In this document: positions 1 through 64,000 of the stretch, one piece after another | How the letters are laid out: the number at the start of each line of letters is the position of its first letter | Position numbering within the stretch: position 1 is the stretch's first letter | Origin: a virus | Length of the DNA stretch: 64,000 nucleotides | Virus record (IMG/VR): IMGVR_UViG_3300029953_000001 | Strand: one strand, 5' to 3' | Position numbers and translations under genes: made by a program | The notes under the pieces: model-generated | Told to the model about the DNA's origin: nothing | Databases searched by the model: none | What the model saw: only the letters and a program-made list of their open reading frames with translations

Positions 1-331
1 CGGTTTCTACTGGTCGTTTCTGACTTCGCCACTCACCCGGTAGTCTGTTCGCCCCTTCCCAGCCGCCAGCACCCCCATCAATCAGGTTGTAACAAAAGGG
101 GTCGCCCTTTAGTACGGTAAGGAGTTCAAACTCCTTACCATAGGCCGAGGTAGAATCTGGGTAGATAAACAAAATGGACTTCTGAAACTCATGGACGCCA
201 TACTTAGCTATCGCCTTTTTCAGGATAGAACCGGAACCCAGATACCTGTCATATGGGTCTTTAGTCTTATGGACGCCGATGTAATAACGGCCATTCACAA
301 GGTTGGTCGTCTTGTATACCGTATAAACCAT
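1..331 (-). CDS. GIY-YIG homing endonuclease, N-terminal portion (gene continues past window start)
   Basis: Minus-strand translation from ATG at 331..329 (overlapping stop of upstream ORF, TGATGG) gives MVYTVYKTTNLVNGRYYIGVHKTKDPYDRYLGSGSILKKAIAKYGVHEFQKSILFIYPDSTSAYGKEFELLTVLKGDPFCYNLIDGGAGG..., i.e. the GIY-x10-YIG signature. Absent from the ORF track only because it runs off the window edge; the plus-strand ORF 191..505 is its shadow. Confidence 0.75.
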   Translation of the reverse strand, partial: MVYTVYKTTNLVNGRYYIGVHKTKDPYDRYLGSGSILKKAIAKYGVHEFQKSILFIYPDSTSAYGKEFELLTVLKGDPFCYNLIDGGAGGWEGANRLPGEWRSQKRPVET

Positions 332-552
332 CAGTTCAATTCAACAATCGTGCCGACGTTGGACTTCACAGGCAAGTCCTTGCGGTTGTTCAGCGTGGTG
401 AAAACCCGCCTGATGCGAAAGTACGGATTCTCTTCCAAAATCTTTACACCACGGCCCACGGCGATGTGGACGTTGAGTGAGTTGTGCCCGTGCTCTAGCC
501 AGTAGACGCGGACTTCGTTATTCTGAGAAACAAGTTCGACCTGAGTAAACAT
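331..552 (-). CDS. hypothetical protein (73 aa)
   Basis: ORF with GAGGT RBS directly after the stop of the 561 aa gene; stop overlaps the ATG of the GIY-YIG gene. No recognisable motif. Confidence 0.5.
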   Translation of the reverse strand: MFTQVELVSQNNEVRVYWLEHGHNSLNVHIAVGRGVKILEENPYFRIRRVFTTLNNRKDLPVKSNVGTIVELN

Positions 553-562
553 AGTTAGACCT

Positions 563-2248
563 CTATCCCTTATTACTCACGGCGTCGATAATCTGACGGA
601 TGATTGCTCCCGAATTCTCAAACAAAGCGAGTAGGCCGGGGTGGAAATGACCGGGGTGCTCCTCAACCTCATACTTAAGGTCTTCCAAAGAGAACCATTT
701 AATCTCATCGGTCTCGTCCGCGAAGTCCAAGTTGGCCGAGCCACCCGGCATCGGGTTCAGGCCGAACTCAGTGGGCACGAGGCCGAGGAAGTTGAAATAC
801 CTGAATGACCCATCGGTGAAGACGAAGGCAGGAATGAGACGAATACCGCCCTTGTAACCAACCTCTTCCATCATCTCGTGTCGAGCACTCTCAGCCGGGG
901 ACTTGCCCTTCTGGATACCGCCCCCGATGGTTCCCCAGCAGTCCCCACCATTCATCTCAGCGTTACGCCAAGCCAAACAGATGCGACCCGTGGTCGTGCA
1001 GATAGGGAGAATACCTGAAGCTGCACCCCCGGCACCAACCCAGTAGCCGTTCTCATCTTCGTAACCCTTTTTCACAGTCGATGTCTTAGACTGGGCCTCG
1101 TTACCGTCTGGGGTGTTGTCTTCGCCTTCTTCAAGCTGCTCGTTCTTCTCGTCGTCCGGCGTGAGGTCGGTGGTCGGGTTGACTTCGGTTTCAGATGGTT
1201 CGATAACCTCATTGCCCTGCTCGTCCACAGCTTCCGCCGCGTCAGAGGATTCAGGGATGTCTTCCTTGTCGAGAATTGTCCAGTCGATGTAGTAAGTCGG
1301 AACCGGGTAGTTGCCTTCCTTCAGTTCTTCAATCGAAGGGAAGTCAGAGAAGGACACGCAGCGGCCATCGGTGAACTTCACGACCCACTCTTGCTTCTCA
1401 TCCTTCTCGTTGATGTAGATAGCCATGTCATCGCTGAGGGTGCCGTATGGAGTGAAGTGCTCGTCACCCACGTAGATGCTCTTGGGGATGCCCTTAACGT
1501 TGGTTGTCTTCATCTCAACGTCGTTGTCAAACTTTACCGTAGGAGTGTACTCTGGTCTCGTTGAACCTCGCTTGCCTCTACCTTTGGGGTAGATGGTGTT
1601 GAGCAATTCATTCTTGAAGCTACCACCCCCCAGAGGAATCGTGGCGGTGGGCTTGCCCCACTGGTCGTACACAATGAGGTACATTGGACGCGGCTGATTC
1701 TTGATGGTGCGGCTGCGGAAGTTCTGAATGATCTTACGTGCATCCTGCACCGTAGTCTTGGACGGCTTGTCGTAAGTCAACTCCAAGTGACGAACCGTCG
1801 GTGGACGCTTGAGTGTCTTTCCTGAAGAAGCGGTGACCACCTTGTCATAGGTTTCATTGACAAAGGACATGGGCAGTTTGAACGTACCTTCGAAGCTCTT
1901 CACGGTCGGGTCTTTGCTGATAGGAGACATGGACTTGTTAGTATCCGCTTCGCCCGTCATACCCTTGAAACAATTCAGCGTGGCAGCATAGACCTGCACG
2001 ATGATGGCTTGCTCGTACCCAGCCGTAATCATGAAGGACGACATCTCGTCAAGCAGCACGTGGATGGCTTCGGCAACAAGACCACTCATCGAGTTTGGTT
2101 TGTCTTCCACCAGCGGGAACTTCATAGAAAACACAGTAAAATTGGGAATTCCGAGGTCAAGGGAGATGAGGGCATAGGGCCGCGCATCTCGTATGATTGA
2201 AATGTCAAGGTTTCCGGTCGCTGGACTTAAGTAAGAGTTCTTATCCAT
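563..2248 (-). CDS. virion-module protein (561 aa) with C-terminal Nudix-fold domain carrying a degenerate Nudix box
   Basis: Last large gene of the minus-strand structural operon. Acidic linker, then GGGIQKGKSPAESARHEMMEEVGY (DNA 854..922), which fits GX5EX7REUXEEXGU with E->K and R->H substitutions. Surrounding beta-strand pattern (GILPI...GRICLAWR...WGTIGGG) is Nudix-like. Confidence 0.7.
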   Translation of the reverse strand: MDKNSYLSPATGNLDISIIRDARPYALISLDLGIPNFTVFSMKFPLVEDKPNSMSGLVAEAIHVLLDEMSSFMITAGYEQAIIVQVYAATLNCFKGMTGEADTNKSMSPISKDPTVKSFEGTFKLPMSFVNETYDKVVTASSGKTLKRPPTVRHLELTYDKPSKTTVQDARKIIQNFRSRTIKNQPRPMYLIVYDQWGKPTATIPLGGGSFKNELLNTIYPKGRGKRGSTRPEYTPTVKFDNDVEMKTTNVKGIPKSIYVGDEHFTPYGTLSDDMAIYINEKDEKQEWVVKFTDGRCVSFSDFPSIEELKEGNYPVPTYYIDWTILDKEDIPESSDAAEAVDEQGNEVIEPSETEVNPTTDLTPDDEKNEQLEEGEDNTPDGNEAQSKTSTVKKGYEDENGYWVGAGGAASGILPICTTTGRICLAWRNAEMNGGDCWGTIGGGIQKGKSPAESARHEMMEEVGYKGGIRLIPAFVFTDGSFRYFNFLGLVPTEFGLNPMPGGSANLDFADETDEIKWFSLEDLKYEVEEHPGHFHPGLLALFENSGAIIRQIIDAVSNKG

Positions 2249-2340
2249 ACACTAAGCTATTTAATAGTTCACTAATGGGTGGTCAGAGCTTTGTTTACAC
2301 GGACACGATTTGATGTATTATTGGGGGTCACAGGATGAGG

Positions 2341-5049
2341 CTACTCCTCGTAAGAGGAGAAGAAGTCGCCACCAGAAATTTCCCAACAGAGGTCAGTTCT
2401 GGGCGCAAGCAACCCCATGGGGTGTGTGACATCCCAGTTCGCCACTTCACCCGTGACATTGTTAGTCGAGTCCACCACCGCAATCCATTTGCTGGGGTCG
2501 GTGTAAGGGTTTGAACCGAAGCACTGCCAGACAATCGTGCCATCGTAAGTCGGCACAGTCTTGGACTGGCTGAAGCCGATGCGTGCTGTTGCCGAACCTT
2601 CCAACTGTGTCTCTGAATTGTAGTCAGCGTGAACCAAAGTCATGATAATGCTGGAGCCACTGAATGCAACTACGGGCAGCGTGAGTCCATTGAGAAACGT
2701 GGCGAACGAGAATCCGAGCAAGGTGATGAGACTGACATCATTTACCAAACCCATTCCCGCTGTGCTGTTCACAACCAACGTGAGCAGGTTGTTAGAAATA
2801 CTGACAGCATCAAACGTTGTCGCAACTGTCGCAACCGGTGATGTGAGACCCGGAGACGGAGGAGACTGAGGGGGCGACTGCGGCGATGAGCCCGAGTTTG
2901 CAATCTGGAGACTGCCGTTATTGTCAATCATCAACTGTCCTGTGTAAAAGTTAGTGCTAGGTGCCCACTGGCGAATGCCAGCAACGTAGAGACCGTTCTG
3001 TGCGAGGTAGTAAGCCTGATAGATTGATGGGGACGACAGCGGTGTCCAGTAGGTCTGGTTGGTGTCCCCAATAGGGTCTTGCCCTGTGCTCTTTTTCTTG
3101 GCACGATACAACTGCCAACCACCCGGTGTCCATACCCCCGCGTTGAAACTACCATCCTCTCCCCAGTACCGGCCACGCACGAGCGTGCCCTTGGGGTACG
3201 TGACAGTGGTGTCCCATACAGTAGGAGACGCATTCAACTGCTGCCAACTTGAGACCATGATAGGCGTGAGCACACGACGACCATATGCAGCCAACGTTGT
3301 GGTTGGGTTAGCCGGGTCGAATGTAGGAGCCTGATACAGCATCGGGTCGAACGGAGGCTCTTCCACTTGCTGAATAAGGATTTCCAACGTGTCGTCAATG
3401 CCAGTTCCCACGCAATTCAGGTTCTGATAGTAGCTCTGATAGTACGGCTGCTGTGAAATTGGTAGAGCAGCATAGGCCGCAATCGTAATCTCGGGCGTAC
3501 CGATGTTTATCCACACCAAATATGATGGGGGGCTAGTTGGAGGGCTCGATAGACCATCCTCAGTTGTCCCTTGTAGGGTAGGGTTCCAAGTGGGCTTGAT
3601 GGTACCAGAGACCCCGCCTACAAGGGTCAGTTGAACGTTACCGTTCGAGTCCTGAATGATAGTGCCAGCCGGGAAGTTGGTTGTGGCAATCCAGCCCTGA
3701 TAAATCTGCGTGGTAAGCGTGTAAGCGATGAGGGAGTAGTACGCTGCCTGTGCTGCTGGTAAGGTAGCTAACTGATACTGGGTCAGATACCGTGGGCTGA
3801 TGAAGCAGTTCACGTTCTCATCACCAAATGCACCAAATACTGTGGTGAACTCAAGACCAACGTGGGCTGGCTTGGCGAGGTCAATGGCAGTGTAGAGAGA
3901 GTTGGTAATTTGCTGCAACTCAGCGAGGCTTTGGATGTCTGTAAGAGGGTCGTCTCCACCAACGTTTACGCTAACTGCGATGGCGTTCCGGTCGCTCTGG
4001 TCATAAAACCCACCAGTCGTAATTTGCTTGTACAGTTCCTCCACGATGATGTTCTTGCCCGTGTAGGCGTAGATAACATCCTGAACAGACTTAGCTGTCG
4101 CACCTTCCTGATATGCGCTCAGGAGGTCAACCAACATATCACGATAGCCCACTGGGTATGCCAGCGGAGAAGGGGCTTGACCGTAATTTGTCCAGACAAC
4201 CGAACCATCGGTTGTAATCCCACCGAGTTCAAGAGACCATGAAGGCTGAGATGATGCCGTTGCGCCCGGAGTTGTCGCTACCTGCAAGTTGCCATTGCTG
4301 TCAACAATCACCGCGTTGGCGATGAAGCCGGTGTTTCCTGCCCATACCAAGAACCCTGCACCCTCAGCGCCAAAATCACCCATGTCAAACTGAGTCTGCT
4401 GTTGGAACGTGCCGGTAACAAACAGAGGATCAGCATACTCACGCTTGATGTCCGGGGGAGTAAGATACACCGGGTTCTTGGCTACAATGTCGTACGAGTA
4501 CATGTACTCGATACGAGCCAGTTCCATTGCGATGGCACGGATGAATGCACCCCAAAGGCTCTGGTCGTTTCGCGTAGTGTAGAAGTTGGCGACTGCACTG
4601 ATGAGGGAACGATACCGTGCGTCCTCCAACTGAATGAGGTCTTCGCGAGAGCGAAGGTAGTATTGGTCTTCCTGAGTAACAACAGGAACCATCACCCACA
4701 CAGTGGTGCCCGGCAGGGACGGCTGATGCTGTGGTTCAGCGCGACGGTGGTGGTGATGGTGCTGATGCTGTTTGCGCGGCTGCCATGGCTGGAGAGGGCG
4801 TTTATGCCGACGATCCCGGTGGTCCGCGCCCAGGAACACGTCCTTGAACTGGTTCATCCCCGCGTGCTGCACGGACCCGGCGGGAATTGCCGTCGATCCA
4901 GCAGGCAACGTGTGGGTGGCGGGATTCTGATTGAATGATCCACCCCTGCTCGTACAGATGTACGATTGGCTACTATACTGTACTGAGTCAAGGTAACTAT
5001 ACTCTGTGGTAGCAGACCAAGTTCCTCGCGGGTTGTAAATTGGCGTCAT
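2341..5049 (-). CDS. large tail fiber/baseplate-associated protein (902 aa) with a natural His-rich tract
   Basis: Long ORF in operon, Ser/Thr/Gly/Asn-rich fibrous composition. HKRPLQPWQPRKQHQHHHHHRRAEPQHQ near N-terminus (DNA about 4735..4830). Confidence 0.7.
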   Translation of the reverse strand: MTPIYNPRGTWSATTEYSYLDSVQYSSQSYICTSRGGSFNQNPATHTLPAGSTAIPAGSVQHAGMNQFKDVFLGADHRDRRHKRPLQPWQPRKQHQHHHHHRRAEPQHQPSLPGTTVWVMVPVVTQEDQYYLRSREDLIQLEDARYRSLISAVANFYTTRNDQSLWGAFIRAIAMELARIEYMYSYDIVAKNPVYLTPPDIKREYADPLFVTGTFQQQTQFDMGDFGAEGAGFLVWAGNTGFIANAVIVDSNGNLQVATTPGATASSQPSWSLELGGITTDGSVVWTNYGQAPSPLAYPVGYRDMLVDLLSAYQEGATAKSVQDVIYAYTGKNIIVEELYKQITTGGFYDQSDRNAIAVSVNVGGDDPLTDIQSLAELQQITNSLYTAIDLAKPAHVGLEFTTVFGAFGDENVNCFISPRYLTQYQLATLPAAQAAYYSLIAYTLTTQIYQGWIATTNFPAGTIIQDSNGNVQLTLVGGVSGTIKPTWNPTLQGTTEDGLSSPPTSPPSYLVWINIGTPEITIAAYAALPISQQPYYQSYYQNLNCVGTGIDDTLEILIQQVEEPPFDPMLYQAPTFDPANPTTTLAAYGRRVLTPIMVSSWQQLNASPTVWDTTVTYPKGTLVRGRYWGEDGSFNAGVWTPGGWQLYRAKKKSTGQDPIGDTNQTYWTPLSSPSIYQAYYLAQNGLYVAGIRQWAPSTNFYTGQLMIDNNGSLQIANSGSSPQSPPQSPPSPGLTSPVATVATTFDAVSISNNLLTLVVNSTAGMGLVNDVSLITLLGFSFATFLNGLTLPVVAFSGSSIIMTLVHADYNSETQLEGSATARIGFSQSKTVPTYDGTIVWQCFGSNPYTDPSKWIAVVDSTNNVTGEVANWDVTHPMGLLAPRTDLCWEISGGDFFSSYEE

Positions 5050-5052
5050 GCT

Positions 5053-8000
5053 TTAGCTCCCAGTCAGATAGCTCAGAGTGATTTTTCCGGGAACAATGTA
5101 CTCGGTGGACGACATGGTTATGTCAGTTGCAGAGCCTGATCCAAACACTTGATAAGTGCAGAAGAACGAGTACAGGGATGGGTTGATGGTCTTGCTTGGA
5201 AGGGTAATGATGACCCTCTGAGCGTAGGTCGAAGGTAGCGGGTTCGTCGGTGTGATGGAGTCTCCAGTACCGATGATGTAGAAGGAGCCAGACACCGACA
5301 TTGGAGGCAGACCCACCGCAGCCGCCGGAGTTACCGCAGTCGAGAGGAAGCTCTGAATCGAGGTTGTACGTGCGTACGCCTGACCTTGATAGAGGAAGCC
5401 AACGAACGCATCAACTTCGCCTCCCGAAGGAATCGTGCTGTCGGGAAGAACCGCACTCTGCGTGATGAAGCTATTGGCCGGAGTGGCCAAGCCAGCGAAT
5501 GCGGGGTCGGAGGACAAAGGAATCCATGTTGTGTTGGTTGGGATGACTACACCTATGTCATAGGAGCCGTCGCTCTTGGCACACTTCACCAACGGTAGGT
5601 TGACATTCTGCACACCAGTCACGCCCATGACCTGCTGAACAAGTTCAGACTGGTACAACGTCGTAGTGGCGTTGTCCATAACAAGATCAATGGTGGAGCG
5701 GATAATAGGATCAAGCGTGTCCGATGAGGCGTTAGGAGACAAGATCACTGTCATCGTAACGTCCACAGGGGTAGCAACCATGGACTTCACCAGAACATCT
5801 GCCGCCGCGTGCTTGAAGGTGGTAACTTGATTTGCGAGAATTTCTACAAAAGCCGGGTACTCAGTCGCAAAGGTGAACGCTTCTGTGATGAAGTACTCGA
5901 CTGTAACCTGTCCACCATCCGGGATGCGGGTGGTTTCAATGTTAGCTGCCGAGCGTGCAATTGCAGCCGTGCCAGAAAGGGGGTCTACAGTGAGAACAAA
6001 GTCGGTGTTCTCCTTCATAATTGTGCCGTTGTAAGTTACCTTGATGTACCGGCTGTCATGCGGTATCAGAGCCCCGATAAGACCCGTTGAAAGCGACAGG
6101 TTGATGGTGCCGTCCGAGTTGTACACCGCACCATCCAAGGTGAGCGTGGTGTTGCCATAACTCTCCGGGAGCCACGTGTTGTAGACGAAACCTTGATTGT
6201 CCAGCACTGAGTAGGAAGTCCCGGTCAACGTCTGCGTCTCCCCTGAAATGAGAGACACCTTCTCATTTATGGTGAACTTGTTATACGTTACCGAAATCTT
6301 CTGGTTGTTCTGAATCGTGCTACCTGTTAATGGTTGTATTCCATACGTATGGTATGAACCTGTGGCTAGGATAGTATAGTCTGTGCCGAAGCCGTACAGA
6401 GTTGACAAGTCGCTCGAACGAACCGACACCACGTTCCCCGGTGTGCCACTGGTGTTGGACACATCCATCGCTGAGTCAATCGTGACCGGCTGACCCAGAA
6501 GTGCTGTGATGGTTGCTGTTAGGGGAGCACTCGCTGCGGTCGAAACCTGCACAACATCCCCTGCCTGATTGGAACCGCCGTTGAGTAGGAAGTCTGATGT
6601 GTGAACAAGGTTGATGAGAGCCGTAGGAACGGCAGCAGTCTGAGTTGGCTGACCGATAACCGAGTTCACTGACACAATTGGCTGAAGGGCTGGGGTGTCA
6701 GACAGGGGGGACTGGTAACGTGCCAGTAACTGTAACGTCGTGTTACCCCCCTGAGATAGGTTGGATACCGCCGCCGCGTTGGTGGCCGGGACGCCGTTGA
6801 GCAGCAACGGCACCGACACCTGAGTGAACTGGTCACCGACAATCTGGTATGCCATGTCATTCGGGTTGAGGATGATGTAGCCATTCACATTGTCAAATTG
6901 AGCACGCTCCAAGCCGAGGTAGAAACTACCTGTGAGACGAGTTACAAGGAGAGTCACACCCTGATAGAGAGGGAAGGACAGTGTGGAGAAATTTGGAATC
7001 TGGAAACGCAAAGTACTTGCGTTGAAAGAGCCCAACGTGAGGTATGACGTAGGTGTGCCGAAAGTGCCGGTGTTCTGGTACTGGAATGCTACAACTTCAT
7101 CCTGCTCCGAGAAATTGATGCCACGGGTGTAGATGTCAACGCAGCCGTACACGTGCTTCTGACGGAGGTAGTCCCAATCCCGCAGCATCTCAGTGTCTCC
7201 CGCTGCCACAACAGTTGCCGCCACGATTCCGGGAGTTGCGAGAGCGGTATTAAGGTACCCATTGCGAGTACCAGAGTCAACACCAGTGATGAGACGGTTC
7301 TCGATACGAGCCGCGTACTTAGAGTTCAACTCATCGTCCAAACCAAAGGCGGCAGAATCTGGGTTGGTGCAGTACCAGCCTGATGGAGCCCCCGAGCCAA
7401 TGGTTCTTATGGTTCCCGCACCAGCGTTGGTATTGATGCCAGCCGACTGACAGGAAGCCGGTACGCTAATTGACCACCACTGATTGATGGGGTCGTAGAA
7501 AGTGCTTGCTGAGTTTGCTGTGATGGTTGCGGAGCCAGTTGTGGTGAAGGTGAGCGAGGGGGTCTGCGCATCTGGCACTGTCTGAACTGTAAGTCCAATG
7601 GGGAAAGCTACTGTTCCTGTGGGCTTGGTGTATGTATAAAACGTGAGTTGAACAACAGAGCTTGTTGCCCCGAGACGAGGGATACCCGCTCGTTCCCCCA
7701 GAATGTTAAACTGTTGGTCGATGAGTGTTTGAGTGTCGGCGGGATTCAACCCATAAGCACGGGCAAGCTGCTGCTTGATGGGAGACGAGGTGTATGGGTC
7801 GCTATAGCCATTCCCGCTCACATTATCCACTTGCGACAAGGCGGAGACCGACTGGCTCACACGAGAGAACCACTCACGTACACTCAAGTTGGCAAGCTCG
7901 ATGGATACAGGGTCAATCATCAAATCGCGTAGCTCAGAGCGTGGCGATAAGTCAAGGTTCGGGTAGTTTCTCGTAACTTGCTGAATCAAACGAGAGGCGA

Positions 8001-9024
8001 TGTCTTCCTTACGCTGGAGAGCGAGGAAGTCAGTGGGGGATACTAACTTGAGGTTGACAAAGCCACATGTAATAGGTCCGTTCTGCTGCGACTCAAACAC
8101 GTTCTGAGTGTTCGGGTCTTGGACTACTGTGGACAACATCGCGTAGAATATATCGGCGTTATTCACCACCGTCTGTGGGATGTCAACGTAGTTGAAGTTG
8201 GTCGTCTGAATCGTATCTACAGTGGTGGTTGTCTGAGTGCCCCCCGTTCCGTTGTAGGAAGTCGTAACCACTGAATCAAGAACTGACACACCTGAACGGC
8301 TCAACTGCGTTGGGGTTACAAGATCACCATACTGAACGAAGGGAGGGTTTATACCAGCCGGGTCAGTGGACAGCAGGATACGAGTACCTACGGTACCCGC
8401 ATATGTAGGCTGAGACCACTCTAGGCGGCATACGTTCTGAGCCTTGTAGGACTTGACGCCAGAGGGGGGTCCAATCAAGGTGGCACCATTGCTCACGAAG
8501 GGGATGAGTGTGAACTGGATGGTAGTCTGAGTGATGGCAATGAAACCGAGATTCTCCCACACCACACCGTTGTCCGTAGTGGGGGTTCCAGTGACTGTGC
8601 TGAACGCTGGAATGGTTGTACCTGATGTCCCAGCAGTGGTAACAATCTGCACGTAGCCATTGGGGTCAACGATACGATAACCCAAGGCATACGATATGCT
8701 GGCCGTCCATGGGGCGGCGAGAGGGTCGTAATTACGACCAACGATTTGAACTGTGGCGTCACCTTGGTTGGAGTCGATAGCTAGGGAGCCTGAGAAACTA
8801 TTCCTGTTGCCGTTAATCAGCAGCGGATTACGGTTGTAATTGGTCTGGTTGTAAAGCGAGATTTCAACTTGGCTAGTGTTGGTGTCCGCCAGCAAAATGT
8901 ACGCCAGCACTGTCGTGTCAACGGAGATGGCAACGGACTGACCCTGCTGCGCCACGGGGAGGACAGGGGAGACAAGTATAAGCGGGGTTAGTGTAGTCTT
9001 TGGTGTAGTCTTTGGTGTTGGCAT
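5053..9024 (-). CDS. giant tail fiber-like protein (1323 aa)
   Basis: Long ORF, Thr/Ser/Gly/Asn/Val-rich beta-rich composition typical of phage fibers. N-terminal PKTTPKTT repeat. 4-nt gap to next gene. Confidence 0.75.
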   Translation of the reverse strand: MPTPKTTPKTTLTPLILVSPVLPVAQQGQSVAISVDTTVLAYILLADTNTSQVEISLYNQTNYNRNPLLINGNRNSFSGSLAIDSNQGDATVQIVGRNYDPLAAPWTASISYALGYRIVDPNGYVQIVTTAGTSGTTIPAFSTVTGTPTTDNGVVWENLGFIAITQTTIQFTLIPFVSNGATLIGPPSGVKSYKAQNVCRLEWSQPTYAGTVGTRILLSTDPAGINPPFVQYGDLVTPTQLSRSGVSVLDSVVTTSYNGTGGTQTTTTVDTIQTTNFNYVDIPQTVVNNADIFYAMLSTVVQDPNTQNVFESQQNGPITCGFVNLKLVSPTDFLALQRKEDIASRLIQQVTRNYPNLDLSPRSELRDLMIDPVSIELANLSVREWFSRVSQSVSALSQVDNVSGNGYSDPYTSSPIKQQLARAYGLNPADTQTLIDQQFNILGERAGIPRLGATSSVVQLTFYTYTKPTGTVAFPIGLTVQTVPDAQTPSLTFTTTGSATITANSASTFYDPINQWWSISVPASCQSAGINTNAGAGTIRTIGSGAPSGWYCTNPDSAAFGLDDELNSKYAARIENRLITGVDSGTRNGYLNTALATPGIVAATVVAAGDTEMLRDWDYLRQKHVYGCVDIYTRGINFSEQDEVVAFQYQNTGTFGTPTSYLTLGSFNASTLRFQIPNFSTLSFPLYQGVTLLVTRLTGSFYLGLERAQFDNVNGYIILNPNDMAYQIVGDQFTQVSVPLLLNGVPATNAAAVSNLSQGGNTTLQLLARYQSPLSDTPALQPIVSVNSVIGQPTQTAAVPTALINLVHTSDFLLNGGSNQAGDVVQVSTAASAPLTATITALLGQPVTIDSAMDVSNTSGTPGNVVSVRSSDLSTLYGFGTDYTILATGSYHTYGIQPLTGSTIQNNQKISVTYNKFTINEKVSLISGETQTLTGTSYSVLDNQGFVYNTWLPESYGNTTLTLDGAVYNSDGTINLSLSTGLIGALIPHDSRYIKVTYNGTIMKENTDFVLTVDPLSGTAAIARSAANIETTRIPDGGQVTVEYFITEAFTFATEYPAFVEILANQVTTFKHAAADVLVKSMVATPVDVTMTVILSPNASSDTLDPIIRSTIDLVMDNATTTLYQSELVQQVMGVTGVQNVNLPLVKCAKSDGSYDIGVVIPTNTTWIPLSSDPAFAGLATPANSFITQSAVLPDSTIPSGGEVDAFVGFLYQGQAYARTTSIQSFLSTAVTPAAAVGLPPMSVSGSFYIIGTGDSITPTNPLPSTYAQRVIITLPSKTINPSLYSFFCTYQVFGSGSATDITMSSTEYIVPGKITLSYLTGS

Positions 9025-9794
9025 TAGTTACCTACTAACTGAGAGGCGGTCGTTAAAGAGAAACTTACAGGCACACCATTGGGAGCCCCGTAAGATACTA
9101 ATACGCCGGAGACAGCGACAGAGTTAGGGTCAATTTGAATCGTCTGCAAGTTATTTATATCCTTGAGCATCTCCTGCGGGTCAAGAGCCTGAACCGTACG
9201 CTGAGCCGACTGAACCTGCTTAAGATTTTGTAGTGCTGTCATGACCTCGTTGGAGATGTCGGTGTCAGTTATAGCGAACCCAAACTTCCTTCCGATGAAG
9301 GTCTTCAATCGGGAAGTGTACTGTGGGTAAAAGGCGCATACGGAAGTAAGTACATACTTCAGAACCTTCTGCACCAGCTTGTTAGTCCCCACGATATGCA
9401 GGACGGAGCCGTTACTAACCTGCGTGAGATTGTTTAGCTGACCCATGGTGCCACACTTCAGACAGAAATCCATGAGTGTGATGTAAGAGACCTCAATTAA
9501 CGGAATGTATGACCTAACGGGTAGGTTAAACTGAATCTTGTAGAACTGGTCTGAAGTCTGAACCCGGTTTACGTCCGGTGAAATGGTGTACCCATATACG
9601 GGGTCGGACGGAGAGACTAGCTGCCCCCGGATATACACCTCAACCAAGGCTGCACCATTGATAGGAGCACGCATGTTTAACCCTACATTAGCGGCAACGT
9701 GTAGAGTCCTAAAGTCCCCCACATCAACCACATAACGTTCAAAACTCTGAAAATGATCGCAGTTAGCCAACTGTACATCGAGGTCATAGCTCAT
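9024..9794 (-). CDS. structural protein (256 aa), function unknown
   Basis: ORF translationally coupled (overlapping start/stop) with flanking fiber genes. Confidence 0.65.
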   Translation of the reverse strand: MSYDLDVQLANCDHFQSFERYVVDVGDFRTLHVAANVGLNMRAPINGAALVEVYIRGQLVSPSDPVYGYTISPDVNRVQTSDQFYKIQFNLPVRSYIPLIEVSYITLMDFCLKCGTMGQLNNLTQVSNGSVLHIVGTNKLVQKVLKYVLTSVCAFYPQYTSRLKTFIGRKFGFAITDTDISNEVMTALQNLKQVQSAQRTVQALDPQEMLKDINNLQTIQIDPNSVAVSGVLVSYGAPNGVPVSFSLTTASQLVGN

Positions 9795-10480
9795 TAGGTG
9801 CTCTGCTCCTTGATAGCAATGGGAGTATCCGCACTGCTGTGATTCATCTGCTCAAGCTCCCACTGAGTCGGGGTTTCGGCCTGATGGACACGGAAGTAGG
9901 GCTGACCCTTGTACATATTCGCCGCGTTCACGTCGTCTACTAAAACAGATACGTACTCCGGTTTTGAGAAAAGACTGTTGATTTTCGTTAACAGCGGCTG
10001 CAACGTGTAAGGGTTGTCATTATTAGCGGTCGTTGGCGGAGTCTGGGCGAAGTTATGATTGTACTGAGCCATATCCTCGTTTTTCTCAATGAGGCAGCGT
10101 AGCTGGTTCATGTAGAAGATTGCGTCTTCATCCCTCTGAAACATATCCTTCATTCGCGTCTTGATGCGACTCATCATGACCATAGGTATGTGGTCGTCAT
10201 TGTTGATGGCGTAATTGAAATGTCCGTTAGGTCCCGGTGACCATAAGTCCTTCTCGAAGGTTGGAGTTAGCGTCTGGTCATTCTGAGTTGTGTAATACTG
10301 CTCCAGCAAACCAGCAGTCTTACGAAGTTGCTGAGCCCGTATTTGGTAGAACTGAGTTATGCCGGGAAAATTCTGCTCACGCGCAGCCACCCATGCTTGG
10401 AATGCATTCCACTGTGTTAGAGTGAAACGCCCCAAGAAGTTGAAAGGGGGATTGGGGTAAGCATATTTGAAAGAGGCCAT
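9794..10480 (-). CDS. structural or assembly protein (228 aa), function unknown
   Basis: ORF translationally coupled within the fiber gene array. Confidence 0.65.
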   Translation of the reverse strand: MASFKYAYPNPPFNFLGRFTLTQWNAFQAWVAAREQNFPGITQFYQIRAQQLRKTAGLLEQYYTTQNDQTLTPTFEKDLWSPGPNGHFNYAINNDDHIPMVMMSRIKTRMKDMFQRDEDAIFYMNQLRCLIEKNEDMAQYNHNFAQTPPTTANNDNPYTLQPLLTKINSLFSKPEYVSVLVDDVNAANMYKGQPYFRVHQAETPTQWELEQMNHSSADTPIAIKEQST

Positions 10481-10483
10481 AGA

Positions 10484-13102
10484 TCACTTCACAATGTGAA
10501 TCAAACCGCCGCTGATGTTGTGGGTGTAAATGCGTGCATTGGGCTTCTCCCCGGCGGCAAAATTCTCATTGCCGATAAAGAGACGTGCCACACGCTGATG
10601 ACCTACACACTGGATACCCACCACCTTTGACCACTCAATCACGTCATCCACATTGGTAAGTACGTGCATTCCTACTTGGATTCCCCCAGCAAATGCCGGA
10701 AGATCGTCCAACCCTACGCCCGGAACTTCCGTCCGTGCGAGGATTTCCTGCGTTGGTACCGGTGTAGACTCAGAGACAATAACAGCGGCACCATTCTCCG
10801 CCTCTAGCCGATAGCAGATTTCCGTGCTGAACTCCATCCACTGCACAGGCAAAAGGCTGTGTTCGGAGTAGTGAACGATGGCATCCAAGTGCGTACCCAC
10901 AGTAACCTCCGCTACCTTCAAGTCTGGTAGAACAAACATTGTCACGGCAGGGCATCCCCCTCCCCCTCCACCACTACCACTCAGAGTGTAGGCTACCGTC
11001 GTAGTATAAGTGCAAGTGAGATTGCTGACATTATCCGTAGCAATGAAGCCAAAATAGTCTCCGGGGGCGGTGTTAACATAGGTATTCGGGTTAAACGTTA
11101 ACTGGAATGTTTGGAGGTACCCGCTAACGCCATTGATAATGGCACTTGCTGAAGTTACAGGGGTGGATGAGCTACCAATTACCGTCTGAGTAGACTGACC
11201 CACATATTGAGTGAAAAAGTTAACCCCCACCGGGTCACTCCCTCCGGCTGTGAACATCTGAGCCGTAAGGGTCATAGACGTTACTGTCGGGGGGATAAGC
11301 GTGAGACTCGGGGTTACCGTCATGCCTACAGCTACCGGAGCCACATAGGAAGAACCTGCGGCGGTGATAGTGCCCACTTGACCGCTTATATATGAGACTG
11401 TATTAGTCACAAAGGTATCGTTGCTCAGGTAGGTAAGGGTGCCATTCACTGTCATGTTCACAGTGAGGGTCTGGTTGGTGGTGGCAGCGGGAGCCGTGAA
11501 TGGTATATTCCAACCTGTGAGCCATCCCGCCGAGTCAAGCACCGGGCTGGGGGTACCAGTGGAAGTAGCACCTGAAATCGTACATGAGGCATTAACGCTG
11601 TTGCCTGTGTTCTTGGCACCCTGCTGCTGGGGAGAGAACGCCTTGTTCAGAGCGACAGACAGCGTATAGCTTCCCCCATCAGCCGGAATGCTGGTCGGCG
11701 AGAGGGAAGCAACCTGAGGCATATTCATATAATCCACTTCGATGTTGAAAGAGACACCACCATTGGTGCCGGACACAGCGAATGTGTCAAACGTGGTGGA
11801 CGCATTGTTGAACCAAGCAATATCATCAGCTTGAACCACGAGGCTGGTGGACAGAACGCGAGAGGAAGATGAGGGGTTAGCCGTGTTCCCGTTGTAGTTG
11901 ACGGTGAAATTGGTACCATCATAGTTCACTCCGAACAACCCTTGATACGCGGTGTTATCCGTGGAGGTCAGAGCAAGAACTGCCTTCGCCGCTGCCGTCT
12001 TGTTCACCGGACTCCCGTTATACGTAGGGAAGGTAAACGTCGGGTTGTTAGGGTCATTATAGAGGTACAGTTTTCCCGTCGTACCCTCAAGCACAGGGCA
12101 ATAGGACTTAGTGGGGTACACGATGCCAGACACGTTGACCGTGAGTGTGATGGGCTGACCCACGACCTGAAGGTTAGTTGCACCACCACCGGGGGTGATA
12201 GTCACGTTGCCGACAGGAGTTGCAGGAGCCGGAGCAGCGATGAGGGTTACCGGGGCAAGTTCGCCCGAACTTGTGGTGATGTGAAACACGCGACCGGAGT
12301 GGTACCAATAATCCCAGTCACCTTCAATGGGATAGACCCCCGCCTGTGAAAAAGTAACCGCTACAGTGCTTGAACCTACATATCCCCCTGAACCGCTATT
12401 CTGAGCAGCCGGGAGAATAGGCAGACCTAACGCAACCGTTTGATTTTGACCAAGGGCGGCTAGGGTGATCCCCTTTCCTGCCCATGTGGGGGAAGCACCC
12501 GTTGCGGAGTTGCCAATACCCCACATGACACCATCCTTATAGGTGATGTTAAAGGTATAGGTACCGGGAGCCGGAACTAGGATACTACCAACAATGCAAC
12601 AGTTGAAATTTGATCCGTAAGGTGGAAAATTGGTGTAGGCGGTCTGTTGACCAGCGGTGTTGAAGCTAGACCACTGGGGACCTGAGCCCCCGGAGTCCCC
12701 CCCAATGTACGCACTGAAAGCGAGGGAATTGTTGGTCTGAGTCGCCGAGGCGGTAGATATGGTACGAATCGTGTTTCCTGATGGGTCGCTGGCATTTTTC
12801 CAGATGTAACCAGCCACGGGACCTGAGGTAGGGGAGTCATTCCACGCATAACATGTAACAACGCTGCCAACCTGTATGATGCCATTGGTTTGCTGCCAGT
12901 TGACCGAGGCGGAGTTGGTGGTGTAGTTGCTACCAGCGATGGTTGCTGTTCCCTGAAGAGTATCTGAACCGCCATTAGTGCCCGTGTATGTAAGCGTGGT
13001 CGAGCCGGTGCCCAAGTTAGTGTCCACGGGTATAGTAACCGGTATGGTCTGGGGGTTAGCCCCACCAATGACGACATTTACTGTTTCGTACTGAGTTCCC
13101 AT
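10484..13102 (-). CDS. tail fiber protein (872 aa) with C-terminal Hint (intein/hedgehog-like) autoprocessing-type domain after a Gly6 linker
   Basis: Fibrous N-terminal 700 aa. Then GGGGGG-CPAVTMFVLPDL ... RLFIGNENFAAGEKPNARIYTHN-ISGGLIHIVK (DNA about 10517..10954): Gly|Cys junction as in hedgehog GCF, intein block-F/G-like NFAAG...THN near the C-terminus. Confidence 0.7.
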   Translation of the reverse strand: MGTQYETVNVVIGGANPQTIPVTIPVDTNLGTGSTTLTYTGTNGGSDTLQGTATIAGSNYTTNSASVNWQQTNGIIQVGSVVTCYAWNDSPTSGPVAGYIWKNASDPSGNTIRTISTASATQTNNSLAFSAYIGGDSGGSGPQWSSFNTAGQQTAYTNFPPYGSNFNCCIVGSILVPAPGTYTFNITYKDGVMWGIGNSATGASPTWAGKGITLAALGQNQTVALGLPILPAAQNSGSGGYVGSSTVAVTFSQAGVYPIEGDWDYWYHSGRVFHITTSSGELAPVTLIAAPAPATPVGNVTITPGGGATNLQVVGQPITLTVNVSGIVYPTKSYCPVLEGTTGKLYLYNDPNNPTFTFPTYNGSPVNKTAAAKAVLALTSTDNTAYQGLFGVNYDGTNFTVNYNGNTANPSSSSRVLSTSLVVQADDIAWFNNASTTFDTFAVSGTNGGVSFNIEVDYMNMPQVASLSPTSIPADGGSYTLSVALNKAFSPQQQGAKNTGNSVNASCTISGATSTGTPSPVLDSAGWLTGWNIPFTAPAATTNQTLTVNMTVNGTLTYLSNDTFVTNTVSYISGQVGTITAAGSSYVAPVAVGMTVTPSLTLIPPTVTSMTLTAQMFTAGGSDPVGVNFFTQYVGQSTQTVIGSSSTPVTSASAIINGVSGYLQTFQLTFNPNTYVNTAPGDYFGFIATDNVSNLTCTYTTTVAYTLSGSGGGGGGCPAVTMFVLPDLKVAEVTVGTHLDAIVHYSEHSLLPVQWMEFSTEICYRLEAENGAAVIVSESTPVPTQEILARTEVPGVGLDDLPAFAGGIQVGMHVLTNVDDVIEWSKVVGIQCVGHQRVARLFIGNENFAAGEKPNARIYTHNISGGLIHIVK

Positions 13103-13112
13103 TTAGCCCCTC

Positions 13113-16100
13113 TTATACAATTTGCTGCGGAAATGCATTTGTGGCAGCGGCACGTAGAACCCCGTTATTGAAGACATCCCACTGAAAGGTTCCTGTAGCC
13201 GATACGCCTGAATCCACTACCGTAATACCGAACGCATTATTGCCAGTGACACCTGAAGCGAACGGGCCGGAGATACGGATGTAGGCGATTCCGTTATTCA
13301 GGGAGTCAACGCTGGCGGTGAAGACAGAGTTGCTGAGGGTGATATTGCTTGCCAATGTGGCAGCGTTCGTGGTGACCACCCCTGTAGCTACCACATAGAA
13401 CGAATGGTTAGGACGCGGGTTGATGGAATCCGTGCTGCCGTTGTCCACGTACCCGAGATAATTAGTCGTAATGCTGTCTGTATAGTCAATACCCGTTTGC
13501 AAGGTGAGACCGCTAACCACAGTTACAGTGAACGACTTTTCAGCGAAGGCACCATTCGTGTTGTCTGTGACGCGGAACGTAATCGACTTACTAAAGCCTG
13601 TCTGTGTCGTGACCCCCGTGATGGTTCCTGTGCTGTTACCCAGAGACAGACCGGATGGAAGGGGGCTCGATGAGGCCGGTGAAAGTGACCAAGAGTAATT
13701 ACCCGAACCCCCCGTAGCCGTCAGCATCTGGCTGAAGGTGCGGCCAGACGTAATCTGATTGATGGAGGCAGTTGTGATGGATAGACCTGAGGGCTGAACC
13801 ACCAAATTCAATGCCGCCTGCGCGAGAGGAGCCAGAGGGTAAGTGTCCCCCAAGCTATCGGTCACCGTGAACACTGGAGTACCATTGAACGTCGCACCTG
13901 TCGCACCAGTAATGAGTCCCCCTGAAGACATGGAGTAGCCGCTCGGAAGTGAGCCTGTGTAACTCCATGTGAAGGGGGTGTTATAGCCGGTCGCGGTCAA
14001 CTGGTAGTTGTAGCTGGCCGTCACCGTACCTACAGGTAAAGCTCTTGTAGTGATGGTAAGGCTCGATGTGGAGTTAAGAATGATGAATGCCTGAGCCGAT
14101 GAACCCAAAGAGTCCACTGTCTGCACTTTGATTGAGTAGTTGTCTAGCAGAAGAGTAGTGACGCCAGAGATGAACGCCGTTGTGCCACTATCGGCTGCGT
14201 TAGCCTGAATCGTAAGACCCGACGGGAGCGCGTTAGGACTATCAGGGGTCACTTGCCATGTGTTCGGTGTGGTGAATGTACCAAACGCACGGAGCGTACC
14301 CTGATAGGGTCCGCCACGATCAACAGGACCGACGCCCGATGTGTCTATGACCATGGCCGAAGTTCCGGTCTGAAGGGAGTAAGTCTTAGAGTCTGTATGG
14401 CCTGCGCCCCCAACTGTGTCAACTACACCGATGGTGACGGACTGAATATATGAGGTCACGGATGTGACACCGGAGAAAATGCCTGTTGATGGGTTGAAAC
14501 TTATACCGCTGGGCAACGCAGGACCGGTGAGAGACCACGTATAAGGAGGTACGCCGCCAGTAGCCGTCATCTGGTAGGAGTAGGGCTGACCGGGGATAAT
14601 CTTCGGCAGGTTTACGGTTGTGATTTGCACGTTGTTGTTGATGGCAAGAAGCAGAATTGCCGAAGTCGTGACACCACGAGCGTCTGTCAAATCAATAATC
14701 AAATTCTGACTATATGATGAGTTGGTTGGCGTGCCAGAGAGCAACCCAGCCAAATTCAACGTCATGCCAGTGGGTAGAGCGGGAGAGCTTGCATCGAGCG
14801 ACCACGCATAAGGAGTGGCACCCCCAAATCCCTGAAGCACAAATCCGGCGGAATTGTTGTAGGGTTGACCTGTGACTGCTGTAGGTAGGGTTGTTGTGAG
14901 GATGACAAGCGGGTTGATATAGTTAACCACGAAGCGGTGATAGAGATATCCACTCTGACCATTCTGGTTGGTAACACGAAACCACAGGTCGAAATAACCG
15001 GCCTCAGTGGGAGTGCCTGTGATATTGATAGCAGTCCCGCCCACGTTGGGCGACAAGGATATCCCAGCCGGGATTCGACCCCGATAAACGGAGGCAGCAG
15101 TCAAAGGTACCGACGATGCAGAACCGATAGTGGATGAGTAGGTTTGTTGAACAAACCCATCGGCAATATTATCAATGAGAGAAAAGGCGTTCTGCTGTGT
15201 GTCCCATGTGATGGTGACTGTACCATGAACTACGCTGGTCAAGTCGTAATATTCGATCACACTCTGACTGGTCGCGATGCCCACGATAGTTCCGTAGATA
15301 AGACCTGTGTTGGCGTCAAGGGATAACCCCAAAGGGAGGGACGACCCCGACTGCACGCGGGACAAGAGGGTGCTGGCCGTGGCAATGGACGGTGAGTTGA
15401 CCCATGGCTTGAGCGGGTTAAGCCCAACGAAGTCGCCAACAATGTACGGGCGAGTGAAGCACTGGGTATTTCCAATGTCAGTGGTACCATCATGGGAGAC
15501 CAGTGTATATTCACGAGTGATGGTTGCAACCTGATTGTTCCCTTGAAGAATCGGGAGTTGGATGTACACCTGACTGTTCGAGAACGAGGTAGGAGGCCCT
15601 GTTACCGTAACAACGTCATTCACACCATCAACGGTCGCGGTCAAACCGTTAGAACCCGAAATGGGGGTGGTTGTCGTACTGATACTATAGCCGGACAAGT
15701 TACCCAAGATGGGGAGAACAATAGTTGTGGTGTCCGCCGTCCCCCAATAATGGTCGAACGCGAACTGGTCGAGGAAGATGGTGCTAATGGGGTCATCCGA
15801 CTGATAGCTGAAAGCTTGAGTCAGTGAGGTTGCTGTATTGTCAGTAACCTTGAGGGTGAACTGATGCACACCCGCCTTTTGGGCAGGAACGGTGACGATA
15901 ACTTCCACCTGACCGTCCACCAATGCAGCGACCTGAGAGTTCACAGCCTGAATCTGAAGAACCTTTGAGGTCACCTTACCGAGACTGTCAGTAGCTTTAA
16001 TCCCAACCGTCCAAGTTCCATAGTTACTGAAGGTGAAGTTCAAGTTGTTGCTGGTGTCGATAAGGACACCGGGGAGGGTGGTAACCGTGTTCAATAGAGA

Positions 16101-16448
16101 CCACACAACCGTACCTGTACCGCCGTTACTGGTTAGAGGGACAACCTGAACTGAAGGGAAGCTGGTTGGCTCAAAGTTCTGTGAACTGTTCAGAATCGAA
16201 AACAAGGTAGGGTCAACCACAAGGACAGTGAGGACCTCATCCGCTGTGTTAAGATTCGAGTCGGTGATAATCACATGGAGTGTGTACGTGCCGGGGCTCA
16301 ACGAGGTTGAATTGATACTCAAGACCGCACCCGTCACGCTGAATGAGCCATTCGGTAGCGATGTTTTTGGGTCAGACGAGGGTGTGATAAAGGTGTAAGG
16401 TGCTACACCCCCAACTCCGGCTAACGTTGCTGTTGTAATGATGGACAT
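13113..16448 (-). CDS. giant adhesin-like fiber protein (1111 aa) with tandem He_PIG/cadherin-like putative Ig domains
   Basis: Repeated ~90 aa units containing the motif Y(T/A)WSL...(A/P)LP(S/T)G(I/M/L)(S/T)(F/L)N..(S/T)G.(I/L).G(T/V)(P/T), e.g. GGVPPYTWSLTGPALPSGISFNPSTGIFSGVTS, GGATPYAWSLDASSPALPTGMTLNLAGLLSGTPT. Confidence 0.8.
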   Translation of the reverse strand: MSIITTATLAGVGGVAPYTFITPSSDPKTSLPNGSFSVTGAVLSINSTSLSPGTYTLHVIITDSNLNTADEVLTVLVVDPTLFSILNSSQNFEPTSFPSVQVVPLTSNGGTGTVVWSLLNTVTTLPGVLIDTSNNLNFTFSNYGTWTVGIKATDSLGKVTSKVLQIQAVNSQVAALVDGQVEVIVTVPAQKAGVHQFTLKVTDNTATSLTQAFSYQSDDPISTIFLDQFAFDHYWGTADTTTIVLPILGNLSGYSISTTTTPISGSNGLTATVDGVNDVVTVTGPPTSFSNSQVYIQLPILQGNNQVATITREYTLVSHDGTTDIGNTQCFTRPYIVGDFVGLNPLKPWVNSPSIATASTLLSRVQSGSSLPLGLSLDANTGLIYGTIVGIATSQSVIEYYDLTSVVHGTVTITWDTQQNAFSLIDNIADGFVQQTYSSTIGSASSVPLTAASVYRGRIPAGISLSPNVGGTAINITGTPTEAGYFDLWFRVTNQNGQSGYLYHRFVVNYINPLVILTTTLPTAVTGQPYNNSAGFVLQGFGGATPYAWSLDASSPALPTGMTLNLAGLLSGTPTNSSYSQNLIIDLTDARGVTTSAILLLAINNNVQITTVNLPKIIPGQPYSYQMTATGGVPPYTWSLTGPALPSGISFNPSTGIFSGVTSVTSYIQSVTIGVVDTVGGAGHTDSKTYSLQTGTSAMVIDTSGVGPVDRGGPYQGTLRAFGTFTTPNTWQVTPDSPNALPSGLTIQANAADSGTTAFISGVTTLLLDNYSIKVQTVDSLGSSAQAFIILNSTSSLTITTRALPVGTVTASYNYQLTATGYNTPFTWSYTGSLPSGYSMSSGGLITGATGATFNGTPVFTVTDSLGDTYPLAPLAQAALNLVVQPSGLSITTASINQITSGRTFSQMLTATGGSGNYSWSLSPASSSPLPSGLSLGNSTGTITGVTTQTGFSKSITFRVTDNTNGAFAEKSFTVTVVSGLTLQTGIDYTDSITTNYLGYVDNGSTDSINPRPNHSFYVVATGVVTTNAATLASNITLSNSVFTASVDSLNNGIAYIRISGPFASGVTGNNAFGITVVDSGVSATGTFQWDVFNNGVLRAAATNAFPQQIV

Positions 16449-16459
16449 CCGTTTTCCTC

Positions 16460-19400
16460 TTAGCTGCTGATAACTACGGTGATGTTCTCGGTGATAGGTT
16501 GCGTCGGTTGAGAACCCGGACCTAATGTACTGATACCCAAATTGTCCACAACCCGCAGAGCTACTGCGATGGTGTAGGTACCTATAGAGGGCGGGGTGCT
16601 GATGGGTACAGTAAAGCCTCCAATAGGCGTAAGACTCTGATTCACATCCGGTACGTTTGAAGGTGAACCCGTGAGATTGTACGCCAGCACCCGGTTGGTT
16701 GGAGACACAGTGATAAATGATGCCAGACCGCTGGGAACCGTAACCGAATCAACGTAGTAGTTAGCCGGGGCGTGGAAAAGCTGCGGTGAGGACATGAGAG
16801 AGTTTGGCGTCTTGGAAGCAACTACAGCACTTGACAGGCTGATAGCCCACGTGTAGGGAGAGAAAGCCACAGAGATGTAGCTCTGAGCCACAACCGTAAC
16901 CTGAAGCTGACCCGTCACAGTGGTGGAGTTTGCAGCCGAGTCCGTGACCACAACAGTAACGTTGCAGTTATATGGTGTGGTGTTTGCCGCGAACTGAGCA
17001 ACCGTAATCTGCAAGGCAGCGGTGGATGTGCCGTTGTTGATGGCAACGAAGCGGGAGTCGCTCACACCCGATATGTTGTAGGTGTAAGGAGCGTCACCGC
17101 CAGAGACAGTGAGGGGTAGCGATAGAGTTTGGGTGACAATGTACTCGCTGACCGACACCGGAACCGTGGTGCCGTTTGCCTTGAGGGCGGAAAATACTTC
17201 GGAGAGGGTAAGGCTGTCCGGGAAACTTACGTTATTGAAGGACAGTGTGTCGGTACCTGCACCGGTCGGGAAGTAGTCGTAGCTCATAGTGAACCCATCT
17301 GGAGTCACGCTGCTGTTGCCCGTGGTGGGCTGTCCGCCAATGGTTAGGGTGGGGTTACCCAGAGTTGCAGTACCCAACGTGTTCTGCAATAGGGGGAGAC
17401 CGGTGTCACCCGGCTGGAACCCAGTGTACTGAGCCGAGATAATGGAATTGTTGTTGACCACACGATATTGCGTGCCAATCGTTGCCGTCGCCCCAACGTG
17501 AGCCGGGGCGATAATGACAGCGGCTTGAGCACGGACGGCGAGATTCACAACAACGCTTGCCTGAGTGCCAAACGTGACCGAGGTCGCGGTGATGGTAATT
17601 GGGGTTGAGGAGACCACACCAGTCGGAGTGCCTTGCAGGTATACGCGGGTGCCCGGAGCAGACGACAGGGTGACGCCAGCCGGGAGACCCGTGGCTGTCC
17701 AGTTTGAGATGAGGTCGGCGTCAACATAGTAACTGTTGACCGGAATCAACCGGTTGACATAGACGTAAGCCGGAATATTGTTATCCAAGATGTGAGTTGG
17801 CTGAGTCGTAGATTGAGCAACCTTTACAGTGATAGGGGTTGCCGCTGACTGAACGCTGTTCTTGTCCGTAACCACAACCAACACAGTGTACGAACCTGTC
17901 GTGGAGGTTGAGGAGGAGAAGGCCGAAAACCCTCCGATGCTTACCCCCGTACTGATGGTAGGGAGCGTTGTACCGCTCTGAATGCTGAAGGAATACGGAG
18001 CAGTGCCGCCTCCAGCAATGAGGGGGTATGCCCAGCTATAAGCACCTATGGCATCCGCTGTCAAAGTGTTTAGGTCAAGGTTGATAGCGTCAGTGAAAGC
18101 AAGAGCAACCACCGGAGTTCCCGTTCCTCCACCACCAACATTCAAACTGAAACGCTGTGCTGTGCTCACAGTGGCATTGACCGAGTTGACAATACCCGCA
18201 AGCTGGAACTTGAAGCTGTAACCAGCAGAGGTTGTCGGAGTACCTTCAAGTAGGAGGATGCAGTCAGCACCAGCACCCGCGACCGTGTTACCGCTGGCGA
18301 ACGTCATACCAGCCGGGAGAACGCCGGGGCCGATGAGGCTGGCGGTGCAAGCCGCGTTGGGAGCGTTGGTCAACTGAATCGTGCCGTTGTTAAGAAGAGC
18401 GACACAGTAGTATTGGCCTGAGCCCGGAGTGTAAGGCGTACTGATAACAGGGTCGGGGTAGCCACTCGCGAGGGGGGTGAACGTCCAAAGGGTTGGAGAT
18501 GTAGGATGACCGTTTGTGTTGACGGAGTAGGCACCTAGGGTGTATTGACCTGAACCCTGCTGCTGAACTGTGATAGTCATTGGCAGAGAGGCGATATGAC
18601 CCACGGAGTCAACCACTTTAACCGTGACAGTAAAAACCCCGTTCGCAGTCGGCGTGGCAACCAGCAAAGGTCCGTAGCAAACCGCCCCCGGAAGAGTGTT
18701 GCTTGCGGTGGGGTCAACGTAGAACTTATAACGCTCGTCGGTATCCAAGCCGTTTGCGTTAGAGGGTACACCACCAGTAGCTGTCAGCGTGATTGCAATG
18801 TTCTGCGGGTAGAGCGACGGGTACACTGTAGTATTCGGTGCGTTGAGGAAGGACAGTATAGCCGGAGTCACCCCTGCAACCACGGACATCTGGGTTGGGC
18901 TGACAATCGCCAACCCGGTACCGATGATACCGTCGTCGGTGAAGCTATTCAAGGTGTAAGGGGACTGACCCCCATAGACTGGAACAGCCAACTTGAACTG
19001 TTCCCCCGCGATGATGAGTGGCTGGTTCAACAGACCGTAGGAGAGCTTGGCTGGGGAGAGCAGGATGCTGTAGGTGGCTGATGCCTTAGCTCCGATGGCG
19101 TCCGTAACCTGAACTGTGAAGGTATAGGTCTTGAGGAAGTCAGTAGTCGAATTGTAAGTGCAGGGTACACCACCGAGCGTCCCGGAGTTGGCATCAATGG
19201 CGAGACCAATAGGAGCCGAACCAGCAACAATAGCCCATGTGTATGGAGCCAAGCCCCCCGTGTTCTGGATAACGATGGGCTGTGGGCTGTTGGGATTGGT
19301 GTAGTTCTCATAGGGGGTACCAACGGTAGCAGAGGGCAGAGTCGTGGTGGTAATCGCCAAGTCGGTCGGTATAAGGAAAGTCAACGTGGTCTCAGCGATG

Positions 19401-22400
19401 TACGCAGGGCTGCTGGCGTCCATGACAGCGAAGACGACAGTGAATGTGCCAAGCTGGGTTGGAGTGCCGCTGATGGTACCATCAACGTTCATCTTCAAGC
19501 CCGGAGGCATACCTTCGGTGTACCAACTGTAGTTGGTATTGCCTCCCGTCGCTTGCATCTTGAATTCAGCCATCGGCTTGCCAACGTACGAGTTCGAGGG
19601 CAGAGTCGTAGTGGTAATCTGCACCGGTACCGAAGAGGTGGCGGGGTTGACTTCAAGAATGTACGTTGGTTCGATGAGTTCCTTTGCATGGGGACGACCC
19701 TGCATCGGGAACACGTCGAGTGCCATGGTGCTCAACAGGGAGCTTGCATTCGCAAATCGCGAAGTCGCAACCATGAGCTTGAGTTCATTTGTAATCTCGT
19801 CACGAGCGATAGAGCGAACAACCACTTCATACGCCTGTGGTGTCACAGTGCCTGTGGAGGCGTTCGTAATTTCAAAGCCAGCATTACCCCCAATGCCTAG
19901 CGTGCCAGTGAGGGCTCCCTGAGCGGCTGCGGTCGGGTTGAACTGCTGGTCGATAACATAAACCTGCTGTGTCAACTGGCGACGGAGCTTGACCGGTGGG
20001 TTAGCCGTTCCGAAGTCGTTCTGCGTCTGGATGACAATGTTCTGGGCACCAGCCGTGGTGAAGGACTTGGCGACGGTGCGAGTGCTGAGGGGCAACCAAC
20101 CCGTGGACGTGTTGTCTGGGAAGATAACCTGCCATGCGCTGGCTCCAGCATAGTTGGCATTCAACGTGATGTTGAGCGTCTGACCCAGCAACAGGTTCGT
20201 GTTGTCAAACGTGACGTTGGTAGCCAACAGGGCAGTCGGGAATGTGTGGCTAGAGTCCCATGGGTTAGAGTTGAGGGCAACCGTGAAGTCACTCGACAAC
20301 GCCACCATGTTCATGGAGTAGTCGCCAGAGACCAAGGTCTCTTCGAAGACACGGGCGGAGACCGTACCGCCATTGTTCAACCCTGTATCAAATACAGTTA
20401 TAGGAGTTCCACTACCCGGAGGCGTCTGAAGCGTGATGTTCCAACCTTTGTATGCGGTGTACGCTCCGCTCACAGAATACGGTTGCCAGTTGGCCGTCAG
20501 GTGGAAAGTTTCATCAATGACAGCGATGGTTGGAGCCGGGAGGAGGTTCGTGGCCGAGGCGATAGAGCTTGAAATGACAATCAACGGTACTGAGTACGCA
20601 TTGCCGTAGAAGCTGGTGCCATAGACGCTGTAGACGGCGGAACCAACCTGCTGCACTGATGCCGAACCTGCACCAGTCACAGTGCGAATTGGAGTCGGGG
20701 ATGGAATCTCCGCGAGAAACAGTCCCGTGGGTGTGCCGGAGATGCCCCATGCGATAGTGAACGATGTGTTGTCCGGTATCGAAATAGCGGTGGAAGTTGG
20801 ATTGGTAATCTGCAACGGAATGGCGACAGCCGCCACCGTCATGGTGATGACATCACTGTAGCTGGTTTGGTAACCAAATGCCGATGCGGCGACAACAAAC
20901 TTGTAGGTTCCCGGTGTGAGTGCGTTACCCACTATCTGATTGGAGCTATTGATATACAAACCATCGGGAGCACCGAGAACCCCTGAACCGAAGACTGGGT
21001 CGCCAACCAACTCGAACGTGGCACTGACCGGGGTCGATGATAATTGAATCGGGGGGATGGGGATGCCCGTGGAAGAGTTGATGGTGGTAGGGGTACCCAC
21101 AATATCCAGAGGAGCGGGACCATCGCACTTGAACAGTACCTGTGCGTAGCCTTGACGACCCGGAGGGCTCCCGGAGTTAGTCGCTGCAATGGTGAGCGTC
21201 CACTTCTGCCCAATCTGCCCGTTAGCCGGGAAGTGGAAGGTGACTGTGGTGGTGGGTGTCCCTGAACTGATAGTCAGACCAGTGTTGGTTACAGTCGCAG
21301 GGGATTCCAGCGAAGATGCAGCGACGGCATTCACCGTGAAGATGAGGCTTTCGGCTGGGTTGAACCCATCAGGGGAGGAAAGGGTGTAAGTGACTGTAGT
21401 CCCCGCCGCACCGACCGCGTAATCAGGTGTCCCTGATGTTGTCGCTAGTCCAATCTTGATAGCCGAAGATGACAGCCACGAGGTGTTACTGGTAGATACC
21501 TCATTAAAGTTAATGATCTTGAGACCATTGTTGACTGGAAGCCCGTTGTTATCGAACACCTGAAGGTTCACAGATGCGGGGGCATTACCGTAGATGCTGT
21601 AGGTGGCAAACTTGTTAGTGCTATTTCCGCCGCCGCCCGAGTTCAAGGACAAGGGTCCGGTGGAAGCCCAGTAATAAGTTAGGGGCTGAGCAACTGTTGC
21701 ACCGAGTGATTGCAACGTACCCAACAGAACGTCAATCTGTGCATCCACATGCAGCAGGTTGCTCACAGTGTCGTAGTAGGCACCAGCCGCGAAGTCCAAG
21801 GTACCAGCGGCCTGACTCTGAGAGCTTACCGATAGTGTAAGTTGGTAAGCACGGGCGGGGGTATCGTAGAATGAACCCGGCTGGTATGCAAGAATCGTGA
21901 TAGGCACAGCGACGGGCGACTGAGCGAAGCTGGGAGCGGTTCCGTTTAGCTGGAGACCACCAACAAGGTCAGTTGAGGTGAAAGGTGTGCCGGAAAAGTG
22001 AGGAGGCGATACACGCAGTGCAAGCTTGGTCTCATCCGATGTGACGAACTCCAGTCCGGCTGGAAGGCTGGAAGGCAGGATGAAGCTGATGCCGGTTTGC
22101 GGGGAGTTGAACAGACCGTAACCTTGAATAAGAACATCGGCTACCGTGCTGTCATAGGACGGGATAAGTAGGGTGGTTCCATTAACCACTGGGTTGCTTG
22201 GATTGGCGGCAACGTAGAAGGGAGTGCGGACTTCCAAGTAAATCGGAAAGTTGGTGGTGCTTACACCATCAGTGACGGAAACAAAGAACTCGTAGGGGTC
22301 TTGCTGATATTGTGCGCCTGAGAACGTGATGGCACATACAGCCCCGTTGGGAGAAACATTAATCCACGAGGGTGCGCTTCCGCCAAGAGACCAAGTGATA

Positions 22401-22546
22401 GCGCCCACCTGTCCTGATACAGTCAAGGAACCAAGGGTGTCCGAGGCGAGTGATGCGACACGGACGGCCAGACCACTGGCGTTCTGTGCCAGTGGCATGA
22501 CTGAGTTGGCATTGTTGGCGAAATTTGTAGTGAATGTAAGGCTCAT
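16460..22546 (-). CDS. giant adhesin-like fiber protein (2028 aa) with many Ig-like (He_PIG/BIG-type) repeats
   Basis: 6.1 kb ORF. Many repeats with the LP.G(L/M)..... G.ISGTPT signature (e.g. YSWYTEGMPPGLKMNVDGTISGTPTQLG, YTWAIVAGSAPIGLAIDANSGTLGGVP). Confidence 0.8.
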   Translation of the reverse strand: MSLTFTTNFANNANSVMPLAQNASGLAVRVASLASDTLGSLTVSGQVGAITWSLGGSAPSWINVSPNGAVCAITFSGAQYQQDPYEFFVSVTDGVSTTNFPIYLEVRTPFYVAANPSNPVVNGTTLLIPSYDSTVADVLIQGYGLFNSPQTGISFILPSSLPAGLEFVTSDETKLALRVSPPHFSGTPFTSTDLVGGLQLNGTAPSFAQSPVAVPITILAYQPGSFYDTPARAYQLTLSVSSQSQAAGTLDFAAGAYYDTVSNLLHVDAQIDVLLGTLQSLGATVAQPLTYYWASTGPLSLNSGGGGNSTNKFATYSIYGNAPASVNLQVFDNNGLPVNNGLKIINFNEVSTSNTSWLSSSAIKIGLATTSGTPDYAVGAAGTTVTYTLSSPDGFNPAESLIFTVNAVAASSLESPATVTNTGLTISSGTPTTTVTFHFPANGQIGQKWTLTIAATNSGSPPGRQGYAQVLFKCDGPAPLDIVGTPTTINSSTGIPIPPIQLSSTPVSATFELVGDPVFGSGVLGAPDGLYINSSNQIVGNALTPGTYKFVVAASAFGYQTSYSDVITMTVAAVAIPLQITNPTSTAISIPDNTSFTIAWGISGTPTGLFLAEIPSPTPIRTVTGAGSASVQQVGSAVYSVYGTSFYGNAYSVPLIVISSSIASATNLLPAPTIAVIDETFHLTANWQPYSVSGAYTAYKGWNITLQTPPGSGTPITVFDTGLNNGGTVSARVFEETLVSGDYSMNMVALSSDFTVALNSNPWDSSHTFPTALLATNVTFDNTNLLLGQTLNITLNANYAGASAWQVIFPDNTSTGWLPLSTRTVAKSFTTAGAQNIVIQTQNDFGTANPPVKLRRQLTQQVYVIDQQFNPTAAAQGALTGTLGIGGNAGFEITNASTGTVTPQAYEVVVRSIARDEITNELKLMVATSRFANASSLLSTMALDVFPMQGRPHAKELIEPTYILEVNPATSSVPVQITTTTLPSNSYVGKPMAEFKMQATGGNTNYSWYTEGMPPGLKMNVDGTISGTPTQLGTFTVVFAVMDASSPAYIAETTLTFLIPTDLAITTTTLPSATVGTPYENYTNPNSPQPIVIQNTGGLAPYTWAIVAGSAPIGLAIDANSGTLGGVPCTYNSTTDFLKTYTFTVQVTDAIGAKASATYSILLSPAKLSYGLLNQPLIIAGEQFKLAVPVYGGQSPYTLNSFTDDGIIGTGLAIVSPTQMSVVAGVTPAILSFLNAPNTTVYPSLYPQNIAITLTATGGVPSNANGLDTDERYKFYVDPTASNTLPGAVCYGPLLVATPTANGVFTVTVKVVDSVGHIASLPMTITVQQQGSGQYTLGAYSVNTNGHPTSPTLWTFTPLASGYPDPVISTPYTPGSGQYYCVALLNNGTIQLTNAPNAACTASLIGPGVLPAGMTFASGNTVAGAGADCILLLEGTPTTSAGYSFKFQLAGIVNSVNATVSTAQRFSLNVGGGGTGTPVVALAFTDAINLDLNTLTADAIGAYSWAYPLIAGGGTAPYSFSIQSGTTLPTISTGVSIGGFSAFSSSTSTTGSYTVLVVVTDKNSVQSAATPITVKVAQSTTQPTHILDNNIPAYVYVNRLIPVNSYYVDADLISNWTATGLPAGVTLSSAPGTRVYLQGTPTGVVSSTPITITATSVTFGTQASVVVNLAVRAQAAVIIAPAHVGATATIGTQYRVVNNNSIISAQYTGFQPGDTGLPLLQNTLGTATLGNPTLTIGGQPTTGNSSVTPDGFTMSYDYFPTGAGTDTLSFNNVSFPDSLTLSEVFSALKANGTTVPVSVSEYIVTQTLSLPLTVSGGDAPYTYNISGVSDSRFVAINNGTSTAALQITVAQFAANTTPYNCNVTVVVTDSAANSTTVTGQLQVTVVAQSYISVAFSPYTWAISLSSAVVASKTPNSLMSSPQLFHAPANYYVDSVTVPSGLASFITVSPTNRVLAYNLTGSPSNVPDVNQSLTPIGGFTVPISTPPSIGTYTIAVALRVVDNLGISTLGPGSQPTQPITENITVVISS

Positions 22547-22557
22547 TTTTTATCCGT

Positions 22558-25500
22558 TTACGAAAGCAAGGTTACTGTGTTAGAAGATGAGTCGGCGGTA
22601 ACACCGCCCAAAAATGGATTGGTTAAAATAGTTCTAGCCAGTGTTGAGTTCGCCGAAAGAACTGCGCTACCGTTAGTCTGGAAGTCCGATGTGACAACAA
22701 TACTGGAATTGAACTCCACCTGAGCAACTACGGTTGAAGCGTTGATGTTTACTTCCGACACAGTGTCCGTCGCGTGGTTCGAAAGATTGAGGGTTGAGTT
22801 ACGCTCACCAACGAAGAACGAGCCGGGGGTAGCCCCTGAGTCTACTGACAAGTCAACACCCGAAGCGGTAATCTCCGAGGAGCTTGCAACCATACCTACG
22901 CCACCATCCGGGAGCCCAATTGATCCACCATCGAAGATGGCATTGCAACCCTGCGAGAAGGCACCGGCCTGAAGATTCTCAGTGAAGATGCAGTTTACAA
23001 AGTCAACGTCCGCATCAATGCAGTAAACAGCGGGGTCGCGGAACCCGTTGAAGGTGAGGTTGTTGAAGATGACTCGGCTATTATCCACAAAGAATGCGGA
23101 GGTTGGACCGTTGCCAAATCCAGCGAAGCCCGTTGCATCAATCACAATATTGCCCGTTGCCCCGGCCACTGAAGTAATAACCAAACGTCCACCGTCCTGA
23201 ATGGTGTAAGCAAGATTACCAAGAGCGTAGTAAACCGCTGAACGAATGTCGCCATCGCCCAAAGCAATTTCCTGAAGTGTGCTCTGGAGATTCTGGATGG
23301 AGTATGGCGTATTAGTCTCCACCAGTTGTACCGAGCAGGGATGACGAAGCACTGGAGGTAGTACACTGAGAGCCGCTGTGATAGTGAGCTTCGGGTTGGT
23401 CAAGCTGAGACCATCGTTGGTGTCGAGCCCCGACACATTATTGACATACAAAATAATAGGAGCAGTGGTGCTCTGAAGGTTCTGCCCCAATACTGTGCGA
23501 GGCGAGGGTGCTGTGATGGCATAGCCCACGTGGGGGATAGCCTGAGAGAAACCGCGTCCTCCACCTGTCGTCGTAATGAACCTAAGTTCCTTGCGGAAGT
23601 CCTTGTTCATCGGTGGAATAAAGTCGTTGGTGTGAAGCGGTACCTCGAAGGTGTGCTCCACATTGTTCTGACGCATCGCCACATAGTTCGAATCGAACAC
23701 CGAGGACAGCGGTGTGTTCGTCAATGTTGCATCCGACCAGTTGACCAGAGAAGGTAGAGTCGTAGCAATCGGAATCTCGCGGTTGTAGGGGTACACATCC
23801 TCAAGACCAACCACAGGTGCGGCACCAGAGCCGTTAGTGGTCACCAATGCCGTCTCATCATTATGGATGATTTCATAGTTACGATTCAGCACACCTTCTC
23901 CCTGATACGGGATGTATTGCTCCACAATCGTTAGGGTTGAGTTTTGGTCAAATGCCGGGAGGATCGAACCGGTAAAGAAAAACTGGGTTCCATTAGCGAT
24001 GGAATAATTACCAATCACAGTGACCGTGACCACTCCATTGTTGAAGTTCACAGTGGAGCACTGTACGGAGTTCAGGTTACCCTCTAGATCGAGAACCCAA
24101 AGGTAACGGGTTGTGTCATTCCCGCTAATCCCCTTGATGATGCAGTTGTTAGCCGCCGCCACAATCGTGGTGAGGTTGGTGATTGCGTTGTACTGAGCAA
24201 CCTCAATCGTGACACGGCTGTCCATTGGAAAGTTATTATCGGTCGTGTAGTTGCCGAACAACACCGTTTCTTCAATCTCTGTCACACCTTTAACCGGAGC
24301 GTTGTACACAAGTTGTGCCGTATCTTGCGCTAGAAAACTCATGACCAAGGTCTGCGTGTTGAGAATTACGGCTGCAAGGGTAACAACACACTGGTTGCCC
24401 TTCATCGAACACGTGGTCTGATAATAAGTGCCTGACGCCAAGTCCCAAACACGAGTCGGATAGAGCCCTGCAACCTTACCATTGAGACCAGTGCGAGTGA
24501 TGGTGAACGTGGTGGATGTCCCCCCTACAGTTCCCGATGAGCCGGGAATCTGTACCCAAATCTTAGTACCGAATATGATATTTGAGTATTCAGGATTGAC
24601 CGCCCACACCTGATAGGCGTGGGTTGTCAGCGACTGGTTCTGTACGTCGTACTCCGAAATCCCATACACTGGGAGCGTCTTACCCGAGATAGCATCCGTG
24701 AGGGTTCCACCATCCACAGAGATGGGGGTCTTACGCAGGTCAACGCCAGAGTCGGCGGGGTACTGAACGCCTACCGTGCAATAGATGTTCTGAGCACCGG
24801 GGTCAAAGGGGGTGCCTTGAAGGTTCTTAATGAAGCTCACAGTGACTGACTTTGAACTGAGACCGCTAATCTGTACCTGTCCAGAGAGCAAGTTGATGGG
24901 TGATTCAAGGTTATTAGCAAGATTGAATCCCTGAACCGCAGCCGATACAATCGTACCCTGAGATTGGGCTGGGAGTGACACTGTGAAAGCATCACCCATC
25001 TTCCATGGACCGCCCTGAGCACTGGAAGCCAACCAGAACGACTTTTGATTGATGGGAATCTTCTTGGTTACATAGAACGTGCGGAGGTCGGAACTAAACC
25101 CGTTGGAAAATCCATCCCAATTCGTTGGGAGTGTATTCGTGTTGGGAACCGCAATCGGACCAACCGAAACGTAGTAATCGAGGGTGGAGCCTAGAGCTTC
25201 TGTCTTGAGACCAGAGCCATCCCCGCGACCGATTGCTGAGCGACCATTACCCGTTATAAGGTCAACAAACCCCTCGCGCATCAGCTTATCCAAATCCCAC
25301 GAGTCAAGAGTTACAGTTTGACGGGTGTCAACCACATCCTCTTGAAAAATCTGGTCAGCCAGCTTAGAGTCGAGGCGACCAGAGACACCATATTTGAGAA
25401 GACCAGAATTCTGAGTCGCAGCGTCCCCACAGCCAAAGATGTTGCTTGCTAGGCTGAAGGGACCATAGTTACGCTGGAACATAACAGCCATCGGCATGGC

Positions 25501-26355
25501 GTAAGTGTACCCATCCATGGTTCCCATGGAGTTGTTGATGTTGCCGTCACCAGCTTGCCACAGACCGGTGTCCCCATTCACAGAGCCCATATTGGTGAAC
25601 TCGTAGATTGGGTCAACGATAGGAGCCTGATTGGTGGCTGTCCCCTGTCCGTACACAATCTCTGTGGGCTGAGCACCGGGGTCAAGACCAAACTGATACT
25701 TCGTGAAGTCGTAGGTCAACGCCACACGCTGAATGTTGAACCGCCACTGAATCTGAGAACGGATAGTGGTGAGGAGACCTGCCCCTGTGGAAGAGGTCGC
25801 GAAGATATCCACCGAATCATCTGGCATAATCTCTGCGTTCACTGGATCAGGCGATGTGCAACCATAGGGGTAGAAGTAGCGAAGCTGTGATACTGGGTCG
25901 AGGTAATAGCCTTGACCGGTGGTTGGGTCGAGTGATTGATACCATATTTCGAGGAAGACAACGTAGAGACGAGCGTCTTCGTCGGTAACACCATTTGTCC
26001 AGAATGCTGGTTGCTGAGCCGGAGATAGGGTGATGCGATTCTGTGTGAGGTCGGCGGAGTTGAAGCCTTGAATGGACACAACCTCGCCATTGAACAGAAC
26101 GTCGAAGGACGGGATGATGAATGTGTTGGGGACGAAGGGGCTGTACTGGAACGCTGCATAGGTCAAGCAGCCAGAGGTTGCCGACTTGTTGTCGAGCAAC
26201 AGGTGCCGCTTGTATGACTGTAAATCTTGAAGGGCATTTAGATCAGCGTCCGAAATTTGGTGGTCATGCAAAGCTACAATTGAAAGAAGAGACCGACCCG
26301 CGACATCCAGAGTTCTGGAAACCACTGATGGATATTGGAATGTGCTCGTTGCCAT
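22558..26355 (-). CDS. tailspike protein (1265 aa) with C-terminal right-handed parallel beta-helix (pectate-lyase-like depolymerase) domain
   Basis: C-terminal 400 aa shows beta-helix rung periodicity with Asn/Gly/Val/Ile ladders (NVSGLDTNDGLSLTNPKLTITAAL ... FNNLTFNGFRDPAVYCIDADVDFVNCIFTEN ...). First large gene after the zinc-ribbon ORF. Confidence 0.7.
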   Translation of the reverse strand: MATSTFQYPSVVSRTLDVAGRSLLSIVALHDHQISDADLNALQDLQSYKRHLLLDNKSATSGCLTYAAFQYSPFVPNTFIIPSFDVLFNGEVVSIQGFNSADLTQNRITLSPAQQPAFWTNGVTDEDARLYVVFLEIWYQSLDPTTGQGYYLDPVSQLRYFYPYGCTSPDPVNAEIMPDDSVDIFATSSTGAGLLTTIRSQIQWRFNIQRVALTYDFTKYQFGLDPGAQPTEIVYGQGTATNQAPIVDPIYEFTNMGSVNGDTGLWQAGDGNINNSMGTMDGYTYAMPMAVMFQRNYGPFSLASNIFGCGDAATQNSGLLKYGVSGRLDSKLADQIFQEDVVDTRQTVTLDSWDLDKLMREGFVDLITGNGRSAIGRGDGSGLKTEALGSTLDYYVSVGPIAVPNTNTLPTNWDGFSNGFSSDLRTFYVTKKIPINQKSFWLASSAQGGPWKMGDAFTVSLPAQSQGTIVSAAVQGFNLANNLESPINLLSGQVQISGLSSKSVTVSFIKNLQGTPFDPGAQNIYCTVGVQYPADSGVDLRKTPISVDGGTLTDAISGKTLPVYGISEYDVQNQSLTTHAYQVWAVNPEYSNIIFGTKIWVQIPGSSGTVGGTSTTFTITRTGLNGKVAGLYPTRVWDLASGTYYQTTCSMKGNQCVVTLAAVILNTQTLVMSFLAQDTAQLVYNAPVKGVTEIEETVLFGNYTTDNNFPMDSRVTIEVAQYNAITNLTTIVAAANNCIIKGISGNDTTRYLWVLDLEGNLNSVQCSTVNFNNGVVTVTVIGNYSIANGTQFFFTGSILPAFDQNSTLTIVEQYIPYQGEGVLNRNYEIIHNDETALVTTNGSGAAPVVGLEDVYPYNREIPIATTLPSLVNWSDATLTNTPLSSVFDSNYVAMRQNNVEHTFEVPLHTNDFIPPMNKDFRKELRFITTTGGGRGFSQAIPHVGYAITAPSPRTVLGQNLQSTTAPIILYVNNVSGLDTNDGLSLTNPKLTITAALSVLPPVLRHPCSVQLVETNTPYSIQNLQSTLQEIALGDGDIRSAVYYALGNLAYTIQDGGRLVITSVAGATGNIVIDATGFAGFGNGPTSAFFVDNSRVIFNNLTFNGFRDPAVYCIDADVDFVNCIFTENLQAGAFSQGCNAIFDGGSIGLPDGGVGMVASSSEITASGVDLSVDSGATPGSFFVGERNSTLNLSNHATDTVSEVNINASTVVAQVEFNSSIVVTSDFQTNGSAVLSANSTLARTILTNPFLGGVTADSSSNTVTLLS

Positions 26356-26741
26356 TAGTTCTTTCCTCTTTTAAGACAGCCGCAACTTTTATTACGCCCT
26401 GCCCTCAGGGCACTTCCTGACACAGTTACTAACTTCCCGCAGTCACACCGGCATTCCCAAATCATCGACCGGCGACCGTCGCTTACTTTAGCCCTCCATA
26501 GCACCATAAGCTTGCCGAACTTCTGGTTCACAAGGCTATTCTGTTTTTCCTTCTTAACTTTCTTTAACTGCTGGCTGAGGCAACCACAACTCTTAACCTT
26601 CCCTGCAAGTAGTGTGTCCTCCCGTACTTCCTTACGGTTACCGCAGCGGCACTGACACACCCACTTAGTTCGCCCTTTATCACGAAGTTGTGTGAGAGCG
26701 ACGAGAACTCCAAACTGCTTTCCCCTCAAATCGTTTGCCAC
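26355..26741 (-). CDS. small protein (128 aa) with duplicated CxCxCG...SCGC zinc-ribbon motif; possible late-operon regulator
   Basis: Two copies of G(K)..FG.L.V.......KW.C(Q/E)C(R/D)CG....V....L..G...SCGCL. GTG start with AGGGA RBS. First gene of the 26 kb minus-strand operon; divergent from the plus-strand promoter at 26779. Confidence 0.6.
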   Translation of the reverse strand: MANDLRGKQFGVLVALTQLRDKGRTKWVCQCRCGNRKEVREDTLLAGKVKSCGCLSQQLKKVKKEKQNSLVNQKFGKLMVLWRAKVSDGRRSMIWECRCDCGKLVTVSGSALRAGRNKSCGCLKRGKN

Positions 26742-26778
26742 AAGTATTCCCTGCTACTAATACTCTCTTCTTCTATGG

Positions 26779-26786
26779 TGTACAAT
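26779..26786 (+). promoter_or_regulatory. candidate extended -10 promoter TGTACAAT
   Basis: Matches the recurring TGTAYAAT element seen at 32794 and 61743. 49 nt upstream of ATG 26836, in the divergent intergenic region. Confidence 0.35.
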
Positions 26787-26835
26787 AGTTGGAAAAGTAA
26801 ATTACGGACTTTCAGATTTACTTATTGAGGGTTCC

Positions 26836-27378
26836 ATGGCAGCTTACTCATACCTTACACAATCAATTCAAAGCACCGCTCTTATCACGGCGAAAACTAT
26901 TGATAGTTTCTACTACCCCACCACTCAAGGGCATACAGGGTATGCTTGGGATGGAACTCTTTACGCAGGGGGGGTACGGGTGGCTGTCGGGAGCCCACCG
27001 ACGCCCATCTATGCCTCATGGTTCACCGAGGGGCAGAGCGCCTACCGTGGCATCCTTCCGACCTTCCCTCAGACCGGGCTCGTCCTACTCTCCAAAGCGG
27101 CTCTGACTATACTTGATGGCAGCGACTCCACCCTCGCCCTCTGGATGCAATTCCTGCTTCAGAACAACTTTGCTCTGGCGGACAACTTCAACGGTAACCT
27201 GAACGGGTGGAGTCCTTCCGGGCTGGCATACGCGGATGGTATACTCTCGGTCATCTACACCCCCGATGCTGGTAGCCTCTTCAATGTGAGCAGCCCACCT
27301 GTTTATAACGTTGATTCCAATATGGTTGTAAACCTAGACTTCAGTCAAGACACCGCGTATCTGGATGTTGCCATATAA
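26836..27378 (+). CDS. hypothetical protein (180 aa)
   Basis: ORF with GAGGG RBS; first gene of a short plus-strand unit ending at the terminator at 28784. Confidence 0.65.
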   Translation: MAAYSYLTQSIQSTALITAKTIDSFYYPTTQGHTGYAWDGTLYAGGVRVAVGSPPTPIYASWFTEGQSAYRGILPTFPQTGLVLLSKAALTILDGSDSTLALWMQFLLQNNFALADNFNGNLNGWSPSGLAYADGILSVIYTPDAGSLFNVSSPPVYNVDSNMVVNLDFSQDTAYLDVAI

Positions 27379-27426
27379 TTGAAAAAGTTTCTTGACAAGT
27401 TTTTTACTACCCGGTAGGATAGCTGC

Positions 27427-28395
27427 ATGAACATTCCTCAACTCACGGCTGCGGCGGAACAACAGGGTAGGATGCAGCGGTTCGAAGTTGCCATCAAGGC
27501 ACTGGAAGATGGTCTCGCCACCAACCACATTTGGAACGTGGACTTCGTTTCCGCGAAAGACCAGTTGTCGCGTGTCGCTGAAAAAGCCCTAGACATATCG
27601 AGCGAGGACATCCGGGCTCTGGTTCGTGAGGGTCGTGAGGGTCGTCCTAGCTGGCAAAATGAAGACCCCCGTTGGATGGTCATCTACCATCCCCAGTTCT
27701 CGAACGTCCCCGGTGCTCTCAAGAAACTGACCAAGTACACCAAGGATATGGGCAAGTGGACTCCGGCGTACACAACCTTCCTGAACATGCTGGCGGAAAT
27801 CGCTCAGGTGGTAGAGTTGGTCAGGGCTGTGAAGCCTTTCATCGAGAAGGGACGCAAGCCGAACCCAAACCCCAAGGAAGTGGATGTCACCAACACCGGC
27901 ATCTGCTCTGTGTGTAGCTCACGTCAGAAGTTGAACTTCAATGGCACCTTGGTTGCCCATGGTTACACCCTCGAACGTAACTGGGGTGGTCGCAACGGCA
28001 TCTGCTTCGGTGCCGGATATAAGGCATGGGAACTGGCATCGGATGGTGCGGTCGCCTACAAGGAAGCCATGGTCGCGGCGGTGGGTCGCACGGAGTCCTT
28101 GCTGGCTGACCTCAAGGCCGACAAGTTCGACAAGATGGACGAGATGGTTGAAGTCGTCCGGGCCGGTGTGTACAACAAGGAACGTCGTGAGTACGACCGT
28201 ACGGATGTTGATAACTTCAGCCGCGTCAAGCGTATCAAGGAAGAGAAGGCGAAGCGAAGCATCCACGCATTGAAGTCCGACATCGAGTTCTTCACCGCGA
28301 AGCTTGCTAAGTGGAAGGCCGAGCCGCTGAAGTACGGCGGGGCCGAGACACAGGAACGCTGGAAGGCCAAGTTTCTCACCAAGGGGGCTCAGTGA
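27427..28395 (+). CDS. hypothetical protein (322 aa)
   Basis: ORF with AGGATAG upstream. Contains CSVCSS...C...H cluster and a charged helical C-terminus. No confident family assignment. Confidence 0.65.
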   Translation: MNIPQLTAAAEQQGRMQRFEVAIKALEDGLATNHIWNVDFVSAKDQLSRVAEKALDISSEDIRALVREGREGRPSWQNEDPRWMVIYHPQFSNVPGALKKLTKYTKDMGKWTPAYTTFLNMLAEIAQVVELVRAVKPFIEKGRKPNPNPKEVDVTNTGICSVCSSRQKLNFNGTLVAHGYTLERNWGGRNGICFGAGYKAWELASDGAVAYKEAMVAAVGRTESLLADLKADKFDKMDEMVEVVRAGVYNKERREYDRTDVDNFSRVKRIKEEKAKRSIHALKSDIEFFTAKLAKWKAEPLKYGGAETQERWKAKFLTKGAQ

Positions 28396-28540
28396 AGTTC
28401 AACTCAAAGTTACTCAAGTCCGCAAACAAACGGTATCGGTTGGCCGTCGATGCCCAGCACTGATAGGAAGCTCCGAGGGCACCGATGGCCGCTGGTGGGT
28501 TCTGGTGGACTGGCAGGTCGTCTATGGAGATATGCAACCC

Positions 28541-28741
28541 AACGACAAGTGGCTCCCGTGGTTCTACAGCGTGTCCTTCAAGGAGCCGAAGAAGAACAAA
28601 CTGCGGTGGGTATCGGTGCCGACGCAGGATGTCCATGAAGCCTCCAGAGAGGCACAGGAGTTTGCAGCATTGCGGGGGATTCCGGGTCAGGTATACGGAG
28701 TCAGCAGAACAAACCAACCAATAAGGAAACCCGTCCGATGA
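28541..28741 (+). CDS. small hypothetical protein (66 aa; track ORF 28505..28741 trimmed to the ATG with GGAGA RBS)
   Basis: MQPNDKWLPWFYSVSFKEPKKNKLRWVSV... RBS GGAGAT 2 nt upstream of ATG 28541; followed by the intrinsic terminator. Confidence 0.5.
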   Translation, partial: NDKWLPWFYSVSFKEPKKNKLRWVSVPTQDVHEASREAQEFAALRGIPGQVYGVSRTNQPIRKPVR

Positions 28742-28783
28742 CGTTTACCCTGAACAAAGGCTAAGCGACGGTGTGTATACCGA

Positions 28784-28808
28784 AACCCCCATCTGATGGG
28801 GGTTTTTC
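28784..28808 (+). terminator. rho-independent terminator
   Basis: AAACCCCCA-TCTGA-TGGGGGTTT stem-loop (9 bp stem) followed by TTTTCAGTTT. Confidence 0.8.
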
Positions 28809-28824
28809 AGTTTGAAAATAAATT

Positions 28825-28853
28825 GTTCAAATGGAGTCGGTTATTGGTATACT
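28825..28853 (+). promoter_or_regulatory. promoter, GTTCA-N12-TATTGGTATACTGTGC (extended -10 TGGTATACT)
   Basis: Shares a 16-nt exact core TATTGGTATACTGTGC with the element at 51041..51069, including the spaced upstream GTTCA. Directly downstream of the terminator and 90 nt upstream of ATG 28943. Confidence 0.6.
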
Positions 28854-28942
28854 GTGCGTGTCGTACCGAAGCGACAAAAAACTTTCGGTAATTTGCCGGC
28901 CCAAATCGAAGCGGCATAATACTTCAGGGCTAAGAGGTAGAA

Positions 28943-30196
28943 ATGAGTCTTCTTGCTACAATTAGCAGTGTAGAAAAGGGGCGTCGTGAGGTAAACCTCA
29001 ACGATGCCAATCGTTGCACGTGGGAGTGCCTCGTACCTGTCGAGCAGATTAACAAGCTCGATGTCACTCAGATTCCGTGGGCTAACATTCGTGTTGGCTA
29101 TAACAAGGACGGATACAAGTCCCCCTTCGCGAAGGAAATTCGGGATTCCCTGTACCTGCGTGATGGGAATTTTGACTCTCAGCACAAGGGCATCCGCATC
29201 ATCGCCGATAGTGCCAACCTCAACGACGGTAAGCTCACCATCAACTTCGGTACTCAGGCAAAGGTGGGTAACTTCAACACCAACACCCGTGGTCTCGGAG
29301 ATGGGGGAACCACGGTTCGTCTTATCAGCGAAGCGTTACGCGATGCGGCGGAGCCTTTCATTCAGGGCGAGTCGAAGCAGTATGTCCGGCTTTTCGTGTA
29401 CTGTGGCAACTACTCCAAGGAAGATACCTCCTCGATGGTCGAGGCGTGGAACACCGGCATGAACGCCAAGTCCTCGGACATGCTGAACTACCAGAAGAGG
29501 TTCGACGGTCTCAAGAAGATGCTGGACGGTAAGCCTTTTGGATTGACCCTCCCTAAGTCCGGTGTTCGCAAGTTCCCCTCAGTTAGCTACTACACGGGTG
29601 AGAACGCCGACTATGACATCACCGAAATCGTGCAGTTTGGCTGTCTGTTCGCCATGGACTCCGCCCGGACTGCATATACCGGCGTGGGGGGTTGCCTCTC
29701 GTTTTTTGAGAAGGAGGCAGCGAAGTTCAAGAGGGTACAGCCGCTCCTTTTCGACATCATTTACCTGTACGAGTCCATCATCAGCGAACTGCCTGAGTTG
29801 TATAACGGGACGGGTAAGAACGGGGGTGGGTTGGGTCGTTTCTTGGCCACGCGCCCTGTGGCTGCTGGTTCCAAGAGCCCCACTAACCTCCCCTTCGTTG
29901 GACGGGATGTTCCGTTCACTCCTCACAAGATGTGGGCTTTCCCGATGTTGGCGGCGTTCCGGGGTGCTATTGACTCGGATGCGGAGGACATCGGATGGCT
30001 CGTCAACCCCTTGGAACTCTTCCGTGCGGAGGGTGCCAATGTGTACAAGGAGATTTTGAAGACCTCAGATGTCTACGCTTCGGACTCCTTCAACATTGGA
30101 CGTGACAGTAATTTGTACGGAAACTTGCAGAACATGGTCGGTCGTGCTGCGGAGAAGGCCTACCGTAAGGGACTCTACCCTATCTCCGGTCGGTAA
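28943..30196 (+). CDS. ParB/DndB-like (DGQHR-like motif) protein, 417 aa
   Basis: RBS AAGAGGTAG. N-terminal region contains LYLRDGNFDSQHKGIRIIAD, resembling the DGQHR signature of DndB/DpdB-type ParB-fold proteins (G->S, R->K). Family assignment is a judgement from the motif only. Confidence 0.55.
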   Translation: MSLLATISSVEKGRREVNLNDANRCTWECLVPVEQINKLDVTQIPWANIRVGYNKDGYKSPFAKEIRDSLYLRDGNFDSQHKGIRIIADSANLNDGKLTINFGTQAKVGNFNTNTRGLGDGGTTVRLISEALRDAAEPFIQGESKQYVRLFVYCGNYSKEDTSSMVEAWNTGMNAKSSDMLNYQKRFDGLKKMLDGKPFGLTLPKSGVRKFPSVSYYTGENADYDITEIVQFGCLFAMDSARTAYTGVGGCLSFFEKEAAKFKRVQPLLFDIIYLYESIISELPELYNGTGKNGGGLGRFLATRPVAAGSKSPTNLPFVGRDVPFTPHKMWAFPMLAAFRGAIDSDAEDIGWLVNPLELFRAEGANVYKEILKTSDVYASDSFNIGRDSNLYGNLQNMVGRAAEKAYRKGLYPISGR

Positions 30197-30197
30197 C

Positions 30198-31022
30198 TCA
30201 TCGTTTGCAAATGTGAATCGCGGGGAGGTTATCTCCCCGCGATTCACATTGAATTGGAACCCCGGCTAACTTCAGTTCGGTGATGGAGTCGGCTACTCTC
30301 TTTTTCCTCCACGCAGCACGTGACTTAGCAAGCAGCTTCTCTTCTGGTGTGATGCTTCGCCACGAGGACTTGTACTCACACACCTGAGGTTCGGTGTAGG
30401 GTTTTATCCACTTGCAGAGCACAATCTTCTTGGAGACATCTTCACGATTGAAGGGGTTGCCGCGTAGTCCTCCCGTCAGCCCCTTCCCTACGTGGTTCTT
30501 TGTGTTTCCCGATGTTTCCCCTACTCGCTCCCAGTTGTCCGCAATGTAGAGCCCCCCTACACGCTGCGTAGTGGCGTCTAGCTCTGCGTACTCCACGAAG
30601 GTCTCAAACCCGTAAGGCTTCACCCCGTACAGAGCTTCCCAATCCTTGACGACAATCTTACGCCACATGGCAACAATTCTGGACGCCAGATTGGGTTCAT
30701 GTAGCTCCAGTCGGAACAGAGTGTTGTCGATGATACCGTTGATGACCTTCTCGCGGTTCTCCTTGGTTATATGGAAGAACTTGTCTCGCACGCTCGTAGC
30801 ATAGACAGCGGAGCCGCCAGAGATAGCTCCGACGTTCTGCCAGCCATCTACAGTCTCGTACCAAATGAGATAGTGAATCTGCTGTCCATGGTGCCCACGA
30901 ACATCACCCACGGCCTTCGACTTATCCGTCCGACCATCGGCGGACATCTTACGCACGTAGTGATTCTTCTCGAACACCTTGATGTCCGAACTACTACAGA
31001 ACTGAAAGAACAGTCGCTTCAC
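30198..31022 (-). CDS. hypothetical protein (274 aa), last gene of 4-gene accessory operon
   Basis: ORF overlapping upstream gene by 4 nt (ATGA coupling). No confident motif; C-terminal Cys/His cluster. Confidence 0.6.
   Translation of the reverse strand: MKRLFFQFCSSSDIKVFEKNHYVRKMSADGRTDKSKAVGDVRGHHGQQIHYLIWYETVDGWQNVGAISGGSAVYATSVRDKFFHITKENREKVINGIIDNTLFRLELHEPNLASRIVAMWRKIVVKDWEALYGVKPYGFETFVEYAELDATTQRVGGLYIADNWERVGETSGNTKNHVGKGLTGGLRGNPFNREDVSKKIVLCKWIKPYTEPQVCEYKSSWRSITPEEKLLAKSRAAWRKKRVADSITELKLAGVPIQCESRGDNLPAIHICKR
30208..30252. repeat. 20-bp perfect inverted repeat (hairpin, loop GTTAT) at the convergent junction of the 417 aa gene and the 4-gene minus operon
   Basis: CAAATGTGAATCGCGGGGAG-GTTAT-CTCCCCGCGATTCACATTTG read directly from the sequence. 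Lies in the last 18 codons of the 274 aa ORF; no U-tract on either side. Confidence 0.8.
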
Positions 31023-31711
31023 TTTTTCAACCCTTCATCAAAGAACACTTTCTGGCTGTCAGGGATAAACGTTCGGATTTTATCCGGGTCTTGAGGGCTA
31101 CGGAGAGTGAACCCATGCTCCACTAATGCCCAAAACATCTGATGGCGACTAATCAATCCCACTCGTTCGGTCTGTTGTAATGCAATAGAGTCTGGGATGT
31201 TGTCCGTGGGGATGAAGTGAATATTGACCTCTACCGCCCACTTAGCCTCAGGCGCGATGTTATATAATCCCTTTGTAGGGACGATGGTTTCACCCGTAAG
31301 AGAATGGTAATGATTGACAACCACATCATCGTACTTCGGTGGGGCTTCGAGGTAGAAGTGTACCTGTCCCGGCCCTACAAGGTATCCAAGGAACCGGGCT
31401 AAGTTACCCTCGCTGTCCCATACGAGCTTGTCAATGCTCAGGAACCCTGGACGCTTACGTTGTTCGATTTCCGCTTTAAGAGCAATCTCACGGAGAATGT
31501 TTTTGGTCATTTCCCGCTTGGCTTGAAAAGCGAAGGTTCTCTGGGAACCATCGGTGTATTCAACAATAACCTTGTCTCCGGGGGTGTCAATGCTGACCAC
31601 TTTGAATTCTCGGTCGGAGTAGTTAGGGCCTGTACGGTCTATACCTATACTTCCCACAGTAAATGTGTTGTCGTTCATTCTCTGAAATACTGTTACAGGA
31701 GCTTTCCCCAC
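31019..31711 (-). CDS. hypothetical protein (230 aa), accessory operon gene 3
   Basis: ORF overlapping both neighbours; no recognisable motif. Confidence 0.6.
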   Translation of the reverse strand: MGKAPVTVFQRMNDNTFTVGSIGIDRTGPNYSDREFKVVSIDTPGDKVIVEYTDGSQRTFAFQAKREMTKNILREIALKAEIEQRKRPGFLSIDKLVWDSEGNLARFLGYLVGPGQVHFYLEAPPKYDDVVVNHYHSLTGETIVPTKGLYNIAPEAKWAVEVNIHFIPTDNIPDSIALQQTERVGLISRHQMFWALVEHGFTLRSPQDPDKIRTFIPDSQKVFFDEGLKK

Positions 31712-32280
31712 CGCTGTTTTTTCATAAAAGTAATAGGGGTAATCTCATGACCATTGGGTCGGTTCGTTCGTTTACCTTGTGGGGTTCCTCCACATCCAGT
31801 TTTCTCCAGAACCCAACCTGCGGCTCTAAGACTGGTACCGGGCTCTGTTTCAAGAATGTAGGTTTGAATTTTTCTGTAGCCCATCGTTTTGGCGATACGA
31901 GTACAGGCACTGTAGAGAAGGCTACAGACGTTATCTGTACCATTTGTGACCAGTCGGCAGACTTCGAGGGTAAGCCCGTCGTCAAGAGCCATACAGGCAG
32001 GTCTCATACAAATAGCGGCACCCACCAACTTACCCTCTTTGGAGCAACCGATAGAAAACTTGGCGACTCGAATGGGCTTGTGGTGACGGTGTAGTTGGTC
32101 AACCAGTTCGTTAGCTTGGCGCAAATGGAGTGGTACGACTGTAAGCTTGGCTGCTTGTCTTATGGCTCGGGCGGCTTTTACTTCTACCCGTTTCCTATAG
32201 GCTCGTTGTGCTGCGGCGTGGTCTTTATGAATCTTAGGACGACCGACTTTACCCTTTGGTGATTTAATTAGTTTCATCAC
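31693..32280 (-). CDS. hypothetical DNA-binding protein (195 aa) with N-terminal AT-hook-like basic segment, accessory operon gene 2
   Basis: N-terminus KSPKGKVGRPKIHKD (GRP AT-hook core) and Arg/Lys-rich helix; globular C-terminal domain of unknown fold. Confidence 0.55.
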   Translation of the reverse strand: MMKLIKSPKGKVGRPKIHKDHAAAQRAYRKRVEVKAARAIRQAAKLTVVPLHLRQANELVDQLHRHHKPIRVAKFSIGCSKEGKLVGAAICMRPACMALDDGLTLEVCRLVTNGTDNVCSLLYSACTRIAKTMGYRKIQTYILETEPGTSLRAAGWVLEKTGCGGTPQGKRTNRPNGHEITPITFMKKQRWGKLL

Positions 32281-32746
32281 TTTGAGAGTTTGTTTTCCTG
32301 CACACGTGCTTAGCCTGTTGTTTTTCTATCCAAGCTATGAATACTTCTTCTCTTAGTGAGAATGTATGGGGAGAGAACGTGGGTAGGTCTTCCCCCTTAT
32401 AGGAAGTGAGGTCGAACCTCTTAAGTTCAGGTTGATGGTAAACGAAGTAGGCAGGAACCCCTAGAATACGAGCCATGTTCCGAACGTATGTCGAGTGGCG
32501 ATAGGCCCACAGTGGGCCCTTGTTCTGACGTTTTACCTCCCAAAGCAAAATCGGAAGGTTGCACATTGGGCATATGGGTACTACGTCGAAGTCACATGCG
32601 CGAATACCCTTAGGTTTCCGCATTGTGGCAGAGAAATCCAAGTCTCGGTCACCAGTTCGTTCCACATTGTTTTTAGTACCAACCATAAACTGAGAAGCCC
32701 TTGACTCACAGAAATTTGGAGCGGGTGGGTGGCTTCGACACCCCAT
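32264..32746 (-). CDS. PD-(D/E)xK nuclease, VRR-NUC-like (160 aa; alternative start at Met21, 32686), accessory operon gene 1
   Basis: Core GIRACDFDVVPICPMCNLPILLWEVKRQ matches D-x(n)-(hydrophobic)-E-x-K with a preceding beta-strand Asp, as in VRR-NUC (PDL...EVK). RBS TAAGGA before ATG 32746. Confidence 0.55.
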   Translation of the reverse strand: MGCRSHPPAPNFCESRASQFMVGTKNNVERTGDRDLDFSATMRKPKGIRACDFDVVPICPMCNLPILLWEVKRQNKGPLWAYRHSTYVRNMARILGVPAYFVYHQPELKRFDLTSYKGEDLPTFSPHTFSLREEVFIAWIEKQQAKHVCRKTNSQSDETN

Positions 32747-32772
32747 TCCTTATGGTGGAATTCCGTAAGGTC

Positions 32773-32801
32773 TTACTTAGATGACACCCGCTATGTATAA
32801 T
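32773..32801 (+). promoter_or_regulatory. promoter: -35 TTACTT, 17 nt, extended -10 TGTATAAT
   Basis: TGTATAAT at 32794..32801; same element recurs at 61743. RBS AGAGGAAAG and ATG 32835 follow. Confidence 0.5.
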
Positions 32802-32834
32802 ACTGATTATCCCCTCCACTAATAGAGGAAAGAT

Positions 32835-33215
32835 ATGCAATTTGTCTCTAAGTTTCTCCAAGCCGCAGTCACAGCCGACCTCAATCAGCTACGCGAATAC
32901 GCCAAGCAGGTTGTTGCGGGAGGCGTAGTCAAGCACGTGTATCTCATCGGGAGTACGGCGGCACGAGGTACAGGTCAGGACATCGACATACTCTATGACT
33001 TTGGAGATGCAGGTCTGGACAGAGATGAGGCGACCGCGACTGAGCAGCTTGAACAACTGGTTGAGAGTACCAGTATAGACTCTGACAGCTATGACTCCTT
33101 CTACAAGGTAGATGGTAGGTTCTTCCACCTGTCCTGTGGGGCCGGACGGTGCATCATTGAAAACACAGACTACGGAAAGGAACAGCAGGGTAAGCCTATG
33201 GTGACTCTAGCTTGA
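32835..33215 (+). CDS. minimal nucleotidyltransferase (MNT, pol-beta superfamily), 126 aa
   Basis: HVYLIGSTAARGTGQDIDILYD matches the hG[GS]x9-13Dh[DE]h NTase motif. No adjacent HEPN partner. Confidence 0.7.
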   Translation: MQFVSKFLQAAVTADLNQLREYAKQVVAGGVVKHVYLIGSTAARGTGQDIDILYDFGDAGLDRDEATATEQLEQLVESTSIDSDSYDSFYKVDGRFFHLSCGAGRCIIENTDYGKEQQGKPMVTLA

Positions 33216-33351
33216 AACTCACACTCATGCTGTTGACCGTATTCCTCGTCGGTCAGACCGCCCGTCAAACCGGGCCGGTGGCTCATGACCGCACGCCGCA
33301 CATACCGAGCCACCAGCACTCACACAAAAAATAGGTTTCTGACCCATAGGT

Positions 33352-34002
33352 ATGGGTCAGTTTTATGTCTATGAATACCTGCGTTCTGATGGTACCCCTT
33401 ACTACATAGGTAAGGGTAAGGAGGCTCGTGCCTTTCATCCTTACTACAGGGCTGTAGCCACCCCCAAGGACAAGGAACGTATCCGTTTTGTAGCTACGGA
33501 ACTATCTGAACCGGATGCTCTACAAGCTGAGATGTTTCTTATCTTCATGCATGGGCGTAAGGATAAGAGAACCGGGTGCCTTCGTAATTTGACCGATGGG
33601 GGGGAGGGTACTTCGGGGCATACCCACACTGATGAGTGGAAACTAGCTGCGTCGAAGAGAATGAAGGGGCACATAAAATCCCCACTTACTTGTAGTCGAA
33701 TAAGCAGTGCTAAGAAGGGTAAACCTGTCAGCCTAGCTCAAAAACAGAGTATATCAAGAGCCCTCAAAGGGCGGCTGTTCAGTGATGATACCCGCCAACT
33801 AATTTCTGCTGCAAAACGTAATGTCCCCCTTCCTTCAATGCGAGGGTCAGGAAACCCTCGTGCCAAAGTAACCGATGTTGATGTCATTGCGATTCGCAAC
33901 GGTAGTTTGAAGGAAAGAACTGCCCGAGAAAACCTCGGACTATCCCATACCCAATTTTACCGTTTGAAAAGAGGAGAACAATGGCAATTACAATCGACGT
34001 GA
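33352..34002 (+). CDS. GIY-YIG homing endonuclease with NUMOD3 DNA-binding repeats (216 aa)
   Basis: FYVYEYLRSDGTPYYIGKGK (GIY-x-YIG). C-terminal repeats RISSAKKGKPVSLAQKQSISRALKGRLFSDDTRQLIS are NUMOD3-like. 3' end overlaps the endolysin start by 22 nt. Confidence 0.8.
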   Translation: MGQFYVYEYLRSDGTPYYIGKGKEARAFHPYYRAVATPKDKERIRFVATELSEPDALQAEMFLIFMHGRKDKRTGCLRNLTDGGEGTSGHTHTDEWKLAASKRMKGHIKSPLTCSRISSAKKGKPVSLAQKQSISRALKGRLFSDDTRQLISAAKRNVPLPSMRGSGNPRAKVTDVDVIAIRNGSLKERTARENLGLSHTQFYRLKRGEQWQLQST

Positions 34003-34475
34003 AACTGAAGACTTTTCTTTCACTTATAAGTTGGAGCGAAGGAACGAGCATCGCCCCTCTCACCAAGAACCTTGGCTACGATGTCATCGTTACCGGCATC
34101 CACGGCCCCTCTGTGTTCACCGACTACACCGACCACCCGTTCGCCCATGGTGGCTCCGTGCAGTTCCACTTGAACCCACCTGAGTTCTCAACCGCTGCTG
34201 GCCGTTATCAGGTTCTGGCTCATTACTTTGAGGCGTACAAGGCACAGCTTGGACTCCCTGATTTCTCACCAGCATCGCAGGACAGGGTTGCCATTCAGCA
34301 AATCTCTGAACGCAATTCCATCCACTTGATTGAGCAGGGCAACATCGCGGGAGCCATCACGGCGTGCTCCAACATTTGGGCATCGTTCCCCGGCAATGAC
34401 TATGGACAGGGCGGTCACTCACTTGCCGGTCTGGTCGCCAAGTACACCGCTGACCTAGCCGCTCTTGGCGGCTAG
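33981..34475 (+). CDS. R: endolysin, lambda R-like lytic transglycosylase (164 aa)
   Basis: Collinear match to remembered phage lambda R: FLSLISWSEGT / GYDVIV / FTDYTDHP / AAGRYQ / LGLPDFSP.SQD.VAIQQISER / CSNIWASFPG. Confidence 0.85.
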   Translation: MAITIDVKLKTFLSLISWSEGTSIAPLTKNLGYDVIVTGIHGPSVFTDYTDHPFAHGGSVQFHLNPPEFSTAAGRYQVLAHYFEAYKAQLGLPDFSPASQDRVAIQQISERNSIHLIEQGNIAGAITACSNIWASFPGNDYGQGGHSLAGLVAKYTADLAALGG

Positions 34476-34587
34476 TTCCTTAGGGGGAGTTGCGGTGCAG
34501 CCGCACTCTTCTCCCCCGCAGTCCCCGATGTAGAAGCACCATTAGCCGTTATGCCTGTCCCAGTCGTGTCCGCACTTCGGACATGCT

Positions 34588-34911
34588 TCAGGCTGGTCGG
34601 TCGTAGAGCCCATTACCCGGCCCTCTGTCCTCGTCACGAGTAATTACGGTTCCGTAATCTCTGCGTTCGGGGATAGGGCTGGAGTCCTTGTCAGCCCTTT
34701 CGATAGCTACAGTCGCTACCGGCACACCGGCAATGTCTCCCGTCGCAACCTTCGCAACCTGTGTGTCATCCACCGTTCGTGCCAGCTTGAGAGCCTGATA
34801 CAGATGGTAGATGGCAAGACCCTCTTCAGGGTTGATACCTGCTCCTGCGTGTACGTGAACCACCCGGTTCAGGTACTCATACAGGTCATCTTGCAACATG
34901 ATAATCTTCAT
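34588..34911 (-). CDS. hypothetical protein (107 aa)
   Basis: ORF coupled (4-nt overlap) to upstream 77 aa ORF; no motif. Confidence 0.45.
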   Translation of the reverse strand: MKIIMLQDDLYEYLNRVVHVHAGAGINPEEGLAIYHLYQALKLARTVDDTQVAKVATGDIAGVPVATVAIERADKDSSPIPERRDYGTVITRDEDRGPGNGLYDRPA

Positions 34912-35141
34912 ACGTTTCCGCCTGTGAACCGGTCAAGTGAGTTGAGGGCCTTGATAGCCATGGCTGCGACCTGAATCAACTCAGCACGCAATGCTACCTT
35001 GCTCCGGTCTTTCTGTTTTTGTTTGGTGATGTCCCACACTTCATCTAGCTCTTCAAGAATGACCGAGTATGCTTCATGGAGATTGAAAAACTTCTCTCCA
35101 TGACGCTTAGCTCGTGTGAGTTCCCGGTCTGTCCTTGGCAA
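34908..35141 (-). CDS. hypothetical protein (77 aa)
   Basis: Small helical charged ORF downstream of the 3D-domain gene. Confidence 0.4.
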   Translation of the reverse strand: MPRTDRELTRAKRHGEKFFNLHEAYSVILEELDEVWDITKQKQKDRSKVALRAELIQVAAMAIKALNSLDRFTGGNV

Positions 35142-35200
35142 GCTTAGGGCTGATGTTGTCTAGGGTAGGATACCCTCTTGTATTAGTCGCCATTGAAACC

Positions 35201-35788
35201 TCAATAGCTACTAATACTGCTCCTGAAGGGTGAGTTCACCATAGATATATTCACGGCTGTAAAGTCATTTCTCCGACCCCAGAGCCATGCTTGCCTTTCA
35301 TCAGAAAAGTACACATCCACAACAGGCCGAGACTCTCCGGGCATAATATCCACGAACCGGGCGATGGTCTTCTTGTGACTGTGTTTTTGAACAAGAACAA
35401 TGAGGTCGTTCATGTGGGCGTGTAGATGGCTCTGTGCCGCTGGGGACAGGGCAACGTATACGACCGCATTCTCAGGCAGCGTATGTTGGGCAACTGCATA
35501 GACGTGTTCCACGCTTCTTCCGTTCGCGAACTTGGCGTTCGGCGACGATGACTTGGTGTAAGCGGTCACCTGTACTGGCGTCTGATTTTTTTCGAGGAAC
35601 CCCAGTTTACCTTCAGCAACCGCGAGGCGGGTTTGGACTTGCTTCAACTGGGTCTGGGAGAGATTGAGGTCTTGCTGGGTTTGAGTGAGTTGACACACGA
35701 GGGCATGATTCTGCTGATGCAGAACCTCAACCATCGTGCAAAATGCAACAGAGATGAATAGAGCTAAAATTAGCTTGAGTTTGTTCAT
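35201..35788 (-). CDS. secreted/membrane-anchored coiled-coil protein with C-terminal 3D (MltA-like) domain, lysis-module associated (195 aa)
   Basis: N-terminal hydrophobic segment LKLILALFISVAFC. Q/L-rich coiled coil. C-terminus GRSVEHVYAVAQHTLPENAVVYV...FVDIMPGESRPVVDVYFSDERQAWLWGRRN resembles the 3D domain (…IDxYF….A..FGRR). Confidence 0.55.
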   Translation of the reverse strand: MNKLKLILALFISVAFCTMVEVLHQQNHALVCQLTQTQQDLNLSQTQLKQVQTRLAVAEGKLGFLEKNQTPVQVTAYTKSSSPNAKFANGRSVEHVYAVAQHTLPENAVVYVALSPAAQSHLHAHMNDLIVLVQKHSHKKTIARFVDIMPGESRPVVDVYFSDERQAWLWGRRNDFTAVNISMVNSPFRSSISSY

Positions 35789-35922
35789 AGCGAGTGTGGG
35801 TTGTTCGGACTACTGACAATGCGCTCGTATAACTCCTTTCGCCATCTAAGTAGAATACCAGAGGGGCTGGGGTTTGAATACATAAAACGTTATGTGGTTT
35901 AGATACAGTAGGTTACCTGCAC

Positions 35923-35958
35923 CAAAAAATAAAAGAGACGCCTCCCGTGTGGGAGGCG
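35923..35958 (-). terminator. rho-independent terminator for the tail gene block (minus strand)
   Basis: Minus strand reads CGCCTCCC-ACAC-GGGAGGCG followed by TCTCTTTTATTTTTTGG. Confidence 0.75.
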
Positions 35959-36007
35959 AGGCTCTACCTAATGATTAGATAGTCCCGAAATTATAAACTA
36001 CTTAGAT

Positions 36008-38962
36008 TCAACGAGTTAGCGGGATGTGGGGTTCGATGATAAACTGATTAGGTGTGATAGCTCTACCCACAACAATAATCCACTGGCAGTTGGTTGTGAC
36101 GTTCGAGTAGTCCTGAGTAAGGATTCCACCGACTGTAGCGTAGATGAGAGCACCTACAGTGAAGTTAGCTCCATCATATTCATAGACCCCGCCATAATTG
36201 GTACCCACGGTTATTGGAGCCCCTGCTGTGGCTGTGGAGAGGGTGATGCCGGAAACGATAGGGTATATAGGGTAGCCTTGTCCGTCCGTTACCACGGTAG
36301 TTGGGTCTATGGCTGACACTCCGCCATCACTCTGCACCATAACTGCTGTGAGGGGAATGAGATTGGTATTCGCGTTAAAGGTCAAGGTCGGGCTGGTACT
36401 GCTGGAGGGTATGCTTACGGTAGCTGTAGGTGCTGAGGAGGATGTGATAGTCGCGGAGATGTAACTACCAGTCATAACCTGCTGAGCCGTGGTAAGACCA
36501 TGAATCGCGATGACCTGAATTACATCTCCCTTGTTGAGAGACTGAACAATGGACATTTGAATGGTGGTTGGCCCTGTCTGAGTTCCGTCAGTGGACACAG
36601 TATCGAGCACCGTAGTACTGTTCAACATAAGGTTAGCCGTGCGGTAGCCCAAGCCCCCAATACCCCAATTAATCTCAACTACGATGGCATAGTTACCTGT
36701 AGCCTGAGCGGTAAAAGTGTTATCACTTGTGACGTTCCCTGTCAAGTCGAAATCTACTTGGTCAAAGGACACAGGGAGACCCGCTTGTCCAACCGGCACT
36801 GAGTTGATAACCGAGTTAACTTCTGCCTTCCAGCCCACGTTAGTAAAATCCTGAAGCAGGAATTGCTGTTGCTGTATAGCCGACTGAATGGCAGTACTAA
36901 TAGTTGTTCCCTGCTGTTGCGCTGCTGCATAGCTCAAGTTAGTGCGGAGCATCGCTATCTGCGTGCCAATAGGCAACTGCTGAATGTCGGGTCGCATGAG
37001 AAATGTGTTCGGGTTAAAGGTCGTCCCCTGCCACCCGGATTGTCCCGCTGCGGGTCCCCCATTGGTGGAGAAAGTAACCACTGGGGCCTTGGGAATCTGA
37101 AGCAGAGGGTAGCCCGGAACCCATGTACGATTGCGGGTAGCCGCGTCCGCCTTTAGCTGGTTGTAAATGGTGAGGTCGCCTAGTGGGTCGATAGCTGAAT
37201 CTAACGCAGCCGGGTAGCTCACCACGAACTGAACAAGGTATGGGTCTTGCAGCAATAGAGCTTGAAGGTTCGCGTTGAAGGTACGCCAAAACTGGGTGAA
37301 ACGGTCAACGAGCTTGGCCTCCGCGAACTGGTCGTAGATGAACTTGAACTGGGGTCTAGTCGTGGTGTACGTCGGTGTGTTCTTGATGTTTGTGTCCGCG
37401 AGAGCAATTACTTCCTGCAACACGTTCCCTATAGCAGAAGGGAACGTGCAGGGAGTCGGGTACTCTGCCTCACCATTACCGAGAGTGACTGTGGATGTGA
37501 CGGTGGGGTTGACGGAGGTAGCCGTGTAGTCAAGGTCGGTGCCAGTGAATGAGGATACGTAGTTAGGGCTCACGTAGGAATCCCAAAGCTGGCTGCGGGT
37601 GTAACCAAGTAGAGAAGCTTCAAGATAGGAAAGCTGCCACAACAAGTTACCTTGAACCGTTGGCGTGGCACCAGTCAGTGTGGCGATGAGGGGAATAGCC
37701 TTGGGAGCATTGCTCAATGTTGTGCTGGGGAGGACGGCGTTCCATGGCGTCGGAGTCGCTGCCAGATAAACCAGTGACGGGGATACCAGTTGGGTGTACG
37801 CGACTTGGAAGTTTTGAACCCATGAACCTAAGCGTCCGTTACGAGCCGACGCCAAGTAAAAGAGCCATGCAGATGTTAGGTTAGGGTCGAAGTTGGACGC
37901 TACCACCTGTTCGAGTGTGACAAAGTGTACCATAGCCTTACGCAGGTTGGCATTGCGAACGGTGAGGTCAGGGTTGGCATAGTCTGGGTCGGTTGGTTCA
38001 ATCGTCTGGTCGCGGAGGGTCGGGACGATGGAAACGATGTTGCCCTGATAGGTAGCTGATGGCATCTGGTAGTTCGAAATGATGGTCGAGGGATCGGGCA
38101 CTGCACCCTGCATCGAGTGGTTGACACTGAACGGGTTGGCAAGGTTGGTCGCCGCGTAAGTAGGTGGAAGAAAAGTAGGGGTCGAGGTTGAGTTCTCCAT
38201 CGTAGTGATGAAGTTAGGGTCACTCAAGTCCTGCCCAGTATTGGGGATGAGACCACCGAGGGGGGGGACGAAGGCGGATGTGCCAAATTGCAAGCCACTG
38301 TAGGTCTGAATGGTGGTCGGATAATTCGAGAAGATATTGATGTTCGGAACGTGGAGCACGCACTGATTGAAGGCGAAGTTGGTGTCGAACTTCAAGCTCT
38401 TCGCCGTCAATGCAAACGCGCTGAGAGGTACGAAGTTGAAGCCATTCCAATGCCAGATGGTGTCGGAGAACAGATTCGGGATGGCCGGTAGGTTGGGAAG
38501 ACCCCAGTTACAAATCTCGTTCAGGGTAAGAGCAAGGGCGTTCAGGTTCTGCTGCACCATGCCCACAAGGTTCAACTCCATCGACTGAAGGATACCGATG
38601 TTCTGAGTGACAGCCGAGATGAGACCAATGATTTCCTGCTGATAGTCGTTGATGCCCTTGATGATTTTGATGGAGTCTGCCACGTACTTTATACCACGTG
38701 GAAGGTCAGACAGCTTGCCATCAATGGCAAGGTTGTTCATGTTAGTGTAGAGGTCTATCTTCTCCATCAGGTCCTTCTTTTTTTGAAGGAGCCAATGCTG
38801 TGCATCGCCGATGTTCCGTTCAAGTAGACGACCGTCTTCAAGAGCTTTATGGTAATACTTCTCAATCGTGGGGTCGCCGAGAGGGGATAGGCGTGTCACC
38901 GCTCCTTTTGCCTTTATGGGCCACATCTCGGCGTTCTGTAGGTCTGTAGTAAAAGTCGCCAT
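36008..38962 (-). CDS. large tail/baseplate protein (984 aa)
   Basis: Long ORF at the distal end of the tail block, N/T/S/Q-rich; preceded by the duplicated GGTAAGGCAAG element. Confidence 0.7.
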   Translation of the reverse strand: MATFTTDLQNAEMWPIKAKGAVTRLSPLGDPTIEKYYHKALEDGRLLERNIGDAQHWLLQKKKDLMEKIDLYTNMNNLAIDGKLSDLPRGIKYVADSIKIIKGINDYQQEIIGLISAVTQNIGILQSMELNLVGMVQQNLNALALTLNEICNWGLPNLPAIPNLFSDTIWHWNGFNFVPLSAFALTAKSLKFDTNFAFNQCVLHVPNINIFSNYPTTIQTYSGLQFGTSAFVPPLGGLIPNTGQDLSDPNFITTMENSTSTPTFLPPTYAATNLANPFSVNHSMQGAVPDPSTIISNYQMPSATYQGNIVSIVPTLRDQTIEPTDPDYANPDLTVRNANLRKAMVHFVTLEQVVASNFDPNLTSAWLFYLASARNGRLGSWVQNFQVAYTQLVSPSLVYLAATPTPWNAVLPSTTLSNAPKAIPLIATLTGATPTVQGNLLWQLSYLEASLLGYTRSQLWDSYVSPNYVSSFTGTDLDYTATSVNPTVTSTVTLGNGEAEYPTPCTFPSAIGNVLQEVIALADTNIKNTPTYTTTRPQFKFIYDQFAEAKLVDRFTQFWRTFNANLQALLLQDPYLVQFVVSYPAALDSAIDPLGDLTIYNQLKADAATRNRTWVPGYPLLQIPKAPVVTFSTNGGPAAGQSGWQGTTFNPNTFLMRPDIQQLPIGTQIAMLRTNLSYAAAQQQGTTISTAIQSAIQQQQFLLQDFTNVGWKAEVNSVINSVPVGQAGLPVSFDQVDFDLTGNVTSDNTFTAQATGNYAIVVEINWGIGGLGYRTANLMLNSTTVLDTVSTDGTQTGPTTIQMSIVQSLNKGDVIQVIAIHGLTTAQQVMTGSYISATITSSSAPTATVSIPSSSTSPTLTFNANTNLIPLTAVMVQSDGGVSAIDPTTVVTDGQGYPIYPIVSGITLSTATAGAPITVGTNYGGVYEYDGANFTVGALIYATVGGILTQDYSNVTTNCQWIIVVGRAITPNQFIIEPHIPLTR

Positions 38963-38972
38963 TATCCTTGCC

Positions 38973-39230
38973 TTACCCTTGCCTTACCCTATCAATGACC
39001 CGTCGTATAGCTTTAAGCGGGTACGAGTAGTCGTTGTTGTGCAGATACGCCCTGAAGAAAAACTCAAACTCAGGGTCTTGAATGTCGTAGCCATCTTCCT
39101 CTACATAGAAACGCAAGGTGTCAACGATGGCTTGGTCCCCATCATCGTCATCCGGCTGGCCGTCATCTTCAACGTCATCGTGCTCCAAGAGCCAGTCAAT
39201 CTTATTCGCGTTGAGGTCGTCTTGATTCAT
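38973..39230 (-). CDS. small acidic protein (85 aa)
   Basis: ORF packed between the 766 and 984 aa genes; very acidic (D/E-rich). Confidence 0.5.
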   Translation of the reverse strand: MNQDDLNANKIDWLLEHDDVEDDGQPDDDDGDQAIVDTLRFYVEEDGYDIQDPEFEFFFRAYLHNNDYSYPLKAIRRVIDRVRQG

Positions 39231-41530
39231 TAGCTGTTCTCGTCCGATACATAGTCGCCCTGATTGTGAACGATATCCGGGGCCTCTGTTGTGTGCCTCG
39301 TCATTGCTGACTGGATAATCTTCTGAGCCGACTGTACATGGTCGGTCTTAGTGGTACCCCGGAAGGTTGCACATTCCAAGATGTAATCTCCTGTGATGTG
39401 CTCGTGCTTGTTGCCCTTGATGAGTAGGTCTACGTCACCGTTGATTTCCAACCGCAAAGCCTTCTGTTGCTTGTTCTGACCGATGGTCATTTCAACCCCG
39501 CCATCGAGAGCCGCTGTGAGCGACCGTCCTAATTGGTCTGCTCCTACCGCAAGCACGATAGCCCCGGCAAGGTCGAGGAGTAAGGACTGACCAGAGGCTG
39601 GGTTGCTGCCAATGCGGAGGAGAACGTCCCGTACCGCGTGCAAGTCAACCGATAGACCGTGAGCATCGGCATTCGTCAGTGGAGCCCCTGACCAGTTGTA
39701 AGGCAGCATGTTGACTTGTGGCGTGCCCACCTGTGTAAGGTCGTGAAAGGCATAAATGTTATCCCCGGCTCCGTAAGTGGGGCGACCGGGTGAGTGAGAG
39801 TCGAGACGGCTGGTTGAAGTCACAGCGTACGGCGTCTTACCCTGTCCATCCTGATAGCCGTTAACAAGGTGACGACGCTTGGAGTTAGGGTCACGGGCAC
39901 CAATACGGGCTACGAAGGCACCATCAGCCGCGAGGCGTAGGGAGATGTTCTCCGCACCAGTCTTATTGGTGAGGTCACCGGCATCGCCAGCGGCCAGCTT
40001 GGGGGCTGTCCAATAGTTGAGTGTACGCTGCTGCACCGAGTCATTCTTGCTCCGAGTCTGGGTGAGCACTGTGCGACCACGGTCGGGGAGAGAGGTATCG
40101 TCGGCACCGAGACGAATGACGCTCTGACCCAAAGCTTGAAGGTCGATGGCATCTTCCTCATCGCGGTTCTTTCCGACAACCAGCTTGAGGGAACCTACAA
40201 GGTGACCTTCGAGAGAGCGACCGGCACCATGCGGGTGCTCATACCCTCCAGCCAGAGGGATGTTCTCCTTAGGCATCGTGGCACCAATTTCAAACGATGT
40301 GAATCCTTCCTTGGTAACGTCCCAGCGAGTGGTGTTGTACTCGTAGGGGAAGCGGATGGAATGGCAGGATGCAGCCAAGCGTGCTTCAACATGGTCAGCC
40401 GAATCCACGGCAGGAATGTAACCCGACTCAAAATCAGCACCGAAGCGTCCTTGCTGAGTGTAGGGACTAAGCACCGGTTTGAGCACCATACCATAGGTGG
40501 ACTTGTCGAACAGGTTGTACCCCACCAGAGTGCCCGTGGTCTTTTCCGCGATGAAGCCACGACGCTGAGGCGTGATGCCCTCGGCCAATGTGGGACCTAC
40601 AGGAGCCGACTCTGCTCCTGCAATAGGATGGTCGAAGCCTTGGTTAGCGAGGTATGATTCACTGTCAAATGAAATTTCACCTGTCGTCTGGATAGTAGTG
40701 CGTTGCCATGGGTCAGCCGTAGTTCCTAGAGCAAAGTCAAGCAAACTACTCTGAAGAATCTCAGGAGTGAGAGGATAGTCAAGAGCGTATTCCTGAACTC
40801 TGTCCGTCTGCTCCGACCATGCGATTACATCCTGCTCACCGGATATATAACGGTCGGATGGTTGAGCATTAGGTTGTAGATACACAACTGATTCCTTGGA
40901 GCCATCAGGTAAGACGACAGGGGTGACCGTAGATGCTCCGGGACGGGTGACTGCACCCTTGAACTCAATGCCAGAGTGCGTGTACTGGAAACGTGTGCCG
41001 GTCATCTGCACCCAGAGACGACGGTGGGTATCCAACCGGTCGCGAGTCATGTCCTGTGACGACTTGTCCCAACCGGCATCTACCTTCTCAGTGTAGCCCG
41101 AAGCCATGGATACTGCACGCTGTCCGGGATATGCCTTGCGGTAGTTGCCACGGACACGACGGTTGACGATGGGAACCTTCGTCCCCATGTTGTATCCAAT
41201 TACATCCTGAGACCGTTGAATGTCAGTTACAACTGGAGTGAGTAGAGCGTACTGAACATAACCGTTGTCATAGAAGATAGGCACGGTGAGAAACAGGGCA
41301 CCCTCTTCCGGCATCGCCACGTCGGAGGACTCGGCTGAGTTGGAGTTAGCGGGAAGGATGTTTACTTCTCTCAGAATAGCCCCGTTCCGAGTATCCATAA
41401 GCGAAGCAATACCTCGCTCCCAGTCCATGGTCAGAATGGATGCTACAAAAACTTGGAATTGTTCCTCACTGCGCTGGGCAGCGTGAAGCGGGGGTCGGTA
41501 CTCATTCGCTCTTGTTGTTGAATATCCCAT
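39230..41530 (-). CDS. tail/baseplate structural protein (766 aa)
   Basis: Long ORF coupled to neighbours in tail block. Confidence 0.7.
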   Translation of the reverse strand: MGYSTTRANEYRPPLHAAQRSEEQFQVFVASILTMDWERGIASLMDTRNGAILREVNILPANSNSAESSDVAMPEEGALFLTVPIFYDNGYVQYALLTPVVTDIQRSQDVIGYNMGTKVPIVNRRVRGNYRKAYPGQRAVSMASGYTEKVDAGWDKSSQDMTRDRLDTHRRLWVQMTGTRFQYTHSGIEFKGAVTRPGASTVTPVVLPDGSKESVVYLQPNAQPSDRYISGEQDVIAWSEQTDRVQEYALDYPLTPEILQSSLLDFALGTTADPWQRTTIQTTGEISFDSESYLANQGFDHPIAGAESAPVGPTLAEGITPQRRGFIAEKTTGTLVGYNLFDKSTYGMVLKPVLSPYTQQGRFGADFESGYIPAVDSADHVEARLAASCHSIRFPYEYNTTRWDVTKEGFTSFEIGATMPKENIPLAGGYEHPHGAGRSLEGHLVGSLKLVVGKNRDEEDAIDLQALGQSVIRLGADDTSLPDRGRTVLTQTRSKNDSVQQRTLNYWTAPKLAAGDAGDLTNKTGAENISLRLAADGAFVARIGARDPNSKRRHLVNGYQDGQGKTPYAVTSTSRLDSHSPGRPTYGAGDNIYAFHDLTQVGTPQVNMLPYNWSGAPLTNADAHGLSVDLHAVRDVLLRIGSNPASGQSLLLDLAGAIVLAVGADQLGRSLTAALDGGVEMTIGQNKQQKALRLEINGDVDLLIKGNKHEHITGDYILECATFRGTTKTDHVQSAQKIIQSAMTRHTTEAPDIVHNQGDYVSDENS

Positions 41531-41538
41531 GACACCCT

Positions 41539-44424
41539 TTATGTAGTGCTCTTGTTACCATTCAGTAGTTTGCTGACAAAGGTCTGAGCTTGCTGGTCTG
41601 AGGATGGTGTTACCCCCAGAGCATTGGGGATTTGTGTGTTGTTTGTCGGAGGAGTGACTGGACGATACAGCGGGGTGAGATTACTAGGAGGGGGCGGTCC
41701 TCCCGAAACAAAAAAGTCTATACGATTTGCAACATCATCCAACGAGTCGGCGATGTCGTTGTCAGGTTGCGTGTCCTTGGTACCGTTTTGGGGAGTCCCC
41801 GGTGGCGGAGTCACCAACTCAAAACTCGTGGCTGATTGTTCAAAACTGGATAGGGTGCTCAGCTTGGACATCTCAGATGCCAGCGAGGCGCTGGGGTCAA
41901 TCGCAGAAGGAGAACCTACTCCCGCGAAGAGGAACACGTTGGCTCCGGTGATGGACTGAGTTTCGAGGCTGTTCACAGCCGTGGTCGTGAGAATGCCTAG
42001 TCGGGTTTCGAGCAACGCTTCGTTGAGAGACTTCCACCGTCCCCATGGAAACGGTGTAAGCAGTTCATATCCACCTTCGTCCGTGTAAGGCTGAGCGGTG
42101 AGAATCTTCTGCATGTACCATATATTGATACCAGTGGATGGTGTCTTGTTGGTGGGGGGTTGCTGACCGTTGCTTGTGGTCTGAGTCACAGCTTCATCCT
42201 GAGCCGGGACGAGCCAGTTGGACTTAGAGAAGAAGGGTTGTCCAATAGGAACAGGTGCTCCACTACAGTTGGTGAACTTACCATCTGCCTGTATTGTGGT
42301 TTTGTCGTTTTGCACGCGGAAGCTCTTAGTCGTGGTGTCCGCCTTAGTCTGCCACGAGGTTCCCCACTGGTTACGTCGGTTGCTGATGACTTCCCAATCC
42401 TCCTGATACACAGGCTTGTTAGGGGATTGACGTTGAGTGGCTGGTGAATTAACCAACTTGGCTTTGGAGTTAGAGGACACTCCCCCACTTCCCGACGCGG
42501 TGCTGGCCTTCTTGTTTGTAGCGTTGGTTGCCTGTGACTGACCAGTGGCCGTCGTGGGGTTTGTTGTCGTTGTGTTAGCGGAGCTAGGTGGTTCCGTCCA
42601 CTGCATCACAAGGTTGGGCTGTGTTGTGTAAATTACCTTGTCCTGCGTAGTTCCTGTGCTGCTGCCAACTGGGTGGGTTGCAGGGAACATCGGACGCTTA
42701 CGCAAGCTGTCAAGCGTAATGGACATCGTGGCTGCGTTGCCATACTGATACTGGATACTGATGTTCTTGATGTACCCATACATATCCTTGTGAGGAAGAT
42801 ACATAGGAAACCCCAGCTTCAATTCAGGACGCAGAGGGATGGTCAGTGTGTAGGTCTTCCAGCTACGGTTAGCACGCACCAATTCACATACCGCATATGT
42901 ATACAAAGCGATCTTACTCCCATAACTGAGCCATGGGATTGGCCGAGCCGGTTCTTCCCGCACACCAAACTTAGCTAGTTTAGGGATGTCGATGTGCGTG
43001 ATGGTGGGGAGCACCTGACGGGTGGATTCAGGGCTAATCATACCGTTCGTGATGATGGGTGTCTGCACCGTCACACGAGTTGCACGGATGCCCTGCTCAT
43101 CTTCTGTCTCACTCTCAGTTTCAATCTCGCTCAGGTGGACGACGAATGGGTTGCTGTCTGTCCGCAAGTTGAGATAGGTGGGGTTCTTGCTGGTGTTGGT
43201 CGAATCGGTCACGTTGGTCACATCGAGGTTGTACAGGGGTGGTTTGAAGATGATGGTACCGTCCACGTCCTGAAATCCCTCATAGCCGATGGACTGAAGA
43301 ATGGTACGGATACGCTCTAGGCGATTCGTGATTCTTCCGTTAGTTAGCTGCAAACTTCCGATAGCCGTGTCCATCTGATAGTTTCTGATGAGTGACACGT
43401 AGAAGTCGGAGTTGGTCGCTTGTTCAACGAGAGATACCTTAGGGGAGACAGAGAATCTCGCGGGGATGTAGGAAGGGTCAGATGACCCCTGACTCTCTGG
43501 GTTTAGTCGTGTGCTGTTATTGTCGGCAGAGTCAGGGACGGGCTGGTCTTTATCCGACGGACCATCCTTACCCATGAGGTAACCTGTGATGTGAACTTCA
43601 CGACGCAGGTTATCAAGGATAGGTTGCCATTTGTTGATGTATCCGGCTTCTACTGCTCCCGCCCAATCGTCCCCCTCTTGTCCCTGCTTGTTCAACTGGG
43701 CTTGCTGGATGCTGGTGATGGTAAACTGGTCAGTCGAGATGGGGCGGGTGAAAACATCGCCAAGCATTTGGTAGGGATTCATACCATACTGATTGGTCTG
43801 ATAGGGCACAACGCTGCTATCCGAGTTTGTCAAGCTGGCCGGTGCGAGGTCGGTGTACATCAAAGCCAAGAAGTGAAGGATGCCAAGGCACTGAATCGAA
43901 ATCTGTAACACCATGCCATTGTCTTGATGGTTGACGTTGGTTGTCAGCCCCTTGAAGACCCGGTAGTAAATAGTGTTACCGCTTGCCGATGCGAAGTACC
44001 CCTTGGCGAATACCTGTACTTCCATCATACTTTCGATGAGGTTGTTTCCCCCCGGAGACTGATAGAGATACTTCTGATGATTAGGTACCGCGAGGGAAAA
44101 GTTGGCGGTGGGTACAAGGTTGTCCACATCGTAGGTCGCCTGAAACGATTGCACATGGTCGTTGAAGCTCACATAGGTATAGGAGCTAGGGTGGCTTGGG
44201 TTCGTCTTTGTGTCTTCAACGTAGGGGTTAACCAGATATGTCTTACCATTCAGATATATGATAATGTCAGGGGCCGTCTTAATGATTTCACGTTCCTGAA
44301 CCGTCTGCATTATGTTGCGGATGCTGTGGTTCCCTCCGGTTGCTTGGACGTTTACTTTTAACGTAGGTACGCTTCCGGCTGTATTGCCGGTGTTGGTGGT
44401 CGAGTTTGAAGTGGCGTCTGACAT
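41539..44424 (-). CDS. tail/baseplate structural protein (961 aa), possible tail-associated hub protein
   Basis: Long ORF, third gene after the putative tape measure gene. Confidence 0.65.
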   Translation of the reverse strand: MSDATSNSTTNTGNTAGSVPTLKVNVQATGGNHSIRNIMQTVQEREIIKTAPDIIIYLNGKTYLVNPYVEDTKTNPSHPSSYTYVSFNDHVQSFQATYDVDNLVPTANFSLAVPNHQKYLYQSPGGNNLIESMMEVQVFAKGYFASASGNTIYYRVFKGLTTNVNHQDNGMVLQISIQCLGILHFLALMYTDLAPASLTNSDSSVVPYQTNQYGMNPYQMLGDVFTRPISTDQFTITSIQQAQLNKQGQEGDDWAGAVEAGYINKWQPILDNLRREVHITGYLMGKDGPSDKDQPVPDSADNNSTRLNPESQGSSDPSYIPARFSVSPKVSLVEQATNSDFYVSLIRNYQMDTAIGSLQLTNGRITNRLERIRTILQSIGYEGFQDVDGTIIFKPPLYNLDVTNVTDSTNTSKNPTYLNLRTDSNPFVVHLSEIETESETEDEQGIRATRVTVQTPIITNGMISPESTRQVLPTITHIDIPKLAKFGVREEPARPIPWLSYGSKIALYTYAVCELVRANRSWKTYTLTIPLRPELKLGFPMYLPHKDMYGYIKNISIQYQYGNAATMSITLDSLRKRPMFPATHPVGSSTGTTQDKVIYTTQPNLVMQWTEPPSSANTTTTNPTTATGQSQATNATNKKASTASGSGGVSSNSKAKLVNSPATQRQSPNKPVYQEDWEVISNRRNQWGTSWQTKADTTTKSFRVQNDKTTIQADGKFTNCSGAPVPIGQPFFSKSNWLVPAQDEAVTQTTSNGQQPPTNKTPSTGINIWYMQKILTAQPYTDEGGYELLTPFPWGRWKSLNEALLETRLGILTTTAVNSLETQSITGANVFLFAGVGSPSAIDPSASLASEMSKLSTLSSFEQSATSFELVTPPPGTPQNGTKDTQPDNDIADSLDDVANRIDFFVSGGPPPPSNLTPLYRPVTPPTNNTQIPNALGVTPSSDQQAQTFVSKLLNGNKSTT

Positions 44425-45605
44425 TAGGGGTACACATAGGACGTGGGTGCAAATATGTATTGCATCTGTCCTTGACTGGTGGAAGCCAACGGGTTGGTGA
44501 ACGGATTCAACTCATCGTTGGTAGAAGCTACAACCGAAGGTGAATCCGCATAGGGGTTGTTAGCGAGGTTGCTAGTAGCAGCGGCTGTAGTTGAGGCAGT
44601 CGATGGGACTGTCTGCTGAGACAAGGTGTTGTTCACCGTGCTCTGACCTGTGGTTCCCATCACAGCCGGGTAGCTGTGCCCTCTCTGAATGTTGTTGTGC
44701 TTGCTGTCCCAGTAACCAGAACTATCCCGGTAACGCTCCTTCCATGCAATAAAGGTCAACTCAAAATCAATCAGGAAGGGGTTATCGGCATTCTGAGAAA
44801 TACCCATGGACTCGAACATCCCAGACCAGATGAAGTTACCGACCCACAGGTCGATGTCTTGGTGCATACGAATACGACGGCGTAGGAAATCGGTCGCCAG
44901 CGGACCTTCGTTGAATTCCTCCCCCTCAAACCAATACCCATTATTCTCATAAACCTGCAACAATTGCATCAGGTTACGGTAGGATTCAGCGTAGAACTTA
45001 AACTCATCCGTGAGACCGAGAGCGAAGTAGGAACCCGCTGTCTGTCCTGATATACGAATAGAGGATACGTCCTCCCCCCACACACCGAACTGCCAGCCTC
45101 CTCGTGTAACCGCCTGAGTATCCACTGTCTGCTTACTCACCTCGATGGTTTTGGGGTTGATAAGGAACGTGAACTCCGCATCCTGAGTAGGATCAAACAC
45201 CCCTGTGGTGGGTATTACTCCCCGATGTGGGATGCGAATTTTCACGTAATCAGTGAGATTTTTGTTGGCACCAGTCACAAAAAAATCCCTGTTGGTGATT
45301 TGATGTGAGGTCATGACGCTGTTGCCCCTCGCATCCGTGGTTGCGGAAGCGTTGATGAACACTGCTTGAATGACGTTTAGGTCTATGCTGCTGGGAATAA
45401 ACCGCTTCTCAGCACGTATGGGCAGGTTGCCTGTAAGACTGGCGTCACTGAGGTTGTTAACCGCAGGTAACACCGGCGTCGATATCATGGAAGTAGTTGG
45501 AGCAGCGTCGATTGTATCAAACGGAGGATCGGGTTGAGCCGTCACAGTCACGTTGGTGGTTTGTGTGTTCGTCGCCGGATTGAAGTTTTCAGATGTAATT
45601 GCCAT
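44424..45605 (-). CDS. tail structural protein (393 aa)
   Basis: ORF coupled (1-nt overlaps) to flanking tail genes. Confidence 0.65.
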   Translation of the reverse strand: MAITSENFNPATNTQTTNVTVTAQPDPPFDTIDAAPTTSMISTPVLPAVNNLSDASLTGNLPIRAEKRFIPSSIDLNVIQAVFINASATTDARGNSVMTSHQITNRDFFVTGANKNLTDYVKIRIPHRGVIPTTGVFDPTQDAEFTFLINPKTIEVSKQTVDTQAVTRGGWQFGVWGEDVSSIRISGQTAGSYFALGLTDEFKFYAESYRNLMQLLQVYENNGYWFEGEEFNEGPLATDFLRRRIRMHQDIDLWVGNFIWSGMFESMGISQNADNPFLIDFELTFIAWKERYRDSSGYWDSKHNNIQRGHSYPAVMGTTGQSTVNNTLSQQTVPSTASTTAAATSNLANNPYADSPSVVASTNDELNPFTNPLASTSQGQMQYIFAPTSYVYP

Positions 45606-47104
45606 TATGGTTGCCCCGGAATGTAGTCTCTACCCACTGTGCGTTCTACTTGGAAGGTGAAGGAGAAATCCCATCTAAAAGGATTACTGGCGTCCATAGT
45701 CCATGTCAGAGATTTGAAGTACCCCTCATAAACGAAGTTACGGAATTGCATCACCACCGAGCCTCGCGTCAAGGCATCGTTATTTCTGCCGTTCATCTGC
45801 TGAGCACTGAGACCTAAAGCTGGAGACCAAGCGTCAATACCTGTCCAGTCTCGTGTCTCACTGGTATTACCCGGATTCACCACTGTTCCACCAGATGATG
45901 ATTGGGGTGAGTATATTTTGTTCCAAAGCCAAACTGAGCCGTTCATCTTGAACAAGGAGAGGAGTTCCTGAAATGCATCTTGAGCCGCAACGCGGAAGGC
46001 TGTGCTCTGGGTGACCTTCAATCCACTGAGACGGGTTTGGAAATTTGAGTCAGAGCCCACCGTCCGGTACTCGCTTACCACCCCACCTGTAATACCCCCC
46101 TCACCGAGCACCGTGCTGTTGTCAATGGTGGCGGATGGGTTGTTGCTCAACGTGAGTCCGCTGACAACAAGACGCTTCAAGTTCTCATCCACATTGAACG
46201 TGCTGAAGTAGTCCGTGATGCCAAACTGATTCATAAACACACCGGTTGAGCATTGACCCGATATAATGTCAGCCTGACTTCCCCACATCGTTATATGAAA
46301 TGCTGTGCGAGTCTTTTGCTGATGGTAGAGATGCTTCATGGCGAGGCTATACTGCTTCATCGAGGCGTTCAACTGCAATATAATCGGTTGCCCCGTCCGC
46401 CCTTTGTCTGACAGGGTAAAGTCCTCAAGATATATTTTGAATGTGACCGGCTGCACTTCTTTGCGAAGACGGGGGTTACCCGTGATAAGACTTGTGTCCT
46501 GAAACCATGGCGTGATACCGGATAACCCTTCACCCTCCACAACATCGGGAAACAGTGCGTTATACGCATCCGTGCTAATGTCATTGTTGGTTAGAGGCTT
46601 GGCTACAACAGCAGTGCGACCCAAATCTGGGAGATTATCTGTAGGAGAGGATGTCATCCCAACTTGTTGAATTACCGTCTGAACAGCAGAATTAACCGAT
46701 TCTCTACCGGAGGCTGACGTTGCTCCCTTATATGCAAATGCGGCATTGGCGATATCCCCGTTACTAGCGGAGAGAGCCTGCTTCCACACCTTAGCCCCCG
46801 CTGTTAGATTATCCGCGATAAAAGAGGGGGAGTTAGGGTCGGCGGAGGAGGGAAGTCCCAAAGACGCAGCAGTAGTAGGTAACACCTGTGCCGGTCCCTG
46901 CGCCCTCTGCCCACTTGTACCTACTGGCGTCCCCTGTGCCCATCCACTGGATGTAGGGACACCTTCGGTAGATATGAGTGAGTAGTAAGAGTACGGATCA
47001 ACACCAACGTTAGTCGCGGTGGTGTACACCGTCGGCCAAATACCAGTGGCTTGAAAGTTTTTACTCCCGTATGCGGGTGCCTGAGGAATATTTGGTGATG
47101 CCAT
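45605..47104 (-). CDS. tail structural protein (499 aa), possible distal tail protein
   Basis: Immediately downstream of the putative tape measure gene. Confidence 0.6.
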   Translation of the reverse strand: MASPNIPQAPAYGSKNFQATGIWPTVYTTATNVGVDPYSYYSLISTEGVPTSSGWAQGTPVGTSGQRAQGPAQVLPTTAASLGLPSSADPNSPSFIADNLTAGAKVWKQALSASNGDIANAAFAYKGATSASGRESVNSAVQTVIQQVGMTSSPTDNLPDLGRTAVVAKPLTNNDISTDAYNALFPDVVEGEGLSGITPWFQDTSLITGNPRLRKEVQPVTFKIYLEDFTLSDKGRTGQPIILQLNASMKQYSLAMKHLYHQQKTRTAFHITMWGSQADIISGQCSTGVFMNQFGITDYFSTFNVDENLKRLVVSGLTLSNNPSATIDNSTVLGEGGITGGVVSEYRTVGSDSNFQTRLSGLKVTQSTAFRVAAQDAFQELLSLFKMNGSVWLWNKIYSPQSSSGGTVVNPGNTSETRDWTGIDAWSPALGLSAQQMNGRNNDALTRGSVVMQFRNFVYEGYFKSLTWTMDASNPFRWDFSFTFQVERTVGRDYIPGQP

Positions 47105-47106
47105 AA

Positions 47107-50100
47107 TTACCTACCTCTACCTGTAGCTCCAGTGTCTGTTAAGGTTGCAGTTGGAGATAGGTTAGGTGACGGCTTGAACGCATTCTCTCCCCCCGTAGTT
47201 TGGGTGCTGTCTGTAGCATTAGGTGCCGACATACTGACGTAACCAACGTTCTGCGTGTTGTGATTTACTACGTTGATAAGACGCTTAAGATCAGCCGCTG
47301 GCGGAGACGGCGCTGAAACCGCTTTCGCATTAGCCTCCGCGACAGGGTTGTGGGTTGTCGGTAAAAACCCTCCTGTCCCTGAGTCATATTTATACCCCCC
47401 TGATTGTGACTGGAATAAACTGATTTGCTTAGAATCAGACTTGACCCCCCCTGCCATTGAATGCAATGCCCCCTCAAGATACTTCCTTATCGTATCGTCG
47501 GTCTTATCCCCAGTACCAGAGAGAATTCTATCGTTTACGTTATCCCATCGTGTTTTCAACTGCGTAGCTGTTAGCCCGGTTTGGGGGTCTTTCCAGTCCT
47601 TGTTCTTCTCAATAATTTTATCCACCAACTGCTCATCCATCTGAGTTAGGGGGTCGTTCTTAGCTCTTATTGCCGCTGCTTCATCTGCCCCCCCTCCTCC
47701 CCATTTTTTGTTAATGATGTCGAGGATACCCATGATAGGACGACCTAGTTCCGACGTGATAGCACCACGGATGTCCTTCAAGATATCTTCAGTGCTTCGG
47801 GTAGCTTCAGCGATACCGGCGATTTTCTCAGCCTGTGCTGTTGTTGTCTCCAGATGGCGAGATGCAAGAGATTTGTTGACGAGGTTGTTCTTGTCGAGCA
47901 TGTCGGCAAGCTTACCAGAGTCCATACTACTGGATATCCCTTTCACCAGTTTGTCAGGGTCTATTCCTTGAATCTGCTTTAAAGCGAACCCTTTGATGGG
48001 AGTATAACCAGCTTGCTTAAGAAAGTCCGAGTAAAACTTATCTATATCCTCTGACTTCATACCAGCGGTGGCCTCTGGGGACAACCCTTTGCGAATCTCG
48101 TCAACATAAGAAGAGGTTATCTCGTTAATTCCCGCCCTAGTATCCATAGGCTTACCGTCGTAACCGTACACTTTAGAAACCTGTGATACCACAGCGGCGT
48201 TATCCACATTAAGGGACGATGGGTCTTTCAAGAAGGCACCTAATGATGTACCTCCTTTAGAAAGTCCTTGAGACAACGCTTCTATGTTTTGGACAATCTT
48301 CTGAATGGGGTTACTTGTAGTAGCTCCCTGTAAGAACGATGCTCCAATAGGATCACTTGACTTTAGGGCGTCAGCGTTCATTCGAGCAATCTGAGCTTGC
48401 TTCAGAGCGCCACCTAATTGCTCTGTCTTTTGTGTCCCCATATCACCCGTCACGTTACCTCTAAACCGATTCACTGCGGCTTCCATATCCTTCGGTTCAT
48501 TCAAGTCCAACCCGTCTAGAATCTCTTTTCGCTTAGAGGGCATAACCTCTGTGATAGCTTCGTCCAAAGTCTTAGCAAAGTTATCTGATGACTGCTGAGC
48601 GAGTTTGTCCATCGCATCCCCAAAACCACTGCGGCTGGAACCCGACATTCCCATCAGAAGTGCGCTGCGCTGCTCGTCGGTCTTCTCTCCCTTACCAGTG
48701 AGGGATTCAAGATTATCCTTCATCTGTTCCGCTGTATCGGTTCCTGTAGAACCCATGAGACGCAGTACAGTGGTCACTGTGTCAATGGACTTACCCATGT
48801 TGTCAAAATGACTGGATACATCATCAATGAGTTCGAGGTATTTGGTGGTAGAGAAGCCAGCAGCCCGAATATCCTTACCAATGGTCTGGAAGAACTGCTG
48901 AGTACCGGATAGAGTCATCTTGTATTGCTGCATCATCTTGATAGTTTGCTTCGTACCCTCCACGTCAGTCAGACCTATTTCACGTGCCTGCTTGAAAGCG
49001 ATGGTGGCTATGTCGCCCACATCACTTGGTAATTGATTCCCCTTAGTTTGGGTTGCAAGGGAGGCTATACTAAGACCAGACTCATTCATTGTCTGAGCCA
49101 CACTCATCTGTCGTTCAGTGCTGATACCATACCGATTAAGACCCCATGCACGAAGGTTGTTTTTCACATTACCGAGAGCTTCAAGCCCTGTCTGATCCCC
49201 CGTGAAAATACCCCCTTTTCCAAGATTTTTCTCATACTCCTTGTTTTGGTTGGCAACAGCGTCGAATGTATCCTTGAGAGCAATCGCAGCAGCCGCAGCA
49301 ATCCCTACAGACCCGCCTAACATTTTAGCCTCCATACCCCCTACCCCACCTTCGGCTGCACCTATGGCACCTTCTACGGCTGAACCCCCGCCAGCCCCCA
49401 CCATATCCCACCCCTTACTGGCAAGTCTACCCGTACCCCCCAACATACGGTTGACGAGGAACTTATCTATACGGGAGCCTTCAGGACCAACAAATTCATC
49501 GGTGGCCATATTACGAGCCGCTTTGTGAGCAGAAAGTTTGACAGGGTCAATCTGCCCGTCAGTCCCAATAAGTTCAGGGTATTGCTTAGCAACCTTCCGC
49601 GTCACCGCATCCACCTTTGCTGCAAAGGTGGCTTTGTTATTTTGGGTTTTCTCTTCTCTAGCTCTCTTGACATCATGGGCAGCTTGAGCGGTTGCGACCA
49701 CCTTGTTCATACGCCCATTCGATTTTCCGAGAGCACCATTCAGTGACAAAATCGCCTTATGTATACCTCCGAGTTTGACGTTACCTACACTTCTCGCAAA
49801 CTGGTCAAAGCTACCATTAATCGCGTCCGCCGACTTCTTAATCTCACCAAGAAGTTGGAGGTTGCCTTTGAGAGGCTTATTCATGTCGCCTGTTTTATCG
49901 CTGAGCTTGGTTATGGATTGTTCACACTCGTGGATAGTCCTGCGGAGAAAGACCATCTGGGCGGCGTTAGTTTTGCCGTTCTTAACTATATCCTCACTCA
50001 CAGTTTTCATTTTCTTGAAGTGTTCCACGGCTTGCCCATACGTCTTACTGCCAAGACTACTATTCAACCCCTTGGCTAAGGAAGCTACCTCCTTCATCGT

Positions 50101-50313
50101 GGTGGCTATATCATCAATATAGTTGACCGCTCCTCTGAGGTTACCCTCCATGTCCCCTGTGTTCTTCTCCACATCCCCTGATGTCTTGACAAGCTCCTGC
50201 ATTCCTGCTGCAAACCCCTGAATCGCGGCTGATAGGATACTTACATCGCCGCGTAGAGCGTCCACCGAGTCTTGAAAACCGGGGGGCACAGCGCCTTGGG
50301 GAGGAACCGCCAT
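47107..50313 (-). CDS. putative tape measure protein (1068 aa)
   Basis: Largely alpha-helical, Lys/Gln/Ala/Leu-rich. Central Gly-rich hydrophobic tract MLGGTGRLASKGWDMVGAGGGSAVEGAIGAAEGGVGGMEAKMLGGSVGIAAAAAIALKD. Position between small upstream ORFs and tail proteins. Confidence 0.55.
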   Translation of the reverse strand: MAVPPQGAVPPGFQDSVDALRGDVSILSAAIQGFAAGMQELVKTSGDVEKNTGDMEGNLRGAVNYIDDIATTMKEVASLAKGLNSSLGSKTYGQAVEHFKKMKTVSEDIVKNGKTNAAQMVFLRRTIHECEQSITKLSDKTGDMNKPLKGNLQLLGEIKKSADAINGSFDQFARSVGNVKLGGIHKAILSLNGALGKSNGRMNKVVATAQAAHDVKRAREEKTQNNKATFAAKVDAVTRKVAKQYPELIGTDGQIDPVKLSAHKAARNMATDEFVGPEGSRIDKFLVNRMLGGTGRLASKGWDMVGAGGGSAVEGAIGAAEGGVGGMEAKMLGGSVGIAAAAAIALKDTFDAVANQNKEYEKNLGKGGIFTGDQTGLEALGNVKNNLRAWGLNRYGISTERQMSVAQTMNESGLSIASLATQTKGNQLPSDVGDIATIAFKQAREIGLTDVEGTKQTIKMMQQYKMTLSGTQQFFQTIGKDIRAAGFSTTKYLELIDDVSSHFDNMGKSIDTVTTVLRLMGSTGTDTAEQMKDNLESLTGKGEKTDEQRSALLMGMSGSSRSGFGDAMDKLAQQSSDNFAKTLDEAITEVMPSKRKEILDGLDLNEPKDMEAAVNRFRGNVTGDMGTQKTEQLGGALKQAQIARMNADALKSSDPIGASFLQGATTSNPIQKIVQNIEALSQGLSKGGTSLGAFLKDPSSLNVDNAAVVSQVSKVYGYDGKPMDTRAGINEITSSYVDEIRKGLSPEATAGMKSEDIDKFYSDFLKQAGYTPIKGFALKQIQGIDPDKLVKGISSSMDSGKLADMLDKNNLVNKSLASRHLETTTAQAEKIAGIAEATRSTEDILKDIRGAITSELGRPIMGILDIINKKWGGGGADEAAAIRAKNDPLTQMDEQLVDKIIEKNKDWKDPQTGLTATQLKTRWDNVNDRILSGTGDKTDDTIRKYLEGALHSMAGGVKSDSKQISLFQSQSGGYKYDSGTGGFLPTTHNPVAEANAKAVSAPSPPAADLKRLINVVNHNTQNVGYVSMSAPNATDSTQTTGGENAFKPSPNLSPTATLTDTGATGRGR

Positions 50314-50996
50314 TAGTTATCTTCCTTTTCAAGATCAAGCATCTGCTGCATAGAATCTACGATGATGTCCTTGTTGGAGTCCTCAATTTCCTTGAGTACA
50401 TTTTCCATGAAGCGACGTTCTACATCGGTCATCAAGGTAGAATCAGGAAACTCAGATTGATACCGCTTTTCGATTTTGTCGGAGTGAACCATGGCAATCT
50501 TCCATAGGGTCATAACTAACTCCTGACCCCAACCCATGATAATATTACGAAGCACAATCTGAATGTCACGAAACATCCCATCCGCATCCTTGATGGGAGT
50601 TCCCTTGCTGCGAAGTGTGCGGATGTCTACTCCATCGATCCACGAAATAGAGTGGGATAAAATTTCAACGCGAATGCGTTGAACCCATGCGTAACCCTTA
50701 TACTCTTCCGCCGCGATGAGCGCCCTGATTTCCTCGTCAGTGGGCATGTTAGTAATCCGAAGCCGGATAGTCCTGCCATTACTACTTCGGAATGTCAATA
50801 TCTCCTCGTTCTCCTCAATGCCGAAACCCCGTAGACCTGCAATAATGTCTTCAATGGTTGCTGGAGCGGACGTCGCTTCAGCCGTGGGTGTAGGTGTTTC
50901 AGGTAGATTCAAGGAGCCCCCATCTGAGGGGACATTAGGAGTATCTGGGGTGTCAATACGTTCTGGAGGGAGTTTATAAATAGTGGTATCTTGCAT
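50313..50996 (-). CDS. hypothetical protein upstream of tape measure gene, possible tail assembly chaperone (227 aa)
   Basis: Start/stop overlap with the putative tape measure gene; Pro/Thr-rich N-terminus. Confidence 0.45.
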   Translation of the reverse strand: MQDTTIYKLPPERIDTPDTPNVPSDGGSLNLPETPTPTAEATSAPATIEDIIAGLRGFGIEENEEILTFRSSNGRTIRLRITNMPTDEEIRALIAAEEYKGYAWVQRIRVEILSHSISWIDGVDIRTLRSKGTPIKDADGMFRDIQIVLRNIIMGWGQELVMTLWKIAMVHSDKIEKRYQSEFPDSTLMTDVERRFMENVLKEIEDSNKDIIVDSMQQMLDLEKEDN

Positions 50997-51040
50997 AAGT
51001 CCTTTGTTTTCCTAAAGGTAGATTTTTATTTCAAACTGTG

Positions 51041-51069
51041 GTTCAGTTCTATGATGCTATTGGTATACT
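51041..51069 (+). promoter_or_regulatory. promoter GTTCA-N12-TATTGGTATACTGTGC, second copy; TATACT ends 7 nt before ATG 51076 (leaderless transcript predicted)
   Basis: Exact 16-nt identity with 28838..28853. -10 hexamer 51064..51069. First ATG at 51076. Confidence 0.6.
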
Positions 51070-51075
51070 GTGCAT

Positions 51076-51675
51076 ATGACTATCGAAGAAAAGGCATTAG
51101 AAGGCATATCAATCGCGACTGCCCCCCTTCGTTGGGCAATGGATTTGCTGAAACTCATTTTCCTGTTCTGTTTTTTCGCGGTCATTGTCATCAGCTATCC
51201 TCTATACCTCTATTTCAGCGGCGACCCTGTAAGTGCTAATTCCTTGATATATTCAGGGCTAGTAACTCTACTTATTTTCACCATGATTTATACCCCCGGA
51301 TACATGGTTTTCTTGGTGATCCTGTCCTTTGTTTTCTATGGCTGGTGTGGCTCCTATAATGAGGGGAATAATGTTGTCTGTGACTTCATGGTACGGGGTT
51401 GGAACTTCGAGATTGTCACCCTCATAAGCTTATTGATAGGTATTGCACAGAGGTTTATTTTTAAAAGCCCTGCTGAACCTAGGGATACTCGTCCTCCTGC
51501 GGTACGTTTAGCTGAATGCATGAACCGGAGAAGAGAAGGTCTGGTTCTTACCGAAATGCTGAACATGGGACCTGAGCAACTCAAAGCGATGAAGACCCTT
51601 TACGGAGAAAACCCCCTTATGTGGCCTCTCGACTCGCTAGGACAGGGTGACTGGCGTCCCTACCGGAAGGGTTAG
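51076..51675 (+). CDS. integral membrane protein (about 199 aa, 4 predicted TM helices), opposite-strand moron inside tail operon
   Basis: Track ORF 51070..51675 begins at GTG that abuts the -10; ATG 51076 preferred. Hydrophobic stretches LLKLIFLFCFFAVIVISYPLYLYF, LVTLLIFTMIYTPGYMVFLVILSFVFY, IVTLISLLIGIA. Confidence 0.65.
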   Translation: MTIEEKALEGISIATAPLRWAMDLLKLIFLFCFFAVIVISYPLYLYFSGDPVSANSLIYSGLVTLLIFTMIYTPGYMVFLVILSFVFYGWCGSYNEGNNVVCDFMVRGWNFEIVTLISLLIGIAQRFIFKSPAEPRDTRPPAVRLAECMNRRREGLVLTEMLNMGPEQLKAMKTLYGENPLMWPLDSLGQGDWRPYRKG

Positions 51676-51729
51676 TCTTGTCTCATAATAGTCCTCCTAA
51701 CTTGAAGTTCCCAGTTGATAAACGTGAAA

Positions 51730-52809
51730 TCACTTGTAGCGTTTCATCATCTCAACAGGGTCTTTCTCCACTTCCAATTTGTTACGGTTAATCGGCTTGG
51801 GTCGTACTCTACCTTTCTTCAGGTCATATTCCCGCCGACGAATTTCTTCTTCTGATTGAATCCAAACAACCTTCTCTTCATTTATACCTAGCTCACGAGC
51901 CGGGATGGTTAGAGCGTGCTTTTGTTTCTCCGCTGCATCTATCTGCTGTTTCTCAAATGCTGCCATAACTTGTTCATGTCGGTCGCCAGCCATCATCCCA
52001 TGAAGCTCCTTAAGCATACCTTCGCGGGTTTCCATATTTTCAGGGTGAGCCCAACCGTCGTCTAACTCCCTGCTAGGACGGAACTTTACAACGTTCTCCC
52101 ATAAATAAAGGCTGTCAGTTGCCAGTTGCTTACTAAGAACCTTAAGGTCGTTTGCCAGTGGGTCTACACTCTTACCAGCCATAGGGCGGACTTGCAGCAC
52201 CGCGTTCCAGTTAGCATCCAAACGCACCTTCGCTTGTTCCCGGTAGACGCAGAGGGTTGCCCACAACCGGGCGTGCTCCGAGGGGGTGATAATCTTCATC
52301 ACCGCACCATCAGGCATCTCTATCTCCCTGTTTTCAAATGAGGTTAGTTGGGTTCCGTGCCCATGCCATAGGTTCTCTGACGCCATGGTGGTGGTGAAGG
52401 CACTGAGATAGGGGAAGAGGGACACATCGTACTCCGTCATTTTCTGAACCAGATGCACCATGTTGTGCATTTCGAGAGCGGAGAATTCCTCAATCTCCTC
52501 TCGTTTCAGGGAGGTAGCCAACGTGAGCGTAGAGATGAGGAAGTCATTCGGGTTATGAACCCATCGAGATAGACGCTTGCGTTCGGTGTTGTGAAACCCC
52601 CTAACCCATCCAATCCTTTGCTCATCCACCATTAGAGGTCGAATGCGTGCCCCAATCTCAATTAGCTCATCACAGTTATCCGTGATGATATGCTTGACGG
52701 CATCTAGGTGCTCATTTGGAGCTTTCTGGATAGACCCCTCATTAATTTGGCGCAGAAGGTCTACACCAGATGGGACCTCTCGCTTGGTTGATGCTCTAAG
52801 CTTGGTCAT
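51730..52809 (-). CDS. hypothetical protein (359 aa)
   Basis: ORF overlapping the upstream 174 aa gene by 4 nt. Confidence 0.6.
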   Translation of the reverse strand: MTKLRASTKREVPSGVDLLRQINEGSIQKAPNEHLDAVKHIITDNCDELIEIGARIRPLMVDEQRIGWVRGFHNTERKRLSRWVHNPNDFLISTLTLATSLKREEIEEFSALEMHNMVHLVQKMTEYDVSLFPYLSAFTTTMASENLWHGHGTQLTSFENREIEMPDGAVMKIITPSEHARLWATLCVYREQAKVRLDANWNAVLQVRPMAGKSVDPLANDLKVLSKQLATDSLYLWENVVKFRPSRELDDGWAHPENMETREGMLKELHGMMAGDRHEQVMAAFEKQQIDAAEKQKHALTIPARELGINEEKVVWIQSEEEIRRREYDLKKGRVRPKPINRNKLEVEKDPVEMMKRYK

Positions 52810-53330
52810 ATCCCATCTTCCCCATCGTTGGTTGCAATGATGGCACCACGGTAACCCCCTTCCTTACGCTGGGCTCCTGCGAGAATTTTCTGTTCAAGTT
52901 CCCGCGTCTCCTTCAATTGCTGAGAGCCAAACTTAGACTCCGCCGACCGGATATTCCGGTCATGATCTGACTCGTCCTTCTCCATATCGTCACTCAGCTT
53001 CTTGATATAACTCAGCGGTTCAGGGGCTACATATAGTTGAGATGAGGTAAAGTACCGGGCCGGGGGAAACGTACCCTTCCAGATACGGAAGACCCGCTCC
53101 ACAATTGCCATAGGTACAGCTTCCATCACCTTAATTGCCTCATCTAAGGTCTTCGGTTGGATTCCTGACACCTCTAAAAGGGCATGAGCCAGTATTATGC
53201 GTTGTGGGGTTGACTTGGGTGGAAACTTTATGGCGAACTCCTGCCGCCACCGCAGTCGCTTGAACTGGAAGGTATACTTCAGAAGCTTGACTTCTACTTG
53301 TTCGACCTGTGTCATACACCCCGTGAGCAA
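52806..53330 (-). CDS. hypothetical protein (174 aa)
   Basis: First minus-strand gene after the divergent region 53331..53553. Confidence 0.55.
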   Translation of the reverse strand: MLTGCMTQVEQVEVKLLKYTFQFKRLRWRQEFAIKFPPKSTPQRIILAHALLEVSGIQPKTLDEAIKVMEAVPMAIVERVFRIWKGTFPPARYFTSSQLYVAPEPLSYIKKLSDDMEKDESDHDRNIRSAESKFGSQQLKETRELEQKILAGAQRKEGGYRGAIIATNDGEDGI

Positions 53331-53440
53331 AAGCCCGTTTACTGAGAATCACCGGCAGACAGACCTCCGTACTTATCTAATACGCCGGAAATTACGTGCA
53401 GGGGGTATTAGTCTGCATCTGGGAAACGTACACCCAGCGA

Positions 53441-53469
53441 AACAACTAATGGTAGGAGGTTACCCCATC
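53441..53469. promoter_or_regulatory. perfect 10-bp inverted repeat GGTAGGAGGT-N9-ACCTCCTACC in divergent promoter region (candidate operator)
   Basis: Read directly from the sequence. Lies between divergently transcribed genes 53330(-) and 53554(+). Confidence 0.5.
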
Positions 53470-53553
53470 ACCTCCTACCCCTTTTCTAATGGTGGGGAGA
53501 AAGAATGGGGATGCACATTTTCACCCAAATATCTATTCCATGTATGGTGACCA

Positions 53554-55098
53554 ATGGATGACATCGGTCACTTAGTTAAAGCCCTCATACGTGAAAATCC
53601 CTATGACCTGCTCATGGCGAACCGTAAGTATCTAGCGTTCGCCAACGAAGCACTGGTCGATGACCATCTCACCAAGGCGCTTGAAGCTGTAATCCTCTAC
53701 TCAACTGAATATGGTCGATGCCCTGAGAATATAACCTCAGTCATTGAGTATCTCGTTCGCAACGCGAAGCAGAACTCCGCATACGAGAAGACCGATGGGT
53801 ATAGGCTCCAACTCGAAGAGATTCAGGACGACACCGACGAAAAGGAGCTTGGGGCCTCCGGTCTGATTGAGGATGTGTACCAGAAGGCATACACTTCCAA
53901 GCTAACAAAAATATACAGTCAGGCATCGAAGATAACTCTTGGTAGTTTCGCGTGTCCCTACACTAAGGAACGTGGACCTGTGGCCGCGAAGAATTACATT
54001 CGTGAGGAAGAGTCTCGGCTCGTGATAAAGAAGCCACCACAAATGGGGGGGGAACTTCGCGAGAACATGTCCCACATGAAGGAATACGTCAATAGCTTCA
54101 TGATTGGTGATACCCGACGTGTGCTCACTGGCATCAAGGCTATTGACGAGAAGACCCTCATCGGACGAAGACAGGCCAATCGCTGGATTGGCATCCTTGG
54201 TTACACTCATCATGGCAAGTCACTCCTGCTGAACACACTGTTGTACAACATGGTTTGCAATGGGGCTAACGTATTGCTGTGCCCTCGTGAAAGTAGTGTT
54301 GAAAATGCGTTCATGCAGTTCATCTGGTTGCACCATAACAAGGTGTGCCCGGATGCTCCTATCGTGAGTCGTGCTGACTGGATGCGGAATGGTAACTCCA
54401 ACACGTTCGAATCTTTCAACACAATGCAAATCATCATGAAAGACCTTGCAGAAGGGACTACCCTGCCCGGTAAGCTCGTGGTTGAGGGTTGCCGGAGTTG
54501 GGAAGAACTCAAGGATAAGGCGAAGGAGACTAATAAGAAGTTTGACTACGATGTGCTTGCCATCGACTACTTCGGTCACCTTGATACCAGCGGTGGGAAT
54601 AAAAAGGAAAGCGACATGGAGAAGTACAAGAAAGACCTCCGTGACGCTCAAATGCTGTCTCTCGATGGACTTGAAGGTGACAAGAGTGGACTCGTCATCA
54701 TCACCCCGTTACAAGCGAATAAGAAGGGACACGATGAAGCCGCCAAGCGTGAGGGTGACAACTTTGGCATCTACGAGAGTCTGGGTGCCGTCGAGTGGTT
54801 TACTCAAGCGGCCCAAGACATGGACTGCATTATGTCCGTGTGGATGGAAGGTGACCAATATGAGAATGGTGATAGCAAGAGGATGTTGGTCAACTGCATG
54901 AAGGGTCGCAACGACATGATTTTCAACCGAACGGTACTAACCGTCAACCCGAAGACTGGGCTGCTATATGACGACGTAGGGGGCGTGGCTGTGAAGTTAG
55001 ACCGCGACCGCAACATGAATGACAGCCTGTCGCTCGAAGACATTGAGCAGTCGCTCAACACAACGGTGTCAATTGACTCCGAGAATTGGAGTAGGTAA
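53554..55098 (+). CDS. DnaB-family replicative helicase (514 aa)
   Basis: Walker A GILGYTHHGKSLLL. DnaB-specific Walker B context DVLAIDYFGHLD (cf. hhhIDYLQL). Downstream ITPLQANKKG. N-terminal helical domain. Confidence 0.8.
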   Translation: MDDIGHLVKALIRENPYDLLMANRKYLAFANEALVDDHLTKALEAVILYSTEYGRCPENITSVIEYLVRNAKQNSAYEKTDGYRLQLEEIQDDTDEKELGASGLIEDVYQKAYTSKLTKIYSQASKITLGSFACPYTKERGPVAAKNYIREEESRLVIKKPPQMGGELRENMSHMKEYVNSFMIGDTRRVLTGIKAIDEKTLIGRRQANRWIGILGYTHHGKSLLLNTLLYNMVCNGANVLLCPRESSVENAFMQFIWLHHNKVCPDAPIVSRADWMRNGNSNTFESFNTMQIIMKDLAEGTTLPGKLVVEGCRSWEELKDKAKETNKKFDYDVLAIDYFGHLDTSGGNKKESDMEKYKKDLRDAQMLSLDGLEGDKSGLVIITPLQANKKGHDEAAKREGDNFGIYESLGAVEWFTQAAQDMDCIMSVWMEGDQYENGDSKRMLVNCMKGRNDMIFNRTVLTVNPKTGLLYDDVGGVAVKLDRDRNMNDSLSLEDIEQSLNTTVSIDSENWSR

Positions 55099-55099
55099 A

Positions 55100-56158
55100 G
55101 TGGCAAACGATAAGGGCTTCTACCGTCGTCGGAGAGGCATATATGAACACATGGAAGTAGGAGCACTAGGGTGGCTTGACGTTGCCATTCACGACTGGCT
55201 GTGTGGTAACGCACGAGCCATTATGAATAGTGGAAAATGCCCTGCGGGTGTGTGGATTGGTTCCGTCACCATGATGTGGGACAGGGCCGGTCGCGACCCC
55301 GATGTACCCCTTCGCAAGCTTCAGAGGCATGTTTTGAAGTTGGAAAAACAGGGCTACTTCAAGCGATTTGCTATCAACAAAACCACCCATGCATACGTAA
55401 TTGACAAGCTAATTGTGCAGGACTTGACGCGAACTGACTACGTGGTAAACGCAAAAGAAACAACAGATTGGCGTCACCCAAAATATGACGTTGACGTTGA
55501 AGTGACGTCCAATCGACGTACAGATGACGTTGACGTGACGTTCAAGCGACGTACAGATGACGTACAGCCATGCTCCATTAATGAGAAGGAAGAGAAGGAA
55601 GATACGTTAGAGACGAGCGAAACGGACGAAACGGGGGGTAAGCCTAGCTTACCTGTCGCCGTCCCTAAAGCCCCTGTTCAGACCAAACTTAAGACCGTTG
55701 GAGACATGCCTGATTCATACTTTGAGTCGGAGCCCGATATGTCTGGGTGGTCTTCGACTAAGAAGCAAGCGTGGTACACCGAAAAGAACCGTCGTGCGGA
55801 GAGAGTTAAGTTCGTATTAGCGAATTCTTCTGTAGATGAGTCCGACGAGGAAAACGAAGGGGGTTATGCCGGTCTGGATGACATTCGTGATTGGCATGAG
55901 ACTAAGTTTGGAGTATCCGGTGAGCGTTTGCGTAACTGCATTATTTATCATTTGGACTACTCCGACCGGGAATATTTCCGTAAGGAACCTATCACCCCCG
56001 CTTCTATGAACCGTATCAAGTTCGTCAACCTGCTCAACGAGAATACGCCTATCGGCTGGACTCCTGAGAAGCACAGGACCTACAAGCGTAGACCTAAGGT
56101 GGAAGTGCCCTCAGCCCCTGCTGAACCCTCGAAGTACCAGCCTAAGGAAATCATATGA
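55100..56158 (+). CDS. putative replication initiator (about 353 aa from GTG 55100; track ORF 55019..56158) carrying internal iterons
   Basis: GTG with GGAG RBS immediately after helicase stop. Basic N-terminal domain, acidic linker. GACGT-rich direct repeats inside the coding sequence (55485..55565). Located between helicase and loader, as lambda O is relative to P. Confidence 0.5.
   Translation: MANDKGFYRRRRGIYEHMEVGALGWLDVAIHDWLCGNARAIMNSGKCPAGVWIGSVTMMWDRAGRDPDVPLRKLQRHVLKLEKQGYFKRFAINKTTHAYVIDKLIVQDLTRTDYVVNAKETTDWRHPKYDVDVEVTSNRRTDDVDVTFKRRTDDVQPCSINEKEEKEDTLETSETDETGGKPSLPVAVPKAPVQTKLKTVGDMPDSYFESEPDMSGWSSTKKQAWYTEKNRRAERVKFVLANSSVDESDEENEGGYAGLDDIRDWHETKFGVSGERLRNCIIYHLDYSDREYFRKEPITPASMNRIKFVNLLNENTPIGWTPEKHRTYKRRPKVEVPSAPAEPSKYQPKEII
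55485..55565. repeat. iteron-like cluster: 9 GACGT cores including 2 copies of CGACGTACAGATGACGT spaced 33 bp apart (candidate origin)
   Basis: ATATGACGTTGACGTTGAAGTGACGTCCAATCGACGTACAGATGACGTTGACGTGACGTTCAAGCGACGTACAGATGACGTACAGCC read directly. Confidence 0.6.
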
Positions 56159-56955
56159 TTGACAAGACCCACTGGAAAGCTCACGTCCACGACGCTGTTA
56201 TGTTTGGCGACCATATCTGCCCTCTCTGTGACGGGGTAGGTATGGTCGCAATCGACAAGGATGACTTCCCCTGCGACTGCATCGAACTGAAGTGGAAGAA
56301 GAAGCGGATTGAATCAATTCTCCCCCTCCGCTATCAGCGGTGCAATCTCTACACGATACAACCCTCAACCAACAGCAAGCTCCCCCTTGAACGTCAGAGG
56401 TCTCTTATCGAACATCTCTCCAAAGTGGAGAACAGGAATAAGGGTTACTTCCTGTATGGTGAGCCGGGTACCTCGAAGACTACTCTTGCTGCTGCTCTGG
56501 TGCGTAATGCTATCGAGCGTGATTGGGATACATGGTTCTACAAGAACGGAGTTTACCAGAAGTGGGACAGGTCTCTCTGGATTCGCTACGTCAACTGGGA
56601 TAACCTTATCGGTCAATACCTCGCCTACCAGAACGACCGGGAGGCTCCACCACCTACGGTAACCGCCCAGTTGATTCAGGACGCGGCAGCAGAAGGTAGG
56701 CGTCCTGTGCTCTGTATCGAAGAGTTGGACAAGTCCAAGCTGACTCAGTACAAGGCCAACAAGCTGTTCGACCTTGTACAAGCGATGGACGCTGCGATGG
56801 GGCAACTCATCATCACGACGAACTACCGCACCATGGAAGAGTTCGAAGCGTTCCTGTACAAGACCGACGACGAGACCATTAACCTCACCGGGGAGCCGGT
56901 GTGGCGTCGGATTATGGATAACTGTTCCTTTATCCCGTTCGAAATACCTAAGTGA
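56155..56955 (+). CDS. DnaC/IstB-like AAA+ helicase loader with N-terminal Cys4 zinc motif (266 aa)
   Basis: CPLCDG...CDC zinc cluster. Walker A GEPGTSKTT. Walker B VLCIEELD. Sensor ITTN. Confidence 0.75.
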   Translation: MIDKTHWKAHVHDAVMFGDHICPLCDGVGMVAIDKDDFPCDCIELKWKKKRIESILPLRYQRCNLYTIQPSTNSKLPLERQRSLIEHLSKVENRNKGYFLYGEPGTSKTTLAAALVRNAIERDWDTWFYKNGVYQKWDRSLWIRYVNWDNLIGQYLAYQNDREAPPPTVTAQLIQDAAAEGRRPVLCIEELDKSKLTQYKANKLFDLVQAMDAAMGQLIITTNYRTMEEFEAFLYKTDDETINLTGEPVWRRIMDNCSFIPFEIPK

Positions 56956-57210
56956 AGAAAGGGAATCAATCGCGTATTGAGAAGTATGGCGTCTCACCAG
57001 AACACCTAAGCTATCTAAGTAAATTTAAATCCCAATAACAATGGTAAAACTCATTTTTACAACTCACGATTTACCCAGTCTTACTGTGAGAACTGGAAAT
57101 TGAGATAAATCACCTGTGAAACCAGTCTGCCAATATCTGGTTCCTAGATACCAGCGAGTCACAGAACTCGCGACAACACAAGATACAAATCAAAGGAAAA
57201 CGCTACGCCG

Positions 57211-60200
57211 ATGTCAATTAAGGCCCTGCAATCTTACACGTTCCATTCGAAGTATGCCCGTTACAACCCTGAGCTAAAACGACGCGATACATGGTCAGAA
57301 TCAAATGATCGTGTGCTCAACATGCACCTGAGTCGCTATCCACAAATTGCCGAGGAACTGAACTGGGCATTCGAACAATCCAAAGCCAAGCGGGTACTTG
57401 GGAGCCAACGGGCTCTCCAGTATGCTGGTACACCCGTGCTCCGCAAGCACGCTCGTGTTTACAATTGCACTGTCTCCTACTGCGACCGTCTCCGCTTCTT
57501 CCAAGAATCCCTATGGTTATTGCTGTGTGGCTCTGGTGTAGGGTTCTCCGTTCAGAAGCACCACGTTGCCAAACTGCCTGACTTCCTCGAAGGCCGTCAG
57601 TTGGGCGTCCCACAGCGTGAAGTTGAGTTCTACATCCCCGATGACATCGAGGGATGGGCTGATGCTCTCGGCAACCTGCTTGCCACGTACTTCCCTCACC
57701 CGGATTACCCGGAGTGTGCGGGTGCGAACATCAAGTTCAATTACAGCCTCATCCGTCCGAAGGGCTCCAAGCTTTCGTCCGGTGTAGGTAAGGCACCCGG
57801 CCCCGAACCACTGGCTAAGTCACTGGAAGCCATCCGTGGACTCCTCGACCGCTGCTTGGCTGATGGACAGGCTCGTCTCCGTTCCATCGACGCCTACGAC
57901 GTTGTGATGCACGCCAGCGATGCCGTGCTCTCAGGTGGCGTCCGTCGCTCAGCGACCATCTGCATCTTCTCGCCGGACGATGATTTGATGGCACGTGCCA
58001 AAATTGGCGACTGGTACTACACCAACCCGCAGCGTGGCCGTTCCAACAACTCCGCGATGCTCGTGCGTAGCGCAACCAGCCGTGAAGACTTTCATGGACT
58101 AATGGGGTGGGTTAAGCAGTTTGGGGAACCGGGCTTTGTGTGGTCGGACTCCACTGAGATGATGTTTAATCCTTGTTTTCATCCTGAGGAAAGAATCTCC
58201 ACCATAAATGGGATGGAACGGCTGATTGATATGTTCCATACAGGTCAACCTAATCAGGTAGCTTATGATTCCCGTGCAGGTAAGTCCGATGAGCTTGACC
58301 TCAATCGCAAGGGGATTCAACTGTCCTCGGCATCAAAGGTCAAACTTACCCAAACTCAGGCCCCCTTGTTTCAGTTGAACACTGAGCATGGCCACACCCT
58401 CAGGGTCACCGAGAACCACGAATTTCCGACCTTACGGGGGAGGCTGAAGCTAAGCTCTCTGGTACCCGGAGATACACTCCTACTCCCCTCGGCGGAACTC
58501 CCCTTTGGTAAGGACGGCTCGTTCGCCGCAGGTTTGGTACTCGGACTTATCACCGGGGACGGCTTCGTCAGTGGTCATCAAGCCTTCGTGGACGTGTGGA
58601 AAGCTGACTTCGATGTCTTAGACACGGTAAAGGAGTACATTCACTCGCTTATCGAACAGGTTCCTAGCAACGCCAATGGTGTCCGTGAGTATACCCAGTT
58701 GGATTGGGTGAAGCAGGGGGAGGACAAACGCAGGATAGGCGGACTGCGTCTCTATCGGTTCTTGAGGGAGAACTTGAACATCGAAGACCCGGCGACGATC
58801 AAGGATAATATTCCTGAGTGTGTATGGCGTGGGTGTCGGGAGATGGTGGTGGGTTACCTACAAGGACTTATGTTTGCAGACGGTGGCTTGAATCTGAGTG
58901 ACCACAAAAAAGTACCTACTTTCTCTTGGCGACTTAACCAGAGCAATGAAGCCCTGCTGGTAGAGGTGCAGAGGTTGTTCGCGATGTTCGCGGTGGTTTC
59001 GAGGGTAACTCCGCGTAGAAAGGCGGGGCGAACCCTTCTTCCCGATGGGCGCGGTGGCTCTAAACTCTATGCTACCAAAGACAACTTCGAACTCATTTTG
59101 AATCGACCTAATAGTATTAGGGCATACGAGGTCGTAGGGTGTTTCGGTCGCAAGAAGGATATCCTTCAGTCTCTGATGGGGTACTGTGGGACAAATTGTC
59201 GTAAACCGGAACGATTCATTACCAAAGTAAAATCCATCACACCTTGTGGTGTGTCCGATGTGTACTGCCTTACTCAATACACTTCCAACACCGTCATAGC
59301 AAATGGTTTGGTTACGGGTCAGTGTGTTGAAATTGGCATGTACCCGGTCGATGTCACCACTGGTCTCAGCGGATGGGCGTTCTGCAATCTCTGCGAAATC
59401 AATGGCAAGAAGTGCAAGACCAAGGAAGACTTCGCTATCGCTGCTAGGGCTGCTGCCATCATCGGCACGGCACAGGCTGGCTACACCGACTTCGAATACC
59501 TTGGTCAGACTACCAAGAACATCGCCGACCGTGAGGCCCTTCTGGGTGTCAGCATCACCGGCATGATGGACTCGCCGGAGATTCTCTTCGACCCTAAAAT
59601 TCAGCGTGAGATGGCACAGCTTGTTGTCGCCACCAACAAGGAAATCGCGGCGAAGATTGGTATCCGTCAGGCAGCACGTTGCACTTGCGTGAAGCCAGCC
59701 GGAACCACGTCCTGCATCCTCGGCACATCGAGCGGTATTCACGCTCACCACTCCAAGCGTTACATCCGCCGCGTTCAAGCCAACATGCTGGAAGCTCCAT
59801 ACCAGTTCTTGGCTGAGAAGAACCCGCGTGCGGTGGAGAAGAGCGTGTGGTCGAAGAATGGCACCGACTCGGTGATTGCATTTTGTATCGAGACGGCTGA
59901 AGGTGCTCGTACCCGCAAGGATATGACCGCCATCAAGCTGCTTGAGCATGTACGTTTGACGCAGAACAACTGGGTGGAAGCTGGCCGCAATGCTGAGCTT
60001 TGCACACAACCCTATCTTCGTCACAACGTGTCGAACACCATCAACGTCCGCCCTGATGAATGGGACGAGGTTGAAGCCTACATCTACGAGCACCGTCAGG
60101 ATTTCGCGGGTGTGTCCTTGCTTTCTAGCACGGGTGACCTTGATTATCCTCAGGCTCCCTTCAGTGCCATTCACACCCCGGCTGAAATCGTCAAGCTGTA

Positions 60201-60633
60201 TGGCGACGGAAGCTTGATGGCTTCGGGTCTTATTGTCGATGGCCTCGCGGCGTTCGATAACAACCTATGGTTGGCTTGCGACTACGTGAACGGTGTCAAC
60301 AAGCTGGAGTGCCCGGAACCGGTGGCAGTTGTTGACGATAACGGTAATGAGATTCACCCCACGGAAATCGAGATGGCTGAACGTGAGGAAGTCTTCAAGT
60401 GTGCTGTGAAGCGTGACTGGATTCGTCGTGCTCATCAGTTCTCTGACCGCTACTTCGAGGGCGACCGTAAGCTCATGAGTTACTGCCTGAAGGAAGTTCA
60501 CAACTGGAAGTATTGGTGCGACCTTCAGCGTGAGTACGTCGATGTAGACTACAAAGACCTCATCGAAGAAGAAGACAACACCAAGATTCAGGACACGGTA
60601 GCTTGCGCTGGAGGTGTGTGTAGTTTTATGTAG
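57211..60633 (+). CDS. nrdJ: class II (adenosylcobalamin-dependent, NrdJ-like) ribonucleotide reductase, interrupted by an in-frame intein
   Basis: Extein joins to ...MMFNP|CVEIGMY (NPCxEI thiyl-radical loop) with downstream FCNL (cf. the RTPR loop TNPCGEISLANGEPCNL, recalled from memory). 757 aa extein after removing the 383 aa intein. Confidence 0.8.
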   Translation: MSIKALQSYTFHSKYARYNPELKRRDTWSESNDRVLNMHLSRYPQIAEELNWAFEQSKAKRVLGSQRALQYAGTPVLRKHARVYNCTVSYCDRLRFFQESLWLLLCGSGVGFSVQKHHVAKLPDFLEGRQLGVPQREVEFYIPDDIEGWADALGNLLATYFPHPDYPECAGANIKFNYSLIRPKGSKLSSGVGKAPGPEPLAKSLEAIRGLLDRCLADGQARLRSIDAYDVVMHASDAVLSGGVRRSATICIFSPDDDLMARAKIGDWYYTNPQRGRSNNSAMLVRSATSREDFHGLMGWVKQFGEPGFVWSDSTEMMFNPCFHPEERISTINGMERLIDMFHTGQPNQVAYDSRAGKSDELDLNRKGIQLSSASKVKLTQTQAPLFQLNTEHGHTLRVTENHEFPTLRGRLKLSSLVPGDTLLLPSAELPFGKDGSFAAGLVLGLITGDGFVSGHQAFVDVWKADFDVLDTVKEYIHSLIEQVPSNANGVREYTQLDWVKQGEDKRRIGGLRLYRFLRENLNIEDPATIKDNIPECVWRGCREMVVGYLQGLMFADGGLNLSDHKKVPTFSWRLNQSNEALLVEVQRLFAMFAVVSRVTPRRKAGRTLLPDGRGGSKLYATKDNFELILNRPNSIRAYEVVGCFGRKKDILQSLMGYCGTNCRKPERFITKVKSITPCGVSDVYCLTQYTSNTVIANGLVTGQCVEIGMYPVDVTTGLSGWAFCNLCEINGKKCKTKEDFAIAARAAAIIGTAQAGYTDFEYLGQTTKNIADREALLGVSITGMMDSPEILFDPKIQREMAQLVVATNKEIAAKIGIRQAARCTCVKPAGTTSCILGTSSGIHAHHSKRYIRRVQANMLEAPYQFLAEKNPRAVEKSVWSKNGTDSVIAFCIETAEGARTRKDMTAIKLLEHVRLTQNNWVEAGRNAELCTQPYLRHNVSNTINVRPDEWDEVEAYIYEHRQDFAGVSLLSSTGDLDYPQAPFSAIHTPAEIVKLYGDGSLMASGLIVDGLAAFDNNLWLACDYVNGVNKLECPEPVAVVDDNGNEIHPTEIEMAEREEVFKCAVKRDWIRRAHQFSDRYFEGDRKLMSYCLKEVHNWKYWCDLQREYVDVDYKDLIEEEDNTKIQDTVACAGGVCSFM
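58174..59322 (+). mobile_element. intein (383 aa) with LAGLIDADG homing endonuclease domain, inserted at the catalytic Cys of NrdJ; C-terminus ...IANGLVTGQ|C
   Basis: Block A CFHPEERISTINGM. Two LAGLIDADG motifs (AAGLVLGLITGDGFV, VVGYLQGLMFADGGL). Block G-like VIANGLVTGQ followed by Cys+1. Terminal Gly-Gln instead of His-Asn. Confidence 0.8.
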
Positions 60634-60701
60634 AGGGGGGTTCAGTGAACAACTTTGACCTACTAATTATCTGACTATTCAAAGACCCCCGTAGATTTGC
60701 T

Positions 60702-61004
60702 TTGGTGCCATTTTCTAGCCATCCCGGTGAGACAAATCCTTTCTTTGGAAAGACCCACACTGATGAGGCTAAGAAATCTATCTCCCTAAAGAACAAAGGG
60801 AGGGTGGTGACAACTATCCTTAGAAAGATTCGAGCAGAAAACGCAAACGGTAGTAATAACTCACAGTATGGTAAACGCTTTAAATTTGTTACAGACGGTA
60901 ACGTGACCAAGAAGCTCCCTATAGATGAGGTGGATGCCTTCTTGTCTAGTCATGATGAGTTCAGTCTGGGAAACCCCAAAAGGAAAGGGTTACATGGAAA
61001 CTAA
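60702..61004 (+). pseudogene. NUMOD3-only ORF: probable remnant of a homing endonuclease DNA-binding domain
   Basis: NPFFGKTHTDEAKKSIS and NSQYGKRF match NUMOD3 repeats of GIY-YIG/HNH endonuclease C-termini. No catalytic domain in any frame upstream (60634..60701). Confidence 0.45.
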
Positions 61005-61278
61005 CTTAGTTTTTTACATCACCAAGGTGGACGGCGGCGTAGTTGAGCAGCAGTTCACTATACCTGAGGATAAGGTGGAGGCTGTTATTCAGCAGCTTCT
61101 AGTTCAATATGCTCAGGTAGGAGTTATGAAGAAGGACGGTAATAAGGTCACCCTCACTCCCGCCAGTCAGATTAAACTCGTTGAGTGCGATATTCCTTCG
61201 TTGGTTATCGCTGCACCTACTGACACCGCTCGTGCGGCTCAGGCAGCGGACGGCATCAGGAAGCTTACTCTCGTCTAA
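60994..61278 (+). CDS. small hypothetical protein (94 aa; track ORF 60925..61278 trimmed to ATG with AAAGGAAAGGG RBS)
   Basis: METNLVFYITKVDGG...; followed by the intrinsic terminator at 61299. Confidence 0.5.
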   Translation: METNLVFYITKVDGGVVEQQFTIPEDKVEAVIQQLLVQYAQVGVMKKDGNKVTLTPASQIKLVECDIPSLVIAAPTDTARAAQAADGIRKLTLV

Positions 61279-61298
61279 GTGTAGTTGAACAAAATGGA

Positions 61299-61335
61299 GA
61301 CCGGCACGTCGCAACCGTGCCGGTCTTTTTGTTTT
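61299..61335 (+). terminator. rho-independent terminator
   Basis: GACCGGCACG-TCGCAAC-CGTGCCGGTC followed by TTTTTGTTTT. Confidence 0.8.
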
Positions 61336-61362
61336 CCTGACTCATTAGCAGAGGAATACACC

Positions 61363-61596
61363 ATGGAAGAGAACCTTGAGATTGTCAACCCGCAGGAACT
61401 TCGTGAAGAACAACTGCTTCGTCTAGTGGCTGTCTTCGTTCAACGCTTCGGTGGTGAGGTCACCCTCTCTGAGCGGGAGTTTGAGATGATGGAAGGTGCG
61501 GACATTTTTGCCAGTCACCCAGCCCCCGGCATCCTCAGGCTCCGCCTCTATGACGAGTGCTACGACATGGAAGAAACCTACTCCGAGACCGAGTAG
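61363..61596 (+). CDS. small acidic hypothetical protein (77 aa; track ORF 61285..61596 trimmed)
   Basis: ATG 61363 with AGAGGAAT RBS; upstream part of the track ORF overlaps the terminator hairpin. Confidence 0.45.
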   Translation: MEENLEIVNPQELREEQLLRLVAVFVQRFGGEVTLSEREFEMMEGADIFASHPAPGILRLRLYDECYDMEETYSETE

Positions 61597-61742
61597 CCGC
61601 CAAAATGGTTTTCCACATGTCAAGCACTATTTTCAAAGAAAAAATTTACTGAAATCAAAGGACTTGTCGCCGGGAACTTGGTGAAACCTCCCTGAAACCT
61701 CCCTGAAACCTCATGGTTTCAGCACTTTGCGCTGTACCCTCC

Positions 61743-61750
61743 TGTATAAT
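61743..61750 (+). promoter_or_regulatory. extended -10 promoter TGTATAAT ending 7 nt before ATG 61758 (leaderless transcript predicted)
   Basis: Same octamer as 32794..32801. Preceded by tandem TGAAACCTCCC x2.5 repeat (61683..61713). Confidence 0.45.
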
Positions 61751-61757
61751 AGAGGGT

Positions 61758-62564
61758 ATGAAGATAACGTTCAACAACAAGACTCATTGGCGGTCAGACC
61801 ACATCCGGGCGTTCATTGCACATGAACTGAAGGATGAGCGTCCCGACCTGTGCAAGCGTGGAGCCCCGGCCCTGAAGGTGAAGGTCACCTACACCCGACG
61901 TGCTGGTTCCTCATATAGCTCCGGCTGTGCCTACCTCAACTCAAACTGGATGAACATCCGACTCAGCAAGCATACCCCGGACAAGGTGGAACTTGGTCAT
62001 GTCATTGCTCATGAGCTTGCCCACACCCGTGGGATGAACCATGATAAGATGCGTGGGAACTCCCGCTACAGCCGTGTCGGCAGCTATCGTGAAGTCCATG
62101 CTTGGGCCAACGACCTTCCCCTCGAACGAGTGGAGAAGAAGTCGAGGAAGAAGCCGGTTGACCTGAAGCTTACTCACGCTCAGAAGATGCTCAAGGCTGC
62201 ACTGACGCGGGAGAAGCGTGCCATCACCCTCCGCAAGAAATGGGCGGCTAAGGTGAAGTATTACACCAAGAAAGGGGAGACTCCCCGAGTCGTCAACTCT
62301 AACCCCTTCCGTCAAACCCTCGGTGAGTGGGTCGAAGCACGAGGCTTTCGACTGGAGGGTAGTGTAGGCGACTACGAGGTCTCCGCACCGGATGGCTTCA
62401 ACTTGGGCGATGGAACCCACAGCCGGTTATGCACAAACGCTGCTGATGTTCGGACTATGGTAGATTCGTTCTGCCTTCAACTCTGCTCGGAAGGCTGTGA
62501 CTGCATGGAAAACAACACTGACCAAACTACGACCGACGACGGTATACTGGAGGTAACATGCTAA
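61758..62564 (+). CDS. putative zinc metalloprotease-like protein with metzincin motif HELAHTRGMNH (268 aa from ATG 61758; track ORF starts 61713)
   Basis: HExxHxxGxxH perfectly matched. Very basic middle region. C-terminal Cys cluster CTNAADVRTMVDSFCLQLCSEGCDC. Confidence 0.55.
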   Translation: MKITFNNKTHWRSDHIRAFIAHELKDERPDLCKRGAPALKVKVTYTRRAGSSYSSGCAYLNSNWMNIRLSKHTPDKVELGHVIAHELAHTRGMNHDKMRGNSRYSRVGSYREVHAWANDLPLERVEKKSRKKPVDLKLTHAQKMLKAALTREKRAITLRKKWAAKVKYYTKKGETPRVVNSNPFRQTLGEWVEARGFRLEGSVGDYEVSAPDGFNLGDGTHSRLCTNAADVRTMVDSFCLQLCSEGCDCMENNTDQTTTDDGILEVTC

Positions 62565-62857
62565 AACCTCGCTTTGACGAGACCATGAAGGGTCATCTCA
62601 AGACCCTCAGCCGTAGCAAGCCCACCTTGAAGTGCTCCAAGCACACCAAGTACAACCCTGCTCATGGTCGGGGAGCCATCACTGGCTCATGTAAAGGGTG
62701 CGAGGCTGCACTGGAAGCCTATGAGGCGTTCATCGGGCTACGACAAGCCGTTGCCAAATACCTGACGTTGATTGAACCATACGAGACCGCTAAACCCCGG
62801 AGTAAGCAGTTGGTATCTGCCACTTCGACTACTCTACCTTATTTGCTGAAGATGTAG
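62558..62857 (+). CDS. small Cys-rich hypothetical protein (99 aa)
   Basis: ORF overlapping upstream stop; CSKH...C.GC cluster. Confidence 0.45.
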   Translation: MLKPRFDETMKGHLKTLSRSKPTLKCSKHTKYNPAHGRGAITGSCKGCEAALEAYEAFIGLRQAVAKYLTLIEPYETAKPRSKQLVSATSTTLPYLLKM

Positions 62858-62885
62858 TACACTCACCCGGACAGGAGTCTGACTG

Positions 62886-63488
62886 ATGACATTTGATAGG
62901 TACGGACGTAAACTGAAGAGACGCCGGACGTGGAAGGCTCTACCCCTACTCTGGATTGGTGCAGCAGTGGTAGGAGCCGCCATTGCCGCCCCGACATGCA
63001 GCAAGTTCATCCCGACCACGACCGTGACCAAGGTGAAGAACCGTGTGAGTAAGACCACGGCAGACGCTTGGGCGAAGTGGCGTATCGCCCACCCCAACTG
63101 GAAGCCCAATCCCAAGGTCGTTAGACCAAAGTACAAGATGACGACTCAGGAAGCTGTAGCTAAGGTAGAGTTCGCTTGCCAAGCTACTATTCTCGATGTG
63201 ACCCCGCCAGAGATTCAACTGGATACGGTCTCGCCGCCCACCATTGAGTTGGCCCTGACCCCGGTCGAGCCTCCGCCTGTCACCCCTGATGTGGTAACCG
63301 ACACTACGCCGGACACGCCTCCGGACACGCCCCTGACGCCTGTGCTGTTCACTGCACTGTCCTCACCGCCCACGCTCATCCCCTCGTCGCCCCTTGCCCC
63401 CACTCCTGAGCCGGGAAGCCTGTGGCTGATGGGCACTGGTTTGCTCTTCGTCGCAGCCGGTGTGCAGTATCAGAAAAGAAAAGTGTAG
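62886..63488 (+). CDS. PEP-CTERM sorting-domain protein (200 aa): N-terminal signal/TM, Pro/Thr-rich linker, C-terminal PEP + TM + basic tail
   Basis: C-terminus TPEPGSLWLMGTGLLFVAAGVQYQKRKV matches the exosortase recognition domain. N-terminus KALPLLWIGAAVVGAAIAAP. Linker PPVTPDVVTDTTPDTPPDTPLTP. Confidence 0.7.
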   Translation: MTFDRYGRKLKRRRTWKALPLLWIGAAVVGAAIAAPTCSKFIPTTTVTKVKNRVSKTTADAWAKWRIAHPNWKPNPKVVRPKYKMTTQEAVAKVEFACQATILDVTPPEIQLDTVSPPTIELALTPVEPPPVTPDVVTDTTPDTPPDTPLTPVLFTALSSPPTLIPSSPLAPTPEPGSLWLMGTGLLFVAAGVQYQKRKV

Positions 63489-63778
63489 CGTTTTTCTGAC
63501 AACCGTGTATTATAGGTTCATACCACATTGGCTTAGCAAGCTACAGCTTCGAGGTATCAGACTTACGGGGTCGATGTGGAGTAAGGCCCCGGAAACCCTT
63601 TGTGGAAGTAGAAGCTGGCACTGTCAGGGCACCGGGGACAGCAAACCCCTCAAGCCGACGAAAGACTCAGGGAACGGTAGCAACCCGGACTGACCCACAA
63701 AGCTAATTGAAGAAATTCGAAAAATAGTTGTTGCAGTTTTCCCAATTTGTAGTATCTTATTCAAGAGGACATTTTCAC

Positions 63779-63907
63779 ATGAACAGCACTCGCTCCAACT
63801 CGACCGTAGCCGTAGCCCCCGCAGTAGCGGTCGGCGTCGTGCGTGTCGCAGCCGCCGCTGAAGATTGCGCGGGAGGCGAGATGCTGGCCTTGGGTGGTGG
63901 AAACTAA
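63779..63907 (+). CDS. possible small Ala/Val-rich ORF (42 aa), not in track
   Basis: ATG with AGAGGA RBS, preceded by TGTAGTATC promoter-like element, followed by terminator at 63931. Confidence 0.25.
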   Translation: MNSTRSNSTVAVAPAVAVGVVRVAAAAEDCAGGEMLALGGGN

Positions 63908-63930
63908 CTAAGTTAGAATCCAAACCAACC

Positions 63931-63961
63931 GAGGCCACCCTAACCGGGTGGCTTTCTTATT
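63931..63961 (+). terminator. rho-independent terminator
   Basis: AGGCCACCC-TAACC-GGGTGGCTT followed by TCTTATTT. Confidence 0.7.
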
Positions 63962-64000
63962 TGGTGGCAACAAATGCGGGGGTAGATTAGCGGCTAAATC

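Follow-up and report, generated by a model that had tools for sequence, protein, structure and literature searches.

A previously unannotated, probably self-processing Hint domain at the C-terminus of a phage baseplate-module fibre protein

The C-terminal 156 residues of an 872-aa fibre protein, encoded in a 64,000-nt stretch of viral DNA (IMG/VR virus record IMGVR_UViG_3300029953_000001, the whole of which is referred to here as the window), are a previously unannotated hedgehog/intein-type (Hint) self-processing domain. The Hint domain probably removes itself from the fibre by thioester chemistry, and its role is likely that of a disposable C-terminal maturation or assembly module. The domain closes with a His-Asn pair (HN), and the conserved single Lys in the tail beyond this pair is a feature newly recognised here.

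The open reading frame is at 10484..13102 (-). Its translation verifies Gly711-716, Cys717 and Asn862; the protein ends with ...RLFIGNENFAAGEKPNARIYTHN862 followed by ISGGLIHIVK872, and the +1 residue after Asn862 is Ile863. The original prediction had described a hexaglycine followed by Cys in an 872-aa protein with an ISGGLIHIVK end. This is borne out by the translation, and the coordinates it had assigned to the domain, 10517-10954, coincide exactly with the stretch bounded by the codons of Cys717 and Asn862. The parts of the gene are as follows.

10484..13102 (-): whole gene, an 872-aa baseplate-module fibre or host-recognition protein
10973..13102 (-): shaft and head, aa 1-710, the "cargo" of the Hint domain
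10955..10972 (-): Gly711-Gly716 linker (GGGGGG), with Gly716 as the -1 residue at the predicted scissile bond
10517..10954 (-): Hint-fold autoprocessing domain, Cys717-Asn862, 146 aa, from homologues, profile and predicted structure
10952..10954 (-): Cys717 (Cys1), predicted nucleophile of the N-S acyl shift, in 117/117 sequences
10814..10816 (-): Cys763, domain position 47, a second conserved Cys, in 100/117 sequences
10760..10774 (-): block B equivalent, Ser777-Glu-Ser-Thr780-Pro781, from alignment to the gp41-1 intein
10583..10585 (-): Arg840, domain position 124, block F:4 position from alignment to the intein
10517..10525 (-): block G, Thr860-His861-Asn862, with Asn862 predicted to cyclise
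10487..10516 (-): C-terminal tail ISGGLIHIVK, disordered in the model, Lys872 last
10487-10489 (-): Lys872, the final residue
10484-10486 (-): stop codon, end of the 872-aa fibre ORF

The gene order at this locus is He_PIG (1111 aa), the 872-aa fibre, a product of 228 aa, a 256-aa baseplate protein and Baseplate_J (1323 aa), and the start of the downstream gene, at 10480, is 3 nt beyond the fibre ORF. Tunturiibacter phage Tunturi_5 and 14 IMG/VR phage contigs keep the order from He_PIG to Baseplate_J. The name "tail fiber" is reasonable on contextual grounds, its basis being the location in the baseplate module; fibre family models gave no match to the 872-aa protein. Residues 334-589 of the shaft are also present in the minor tail protein gp244 of Tunturi_5, which is the positional orthologue of the fibre and is without the Hint cassette. 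The shaft (aa 1-710) has a weak match to the PA14 model, and no relative of it was found among PDB sequences. A second copy of the Hint cassette was sought within the window and none was found.

The 156-aa C-terminal segment was used as the query in a phmmer search of 1.84 billion representative proteins. The search returned 131 cluster representatives with E<=1e-3, 34 of them with E<=1e-10, and nearly all matches start at the Cys and stop at the HN, a few residues before the end of the protein. Because of these matches and their matching domain boundaries, the Hint observation is far beyond chance. When the family profile was compared with mini-inteins, gp41-1 (PDB 6qaz) was matched at E 3e-5, with blocks B, F and G in register and the family HN aligned onto the HN of gp41-1. 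AlphaFold run from the single sequence gave an unusable model (pLDDT 33). The AF2 model of the Hint domain has a pLDDT of 92 and a pTM of 0.86; it displays the horseshoe-like all-beta fold of the HINT superfamily, and the top 50 Foldseek matches to it are all Hint. In keeping with the HINT superfamily nucleophile, Cys is the first residue of the domain in every one of 117 sequences, and homology begins there exactly.

This Hint family is outside Pfam, NCBIfam and PHROGs, and its carriers in DLP6, XacN1, LucasX and RTH11 are labelled "hypothetical". They include gp267 of Stenotrophomonas phage DLP6 and, in the Xanthomonas phages, ORF231 of XacN1 and gp306 of LucasX, with RTH11 as a further Xanthomonas phage. 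Single-sequence searches of Pfam, PHROGs, NCBIfam, PADLOC and PDB sequences with the domain and with the whole protein gave nothing meaningful. The threshold of the Pfam intein/Hint models is reached neither by the 872-aa protein nor by any of 77 family members: PF01079 (Hint) matches one of the 77 at E 0.007, which is under the cut-off, and does not match the 872-aa protein; PF07591 (PT-HINT) matches one at a non-significant E of 0.03; and PF13403 (Hint_2) matches none at E<=0.1. Likewise, PHROGs holds no family for any of the 77. With the sequence as query a word-indexed homologue search yielded 0 matches, and with the profile it yielded 2. A profile scan of 185,579 species genomes found no relatives of the close Hint subfamily, which is thus apparently limited to phage and metagenome data. 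Literature searches pairing Hint, intein or BIL with tail fibres, receptor-binding proteins or phage tails found nothing relevant. Terminase inteins are the only inteins mentioned in the phiCbK and CBB papers, and in the papers on DLP6 and XacN1 the carriers appear under the names VlrC or hypothetical.

Conservation was counted in an alignment of 117 Hint-family sequences, which have a mean identity of ~30%. Cys1, His145 and Asn146 are invariant (117/117), and invariance of these three residues at such low identity would be a sign of catalytic selection. His145, in block G, is the sole invariant His of the domain, and the residue before the HN is T, S or H in 116/117. In block B, S61 is present in 110/117, T64 in 106/117 (with Ala in the other 11) and P65 in 115/117, and the TxxH motif is absent: Ser61 occupies the Thr position and Thr64 the His position. 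Normally the block B His assists in the N-S acyl shift. The block F:4 position is Asp in class 1 inteins and Cys in class 3 inteins; in this family it is R, K or H in 100/117 (Arg840 here). Activity cannot be assumed, because Thr780 stands in for the block B His and Arg840 for the block F Asp. Cys763 appears from the model to be placed opposite block B in a beta-hairpin.

A +1 nucleophile is absent in 106/121 members, with Cys, Ser or Thr present in the other 15, and the domain is therefore grouped with BIL/hedgehog-type autoprocessing domains and not with splicing inteins. The original prediction had made the same assignment, likewise from the lack of Cys/Ser/Thr at +1. Its expectation of Hint-fold similarity agrees with the profile and structure comparisons, and the NFAAG....HN stretch, which it had called block F/G-like, does align with intein blocks F and G in the profile. 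It had also set the domain apart from the S74 chaperone. An identity with Peptidase S74 was considered here and rejected, as Pfam searches gave no match to it in the 872-aa protein or in the 77 members, and the structural matches are all Hint. The missing block B His, the invariant HN and the conserved tail Lys had not been registered in that prediction.

The tail after the HN is only 3-12 residues long in the family, and usually 3-8. Lys is present in 107 of 110 short tails, there is exactly one Lys in 109/115, and the first tail Lys is at +3 to +6 in 94/121 members. Lys makes up 16.6% of tail residues versus 3% within the domain; as a control, only 35% of the remaining ORF products from the same loci (those of 200 aa or more) have a Lys within the last 6 residues. 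Longer tails are Pro/Gly tethers with a terminal Lys, e.g., TQPIPPPGGGGGK. In the protein described here Lys872 is at +10, farther than in most members, and in the model the tail is disordered (pLDDT <50), which gives no support to a position of Lys872 near Cys717. Taken together, the invariant HN and the conserved tail Lys suggest that both junctions are active.

Upstream of the domain, Gly occupies the -1 position in 51/116 members, and at least 4 Gly are found among the 12 residues before the Cys in 85/114; in RTH11 the poly-Gly tether reaches 19 Gly. The Gly runs of orthologues are encoded by mixed Gly codons, thus the run is selected as protein and is not a DNA homopolymer artefact. Programmed frameshifting or slippage at the G-run, which would give a Hint-less fibre, was also considered; it was rejected on the mixed Gly codons and on out-of-frame stops downstream of the Cys codon that are not conserved.

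In nearly every case the Hint domain is found at the very C-terminal end of a phage protein of the tail or of host recognition. Its carriers include lambda gpJ-like (Phage-tail_3/FNIII-A_GpJ), VrlC-like, fn3, PA14 and jumbo-phage baseplate proteins. The genes lying downstream in the window, RTH11, LucasX, XacN1, DLP6 and L024 were compared and share no similarity, and a conserved downstream partner or chaperone gene is thereby ruled out across these six loci. The unrelated carriers, the lack of a conserved partner and the Tunturi_5 orthologue without Hint all argue for the cassette nature of the domain. The best reading is of a cassette that moves between unrelated tail-tip proteins and needs no partner gene. 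In 13/14 orthologues the Hint part is conserved as much as the shaft or more, which speaks against a variable receptor-binding tip.

The fold, the family, the position, the invariant residues and the conserved Lys are established; all of the chemistry is what we infer. Our preferred reading, which we hold tentatively and with somewhat less than even confidence, is that of a BIL-like self-excising cassette, joined by its flexible Gly linker to the distal end of the fibre, with a thioester at Gly716|Cys717, cyclisation of Asn862, and the tail Lys as a possible acceptor. Once the fibre is folded, Cys717 would attack the Gly716 carbonyl (N-S acyl shift), placing the 716-aa shaft on a thioester. 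An amine would then resolve the thioester; the preferred candidate is the epsilon-amine of Lys872, by comparison with BIL2 of the Tetrahymena BUBL polyubiquitin-like locus, which makes a Lys(epsilon)-C-terminus isopeptide (PMC8616854, section 2.4). Finally, Asn862 would cyclise with the help of His861 and sever the Hint domain from the tail. The product would be a mature fibre of ~74 kDa that no longer carries the 15.9-kDa Hint domain, its Gly6 end capped by the short tail peptide. The calculated average masses are 90,056 Da for the full-length precursor, 74,195 Da for the shaft joined to the tail, 73,177 Da for a shaft ending in Gly716-COOH and about 15.86 kDa for a released Hint domain in succinimide form. 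Worded differently, and with equal reserve, this may be a new splicing class that has the Lys epsilon-amine in a 3-8-residue C-extein as its obligate acceptor. The Lys-acceptor reading is drawn from an HN that is invariant despite the short tail, from the single Lys and from the BIL2 precedent. Counted against it is that we know of no obvious benefit of a branched peptide cap. It is weakened further by the known BIL domains, which give mainly cleaved, not ligated, products (PMC7664689).

Cleavage alone is possible, although we consider it rather unlikely. The thioester would be hydrolysed or thiolysed, cyclisation of Asn862 would independently drop the tail, and the fibre would end in Gly716-COOH; Hint would serve as a cap for folding or assembly that is then discarded, and the Lys of the tail would have a structural or catalytic-support role. 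This is the simplest chemistry, the fold and the invariant residues serve it equally as well as they do the Lys-acceptor reading, and it agrees with characterised BIL domains lacking a +1 nucleophile, which "produce predominantly cleaved products" (PMC7664689; PMC7765530). However, an HN in 117/117 is left unexplained, since N-terminal cleavage does not require HN, and so is a single-Lys tail of 3-8 residues that is kept in ~95% of members. It is improbable that the Hint fold stays unprocessed on the virion as a non-catalytic structural or binding tip. The C-terminal domain of lambda gpJ-like proteins is normally the receptor binder, and such a tip would fit that usual arrangement, as it would the missing block B His and block F Asp and the DLP6 and XacN1 papers, which give no processing data. 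Yet the invariance of exactly Cys1, His and Asn at ~30% identity is hard to square with no catalysis, the domain does not exceed the shaft in variability, unlike receptor-binding tips, and a flexible poly-Gly tether such as that of RTH11 would be an odd mount for a binding tip.

The Gly|Cys junction and the C-terminal placement resemble hedgehog, and the domain is at the distal end of gpJ-like tips, which are the first to touch the host. A hedgehog-like transfer, in which an outside hydroxyl or amine resolves the thioester and the shaft becomes covalently attached through Gly716 to another virion protein (locking the fibre into the baseplate) or to a host-envelope component, is nonetheless highly improbable: only 3-12 residues follow Hint, with no sterol-recognition-like or substrate-binding extension, a partner gene is not conserved, and the C-terminal HN, always found in this family, is not kept in hedgehog-type domains. 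It is extremely doubtful that Hint is kept on the virion, at the far end of fibres and gpJ-like tips, as a latent thioester "warhead", with the Gly-Cys thioester resolved upon contact by a host-envelope nucleophile, such as a lipid, LPS or surface-protein amine or hydroxyl. If this were true, the fibre would be covalently and irreversibly tethered to the cell while Hint drops off, and hedgehog chemistry would be used for adsorption. There is next to no chance of a selfish mini-intein near the 3′ end of fibre genes, the splicing of which would restore the native fibre C-terminus. Class 1 inteins likewise have Cys1 and a terminal HN, and the nearest relatives among PDB sequences are phage-type mini-inteins (gp41-1). 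On the other side are the scarcity of +1 Cys/Ser/Thr (15/121; Ile here), the lack of a homing endonuclease, a site at the ends of hypervariable unrelated proteins in place of a conserved site, the Gly-rich linker usually found upstream, and 0/77 members above the threshold of intein Pfam models.

Phage receptor-binding fibres are known to mature with the help of separate chaperones or through the self-cleaving S74 domain; to these, a Hint cassette acting by a thioester would add a third, chemically different route. The cassette is modular, as the same unit of ~140 residues caps jumbo-phage baseplate fibres, lambda-J-like tips and T4-like VrlC proteins. It further broadens the Hint superfamily, to which it adds a phage structural-protein context, an active site that lacks the block B His, and a very short C-flank with one conserved Lys, a possible mark of isopeptide-forming splicing beyond ciliates. 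Annotation and expression of fibre genes are affected, as processing may leave a protein ~16 kDa smaller than the ORF predicts, and small self-cleaving or self-ligating tags are a possible use. The carriers DLP6, XacN1, LucasX and RTH11 are isolated, growable phages, and the question is directly testable.

Among known systems, hedgehog (Hog-Hint, PDB 1at0) shares with the phage family a Hint domain that is C-terminal to its cargo and a Gly|Cys junction. It differs in having a sterol/adduct-recognition region, where only 10 residues follow Hint here, in PF01079 membership, in the lack of the terminal His-Asn, and in its block B His (His72 of HhC), which is Thr in the phage family. A-type BIL/PT-HINT domains (PDB 2lwy) share Cys1, the C-terminal His-Asn and the absence of a +1 nucleophile (definition in PMC7765530). 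However, they belong to PF07591, have the block B His, and stand ahead of a variable or toxin domain in proteins secreted by bacteria, whereas the phage family ends tail proteins and carries a Lys-bearing tail. B-type BIL domains (Hint_2) are without a C-terminal motif, in contrast to the HN of the phage family, which has no PF13403 match. BUBL BIL2 (PDB 6y75/6tmm) is eukaryotic, is flanked by ubiquitin-like domains and has no detectable sequence relationship to the phage family; its acceptor Lys belongs to a folded domain further downstream or to other proteins and not to a short tail, and it keeps the catalytic block B His (His69).

The class 1 mini-inteins, with gp41-1 as the example, are the closest sequence relatives with solved structures. 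Like the phage family, they have ~130-150 residues, no endonuclease and a terminal His-Asn; unlike it, they have a +1 Cys/Ser/Thr, insertion at conserved sites of replication proteins, matches to curated models, the block B His, the block F Asp and a linear peptide bond as product. Class 3 inteins have a WCT motif, a block F:4 Cys and no Cys1, whereas Cys1 is present here and F:4 is mostly R, K or H. The likeness to Peptidase S74 (endosialidase, T5 pb1) is one of functional analogy only. Its fold is unrelated (helical plus triple-beta-helix) and it uses a Ser-Lys dyad, but it too is a self-removing C-terminal fibre domain thought to aid assembly, and by this analogy the cassette would be a functional counterpart of the S74 intramolecular chaperone that acts through different chemistry.

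The 872 aa protein is encoded by a minus-strand ORF at 10484-13102, and carries at its C-terminus a cassette with the following parts:

10955-10972, minus strand, six glycines (residues 711-716)
10952-10954, minus strand, codon of Cys717
10517-10954, minus strand, Hint domain, Cys717 to Asn862

The protein ends in ...NFAAGEKPNARIYTHN862, followed by ISGGLIHIVK and the stop codon. Thus the Gly6-Cys junction and the Hint segment of the original prediction are correct in every detail, with 10517-10954 running exactly from the Cys717 to the Asn862 codon. The claimed lack of Cys, Ser or Thr at +1, the first residue after Asn862, is also confirmed, as this residue is Ile. No second copy of the cassette is found in the window. 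Short ORFs on the opposite strand or in other frames are without support.

Assignment to the Hint fold is secure. Single-sequence searches found no match in Pfam, NCBIfam, PHROGs or the PDB sequences, and AlphaFold modeling of the single sequence was uninformative (pLDDT 33). An exhaustive phmmer search of 1.84 billion representative proteins produced 131 matches at E<=1e-3, 34 of them with E<=1e-10. When a profile of 79 domains was compared with PDB sequences, inteins ranked at the top, gp41-1 with E 3e-5, followed by mini-inteins of DnaE, DnaB and CDC21. The motifs align in register, with the family THN on the intein THN, NFAAG on block F and S-x-S-T-P on block B. With an alignment of 77 sequences AlphaFold gives a pLDDT of 92 and a pTM of 0.86, and the last eight residues alone are disordered. 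[quoted passage not shown] The Hint similarity that had been predicted is therefore found by both profile and structure comparison.

Cys1 (Cys717), His145 and Asn146 are invariant in an alignment of 117 sequences, and Gly20, Gly55, Ser61, Thr64, Pro65, Gly118, Val122 and Gly135 are at least 90% conserved. The span from Cys1 to the block G His-Asn (HN) has a median of 135 residues (116 representatives with both ends), and the protein ends no more than 20 residues past HN in 118 of 121 members, most often after 4-6. A small subgroup with FWAGE...ILHHN (P0037, P0117, P0126 and relatives), where HHN replaces THN and 15-76 extra residues follow HN, has the only family members with a non-terminal cassette. 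Upstream of Cys1, at least four of 12 residues are Gly in 85 of 114 members; residue -1 is Gly in 51 of 116, and the linker of phage RTH11 has 19 consecutive Gly. The Gly runs of orthologues use mixed codons, which indicates protein-level selection on the linker.

The active site has an unusual make-up. In the profile-intein alignment the Thr and His of the block B TxxH are replaced by Ser61 and Thr64, respectively, and the sole conserved His of the domain is that of block G; thus the block B His is missing whatever the alignment. Position 124 aligns with block F:4, a position occupied by Asp in class 1 inteins and by Cys in class 3 inteins; in this family it is basic (R, K or H) in 100 of 117 sequences. 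A second Cys at position 47 (Cys763, window 10814-10816) is kept in the same proportion, 100/117. Judged by the hairpin in the model, its expected place is across from block B and near the active site. It might serve as a relay nucleophile or as a redox partner for Cys1, or simply be buried.

A feature absent from the original prediction is a single Lys in the short tail that follows HN. Lys is present in 107 of 110 short tails, and exactly one tail Lys is found in 109/115. In 94/121 members the first Lys falls between +3 and +6, and typical endings are ...VK or ...KP. The Lys content of the tails is 16.6%, versus 3% inside the domain. A comparison set of 136 other ORF products from these loci, each 200 aa or longer, has a Lys within the last six residues in only 35% of cases. 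Longer tails tend to be Pro/Gly tethers ending in a single Lys, as in TQPIPPPGGGGGK, LVPIPPPIPPGGGGGGGK and YKVAQGGGGK (P0010, P0014 and P0023), which looks as though a flexible arm may be required to present the Lys. In the window protein Lys872 is the last residue, at +10.

Strict conservation of exactly Cys1, His and Asn, in a family at about 30% identity, is an argument for chemical activity at both junctions, which would be an N-S acyl shift at Gly716/Cys717 and cyclisation of Asn862. Cleavage at the N-terminal junction by the Hint domain is probable. Characterised BIL domains, also without a +1 nucleophile, give mainly N- and C-cleaved products (PMC7664689, PMC7765530), and by this precedent the default expectation would be self-removal of the 15.9-kDa domain. 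The same precedent favors cleavage only, with no ligation, but this leaves the retention of HN and a single-Lys tail before so few residues unaccounted for, and we regard it as rather unlikely. A tentative proposal, and a real possibility, is that the tail Lys is the thioester acceptor. Its amine would resolve the thioester, the Hint domain would thereby stay attached via its own tail, and Asn cyclisation would then be needed for Hint release. Such a scheme, with the logic of splicing to a Lys acceptor, would explain all three conserved elements. Tetrahymena BUBL BIL2 is reported to form a K(epsilon-NH2)-C-terminus isopeptide, exactly this chemistry (PMC8616854).

Caveats on the Hint chemistry are the missing block B His, the missing block F Asp and the disorder of the tail in the model; a Hint domain that is retained unprocessed is improbable. 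Transfer of the shaft (residues 1-716) to an external nucleophile, as in hedgehog, is more improbable still; the phage domain is without the hedgehog adduct-recognition region and has HN. Cys, Ser or Thr is at +1 in just 15 of 121 members, which supports the earlier reading as a BIL or hedgehog-type domain rather than a splicing intein; an ordinary selfish intein is hardly credible.

The carriers are mutually unrelated except as tail or host-recognition proteins. Among 45 full-length carriers, Phage-tail_3 is found in 9, fn3 in 5, Rcc01698_C in 3, FNIII-A_GpJ in 2 and PA14 in 1. One carrier, P0041, is a tip protein of 1738 aa that resembles lambda gpJ; its gene is in a classical siphovirus tail module (tube, tape measure, gpM, gpL, gpK, gpI, gpJ). 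No downstream gene is shared across contexts. Only nine of 50,697 phage records carry the cassette: DLP6 "VlrC", XacN1 ORF231, LucasX gp306, RTH11, PhiXhv-12, -15 and -16, Ep026 and Ep032. All are large myoviruses with Xanthomonas or Stenotrophomonas as recorded hosts, save one Ep026-like record listed on Erwinia, and the carriers are annotated as hypothetical or VlrC. No close-subfamily relatives are found in 185,579 bacterial and archaeal species genomes. Searches with the domains of two other members match two places in the DLP6 genome (L001, KU682439). The second "VlrC" gene, AAY80_268, directly downstream, has no cassette at its end, thus the second copy must be elsewhere in the genome.

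The 872 aa gene is part of a phage baseplate module. In transcription order, a 1111 aa He_PIG Ig-repeat protein is followed by the 872 aa gene, a 228 aa gene, a 256 aa baseplate protein (phrog_2669) and a 1323 aa Baseplate_J protein. The 228 aa gene begins 3 nt past the 872 aa stop codon, therefore the genes form one operon. The identical 872 aa protein is present on 16 metagenomic contigs. Searches with the domain recovered 16 IMG/VR phage contigs, of which 14 (some of them 120-332 kb long) have this gene order, as does the jumbo phage Tunturi_5 of Tunturiibacter (Acidobacteriota). Tunturi_5 gp244, a "minor tail protein" (L025 3989-5245), is the positional orthologue and has the middle region (aa 334-589 of the 872 aa protein) in common, without the Gly linker or Hint domain and with a different ~170 aa domain at its end. 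This comparison is direct evidence for swapping of distal modules on the baseplate protein. The predicted tail fiber label is reasonable, although contextual, from position in the baseplate module; it is safer to describe the protein as a host-recognition component of the baseplate module whose distal modules can be exchanged. In the orthologous lineage, conservation of the Hint part equals or exceeds that of the shaft at 13 of 14 loci (45% versus 36% in L006, 40% versus 30% in L013), the reverse of the pattern expected for a receptor-binding tip.

Upstream, at 13113-26355 (minus strand), is a run of very large structural ORFs of 1111 aa (four He_PIG Ig repeats), 2028 aa and 1265 aa, the latter two without family assignment. 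Ig-like segments are repeated among the 902, 1111 and 2028 aa proteins and in related loci. A 128 aa HNH-endonuclease-like ORF (26355-26741, minus strand; phrog_374, E 2e-30) is amid the large structural genes; in loci L009 and L012 a related sequence sits between the 228 and 256 aa baseplate genes, which suggests a mobile HNH element that may hop inside the tail module. The structural gene block ends with the gene of a 561 aa protein (563-2248, minus strand) whose C-terminus is a NUDIX domain (E 2e-11).

In full-text searches of the literature open without subscription, no publication was found to connect phage fibers, tail tips or receptor-binding proteins with Hint, intein or BIL domains. 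The cassette appears to define a Hint subfamily of its own, new in its biological setting and with an unusual set of catalytic residues. It is a real surprise for specialists in inteins and phage assembly, although its chemistry is only predicted, and the carriers include cultivable phages.

In its probable mode of action the domain resembles BIL and hedgehog-type autoprocessing domains, yet it belongs to no curated family: the PT-HINT, Hint, Hint_2 and intein models all score below threshold on the window protein and 77 relatives. It fits the descriptive definition of an A-type BIL (Cys1, HN, no +1 nucleophile), but differs from these in sequence membership, context, extreme C-terminal position and active-site make-up. 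Class 1 inteins differ at +1 and in insertion logic, and class 3 inteins at F:4. The Peptidase S74 fiber chaperone is unrelated, and is a functional analogue only.

Follow-up and report, generated by a model that had tools for sequence, protein, structure and literature searches.

The window analysed here, a 64,000-nt stretch of viral DNA (IMG/VR record IMGVR_UViG_3300029953_000001), carries four adjoining minus-strand genes at positions 30198–32746, and the question that they raise is what such a compact cassette does for the phage that encodes it. The original prediction regarded the cassette as an accessory conflict module, possibly for anti-defence or DNA modification. This broad guess fits the evidence, whereas its gene-by-gene reading had to be revised. 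We propose, with a probability of roughly one half, that the locus is a phage post-replicative DNA hypermodification (anti-restriction) module built on two GNATs of the Mom branch. The partner set around these Mom-like enzymes has not been described before. The proposal is based on folds, family memberships, conserved Mom catalytic motifs and gene linkage; substrate, donor and chemistry are predictions.

Layout of the operon and its flanks

The features of the region are as follows:

28943–30196, plus strand, 417-aa protein, probably of the AIPR family, convergent with gene 4
30198–31022, minus strand, gene 4, 274 aa
30210–30227 and 30233–30250, arms of a hairpin with 18 perfect bp and a 5-nt loop
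31019–31711, minus strand, gene 3, 230 aa; probably 219 aa, with its start at 31678
31693–32280, minus strand, gene 2, 195 aa as the longest ORF; the probable start, the ATG at 32277, gives 194 aa
32264–32746, minus strand, gene 1, 160 aa as the longest ORF; the probable start, Met21 at 32686, gives 140 aa
32747–32834, 88 bp of intergenic DNA separating the divergent gene 1 and 126-aa gene
32835–33215, plus strand, 126-aa possible minimal nucleotidyltransferase

Conserved homologues of all four minus-strand genes are found elsewhere, and the genes are therefore real rather than chance ORFs, as originally predicted. The tight overlap ascribed to them holds for the longest ORFs (17, 19 and 4 nt). 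Gene calls on 20 further contigs of this phage, and homologue N-termini, favour starts that give 140, 194, 219 and 274 aa; with these, genes 1 and 2 overlap by 14 nt, genes 2 and 3 lie 14 nt apart, and genes 3 and 4 overlap by 4 nt. Similarly, the operon runs against the phage gene flow only locally: both flanks (28943–30196 and 32835–33215) lie on the plus strand, whereas most of the window (563–26741 and 35201–50996) is minus-strand. The neighbourhood is an accessory island with homing endonuclease and endolysin genes. A megablast search of the 4.4-kb region against 50,697 GenBank phages returned no match, nor did tblastn searches of the same phages with genes 4 and 3.

The operon had been described as closed off by a 20-bp perfect hairpin. 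A perfect hairpin is indeed present, but it has 18 bp and lies within the 3′ end of gene 4, inside its last 17 codons, beginning 14 nt past the stop of the 417-aa gene. Folding yields −35.5 kcal/mol on one strand and −33.7 kcal/mol on the other (z about −6.5). A terminator scan did not call the hairpin, which has no clear U-tract, and for this reason an intrinsic terminator was rejected. Situated between convergent genes, the hairpin is possibly a bidirectional transcript-end structure. At the other end of the operon, the 88-bp region is presumed to be the promoter region; it contains an 8-bp inverted repeat at 32748–32770, and a promoter scan found one plus-strand promoter-like site in it (32781–32810) and no minus-strand site at threshold.

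Genes 2 and 4 and their relation to Mu Mom

Judging from its sequence, gene 2 is a Mom-like GNAT acyltransferase of the XF1762 family. It scores 155.8 bits (E 6.4e-46) against the NCBIfam model XF1762_fam (NF045478, curated cutoff 50 bits) over profile positions 2–142 of 143, and it reaches phrog_1384 ("Mom-like DNA modification protein") at E 1.8e-29, a family which Mu Mom itself reaches at 7.8e-84. Gene 2 is 39–48% identical to the XF1762 copies of other phages and has the invariant motifs HRH, RP, E..R, S.LY and E.G.SLR in common with them, whereas it differs in a basic N-terminal extension of about 45 aa, which precedes the 150-aa GNAT domain, and in belonging to a multi-gene operon with a second GNAT. 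The original prediction took this gene for an AT-hook protein, and the GRP motif is there; however, the GRPK is confined to the N-terminal extension (and is kept in loci L012 and L021), and the defining part of the protein is the GNAT domain. XF1762 proteins annotated as "Mom-like DNA modification proteins" are carried by the temperate phages Samy, ZF40 and phi1026b, and no biochemically characterised member of the family was found in the literature searched. Searched against the PDB by sequence and by profile, gene 2 gave chance matches only.

Gene 4 is a DruA/DUF4338-type GNAT acyltransferase, DUF4338 being a GNAT domain (PMC10853773). Its match to Pfam DruA (PF14236) reaches 41.4 bits over profile positions 79–233 of 297, above the gathering score of 27, which overturns the earlier statement that gene 4 was one of two proteins without a placeable motif. 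PF14236 is also carried by nearly all homologues listed for gene 4, and the PADLOC DruA1 model gives a marginal match (17 bits, E 6e-4). The AlphaFold2 model of gene 4 is confident, and its closest solved structure is Mu Mom (PDB 8bv8); in a Foldseek search with gene 4, Mom lay outside the top 50, and a PDB profile search with the gene 4 family gave chance matches only. One gene 4 homologue reaches phrog_1384 at 8e-5.

Restriction enzymes are blocked once the glycyl adduct made by Mom has rearranged to N6-carbamoylmethyl-adenine. Mu Mom transfers the glycine of Gly-tRNA(Gly) onto adenine N6 of double-stranded DNA; its residues R111, S124 and R151 are essential, H58 is important, and an HTH-like insertion (residues 175–209) is essential for activity (PMC13219725). 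The alignments of genes 2 and 4 to Mom are of low probability (34–44%), and it is at this level that the gene 2 family matches Mom in hhalign (E 2.4e-4), with the invariant H64, R109, S120, E146 and G148 of gene 2 aligned to Mom H58, R111, S124, E150 and G156, respectively. In the profile–profile alignment of gene 4 with Mom (E 4.2e-4, likewise low in probability), H21-Y22 falls on H58-Y59, N111..S114-R115 on N121..S124-R125, and Y159 on Y159, suggesting that the H58/Y59, S124 and Y159-region motifs are conserved. Mom R111 aligns with L102 of gene 4, the near-invariant R104 being two residues off.

While both genes resemble Mom in being phage-encoded and of the GNAT fold, several differences are apparent. 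Sequence identity to Mom is about 15%, and Mom R151 falls in an alignment gap against gene 2 and has no aligned counterpart in gene 4. The roughly 30 residues that follow the aligned core of gene 2 are too few for the essential HTH-like insertion; the gene 4 model continues after residue 165 with a beta-hairpin and a long helix. Moreover, Mom is "a single viral enzyme" that works by itself, controlled by Com and Dam (PMC13219725), whereas two divergent paralogue-type GNATs are found here in one operon, together with three further conserved partners. Since a direct hhalign comparison of the gene 2 and gene 4 families is not significant (E 0.15), the relationship between the two genes rests on the separate link of each to Mom.

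Partner proteins and genomic context

Homologues of gene 4 were not returned from IMG/VR by a single-sequence scan, which came back empty, and an alignment-based scan was needed. They sit in phage replication and DNA-metabolism modules with polymerase A, primase, UvrD helicase and PD-(D/E)xK exonuclease, and have ParB_N-like, DndB or AIPR proteins as neighbours; an Acidobacteriota genome holds a copy with 79% identity, within an island that also carries an integrase. The Mom-like genes of other phages also have ParB-like neighbours. In Burkholderia phage vB_E253, a Mom-like gene is followed by a partitioning protein, and in Microbacterium phage Antuna, a ParB-like nuclease is followed by a Mom-like gene and then by tRNA-Gly. 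In the 64-kb window, no tRNA genes were found, and there is hence no hint of the donor from this side.

Of the cassette genes, gene 3 accompanies gene 4 most often, being present in 31 of 104 raw loci and in 11 of the 47 non-redundant groups with upstream sequence. Its structural model suggests an N-terminal Tudor/SH3-like barrel followed by a conserved C-terminal domain without assigned fold; because the model is poor (pLDDT 65), only the Tudor-like barrel is trustworthy. A PDB profile search with the gene 3 family gave chance matches only. The original prediction offered the co-occurrence of all four genes in other genomes as its own test. The pair of genes 3 and 4 is indeed common, whereas the full set occurs together in only about three lineages, recurring in L012 and L021/22 in a different order. 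Gene 4 is the hub of the module, and its partners are interchangeable.

The 417-aa protein scores 19.4 bits against Pfam AIPR (PF10592), which is under the gathering score of 25, while four homologues, which match the window protein at E of about 1e-170 to 1e-230 with a family HMM, score 25.2–34.9 bits. Its homologues adjoin gene 4 homologues in 10 other loci; in L073-76, L091, L095, L098 and L100-101 they lie directly upstream of the gene 4 homologue on the same strand. Because of this recurrent proximity, the 417-aa gene is probably a fifth member of the module. The earlier description of a ParB/DndB-like neighbour was roughly right, in that the AIPR family, to which the protein probably belongs, has an N-terminal domain tied to DndB in the literature, but it placed outside the module a recurrent partner of gene 4. 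Elsewhere, a true DndB-family or ParB_N-like protein stands beside gene 4. DndB and AIPR/AbiU1, relatives of the ParB superfamily, are known as attachments of DNA-modification and restriction–modification systems; here such proteins are coupled to a GNAT rather than to phosphorothioation or methylation genes. When the AIPR-like, DndB-like and ParB_N-like partners were compared by hhalign, a common ancestry was not confirmed, and the link between them comes from the literature only. Two small faecal contigs labelled "Bacteriophage sp." that match gene 2 and the 417-aa protein were set aside as unrelated fragments.

On the other flank, the 126-aa gene is a simple neighbour: it accompanies the cassette exclusively on contigs of this phage and has no link to the module in other lineages. 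Its description as a nucleotidyltransferase corresponds to a weak Pfam Polbeta match (E 0.084) and a GS...DxD motif visible by eye.

Gene 1 had been called a VRR-NUC-like PD-(D/E)xK nuclease based on the motif DFDVV...LLWEVK. This motif is present, and its acidic residues are strongly conserved in a family that comprises 96 cluster representatives among 1.84 billion proteins: D52 and D54 are kept in 63/63 members and E70 in 62/63. However, the lysine of the motif, K72, is Lys in only 17 of the 63 members, the others including Ala (18), Thr (15) and Ser (7), and with the nuclease lysine not conserved the PD-(D/E)xK call is unproven. Gene 1 itself has no match in Pfam, PHROGs or NCBIfam, and PADLOC gives only CARF at E 0.047, below threshold. 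A Pfam scan of the 63 family members gave scattered single-member chance matches (best E 0.0012) and no nuclease family, and the best match in a PDB profile search with the family, the MARF1 NYN domain, is not significant (E 0.08). Also conserved are C59 (60/63), C62 (61/63), H147 (55/63) and C149 (47/63), which together make up a Cys2-His-Cys pattern resembling a zinc site. Gene 1 is found with gene 4 in only 13 of the 104 loci, suggesting that it is dispensable for gene 4 function.

The proposed modification module and its alternatives

With two Mom-related enzymes in its operon, the module most likely modifies the DNA of the phage itself and thereby shields it from restriction by the host. 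In the mechanism that we propose, bases of freshly replicated phage DNA would receive an activated acyl or aminoacyl group from each of genes 2 and 4, the two enzymes perhaps differing in the sequence context on which they act or working one after the other. Gene 3 would work specifically with gene 4, as a subunit that docks onto DNA or protein through its Tudor-like barrel. The 417-aa AIPR/DndB-like protein would bind DNA and either regulate the modification or act as a nuclease, and gene 1 would be a metal-binding accessory or, speculatively, a nuclease that spares modified DNA.

The same enzymes may also be read differently. Both GNATs could act on proteins or RNA, inactivating a host defence protein or acetylating charged tRNA, with genes 1 and 3 as adaptors. 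AcrVA5 is a GNAT anti-CRISPR that acetylates and inactivates a host defence protein, and TacT-type toxins acetylate charged tRNA; AcrVA5 and TacT, together with Naa60 (representing generic protein N-acetyltransferases), are among the significant or near-significant GNAT matches in the fold searches. In addition, gene 2 is without the HTH-like insertion of Mom, the GNAT substrate range is very broad, and Mom substrates are not predictable from structure (PMC13219725). We consider this reading unlikely. The DruA assignment of gene 4 suggests instead phage-borne defence or superinfection exclusion, in which the AIPR protein, the DruA-like gene 4 and the nuclease-like gene 1 would attack competitors or trigger abortive infection. 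A Druantia type I locus consists of DruA, DruB, DruC, DruD and the large DruE helicase, and gene 4 resembles its DruA in the Pfam match above threshold, in the weak PADLOC match and in the GNAT domain; the AIPR family is named after abortive infection, the cassette belongs to an accessory island and has a homing endonuclease nearby, and the closely related gene 4 copy of Acidobacteriota is in an integrase-bearing island. However, PADLOC found no DruB–E or other known defence component in the 16 proteins scanned (those of the cassette and its flanks, six in number, with seven of the window's ten ORFs of at least 900 aa and two neighbours), and membership in Druantia was rejected on the absence of DruB–E from this set. 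None of the three remaining ORFs in this size class reaches 1,000 aa, and all are thus much smaller than DruE. Gene 4 homologues are moreover embedded in lytic-phage replication modules, in contrast to the bacterial defence islands of Druantia I, and the Mom-like gene 2 is a classic counter-defence gene; a defensive role is therefore less probable still.

A further reading combines marking with attack, i.e., restriction–modification in reverse, in which phage DNA would carry a mark set by the GNATs, and the unmarked DNA of host or competitor would be degraded by gene 1, the AIPR protein or both. T4 combines hydroxymethylcytosine with host-DNA nucleases in this manner. The coupling of modification-type enzymes to a DxD...E acidic-cluster protein (gene 1) and to proteins of the ParB/DndB/AIPR type, which include nucleases and NTPases (PMC10853773), is consistent with such self-versus-host discrimination, as is the ParB-like nuclease adjoining a Mom-like gene in Microbacterium phages. 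However, the candidate nuclease, gene 1, has neither a conserved lysine nor fold evidence for this activity, and its absence from most gene 4 loci argues that gene 4 functions without it, which makes this the least probable of the readings weighed here.

Returning to the preferred reading, DNA hypermodification by Mom-branch GNATs, a wider proposal can be made, which we hold tentatively as possible rather than probable. DUF4338/DruA would be a sister clade of Mom that installs an undescribed DNA hypermodification together with a gene 3-family Tudor partner and ParB/DndB/AIPR-type proteins, both in mobile elements and in a large set of uncultivated phages from soil and peat; DruA of Druantia I would be a DNA-marking enzyme, and the genome of the window would be doubly modified through its additional XF1762-type enzyme. 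Recent work established Mom as the founding member of a class of charged-tRNA-using, DNA-modifying GNATs whose relatives were flagged as unexplored (PMC13219725), and the locus ties Mom to the DruA/DUF4338 family by structure, motifs and genomic context. If the prediction fails, the cassette is an ordinary accessory cassette of an uncultivated phage from soil or peat. The locus also offers a defined and compact partner set for the DruA/DUF4338 protein. If true, the prediction would mean new DNA chemistry for anti-restriction biology and for DNA-modification tools, as well as a clue to the role of DruA in Druantia: if DruA marks DNA, then Druantia I would be a modification-dependent system that distinguishes self from non-self.

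Organization of the cassette and its surroundings

The ORF listing placed the four minus-strand ORFs exactly at the originally predicted coordinates, between two plus-strand genes (lengths for genes 1 to 3 are those of the longest ORF):

28943-30196, plus strand: flanking gene, 417 aa, convergent with gene 4
30198-31022, minus strand: gene 4, 274 aa
30210-30227 and 30233-30250: arms of a hairpin with an 18-bp perfect stem and a 5-nt loop
31019-31711, minus strand: gene 3, 230 aa
31693-32280, minus strand: gene 2, 195 aa
32264-32746, minus strand: gene 1, 160 aa
32748-32770: inverted repeat, 8 bp (CCTTATGG ... CCGTAAGG)
32835-33215, plus strand: flanking gene, 126 aa

The window's phage is represented by at least 20 further metagenomic contigs of identical arrangement (the longest 80,962 bp), on which gene callers give 140, 194, 219 and 274 aa for genes 1 to 4. 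Because these calls and the N-termini of homologues both favour the shorter starts, the supposed tight overlaps are really a 14-nt overlap, a 14-nt gap and a 4-nt overlap. The predicted 20-bp perfect hairpin is indeed perfect, but measures 18 bp; it is highly stable (−35.5 and −33.7 kcal/mol, z ~ −6.5), carries no U-tract, and lies within the final 17 codons of gene 4, a tail predicted to be disordered in the gene 4 model. The inverted repeat, directly upstream of the gene 1 start codon in an 88-bp divergent intergenic region, could be an operator. The cassette opposes its immediate neighbours, but not the gene flow of the window as a whole, which is mostly minus-strand. The accessory island that contains the cassette is bordered on each side by a block of very large genes, several of them resembling tail or structural genes.

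Two further features were observed on the plus strand. At 33352-34475, a GIY-YIG/NUMOD3-type homing endonuclease gene (phrog_314, 9e-12) is followed by a lysozyme-like endolysin gene (33981-34475; phrog_90, 2.7e-45), whose start it overlaps by 22 nt. At 57211-60633, a 1140-aa ORF matching Pfam LAGLIDADG_3 (1.7e-9), Intein_splicing, RNR-II_ins_dom and Ribonuc_red_lgC looks, by its domains, like a B12-dependent (class II) ribonucleotide reductase split by a LAGLIDADG homing-endonuclease intein.

Relationship of genes 2 and 4 to Mom

Gene 2 had been taken for an AT-hook protein; the GRP motif is present, but within a ~45-aa basic N-terminal extension, common to the nearest relatives only, of a GNAT resembling Mom, the DNA-modifying enzyme of phage Mu. 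Gene 2 matches XF1762_fam, the NCBIfam family of Mom-like proteins, at 6.4e-46 (155.8 bits, cutoff 50), and phrog_1384, "Mom-like DNA modification protein", at 1.8e-29, the latter matched by Mu Mom itself at 7.8e-84. The family profile aligns with Mu Mom (E 2.4e-4), setting the invariant H64, R109, S120, E146 and G148 opposite Mom H58, R111, S124, E150 and G156, respectively; Mom requires R111 and S124 for activity, with H58 also important (PMC13219725). Homologues with 39-48% identity occur in Streptomyces phage Samy, Pectobacterium phage ZF40, Burkholderia phi1026b-like phages, Mycobacterium prophages and others. Gene 2 belongs to an already known family whose biochemical role is a predicted one.

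Gene 4 matches Pfam DruA/DUF4338 at 1.3e-10 (41.4 bits, gathering score 27), and of its 141 homologues nearly all of those among the matches listed have PF14236. It belongs to Pfam DruA yet lies outside any Druantia system: PADLOC, run on the cassette genes and on seven of the ten ORFs of at least 900 aa (the other three are all under 1,000 aa), detected none of DruB-E. Synechococcus phages are known to carry structural DruA-like proteins. Among 50,697 GenBank phage records, no homologue of gene 4 or gene 3 was found. DUF4338 is described as a GNAT domain (PMC10853773). The AlphaFold2 model of gene 4 (29 sequences) is confident (pLDDT 85.1, pTM 0.83), and its top Foldseek matches in the PDB are all GNATs. 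The gene 4 profile (101 sequences) matches that of the Mom family (six sequences) at E 4.2e-4, with low hhalign probabilities for the Mom comparisons (34-44%). The alignment places the invariant H21-Y22 on Mom H58-Y59 and N111..S114-R115 on N121..S124-R125, and R154, G156, Y159, A161, N163, W164 and G168 on Mom residues of identical number; Mom R111 lies opposite L102 (R104 is two residues off), and Mom R151 has no match. One gene 4 homologue matches phrog_1384 directly (8e-5).

Partners of gene 4 across loci

We fetched 104 loci with a gene 4 homologue, chiefly from peat and soil metagenomes and including IMG/VR contigs and two Acidobacteriota genomes, and searched them with iterated HMMs, one from each window protein. 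Homologues were found of gene 3 (31 loci, almost always on the same strand just upstream of gene 4), gene 1 (13), the 417-aa protein (10, same strand, immediately upstream) and gene 2 (7). The loci collapse into 66 groups at 95% identity, 47 of which include 1.2 kb or more of sequence upstream. Among these 47, gene 4 is preceded by c0, a helix-rich partner protein with a conserved C-terminal tail, in 19 (~40%) and by gene 3 in 11, while gene 1 is present in nine, a ParB_N-like protein in seven, an AIPR-like protein in four and gene 2 in three. Given these counts, gene 4 is a hub with interchangeable partners, and the window holds an unusually full partner set plus a second, XF1762-type Mom-like enzyme. 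All four genes are conserved elsewhere, but within these loci the complete set is confined to the window's phage and locus L012 (gene order 4-1-2-3); different phages (L021/22) carry genes 4, 2 and 3. Further gene 4 neighbours (a true DndB-family protein at 50 bits, PD-(D/E)xK exonucleases, UvrD helicase, DNA polymerase A and primase) amount to phage replication modules.

The c0 tail, helical and ~55 aa long (ERD..LR.F..RL.S....), ends the ORF directly before gene 4, and the N-terminus is variable and often HTH-like (L014, 6291-7001; L023, 4857-5840; L005, 7375-8004; L044, 85-513). The window has no c0, and a long form of gene 3 adjoins gene 4 there. An Acidobacteriota genome carries, in an island with an integrase (L003, 5772-8804, and L004), a gene 4 homologue that shares 79% identity with the window copy. 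It directly follows an SprT-like protease and a DUF3631 protein whose C-terminal tail matches the c0 tail of many phage loci, an arrangement that points tentatively to hosts among the Acidobacteriota and to gene exchange linking phages with integrative elements. A second, divergent DruA/DUF4338 gene in L003 (14717-15592, 291 aa; Acidobacteriota MAG, contig_14051), between TnpB_IS66 and DDE_Tnp_IS66 transposase genes, looks like a passenger in an IS66-type element. In L012, the only other four-gene locus, the gene 3 homologue converges with a gene (5919-10637, minus strand) for a 1572-aa protein in which an ART-PolyVal domain is accompanied by a faint LAGLIDADG match.

From the window to L012/L021, identity is 78-79% for gene 2 but far lower for gene 4 (34-35%), gene 3 (42-49%) and gene 1 (40%), and gene order also differs; this discordance suggests that gene 2 was recently exchanged or is under much stronger constraint.

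Gene 1 falls in a small family, with 96 cluster representatives among 1.84 billion proteins, whose members stand alone, measure 120-170 aa and show invariant D52 and D54, near-invariant E29, R34, D35, S39, R43 and E70, and a zinc-like ligand pattern (C59, C62, H147, C149). Its original assignment as a PD-(D/E)xK nuclease is possible but unsupported, since the Lys of the supposed ExK occurs in only 17 of 63 members and the searches matched neither a nuclease family nor a solved structure. The 417-aa protein is probably a member of AIPR; its copy in the window scores just under the Pfam AIPR threshold, and homologues score at or above it.

A possible role in DNA modification

The Mom protein of Mu, a GNAT, moves glycine from Gly-tRNA(Gly) onto adenine N6 in dsDNA; the adduct then undergoes rearrangement to N6-carbamoylmethyl-dA, which shields DNA from restriction (PMC13219725). 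In our main reading (probability about 0.5), genes 2 and 4 would carry out related acyl or aminoacyl transfers onto phage DNA, gene 3 would be an obligatory-type partner of gene 4, and the AIPR/DndB/ParB-type protein may bind DNA, act as a regulator or act as a nuclease, on the model of DndB in phosphorothioation. The pairing of GNAT and ParB also occurs around classical Mom-like genes of Burkholderia and Microbacterium phages. In Microbacterium phage Antuna (L118, 1969-3228), genes for a ParB-like nuclease, a Mom-like acetyltransferase and tRNA-Gly(ccc) are adjacent, which fits the published Gly-tRNA dependence of Mom; its relatives Phonegingi and Warren share the ParB-Mom pairing.

The GNAT matches of the gene 4 model would also suit enzymes directed at protein or tRNA, an unlikely reading. 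Somewhat less likely still is a phage-borne defence module; the DruA match of gene 4 speaks for it, and the absence of DruB-E from the proteins scanned speaks against it. Least probable, and overlapping the main reading, is a pair that marks self and degrades unmarked DNA; gene 1, the AIPR-like neighbour or both might supply the nuclease, though for gene 1 the poorly conserved ExK Lys speaks against that role.

The most likely function of the locus, at roughly even odds, is DNA hypermodification that counters restriction. The literature searched holds no instance of DUF4338 and Mom being named together, and the DruA/DUF4338 papers examined make no tie to Mom and do not describe the gene 3 or gene 1 partners. 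Tentatively, DUF4338 proteins may constitute a second DNA-modifying clade, which would bear on how Druantia type I works.

Follow-up and report, generated by a model that had tools for sequence, protein, structure and literature searches.

The nrdJ gene of an uncultivated large tailed phage is interrupted by an intein, which we consider, with a probability of about 0.85, to be of class 1 and functional, to contain a LAGLIDADG endonuclease, and to belong to the family found at the thiyl-radical cysteine site in ribonucleotide reductases (RNRs) of classes I and II. The gene lies in the window, by which we mean the whole stretch of 64,000 nucleotides that was analyzed. The host protein is a monomeric class II enzyme of the L. 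leichmannii type (NrdJm), and the intein is an added member of a large, already known family of RNR inteins, in which its Gly-Gln ending is the normal solution, neither a defect nor an anomaly.

Borders of the intein and identity of its host

The features of the locus are collected in Table 1. In translation, the insert reads CFHPEERIST...VIANGLVTGQ and is followed by CVEIGMY of the C-extein; it splits the invariant N-P-C-x-E motif in frame, between Pro and Cys, and its removal from the 1140-residue frame leaves a reductase of 757 residues, which is the length that the initial annotation had given for the spliced product. Seven intein-less orthologues (80–91% identity; P0153 91%, P0154 88%, and P0155–P0157 80–83%) read FNP^CVEIGMYPVD, where ^ marks the insertion point, and the gap in their alignment is exactly 383 residues. 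At the DNA level, a syntenic 405-kb contig (L002) lacks precisely 1149 nt; its match stops at position 58175, with 82% nucleotide identity up to that point, and restarts at 59323, with 87% identity from there. The placement of a 383-residue intein between the Pro and the Cys of the catalytic loop, as originally proposed, is therefore exact to the base according to the translation, the orthologues, and the L002 DNA. The translation also bears out the earlier reading of block G as VIANGLVTGQ^C, with Gly and Gln in place of His and Asn. In the Pfam analysis, the insert matched LAGLIDADG_3 (1e-10) and Intein_splicing (4.6e-8; the score of 33.5 is under the gathering cut-off of 35.8), and the flanks of the intein carry RNR domains. 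It had also been considered that resequencing might reveal a different frame or boundary. However, the identical 1140-residue protein is encoded by 22 contigs, which come from several samples, and the gene with 1.4 kb of each flank is nucleotide-identical on three of them (JGI sample 3300029955, SRR11847918, and SRR9021112); the intein sequence as read is not a sequencing artefact. The intein is close to the window in GC content (50.8%, versus 51.8% in the window) and does not exceed the exteins in deviation of codon usage, which gives no hint of a very recent arrival.

Table 1. Coordinates of the nrdJ locus, its intein, and the other homing-endonuclease features of the window
Feature	Position	Strand	Description	Basis or remark
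nrdJ ORF with intein	57211-60633	+	1140-aa precursor	
N-extein of nrdJ	57211..58173	+	321 aa; C-terminal end STEMMFNP	1L1L match, Pfam, L002 alignment
Intein	58174..59322	+	383 aa/1149 nt; Cys1 ... Thr381-Gly382-Gln383	Translation, Pfam, orthologue gap, AlphaFold2, Foldseek
HINT N-terminal lobe	58174..58509	+	Residues 1-112; block A Cys1, block B Thr79 and His82	Family alignments
LAGLIDADG (DOD) domain	58510..59199	+	Residues ~113-342	Pfam, conservation, model, Foldseek
LAGLIDADG motif 1	58534-58563	+	LVLGLITGDG, residues 121-130; Asp129	
LAGLIDADG motif 2	58855-58884	+	YLQGLMFADG, residues 228-237; Asp236	
HINT C-terminal lobe	59200..59322	+	Residues 343-383	Sequence; most conserved intein part versus P0159
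Block F (in C-terminal lobe)			DVYCLTQYTSNTVIANG; Cys365 at F:4	
Block G			NGLVTGQ; Thr381 (G:5), Gly382 (G:6), Gln383 (G:7)	
C-extein of nrdJ	59323..60633	+	436 aa and stop; C-terminal end ACAGGVCSFM	
Cys+1 codon	59323-59325	+	First codon of C-extein	Proposed thiyl-radical Cys of NPC^VEI
GIY-YIG endonuclease gene	33352-33999		Intact	
NUMOD3-only remnant of a free-standing homing endonuclease	60702..61004	+	100-aa ORF, outside the intein	

Among the RNRs in the PDB, 1L1L, the L. leichmannii RTPR, alone matched the extein (4e-22), and both the RTPR insertion domain (Pfam RNR-II_ins_dom; PF21995) and the C-terminal Cys pair of NrdJm (in ACAGGVCSFM) are present. Is the residue that follows the intein the radical cysteine of this enzyme? 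In the numbering of the spliced protein, N320, P321, C322, and E324, as well as C342-N-L, are invariant in 108 orthologues, and MAFFT places NPC408GE410...PC419NL of the L. leichmannii enzyme on NPC322VE324...FC342NL. A pairwise HMMER alignment with 1L1L conflicted with this result in setting Cys408 opposite Cys342; because the essential Glu is lost in that pairing, we judged it to be a loop misalignment and rejected it, and the placement of Cys408 was settled by MAFFT --addfragments together with the logic of the motif. A profile HMM of the NrdJm orthologues did not align the active-site loop of L. leichmannii. The identification of the +1 residue of the intein as the thiyl-radical Cys of NrdJ, already made in the initial annotation, is thus supported by the invariance of the motif in the 108 orthologues and by the MAFFT alignment to Cys408. 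The gene had no megablast match among GenBank phages, and the nearest cultured relative of one tail gene is an Acidobacteria jumbo phage (37% identity).

The Gly-Gln ending within the intein family

A word-indexed protein search with the intein gave four matches, and a 17-sequence profile gave 17. Because these matches were too few for statistics, we used an exhaustive HMMER search, which yielded 1245 clusters, 111 of them below 1e-30; termini were counted in the best 150, the unit of the census being the 50%-identity cluster. The RNR site N[PL]^CxE is occupied by 139 of these best 150 of 1245 clusters, and the counts in this paragraph refer to those 139 same-site inteins. The last residue is Asn in 75, Gln in 60, and Arg in 4, which gives Gln a share of about 43% among the clusters sampled. 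At the penultimate position, Gly is the most frequent residue (62/139), and GQ is the commonest ending (36), followed by HN (33) and GN (26). In a tree for which the terminus had been masked, Gln and Asn replaced one another at least 26 times (against about 45 with the labels shuffled), and nearly all of the nearest relatives of the window's intein end in GQ, SQ, or GN. Cys occupies F:4 in 62 of the 139; when F:4 and the terminus are considered together, there are 36 C/Q, 24 D/Q, 22 C/N, and 52 D/N inteins, with the combination of F:4 Asp and GQ found in 16 clusters.

In the initial annotation, the Gly-Gln ending had been treated as odd, with a known slowing or altering effect on C-terminal cleavage. 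This view is misleading in the light of the position of GQ as the commonest ending and of the RNR intein of Chilo iridescent virus (CIV RIR1), in which the native Gln splices better than Asn (PMC4031507, PMC549080; PMC4031507 cites Amitai et al. 2004 for this result). Slow splicing with Gln has been reported for Pol II inteins, inteins that terminate in Gln, Asp, or Glu follow the same route, which includes cyclisation, and some inteins function although G:6 is not His (all PMC4031507). Because Gln and penultimate Gly are normal in the family, 'non-canonical' termini at this site should not be flagged as defects. The 1140-residue ORF should be annotated as a 757-residue NrdJm with a 383-residue intein, neither a pseudogene nor a fusion. 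The site directly before the thiyl-radical Cys is the most frequent intein site in RNRs (PMC2677866). Both the gene and the site have a long record of intein insertion, and the window's intein is an ordinary selfish element there. Of more interest to specialists in protein splicing are the Arg-ended members of the same-site family (P0105, P0122, P0144, and P0147), which hint that, in this family, the C-terminus can be freed without Asn in more than one way.

Allelic inteins at the NP^C site were found in the NrdJm orthologues P0159, P0166, P0254, and P0006, which are from other, uncultivated sources on separate contigs (extein identity, 61–77%). They end in ANG[ILC]V[TV]GQ^C and are 49–67% identical to the window's intein, which is below the identity of the exteins; we found no publications describing these four. 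The 'glutamine-type' CIV RIR1 intein, which was compared by its description in the literature only, likewise resides in a viral RNR catalytic subunit and has a C-terminal Gln, whereas its host is a class I RNR of a eukaryotic virus rather than a class II RNR of a phage. The bnrdE intein of SPbeta (SPBc2; Bsu-SPbeta RIR1) is homologous over residues 1–382 (28% identity, E 6e-32) and is inserted at the same point, directly ahead of the catalytic Cys (FSNL^C...TGN^CSEV). It shares with the window's intein the HINT domain, a two-motif LAGLIDADG domain, Thr-Gly at G:5/G:6, and a phage host; however, it interrupts a class Ib NrdE instead of a monomeric class II NrdJ, and has an Asn end and F:4 Asp where the window's intein has a Gln end and F:4 Cys. 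More distant are PI-PfuI (Pfu RIR1-1), PI-SceI, and the Tli/Pho VMA inteins, which have the two-domain HINT and DOD fold in common with it and include the top Foldseek matches in the PDB (PI-PfuI, PI-SceI, and TliVMA; E 1e-11 to 7e-16, TM ~0.53–0.61), but are only 10–13% identical, contain extra DNA-recognition regions, and occupy other sites or hosts. The termini of these inteins are the canonical His-Asn. The metagenomic split intein NrdJ-1 (Dassa et al. 2009) is similar in its NrdJ host, its location in the active-site loop, and its HINT fold (match to 8ubs), but it is naturally split, has no embedded LAGLIDADG domain, and is inserted one residue further C-terminal, past the Cys (PMC2677866).

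Proposed splicing chemistry

How might an intein with a Gly-Gln ending be released from its host? All catalytic positions of a class 1 intein are present, namely Cys1, the block B Thr79-x-x-His82, Gln383, and Cys+1. The family alignments A1 and A2 show no variation at C1, T10, or H82, and at least 90% conservation at T79. The penultimate His (G:6), which is common but not obligatory, is absent, and Gly382 stands in its place. The AlphaFold2 model of the intein has a pLDDT of 94.2 and a pTM of 0.92. In Foldseek, its HINT domain matched the Npu/Ssp DnaB, Mtu RecA, gp41-1, and NrdJ-1 mini-inteins, with rmsd values mostly of 2–3 Å (range, 2.1–6.1) over approximately 105–118 alignment columns, and a viral structure library gave structural matches to viral RNR inteins.

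From these residues, we infer the following route. With its N-x-C-x-E active-site loop split by the intein, the 1140-residue precursor would be inactive. With the help of Thr79 and His82, Cys1 would undergo an N-S acyl shift, and attack by Cys+1, the later radical cysteine, would generate a branched thioester. Gln383 would then cyclise to a glutarimide, not the usual succinimide, freeing the intein without a penultimate His (with Gly382 at that position), and an S-N shift would restore NPCVEI and the active 757-residue reductase.

We weighed several other readings of the same residues. The presence of Cys365 at F:4 and Thr at G:5 might suggest a class 3-like route, in which Cys365, rather than Cys1, would be the first to take the N-extein; the class 3 'WCT' signature described by Tori et al. 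in 2010 reportedly consists of Trp at B:12, Cys at F:4, and Thr at G:5. Class 3 inteins have Cys at F:4 but no Cys1 or Ser1 nucleophile (PMC4031507). The window's intein has Cys1, a residue that does not vary in the family, and carries Phe84 instead of Trp at B:12; F:4 Asp is common among family members. We rejected this mechanism on the presence of Cys1 and of Phe at B:12, and we give it next to no weight. It is hardly more credible that Gly-Gln is unable to support C-terminal cleavage and that the locus contains a dead intein, in an nrdJ pseudogene or an unspliced fusion. Both the canonical His and the canonical Asn are indeed missing, but the frame is unbroken over its 3.4 kb, strong purifying selection acts on the exteins (dN/dS against L002 of 0.12 for the N-extein and 0.07 for the C-extein), all other catalytic residues are conserved, GQ occurs in 36 independent 50%-identity clusters with intact RNR genes, and splicing has been shown for a Gln-ended RNR intein (PMC4031507; PMC549080).

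A regulatory role for the ending seems improbable, but deserves somewhat more attention. The intein might be a conditional, slow, or redox-gated switch: Cys1, Cys365, and Cys+1 would meet in the active site and, along with a Gln that cyclises slowly and the lack of a penultimate His, would keep the precursor inactive, e.g., by a disulfide, as long as the cell is not reducing. The ending would then serve regulation and not simply be tolerated. F:4 Cys is enriched among the Gln-ended inteins, as seen in the above counts, the Cys at +1 is catalytic and redox-active in its own right, and Pol II inteins have slow Gln-dependent steps together with an internal disulfide switch (PMC4031507 and its reference 79). 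However, the association of F:4 Cys with Gln is confounded by phylogeny because the nearest relatives have both traits, F:4 Asp with GQ is also common, among inteins at large Cys ranks second in frequency at F:4 (PMC4031507), the RNR intein of CIV is efficient with Gln (PMC4031507), and nothing in the sequence demonstrates a disulfide. On a slightly slimmer chance still, the combination of Gly-Gln and F:4 Cys could mark out a redox-gated subclass of RNR inteins that differs in mechanism and has a disulfide trap formed by these three cysteines; if so, the glutarimide release would take place only under reducing conditions, and the phage dNTP supply would be switched on post-translationally.

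Endonuclease and mobility

The LAGLIDADG domain was described in the initial annotation as a two-motif, intact-looking endonuclease, a description that agrees with the retention of both catalytic Asp residues, a pLDDT of 94, and a pN/pS of ~0.26. D129/G130 and D236/G237 are invariant or nearly so in alignments A1 and A2, and K210, P214, and Q266, which are further family-invariant positions of the domain, are kept. The order of secondary structures in the model fits a pseudo-dimeric alpha-beta-beta-alpha-beta-beta-alpha arrangement, and Foldseek matched the domain to I-DmoI, I-Tsp061I, I-OnuI, and I-AniI. Synonymous sites have reached saturation in the comparison with either allelic intein; dN/dS is therefore not computable for the intein and pN/pS is given instead. 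Compared with the P0159 intein, the endonuclease domain has a pN of 0.24 and a pS of 0.93, and the resulting pN/pS equals that of the HINT N-terminal lobe; this ratio is a time average and not proof of present-day endonuclease activity. With pN values of 0.24–0.25 in the splicing and endonuclease parts against a saturated pS of ~0.9, both are under purifying selection. The HINT C-terminal lobe is the most conserved, with 83% amino acid identity to that of P0159.

An active endonuclease would have a candidate target. The 60-bp empty site of L002, TCGGACTCCACCGAGATGATGTTCAACCCA^TGCGTTGAAATCGGCATGTACCCGGTTGAT, is identical to the reconstituted site at 53 of 60 nucleotides, with differences at third codon positions only. 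During co-infection, the excised intein or its LAGLIDADG domain would be expected to cut an intein-less nrdJ across the AATCC(T/A)^TG(T/C)GTTGAAAT junction, after which the intein would be copied in. The intein is absent in the closest relatives (80–91% extein identity) and present in more distant ones (61–77%), a pattern that fits either a recent gain or repeated loss.

Alternatively, splicing might work while the endonuclease is inactive, in which case the intein would be a fixed, immobile passenger, kept only since its imprecise loss would kill nrdJ. The decay of intein endonucleases after fixation is a common stage of the homing cycle, and we regard this possibility as a real one, albeit on the unlikely side. 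The intein occurs in 22/22 contigs with this exact protein, with no polymorphism seen within this phage population, and the nearest allelic intein is 67% identical where the extein is 77% identical. In contrast, the retention of both catalytic Asp residues, K210, P214, and Q266, a pN/pS like that of the HINT N-terminal lobe, a domain that is full length and confidently folded in the model, and the existence of closely matching empty sites in close relatives argue for an endonuclease that has been maintained.

The initial annotation had also counted three other homing-endonuclease features in the window and described the genome as heavily parasitised by selfish elements. Two of the three were found, the GIY-YIG gene and the NUMOD3-only remnant, whereas a search of ~40 window ORFs with Pfam and PHROGs revealed no third; the description as heavily parasitised, resting on one gene and one remnant besides the intein, thus has modest support. 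The remnant ORF at 60702 matched Pfam NUMOD3 (5.1e-8), with no nuclease domain, and gave weak matches to PHROG homing-endonuclease families. The surrounding region, 60620–61069, is about 320 nt longer than its counterpart in L002.

An insertion before the predicted catalytic cysteine

The insert in nrdJ, which encodes a monomeric class II ribonucleotide reductase (NrdJm), is flanked in translation by ...STEMMFNP on its N-terminal side and by CVEIGMYPVD... on its C-terminal side. Pfam detects LAGLIDADG_3 within it at 1e-10 and Intein_splicing at 4.6e-8 (33.5 bits, below the 35.8-bit cut-off), and the extein flanks match the class II RNR insertion domain and the RNR barrel. A protein search with the conceptually spliced 757-aa NrdJm returned thousands of relatives, of which the closest (749-763 aa, covered end to end) are 91% (P0153), 88% (P0154) and 80-83% (P0155-P0157) identical. 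In the MAFFT alignment, the closest relatives lacking an intein read ...FNP/CVEIGMYPVD (a slash marks the junction), leaving a gap of exactly 383 residues. P0153 is encoded on L002, a 405-kb metagenomic contig that shares with the window the order helicase-like gene, two small genes, nrdJ and downstream genes. The blastn match between the two runs to 58175 and resumes at 59323, a clean 1149-nt insertion; the 2-nt overlap arises because there are two TG(T/C) Cys codons. The intein proposed in the initial annotation is thus confirmed against both intein-less proteins and intein-less DNA. That annotation had also allowed that the Gly-Gln ending might be a sequence error. The exact 1140-aa protein is present on 22 contigs, and three that were checked, one each from JGI sample 3300029955, SRR11847918 and SRR9021112, are nucleotide-identical over nrdJ and 1.4 kb on each side; therefore, the ending, unchanged in these other samples, is not a sequencing or assembly error.

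Coordinates of the features discussed
Feature	Position	Strand	Details
nrdJ ORF with intein	57211-60633	+	3423 nt, 1140 aa
Intein	58174-59322	+	ORF residues 322-704; CFHPEERISTINGMERL...DVYCLTQYTSNTVIANGLVTGQ
Antisense ORF	58858-60174	-	438 aa; spans 3' part of intein and much of C-extein
NUMOD3-only ORF	60702-61004 (60702-61001 without stop)	+	100 aa; directly 3' of nrdJ; NUMOD3 5e-8, no nuclease domain
Free-standing GIY-YIG/NUMOD3 homing endonuclease	33352-33999	+	216 aa, intact-looking; FYVYEY...PYYIGKG, NUMOD3-like repeats
Endolysin gene	33981-34475		
Tail lysin	45608-47104		
Defence-family matches	28943-30193	+	
	30201-31022	-	

Does the intein directly precede the catalytic cysteine, as had been claimed? 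N320, P321, C322 and E324 (spliced numbering), together with C342-N343-L344, are invariant in 108/108 intein-less orthologues, and N-x-C-x-E ... C-N-L is the active-site pattern of class I/II RNRs. Among RNRs of solved structure, the exteins match only 1L1L, the monomeric ribonucleoside-triphosphate reductase of L. leichmannii, whose active-site residues are N406, C408, E410 and C419. MAFFT --addfragments set NPC408GE410...PC419NL on NPC322VE324...FC342NL, with a loop nine residues longer in the phage enzyme. The HMMER pairwise alignment to 1L1L placed Cys408 opposite Cys342 and dropped Glu410, so this pairing was set aside and the MAFFT placement accepted. The latter agrees with the position of homologous inteins in other RNRs, where the intein comes before the cysteine in canonical NPCGEQPLPPYG.CNL motifs. 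The invariant motif and the match to Cys408 support Cys322 as the putative catalytic residue. The antisense ORF in this region probably exists as a consequence of the strong conservation of the sense frame (dN/dS 0.07).

Terminal residues and distribution of the family

The intein, whose anatomy, conservation and distribution are direct observations, is a new addition to the already known RNR intein family. Among GenBank phages, the SPbeta bnrdE intein and its relatives match it over the full length (tblastn, 28% identity, 6e-32). The SPbeta intein (FSNL/CVTGETLL...SLIFNGIVTGN/CSEV) occupies the same site and has the same Thr-Gly ahead of its last residue, although its host is a class Ib enzyme, whereas the present host is class II. 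Phage RNR inteins, including those of SPbeta, P1201 and Brochothrix A9, have been reviewed (PMC3653736), and the NrdJ split inteins of Dassa et al. are inserted one residue further on (PMC2677866).

An exhaustive HMMER search over 1.84 billion cluster representatives found 1245 clusters at E<=1e-3, of which 111 reached E<=1e-30. Of the best 150 clusters, 139 could be placed, all 139 at N[PL]/C-x-E of an RNR. In a census of these 139, limited to top hits and to representatives of 50%-identity clusters, the last residue (G:7) is Asn in 75, Gln in 60 and Arg in 4; the penultimate residue (G:6) is Gly in 62, His in 37, Ser and Ala in 13 each, and others in 14; and block F position 4 (F:4) is Asp in 76 and Cys in 62. 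The Gly-Gln ending had been regarded as an anomaly, but it is the commonest two-residue ending (GQ 36, HN 33, GN 26), and of the twelve inteins nearest to the window's own, six end in GQ, three in GN and one each in SQ, RQ and LQ. Judged from these sequences, Gly-Gln is the norm in the RNR catalytic-Cys intein family. When the terminus is masked, a neighbour-joining tree requires at least 26 last-residue changes (shuffled labels, ~45); therefore, Gln and Asn have been exchanged many times.

Allelic GQ inteins occur in the NrdJm orthologues P0159 (intein 67% versus extein 77% identity), P0166 (54% versus 73%), P0254 and P0006. P0270 and P0272 carry canonical ...YVHN/CVE inteins, apparently at the NP/C site as placed from the C-terminal junction, and in P0158, P0189 and P0261 the intein ends ...GLVTGN or ...GVVTGN and occupies a second site, VYN/C[TC]VS[YF] (VYN/CTVSY), in the N-terminal active-site Cys region. 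With two insertion sites and differing intein types, NrdJm genes have therefore been invaded at two cysteines by at least two intein lineages.

The most unusual observation, though outside the window, concerns the Arg-ended inteins of the same family (cluster representatives P0105, P0122, P0144 and P0147), with junctions ...VAR/CGEVP, ...VRR/CGEQF, ...VRR/CGEIP and ...ARR/CFEIS. They keep Cys1, the block B His, both LAGLIDADG Asp-Gly motifs and Cys at F:4, and the RNR is intact on either side. Arginine is incapable of the cyclisation performed by Asn or Gln. A full-text literature search for C-terminal arginine inteins returned nothing relevant.

Proposed splicing and homing

How might such an intein function? 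We favour ordinary class 1 splicing, in which Gln383 would cyclise in place of Asn without a G:6 His. Joining of the exteins would rebuild NPCVEI, giving an active 757-aa NrdJm whose radical cysteine is the former +1 nucleophile, and in co-infected cells the LAGLIDADG domain would drive homing into nrdJ alleles that lack an intein. We infer both the splicing chemistry and the DNA cleavage from membership of the family and from what has been published on its other members. According to the Mills-Johnson-Perler review, an intein with Gln, Asp or Glu as its last residue follows the standard pathway by cyclising that residue; non-His G:6 residues occur in functional inteins; and at F:4 Asp is most common and Cys next (PMC4031507). 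The same review describes slow splicing with Gln for the Pab and Mma Pol II inteins, but for the CIV (Chilo iridescent virus) RNR intein, termed 'glutamine-type' (PMC549080), it gives the native Gln as more efficient than Asn (PMC4031507). We give lower weight to a redox or slow-splicing switch using the three active-site cysteines. A class 3-like route via Cys365 also ranks lower, and it failed two defining tests, because the intein has Cys1 and carries Phe at B:12.

The remaining alternatives, a dead intein or a decayed endonuclease, are likewise given lower weight. The AlphaFold2 model (pLDDT 94.2, pTM 0.92; 25-sequence family alignment) has beta-rich lobes at residues 1-112 and 343-383, flanking a helix/sheet domain (113-342). 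Its top Foldseek PDB matches are the intein-endonucleases TliVMA, PI-PfuI, PhoVMA, PI-SceI and PI-TkoII, followed by free LAGLIDADG enzymes (middle domain) and mini-inteins (lobes of the HINT splicing domain); in a viral structure library, the best are the intein-containing RNRs of Brochothrix phage A9 (TM 0.89), Marseillevirus, phiTE and Pandoravirus. Both LAGLIDADG motifs (LVLGLITGD129G and YLQGLMFAD236G) keep Asp-Gly, which, like K210, P214 and Q266, is invariant or nearly so in the family. Against the nearest allelic intein, P0159 (encoded on metagenomic contig L004), synonymous sites are saturated (pS ~0.9) and non-synonymous divergence reaches 0.24 for the endonuclease, compared with 0.25 and 0.11 for the N- and C-lobes of HINT; therefore, purifying selection has acted on the endonuclease over most of this divergence. 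The intact appearance noted initially is consistent with these sequence data. The empty L002 site matches the window's reconstituted site at 53/60 nt, all differences lying at third codon positions, and the GC content and codon usage of the intein are in line with the phage's.

Phage context and other homing endonucleases

The window belongs to a large tailed phage, apparently an uncultivated jumbo phage, and encodes Baseplate_J, a tail-tube initiator, an SLT lysin, an endolysin, and DnaB-like and AAA proteins. Among cultured phages, the 308-kb Tunturiibacter (Acidobacteria) phage Tunturi_5 is nearest; the tail lysin is 37% identical to its counterpart there. Of three further homing-endonuclease features previously counted in the window, we found two, and no third among about 40 ORFs compared with Pfam and PHROGs. 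For the free-standing GIY-YIG gene, whose stop overlaps the endolysin gene start, the PHROG match is to homing-endonuclease family phrog_314 (9e-12). The NUMOD3 ORF beside nrdJ looks like a free-standing homing endonuclease reduced to its DNA-binding part; it lies in a region (60620-61069) ~320 nt longer than the matching L002 stretch. The pair of defence-family matches comprises a weak AIPR abortive-infection match (9e-4, below the cut-off) and a Druantia DruA match (1.3e-10, above it).
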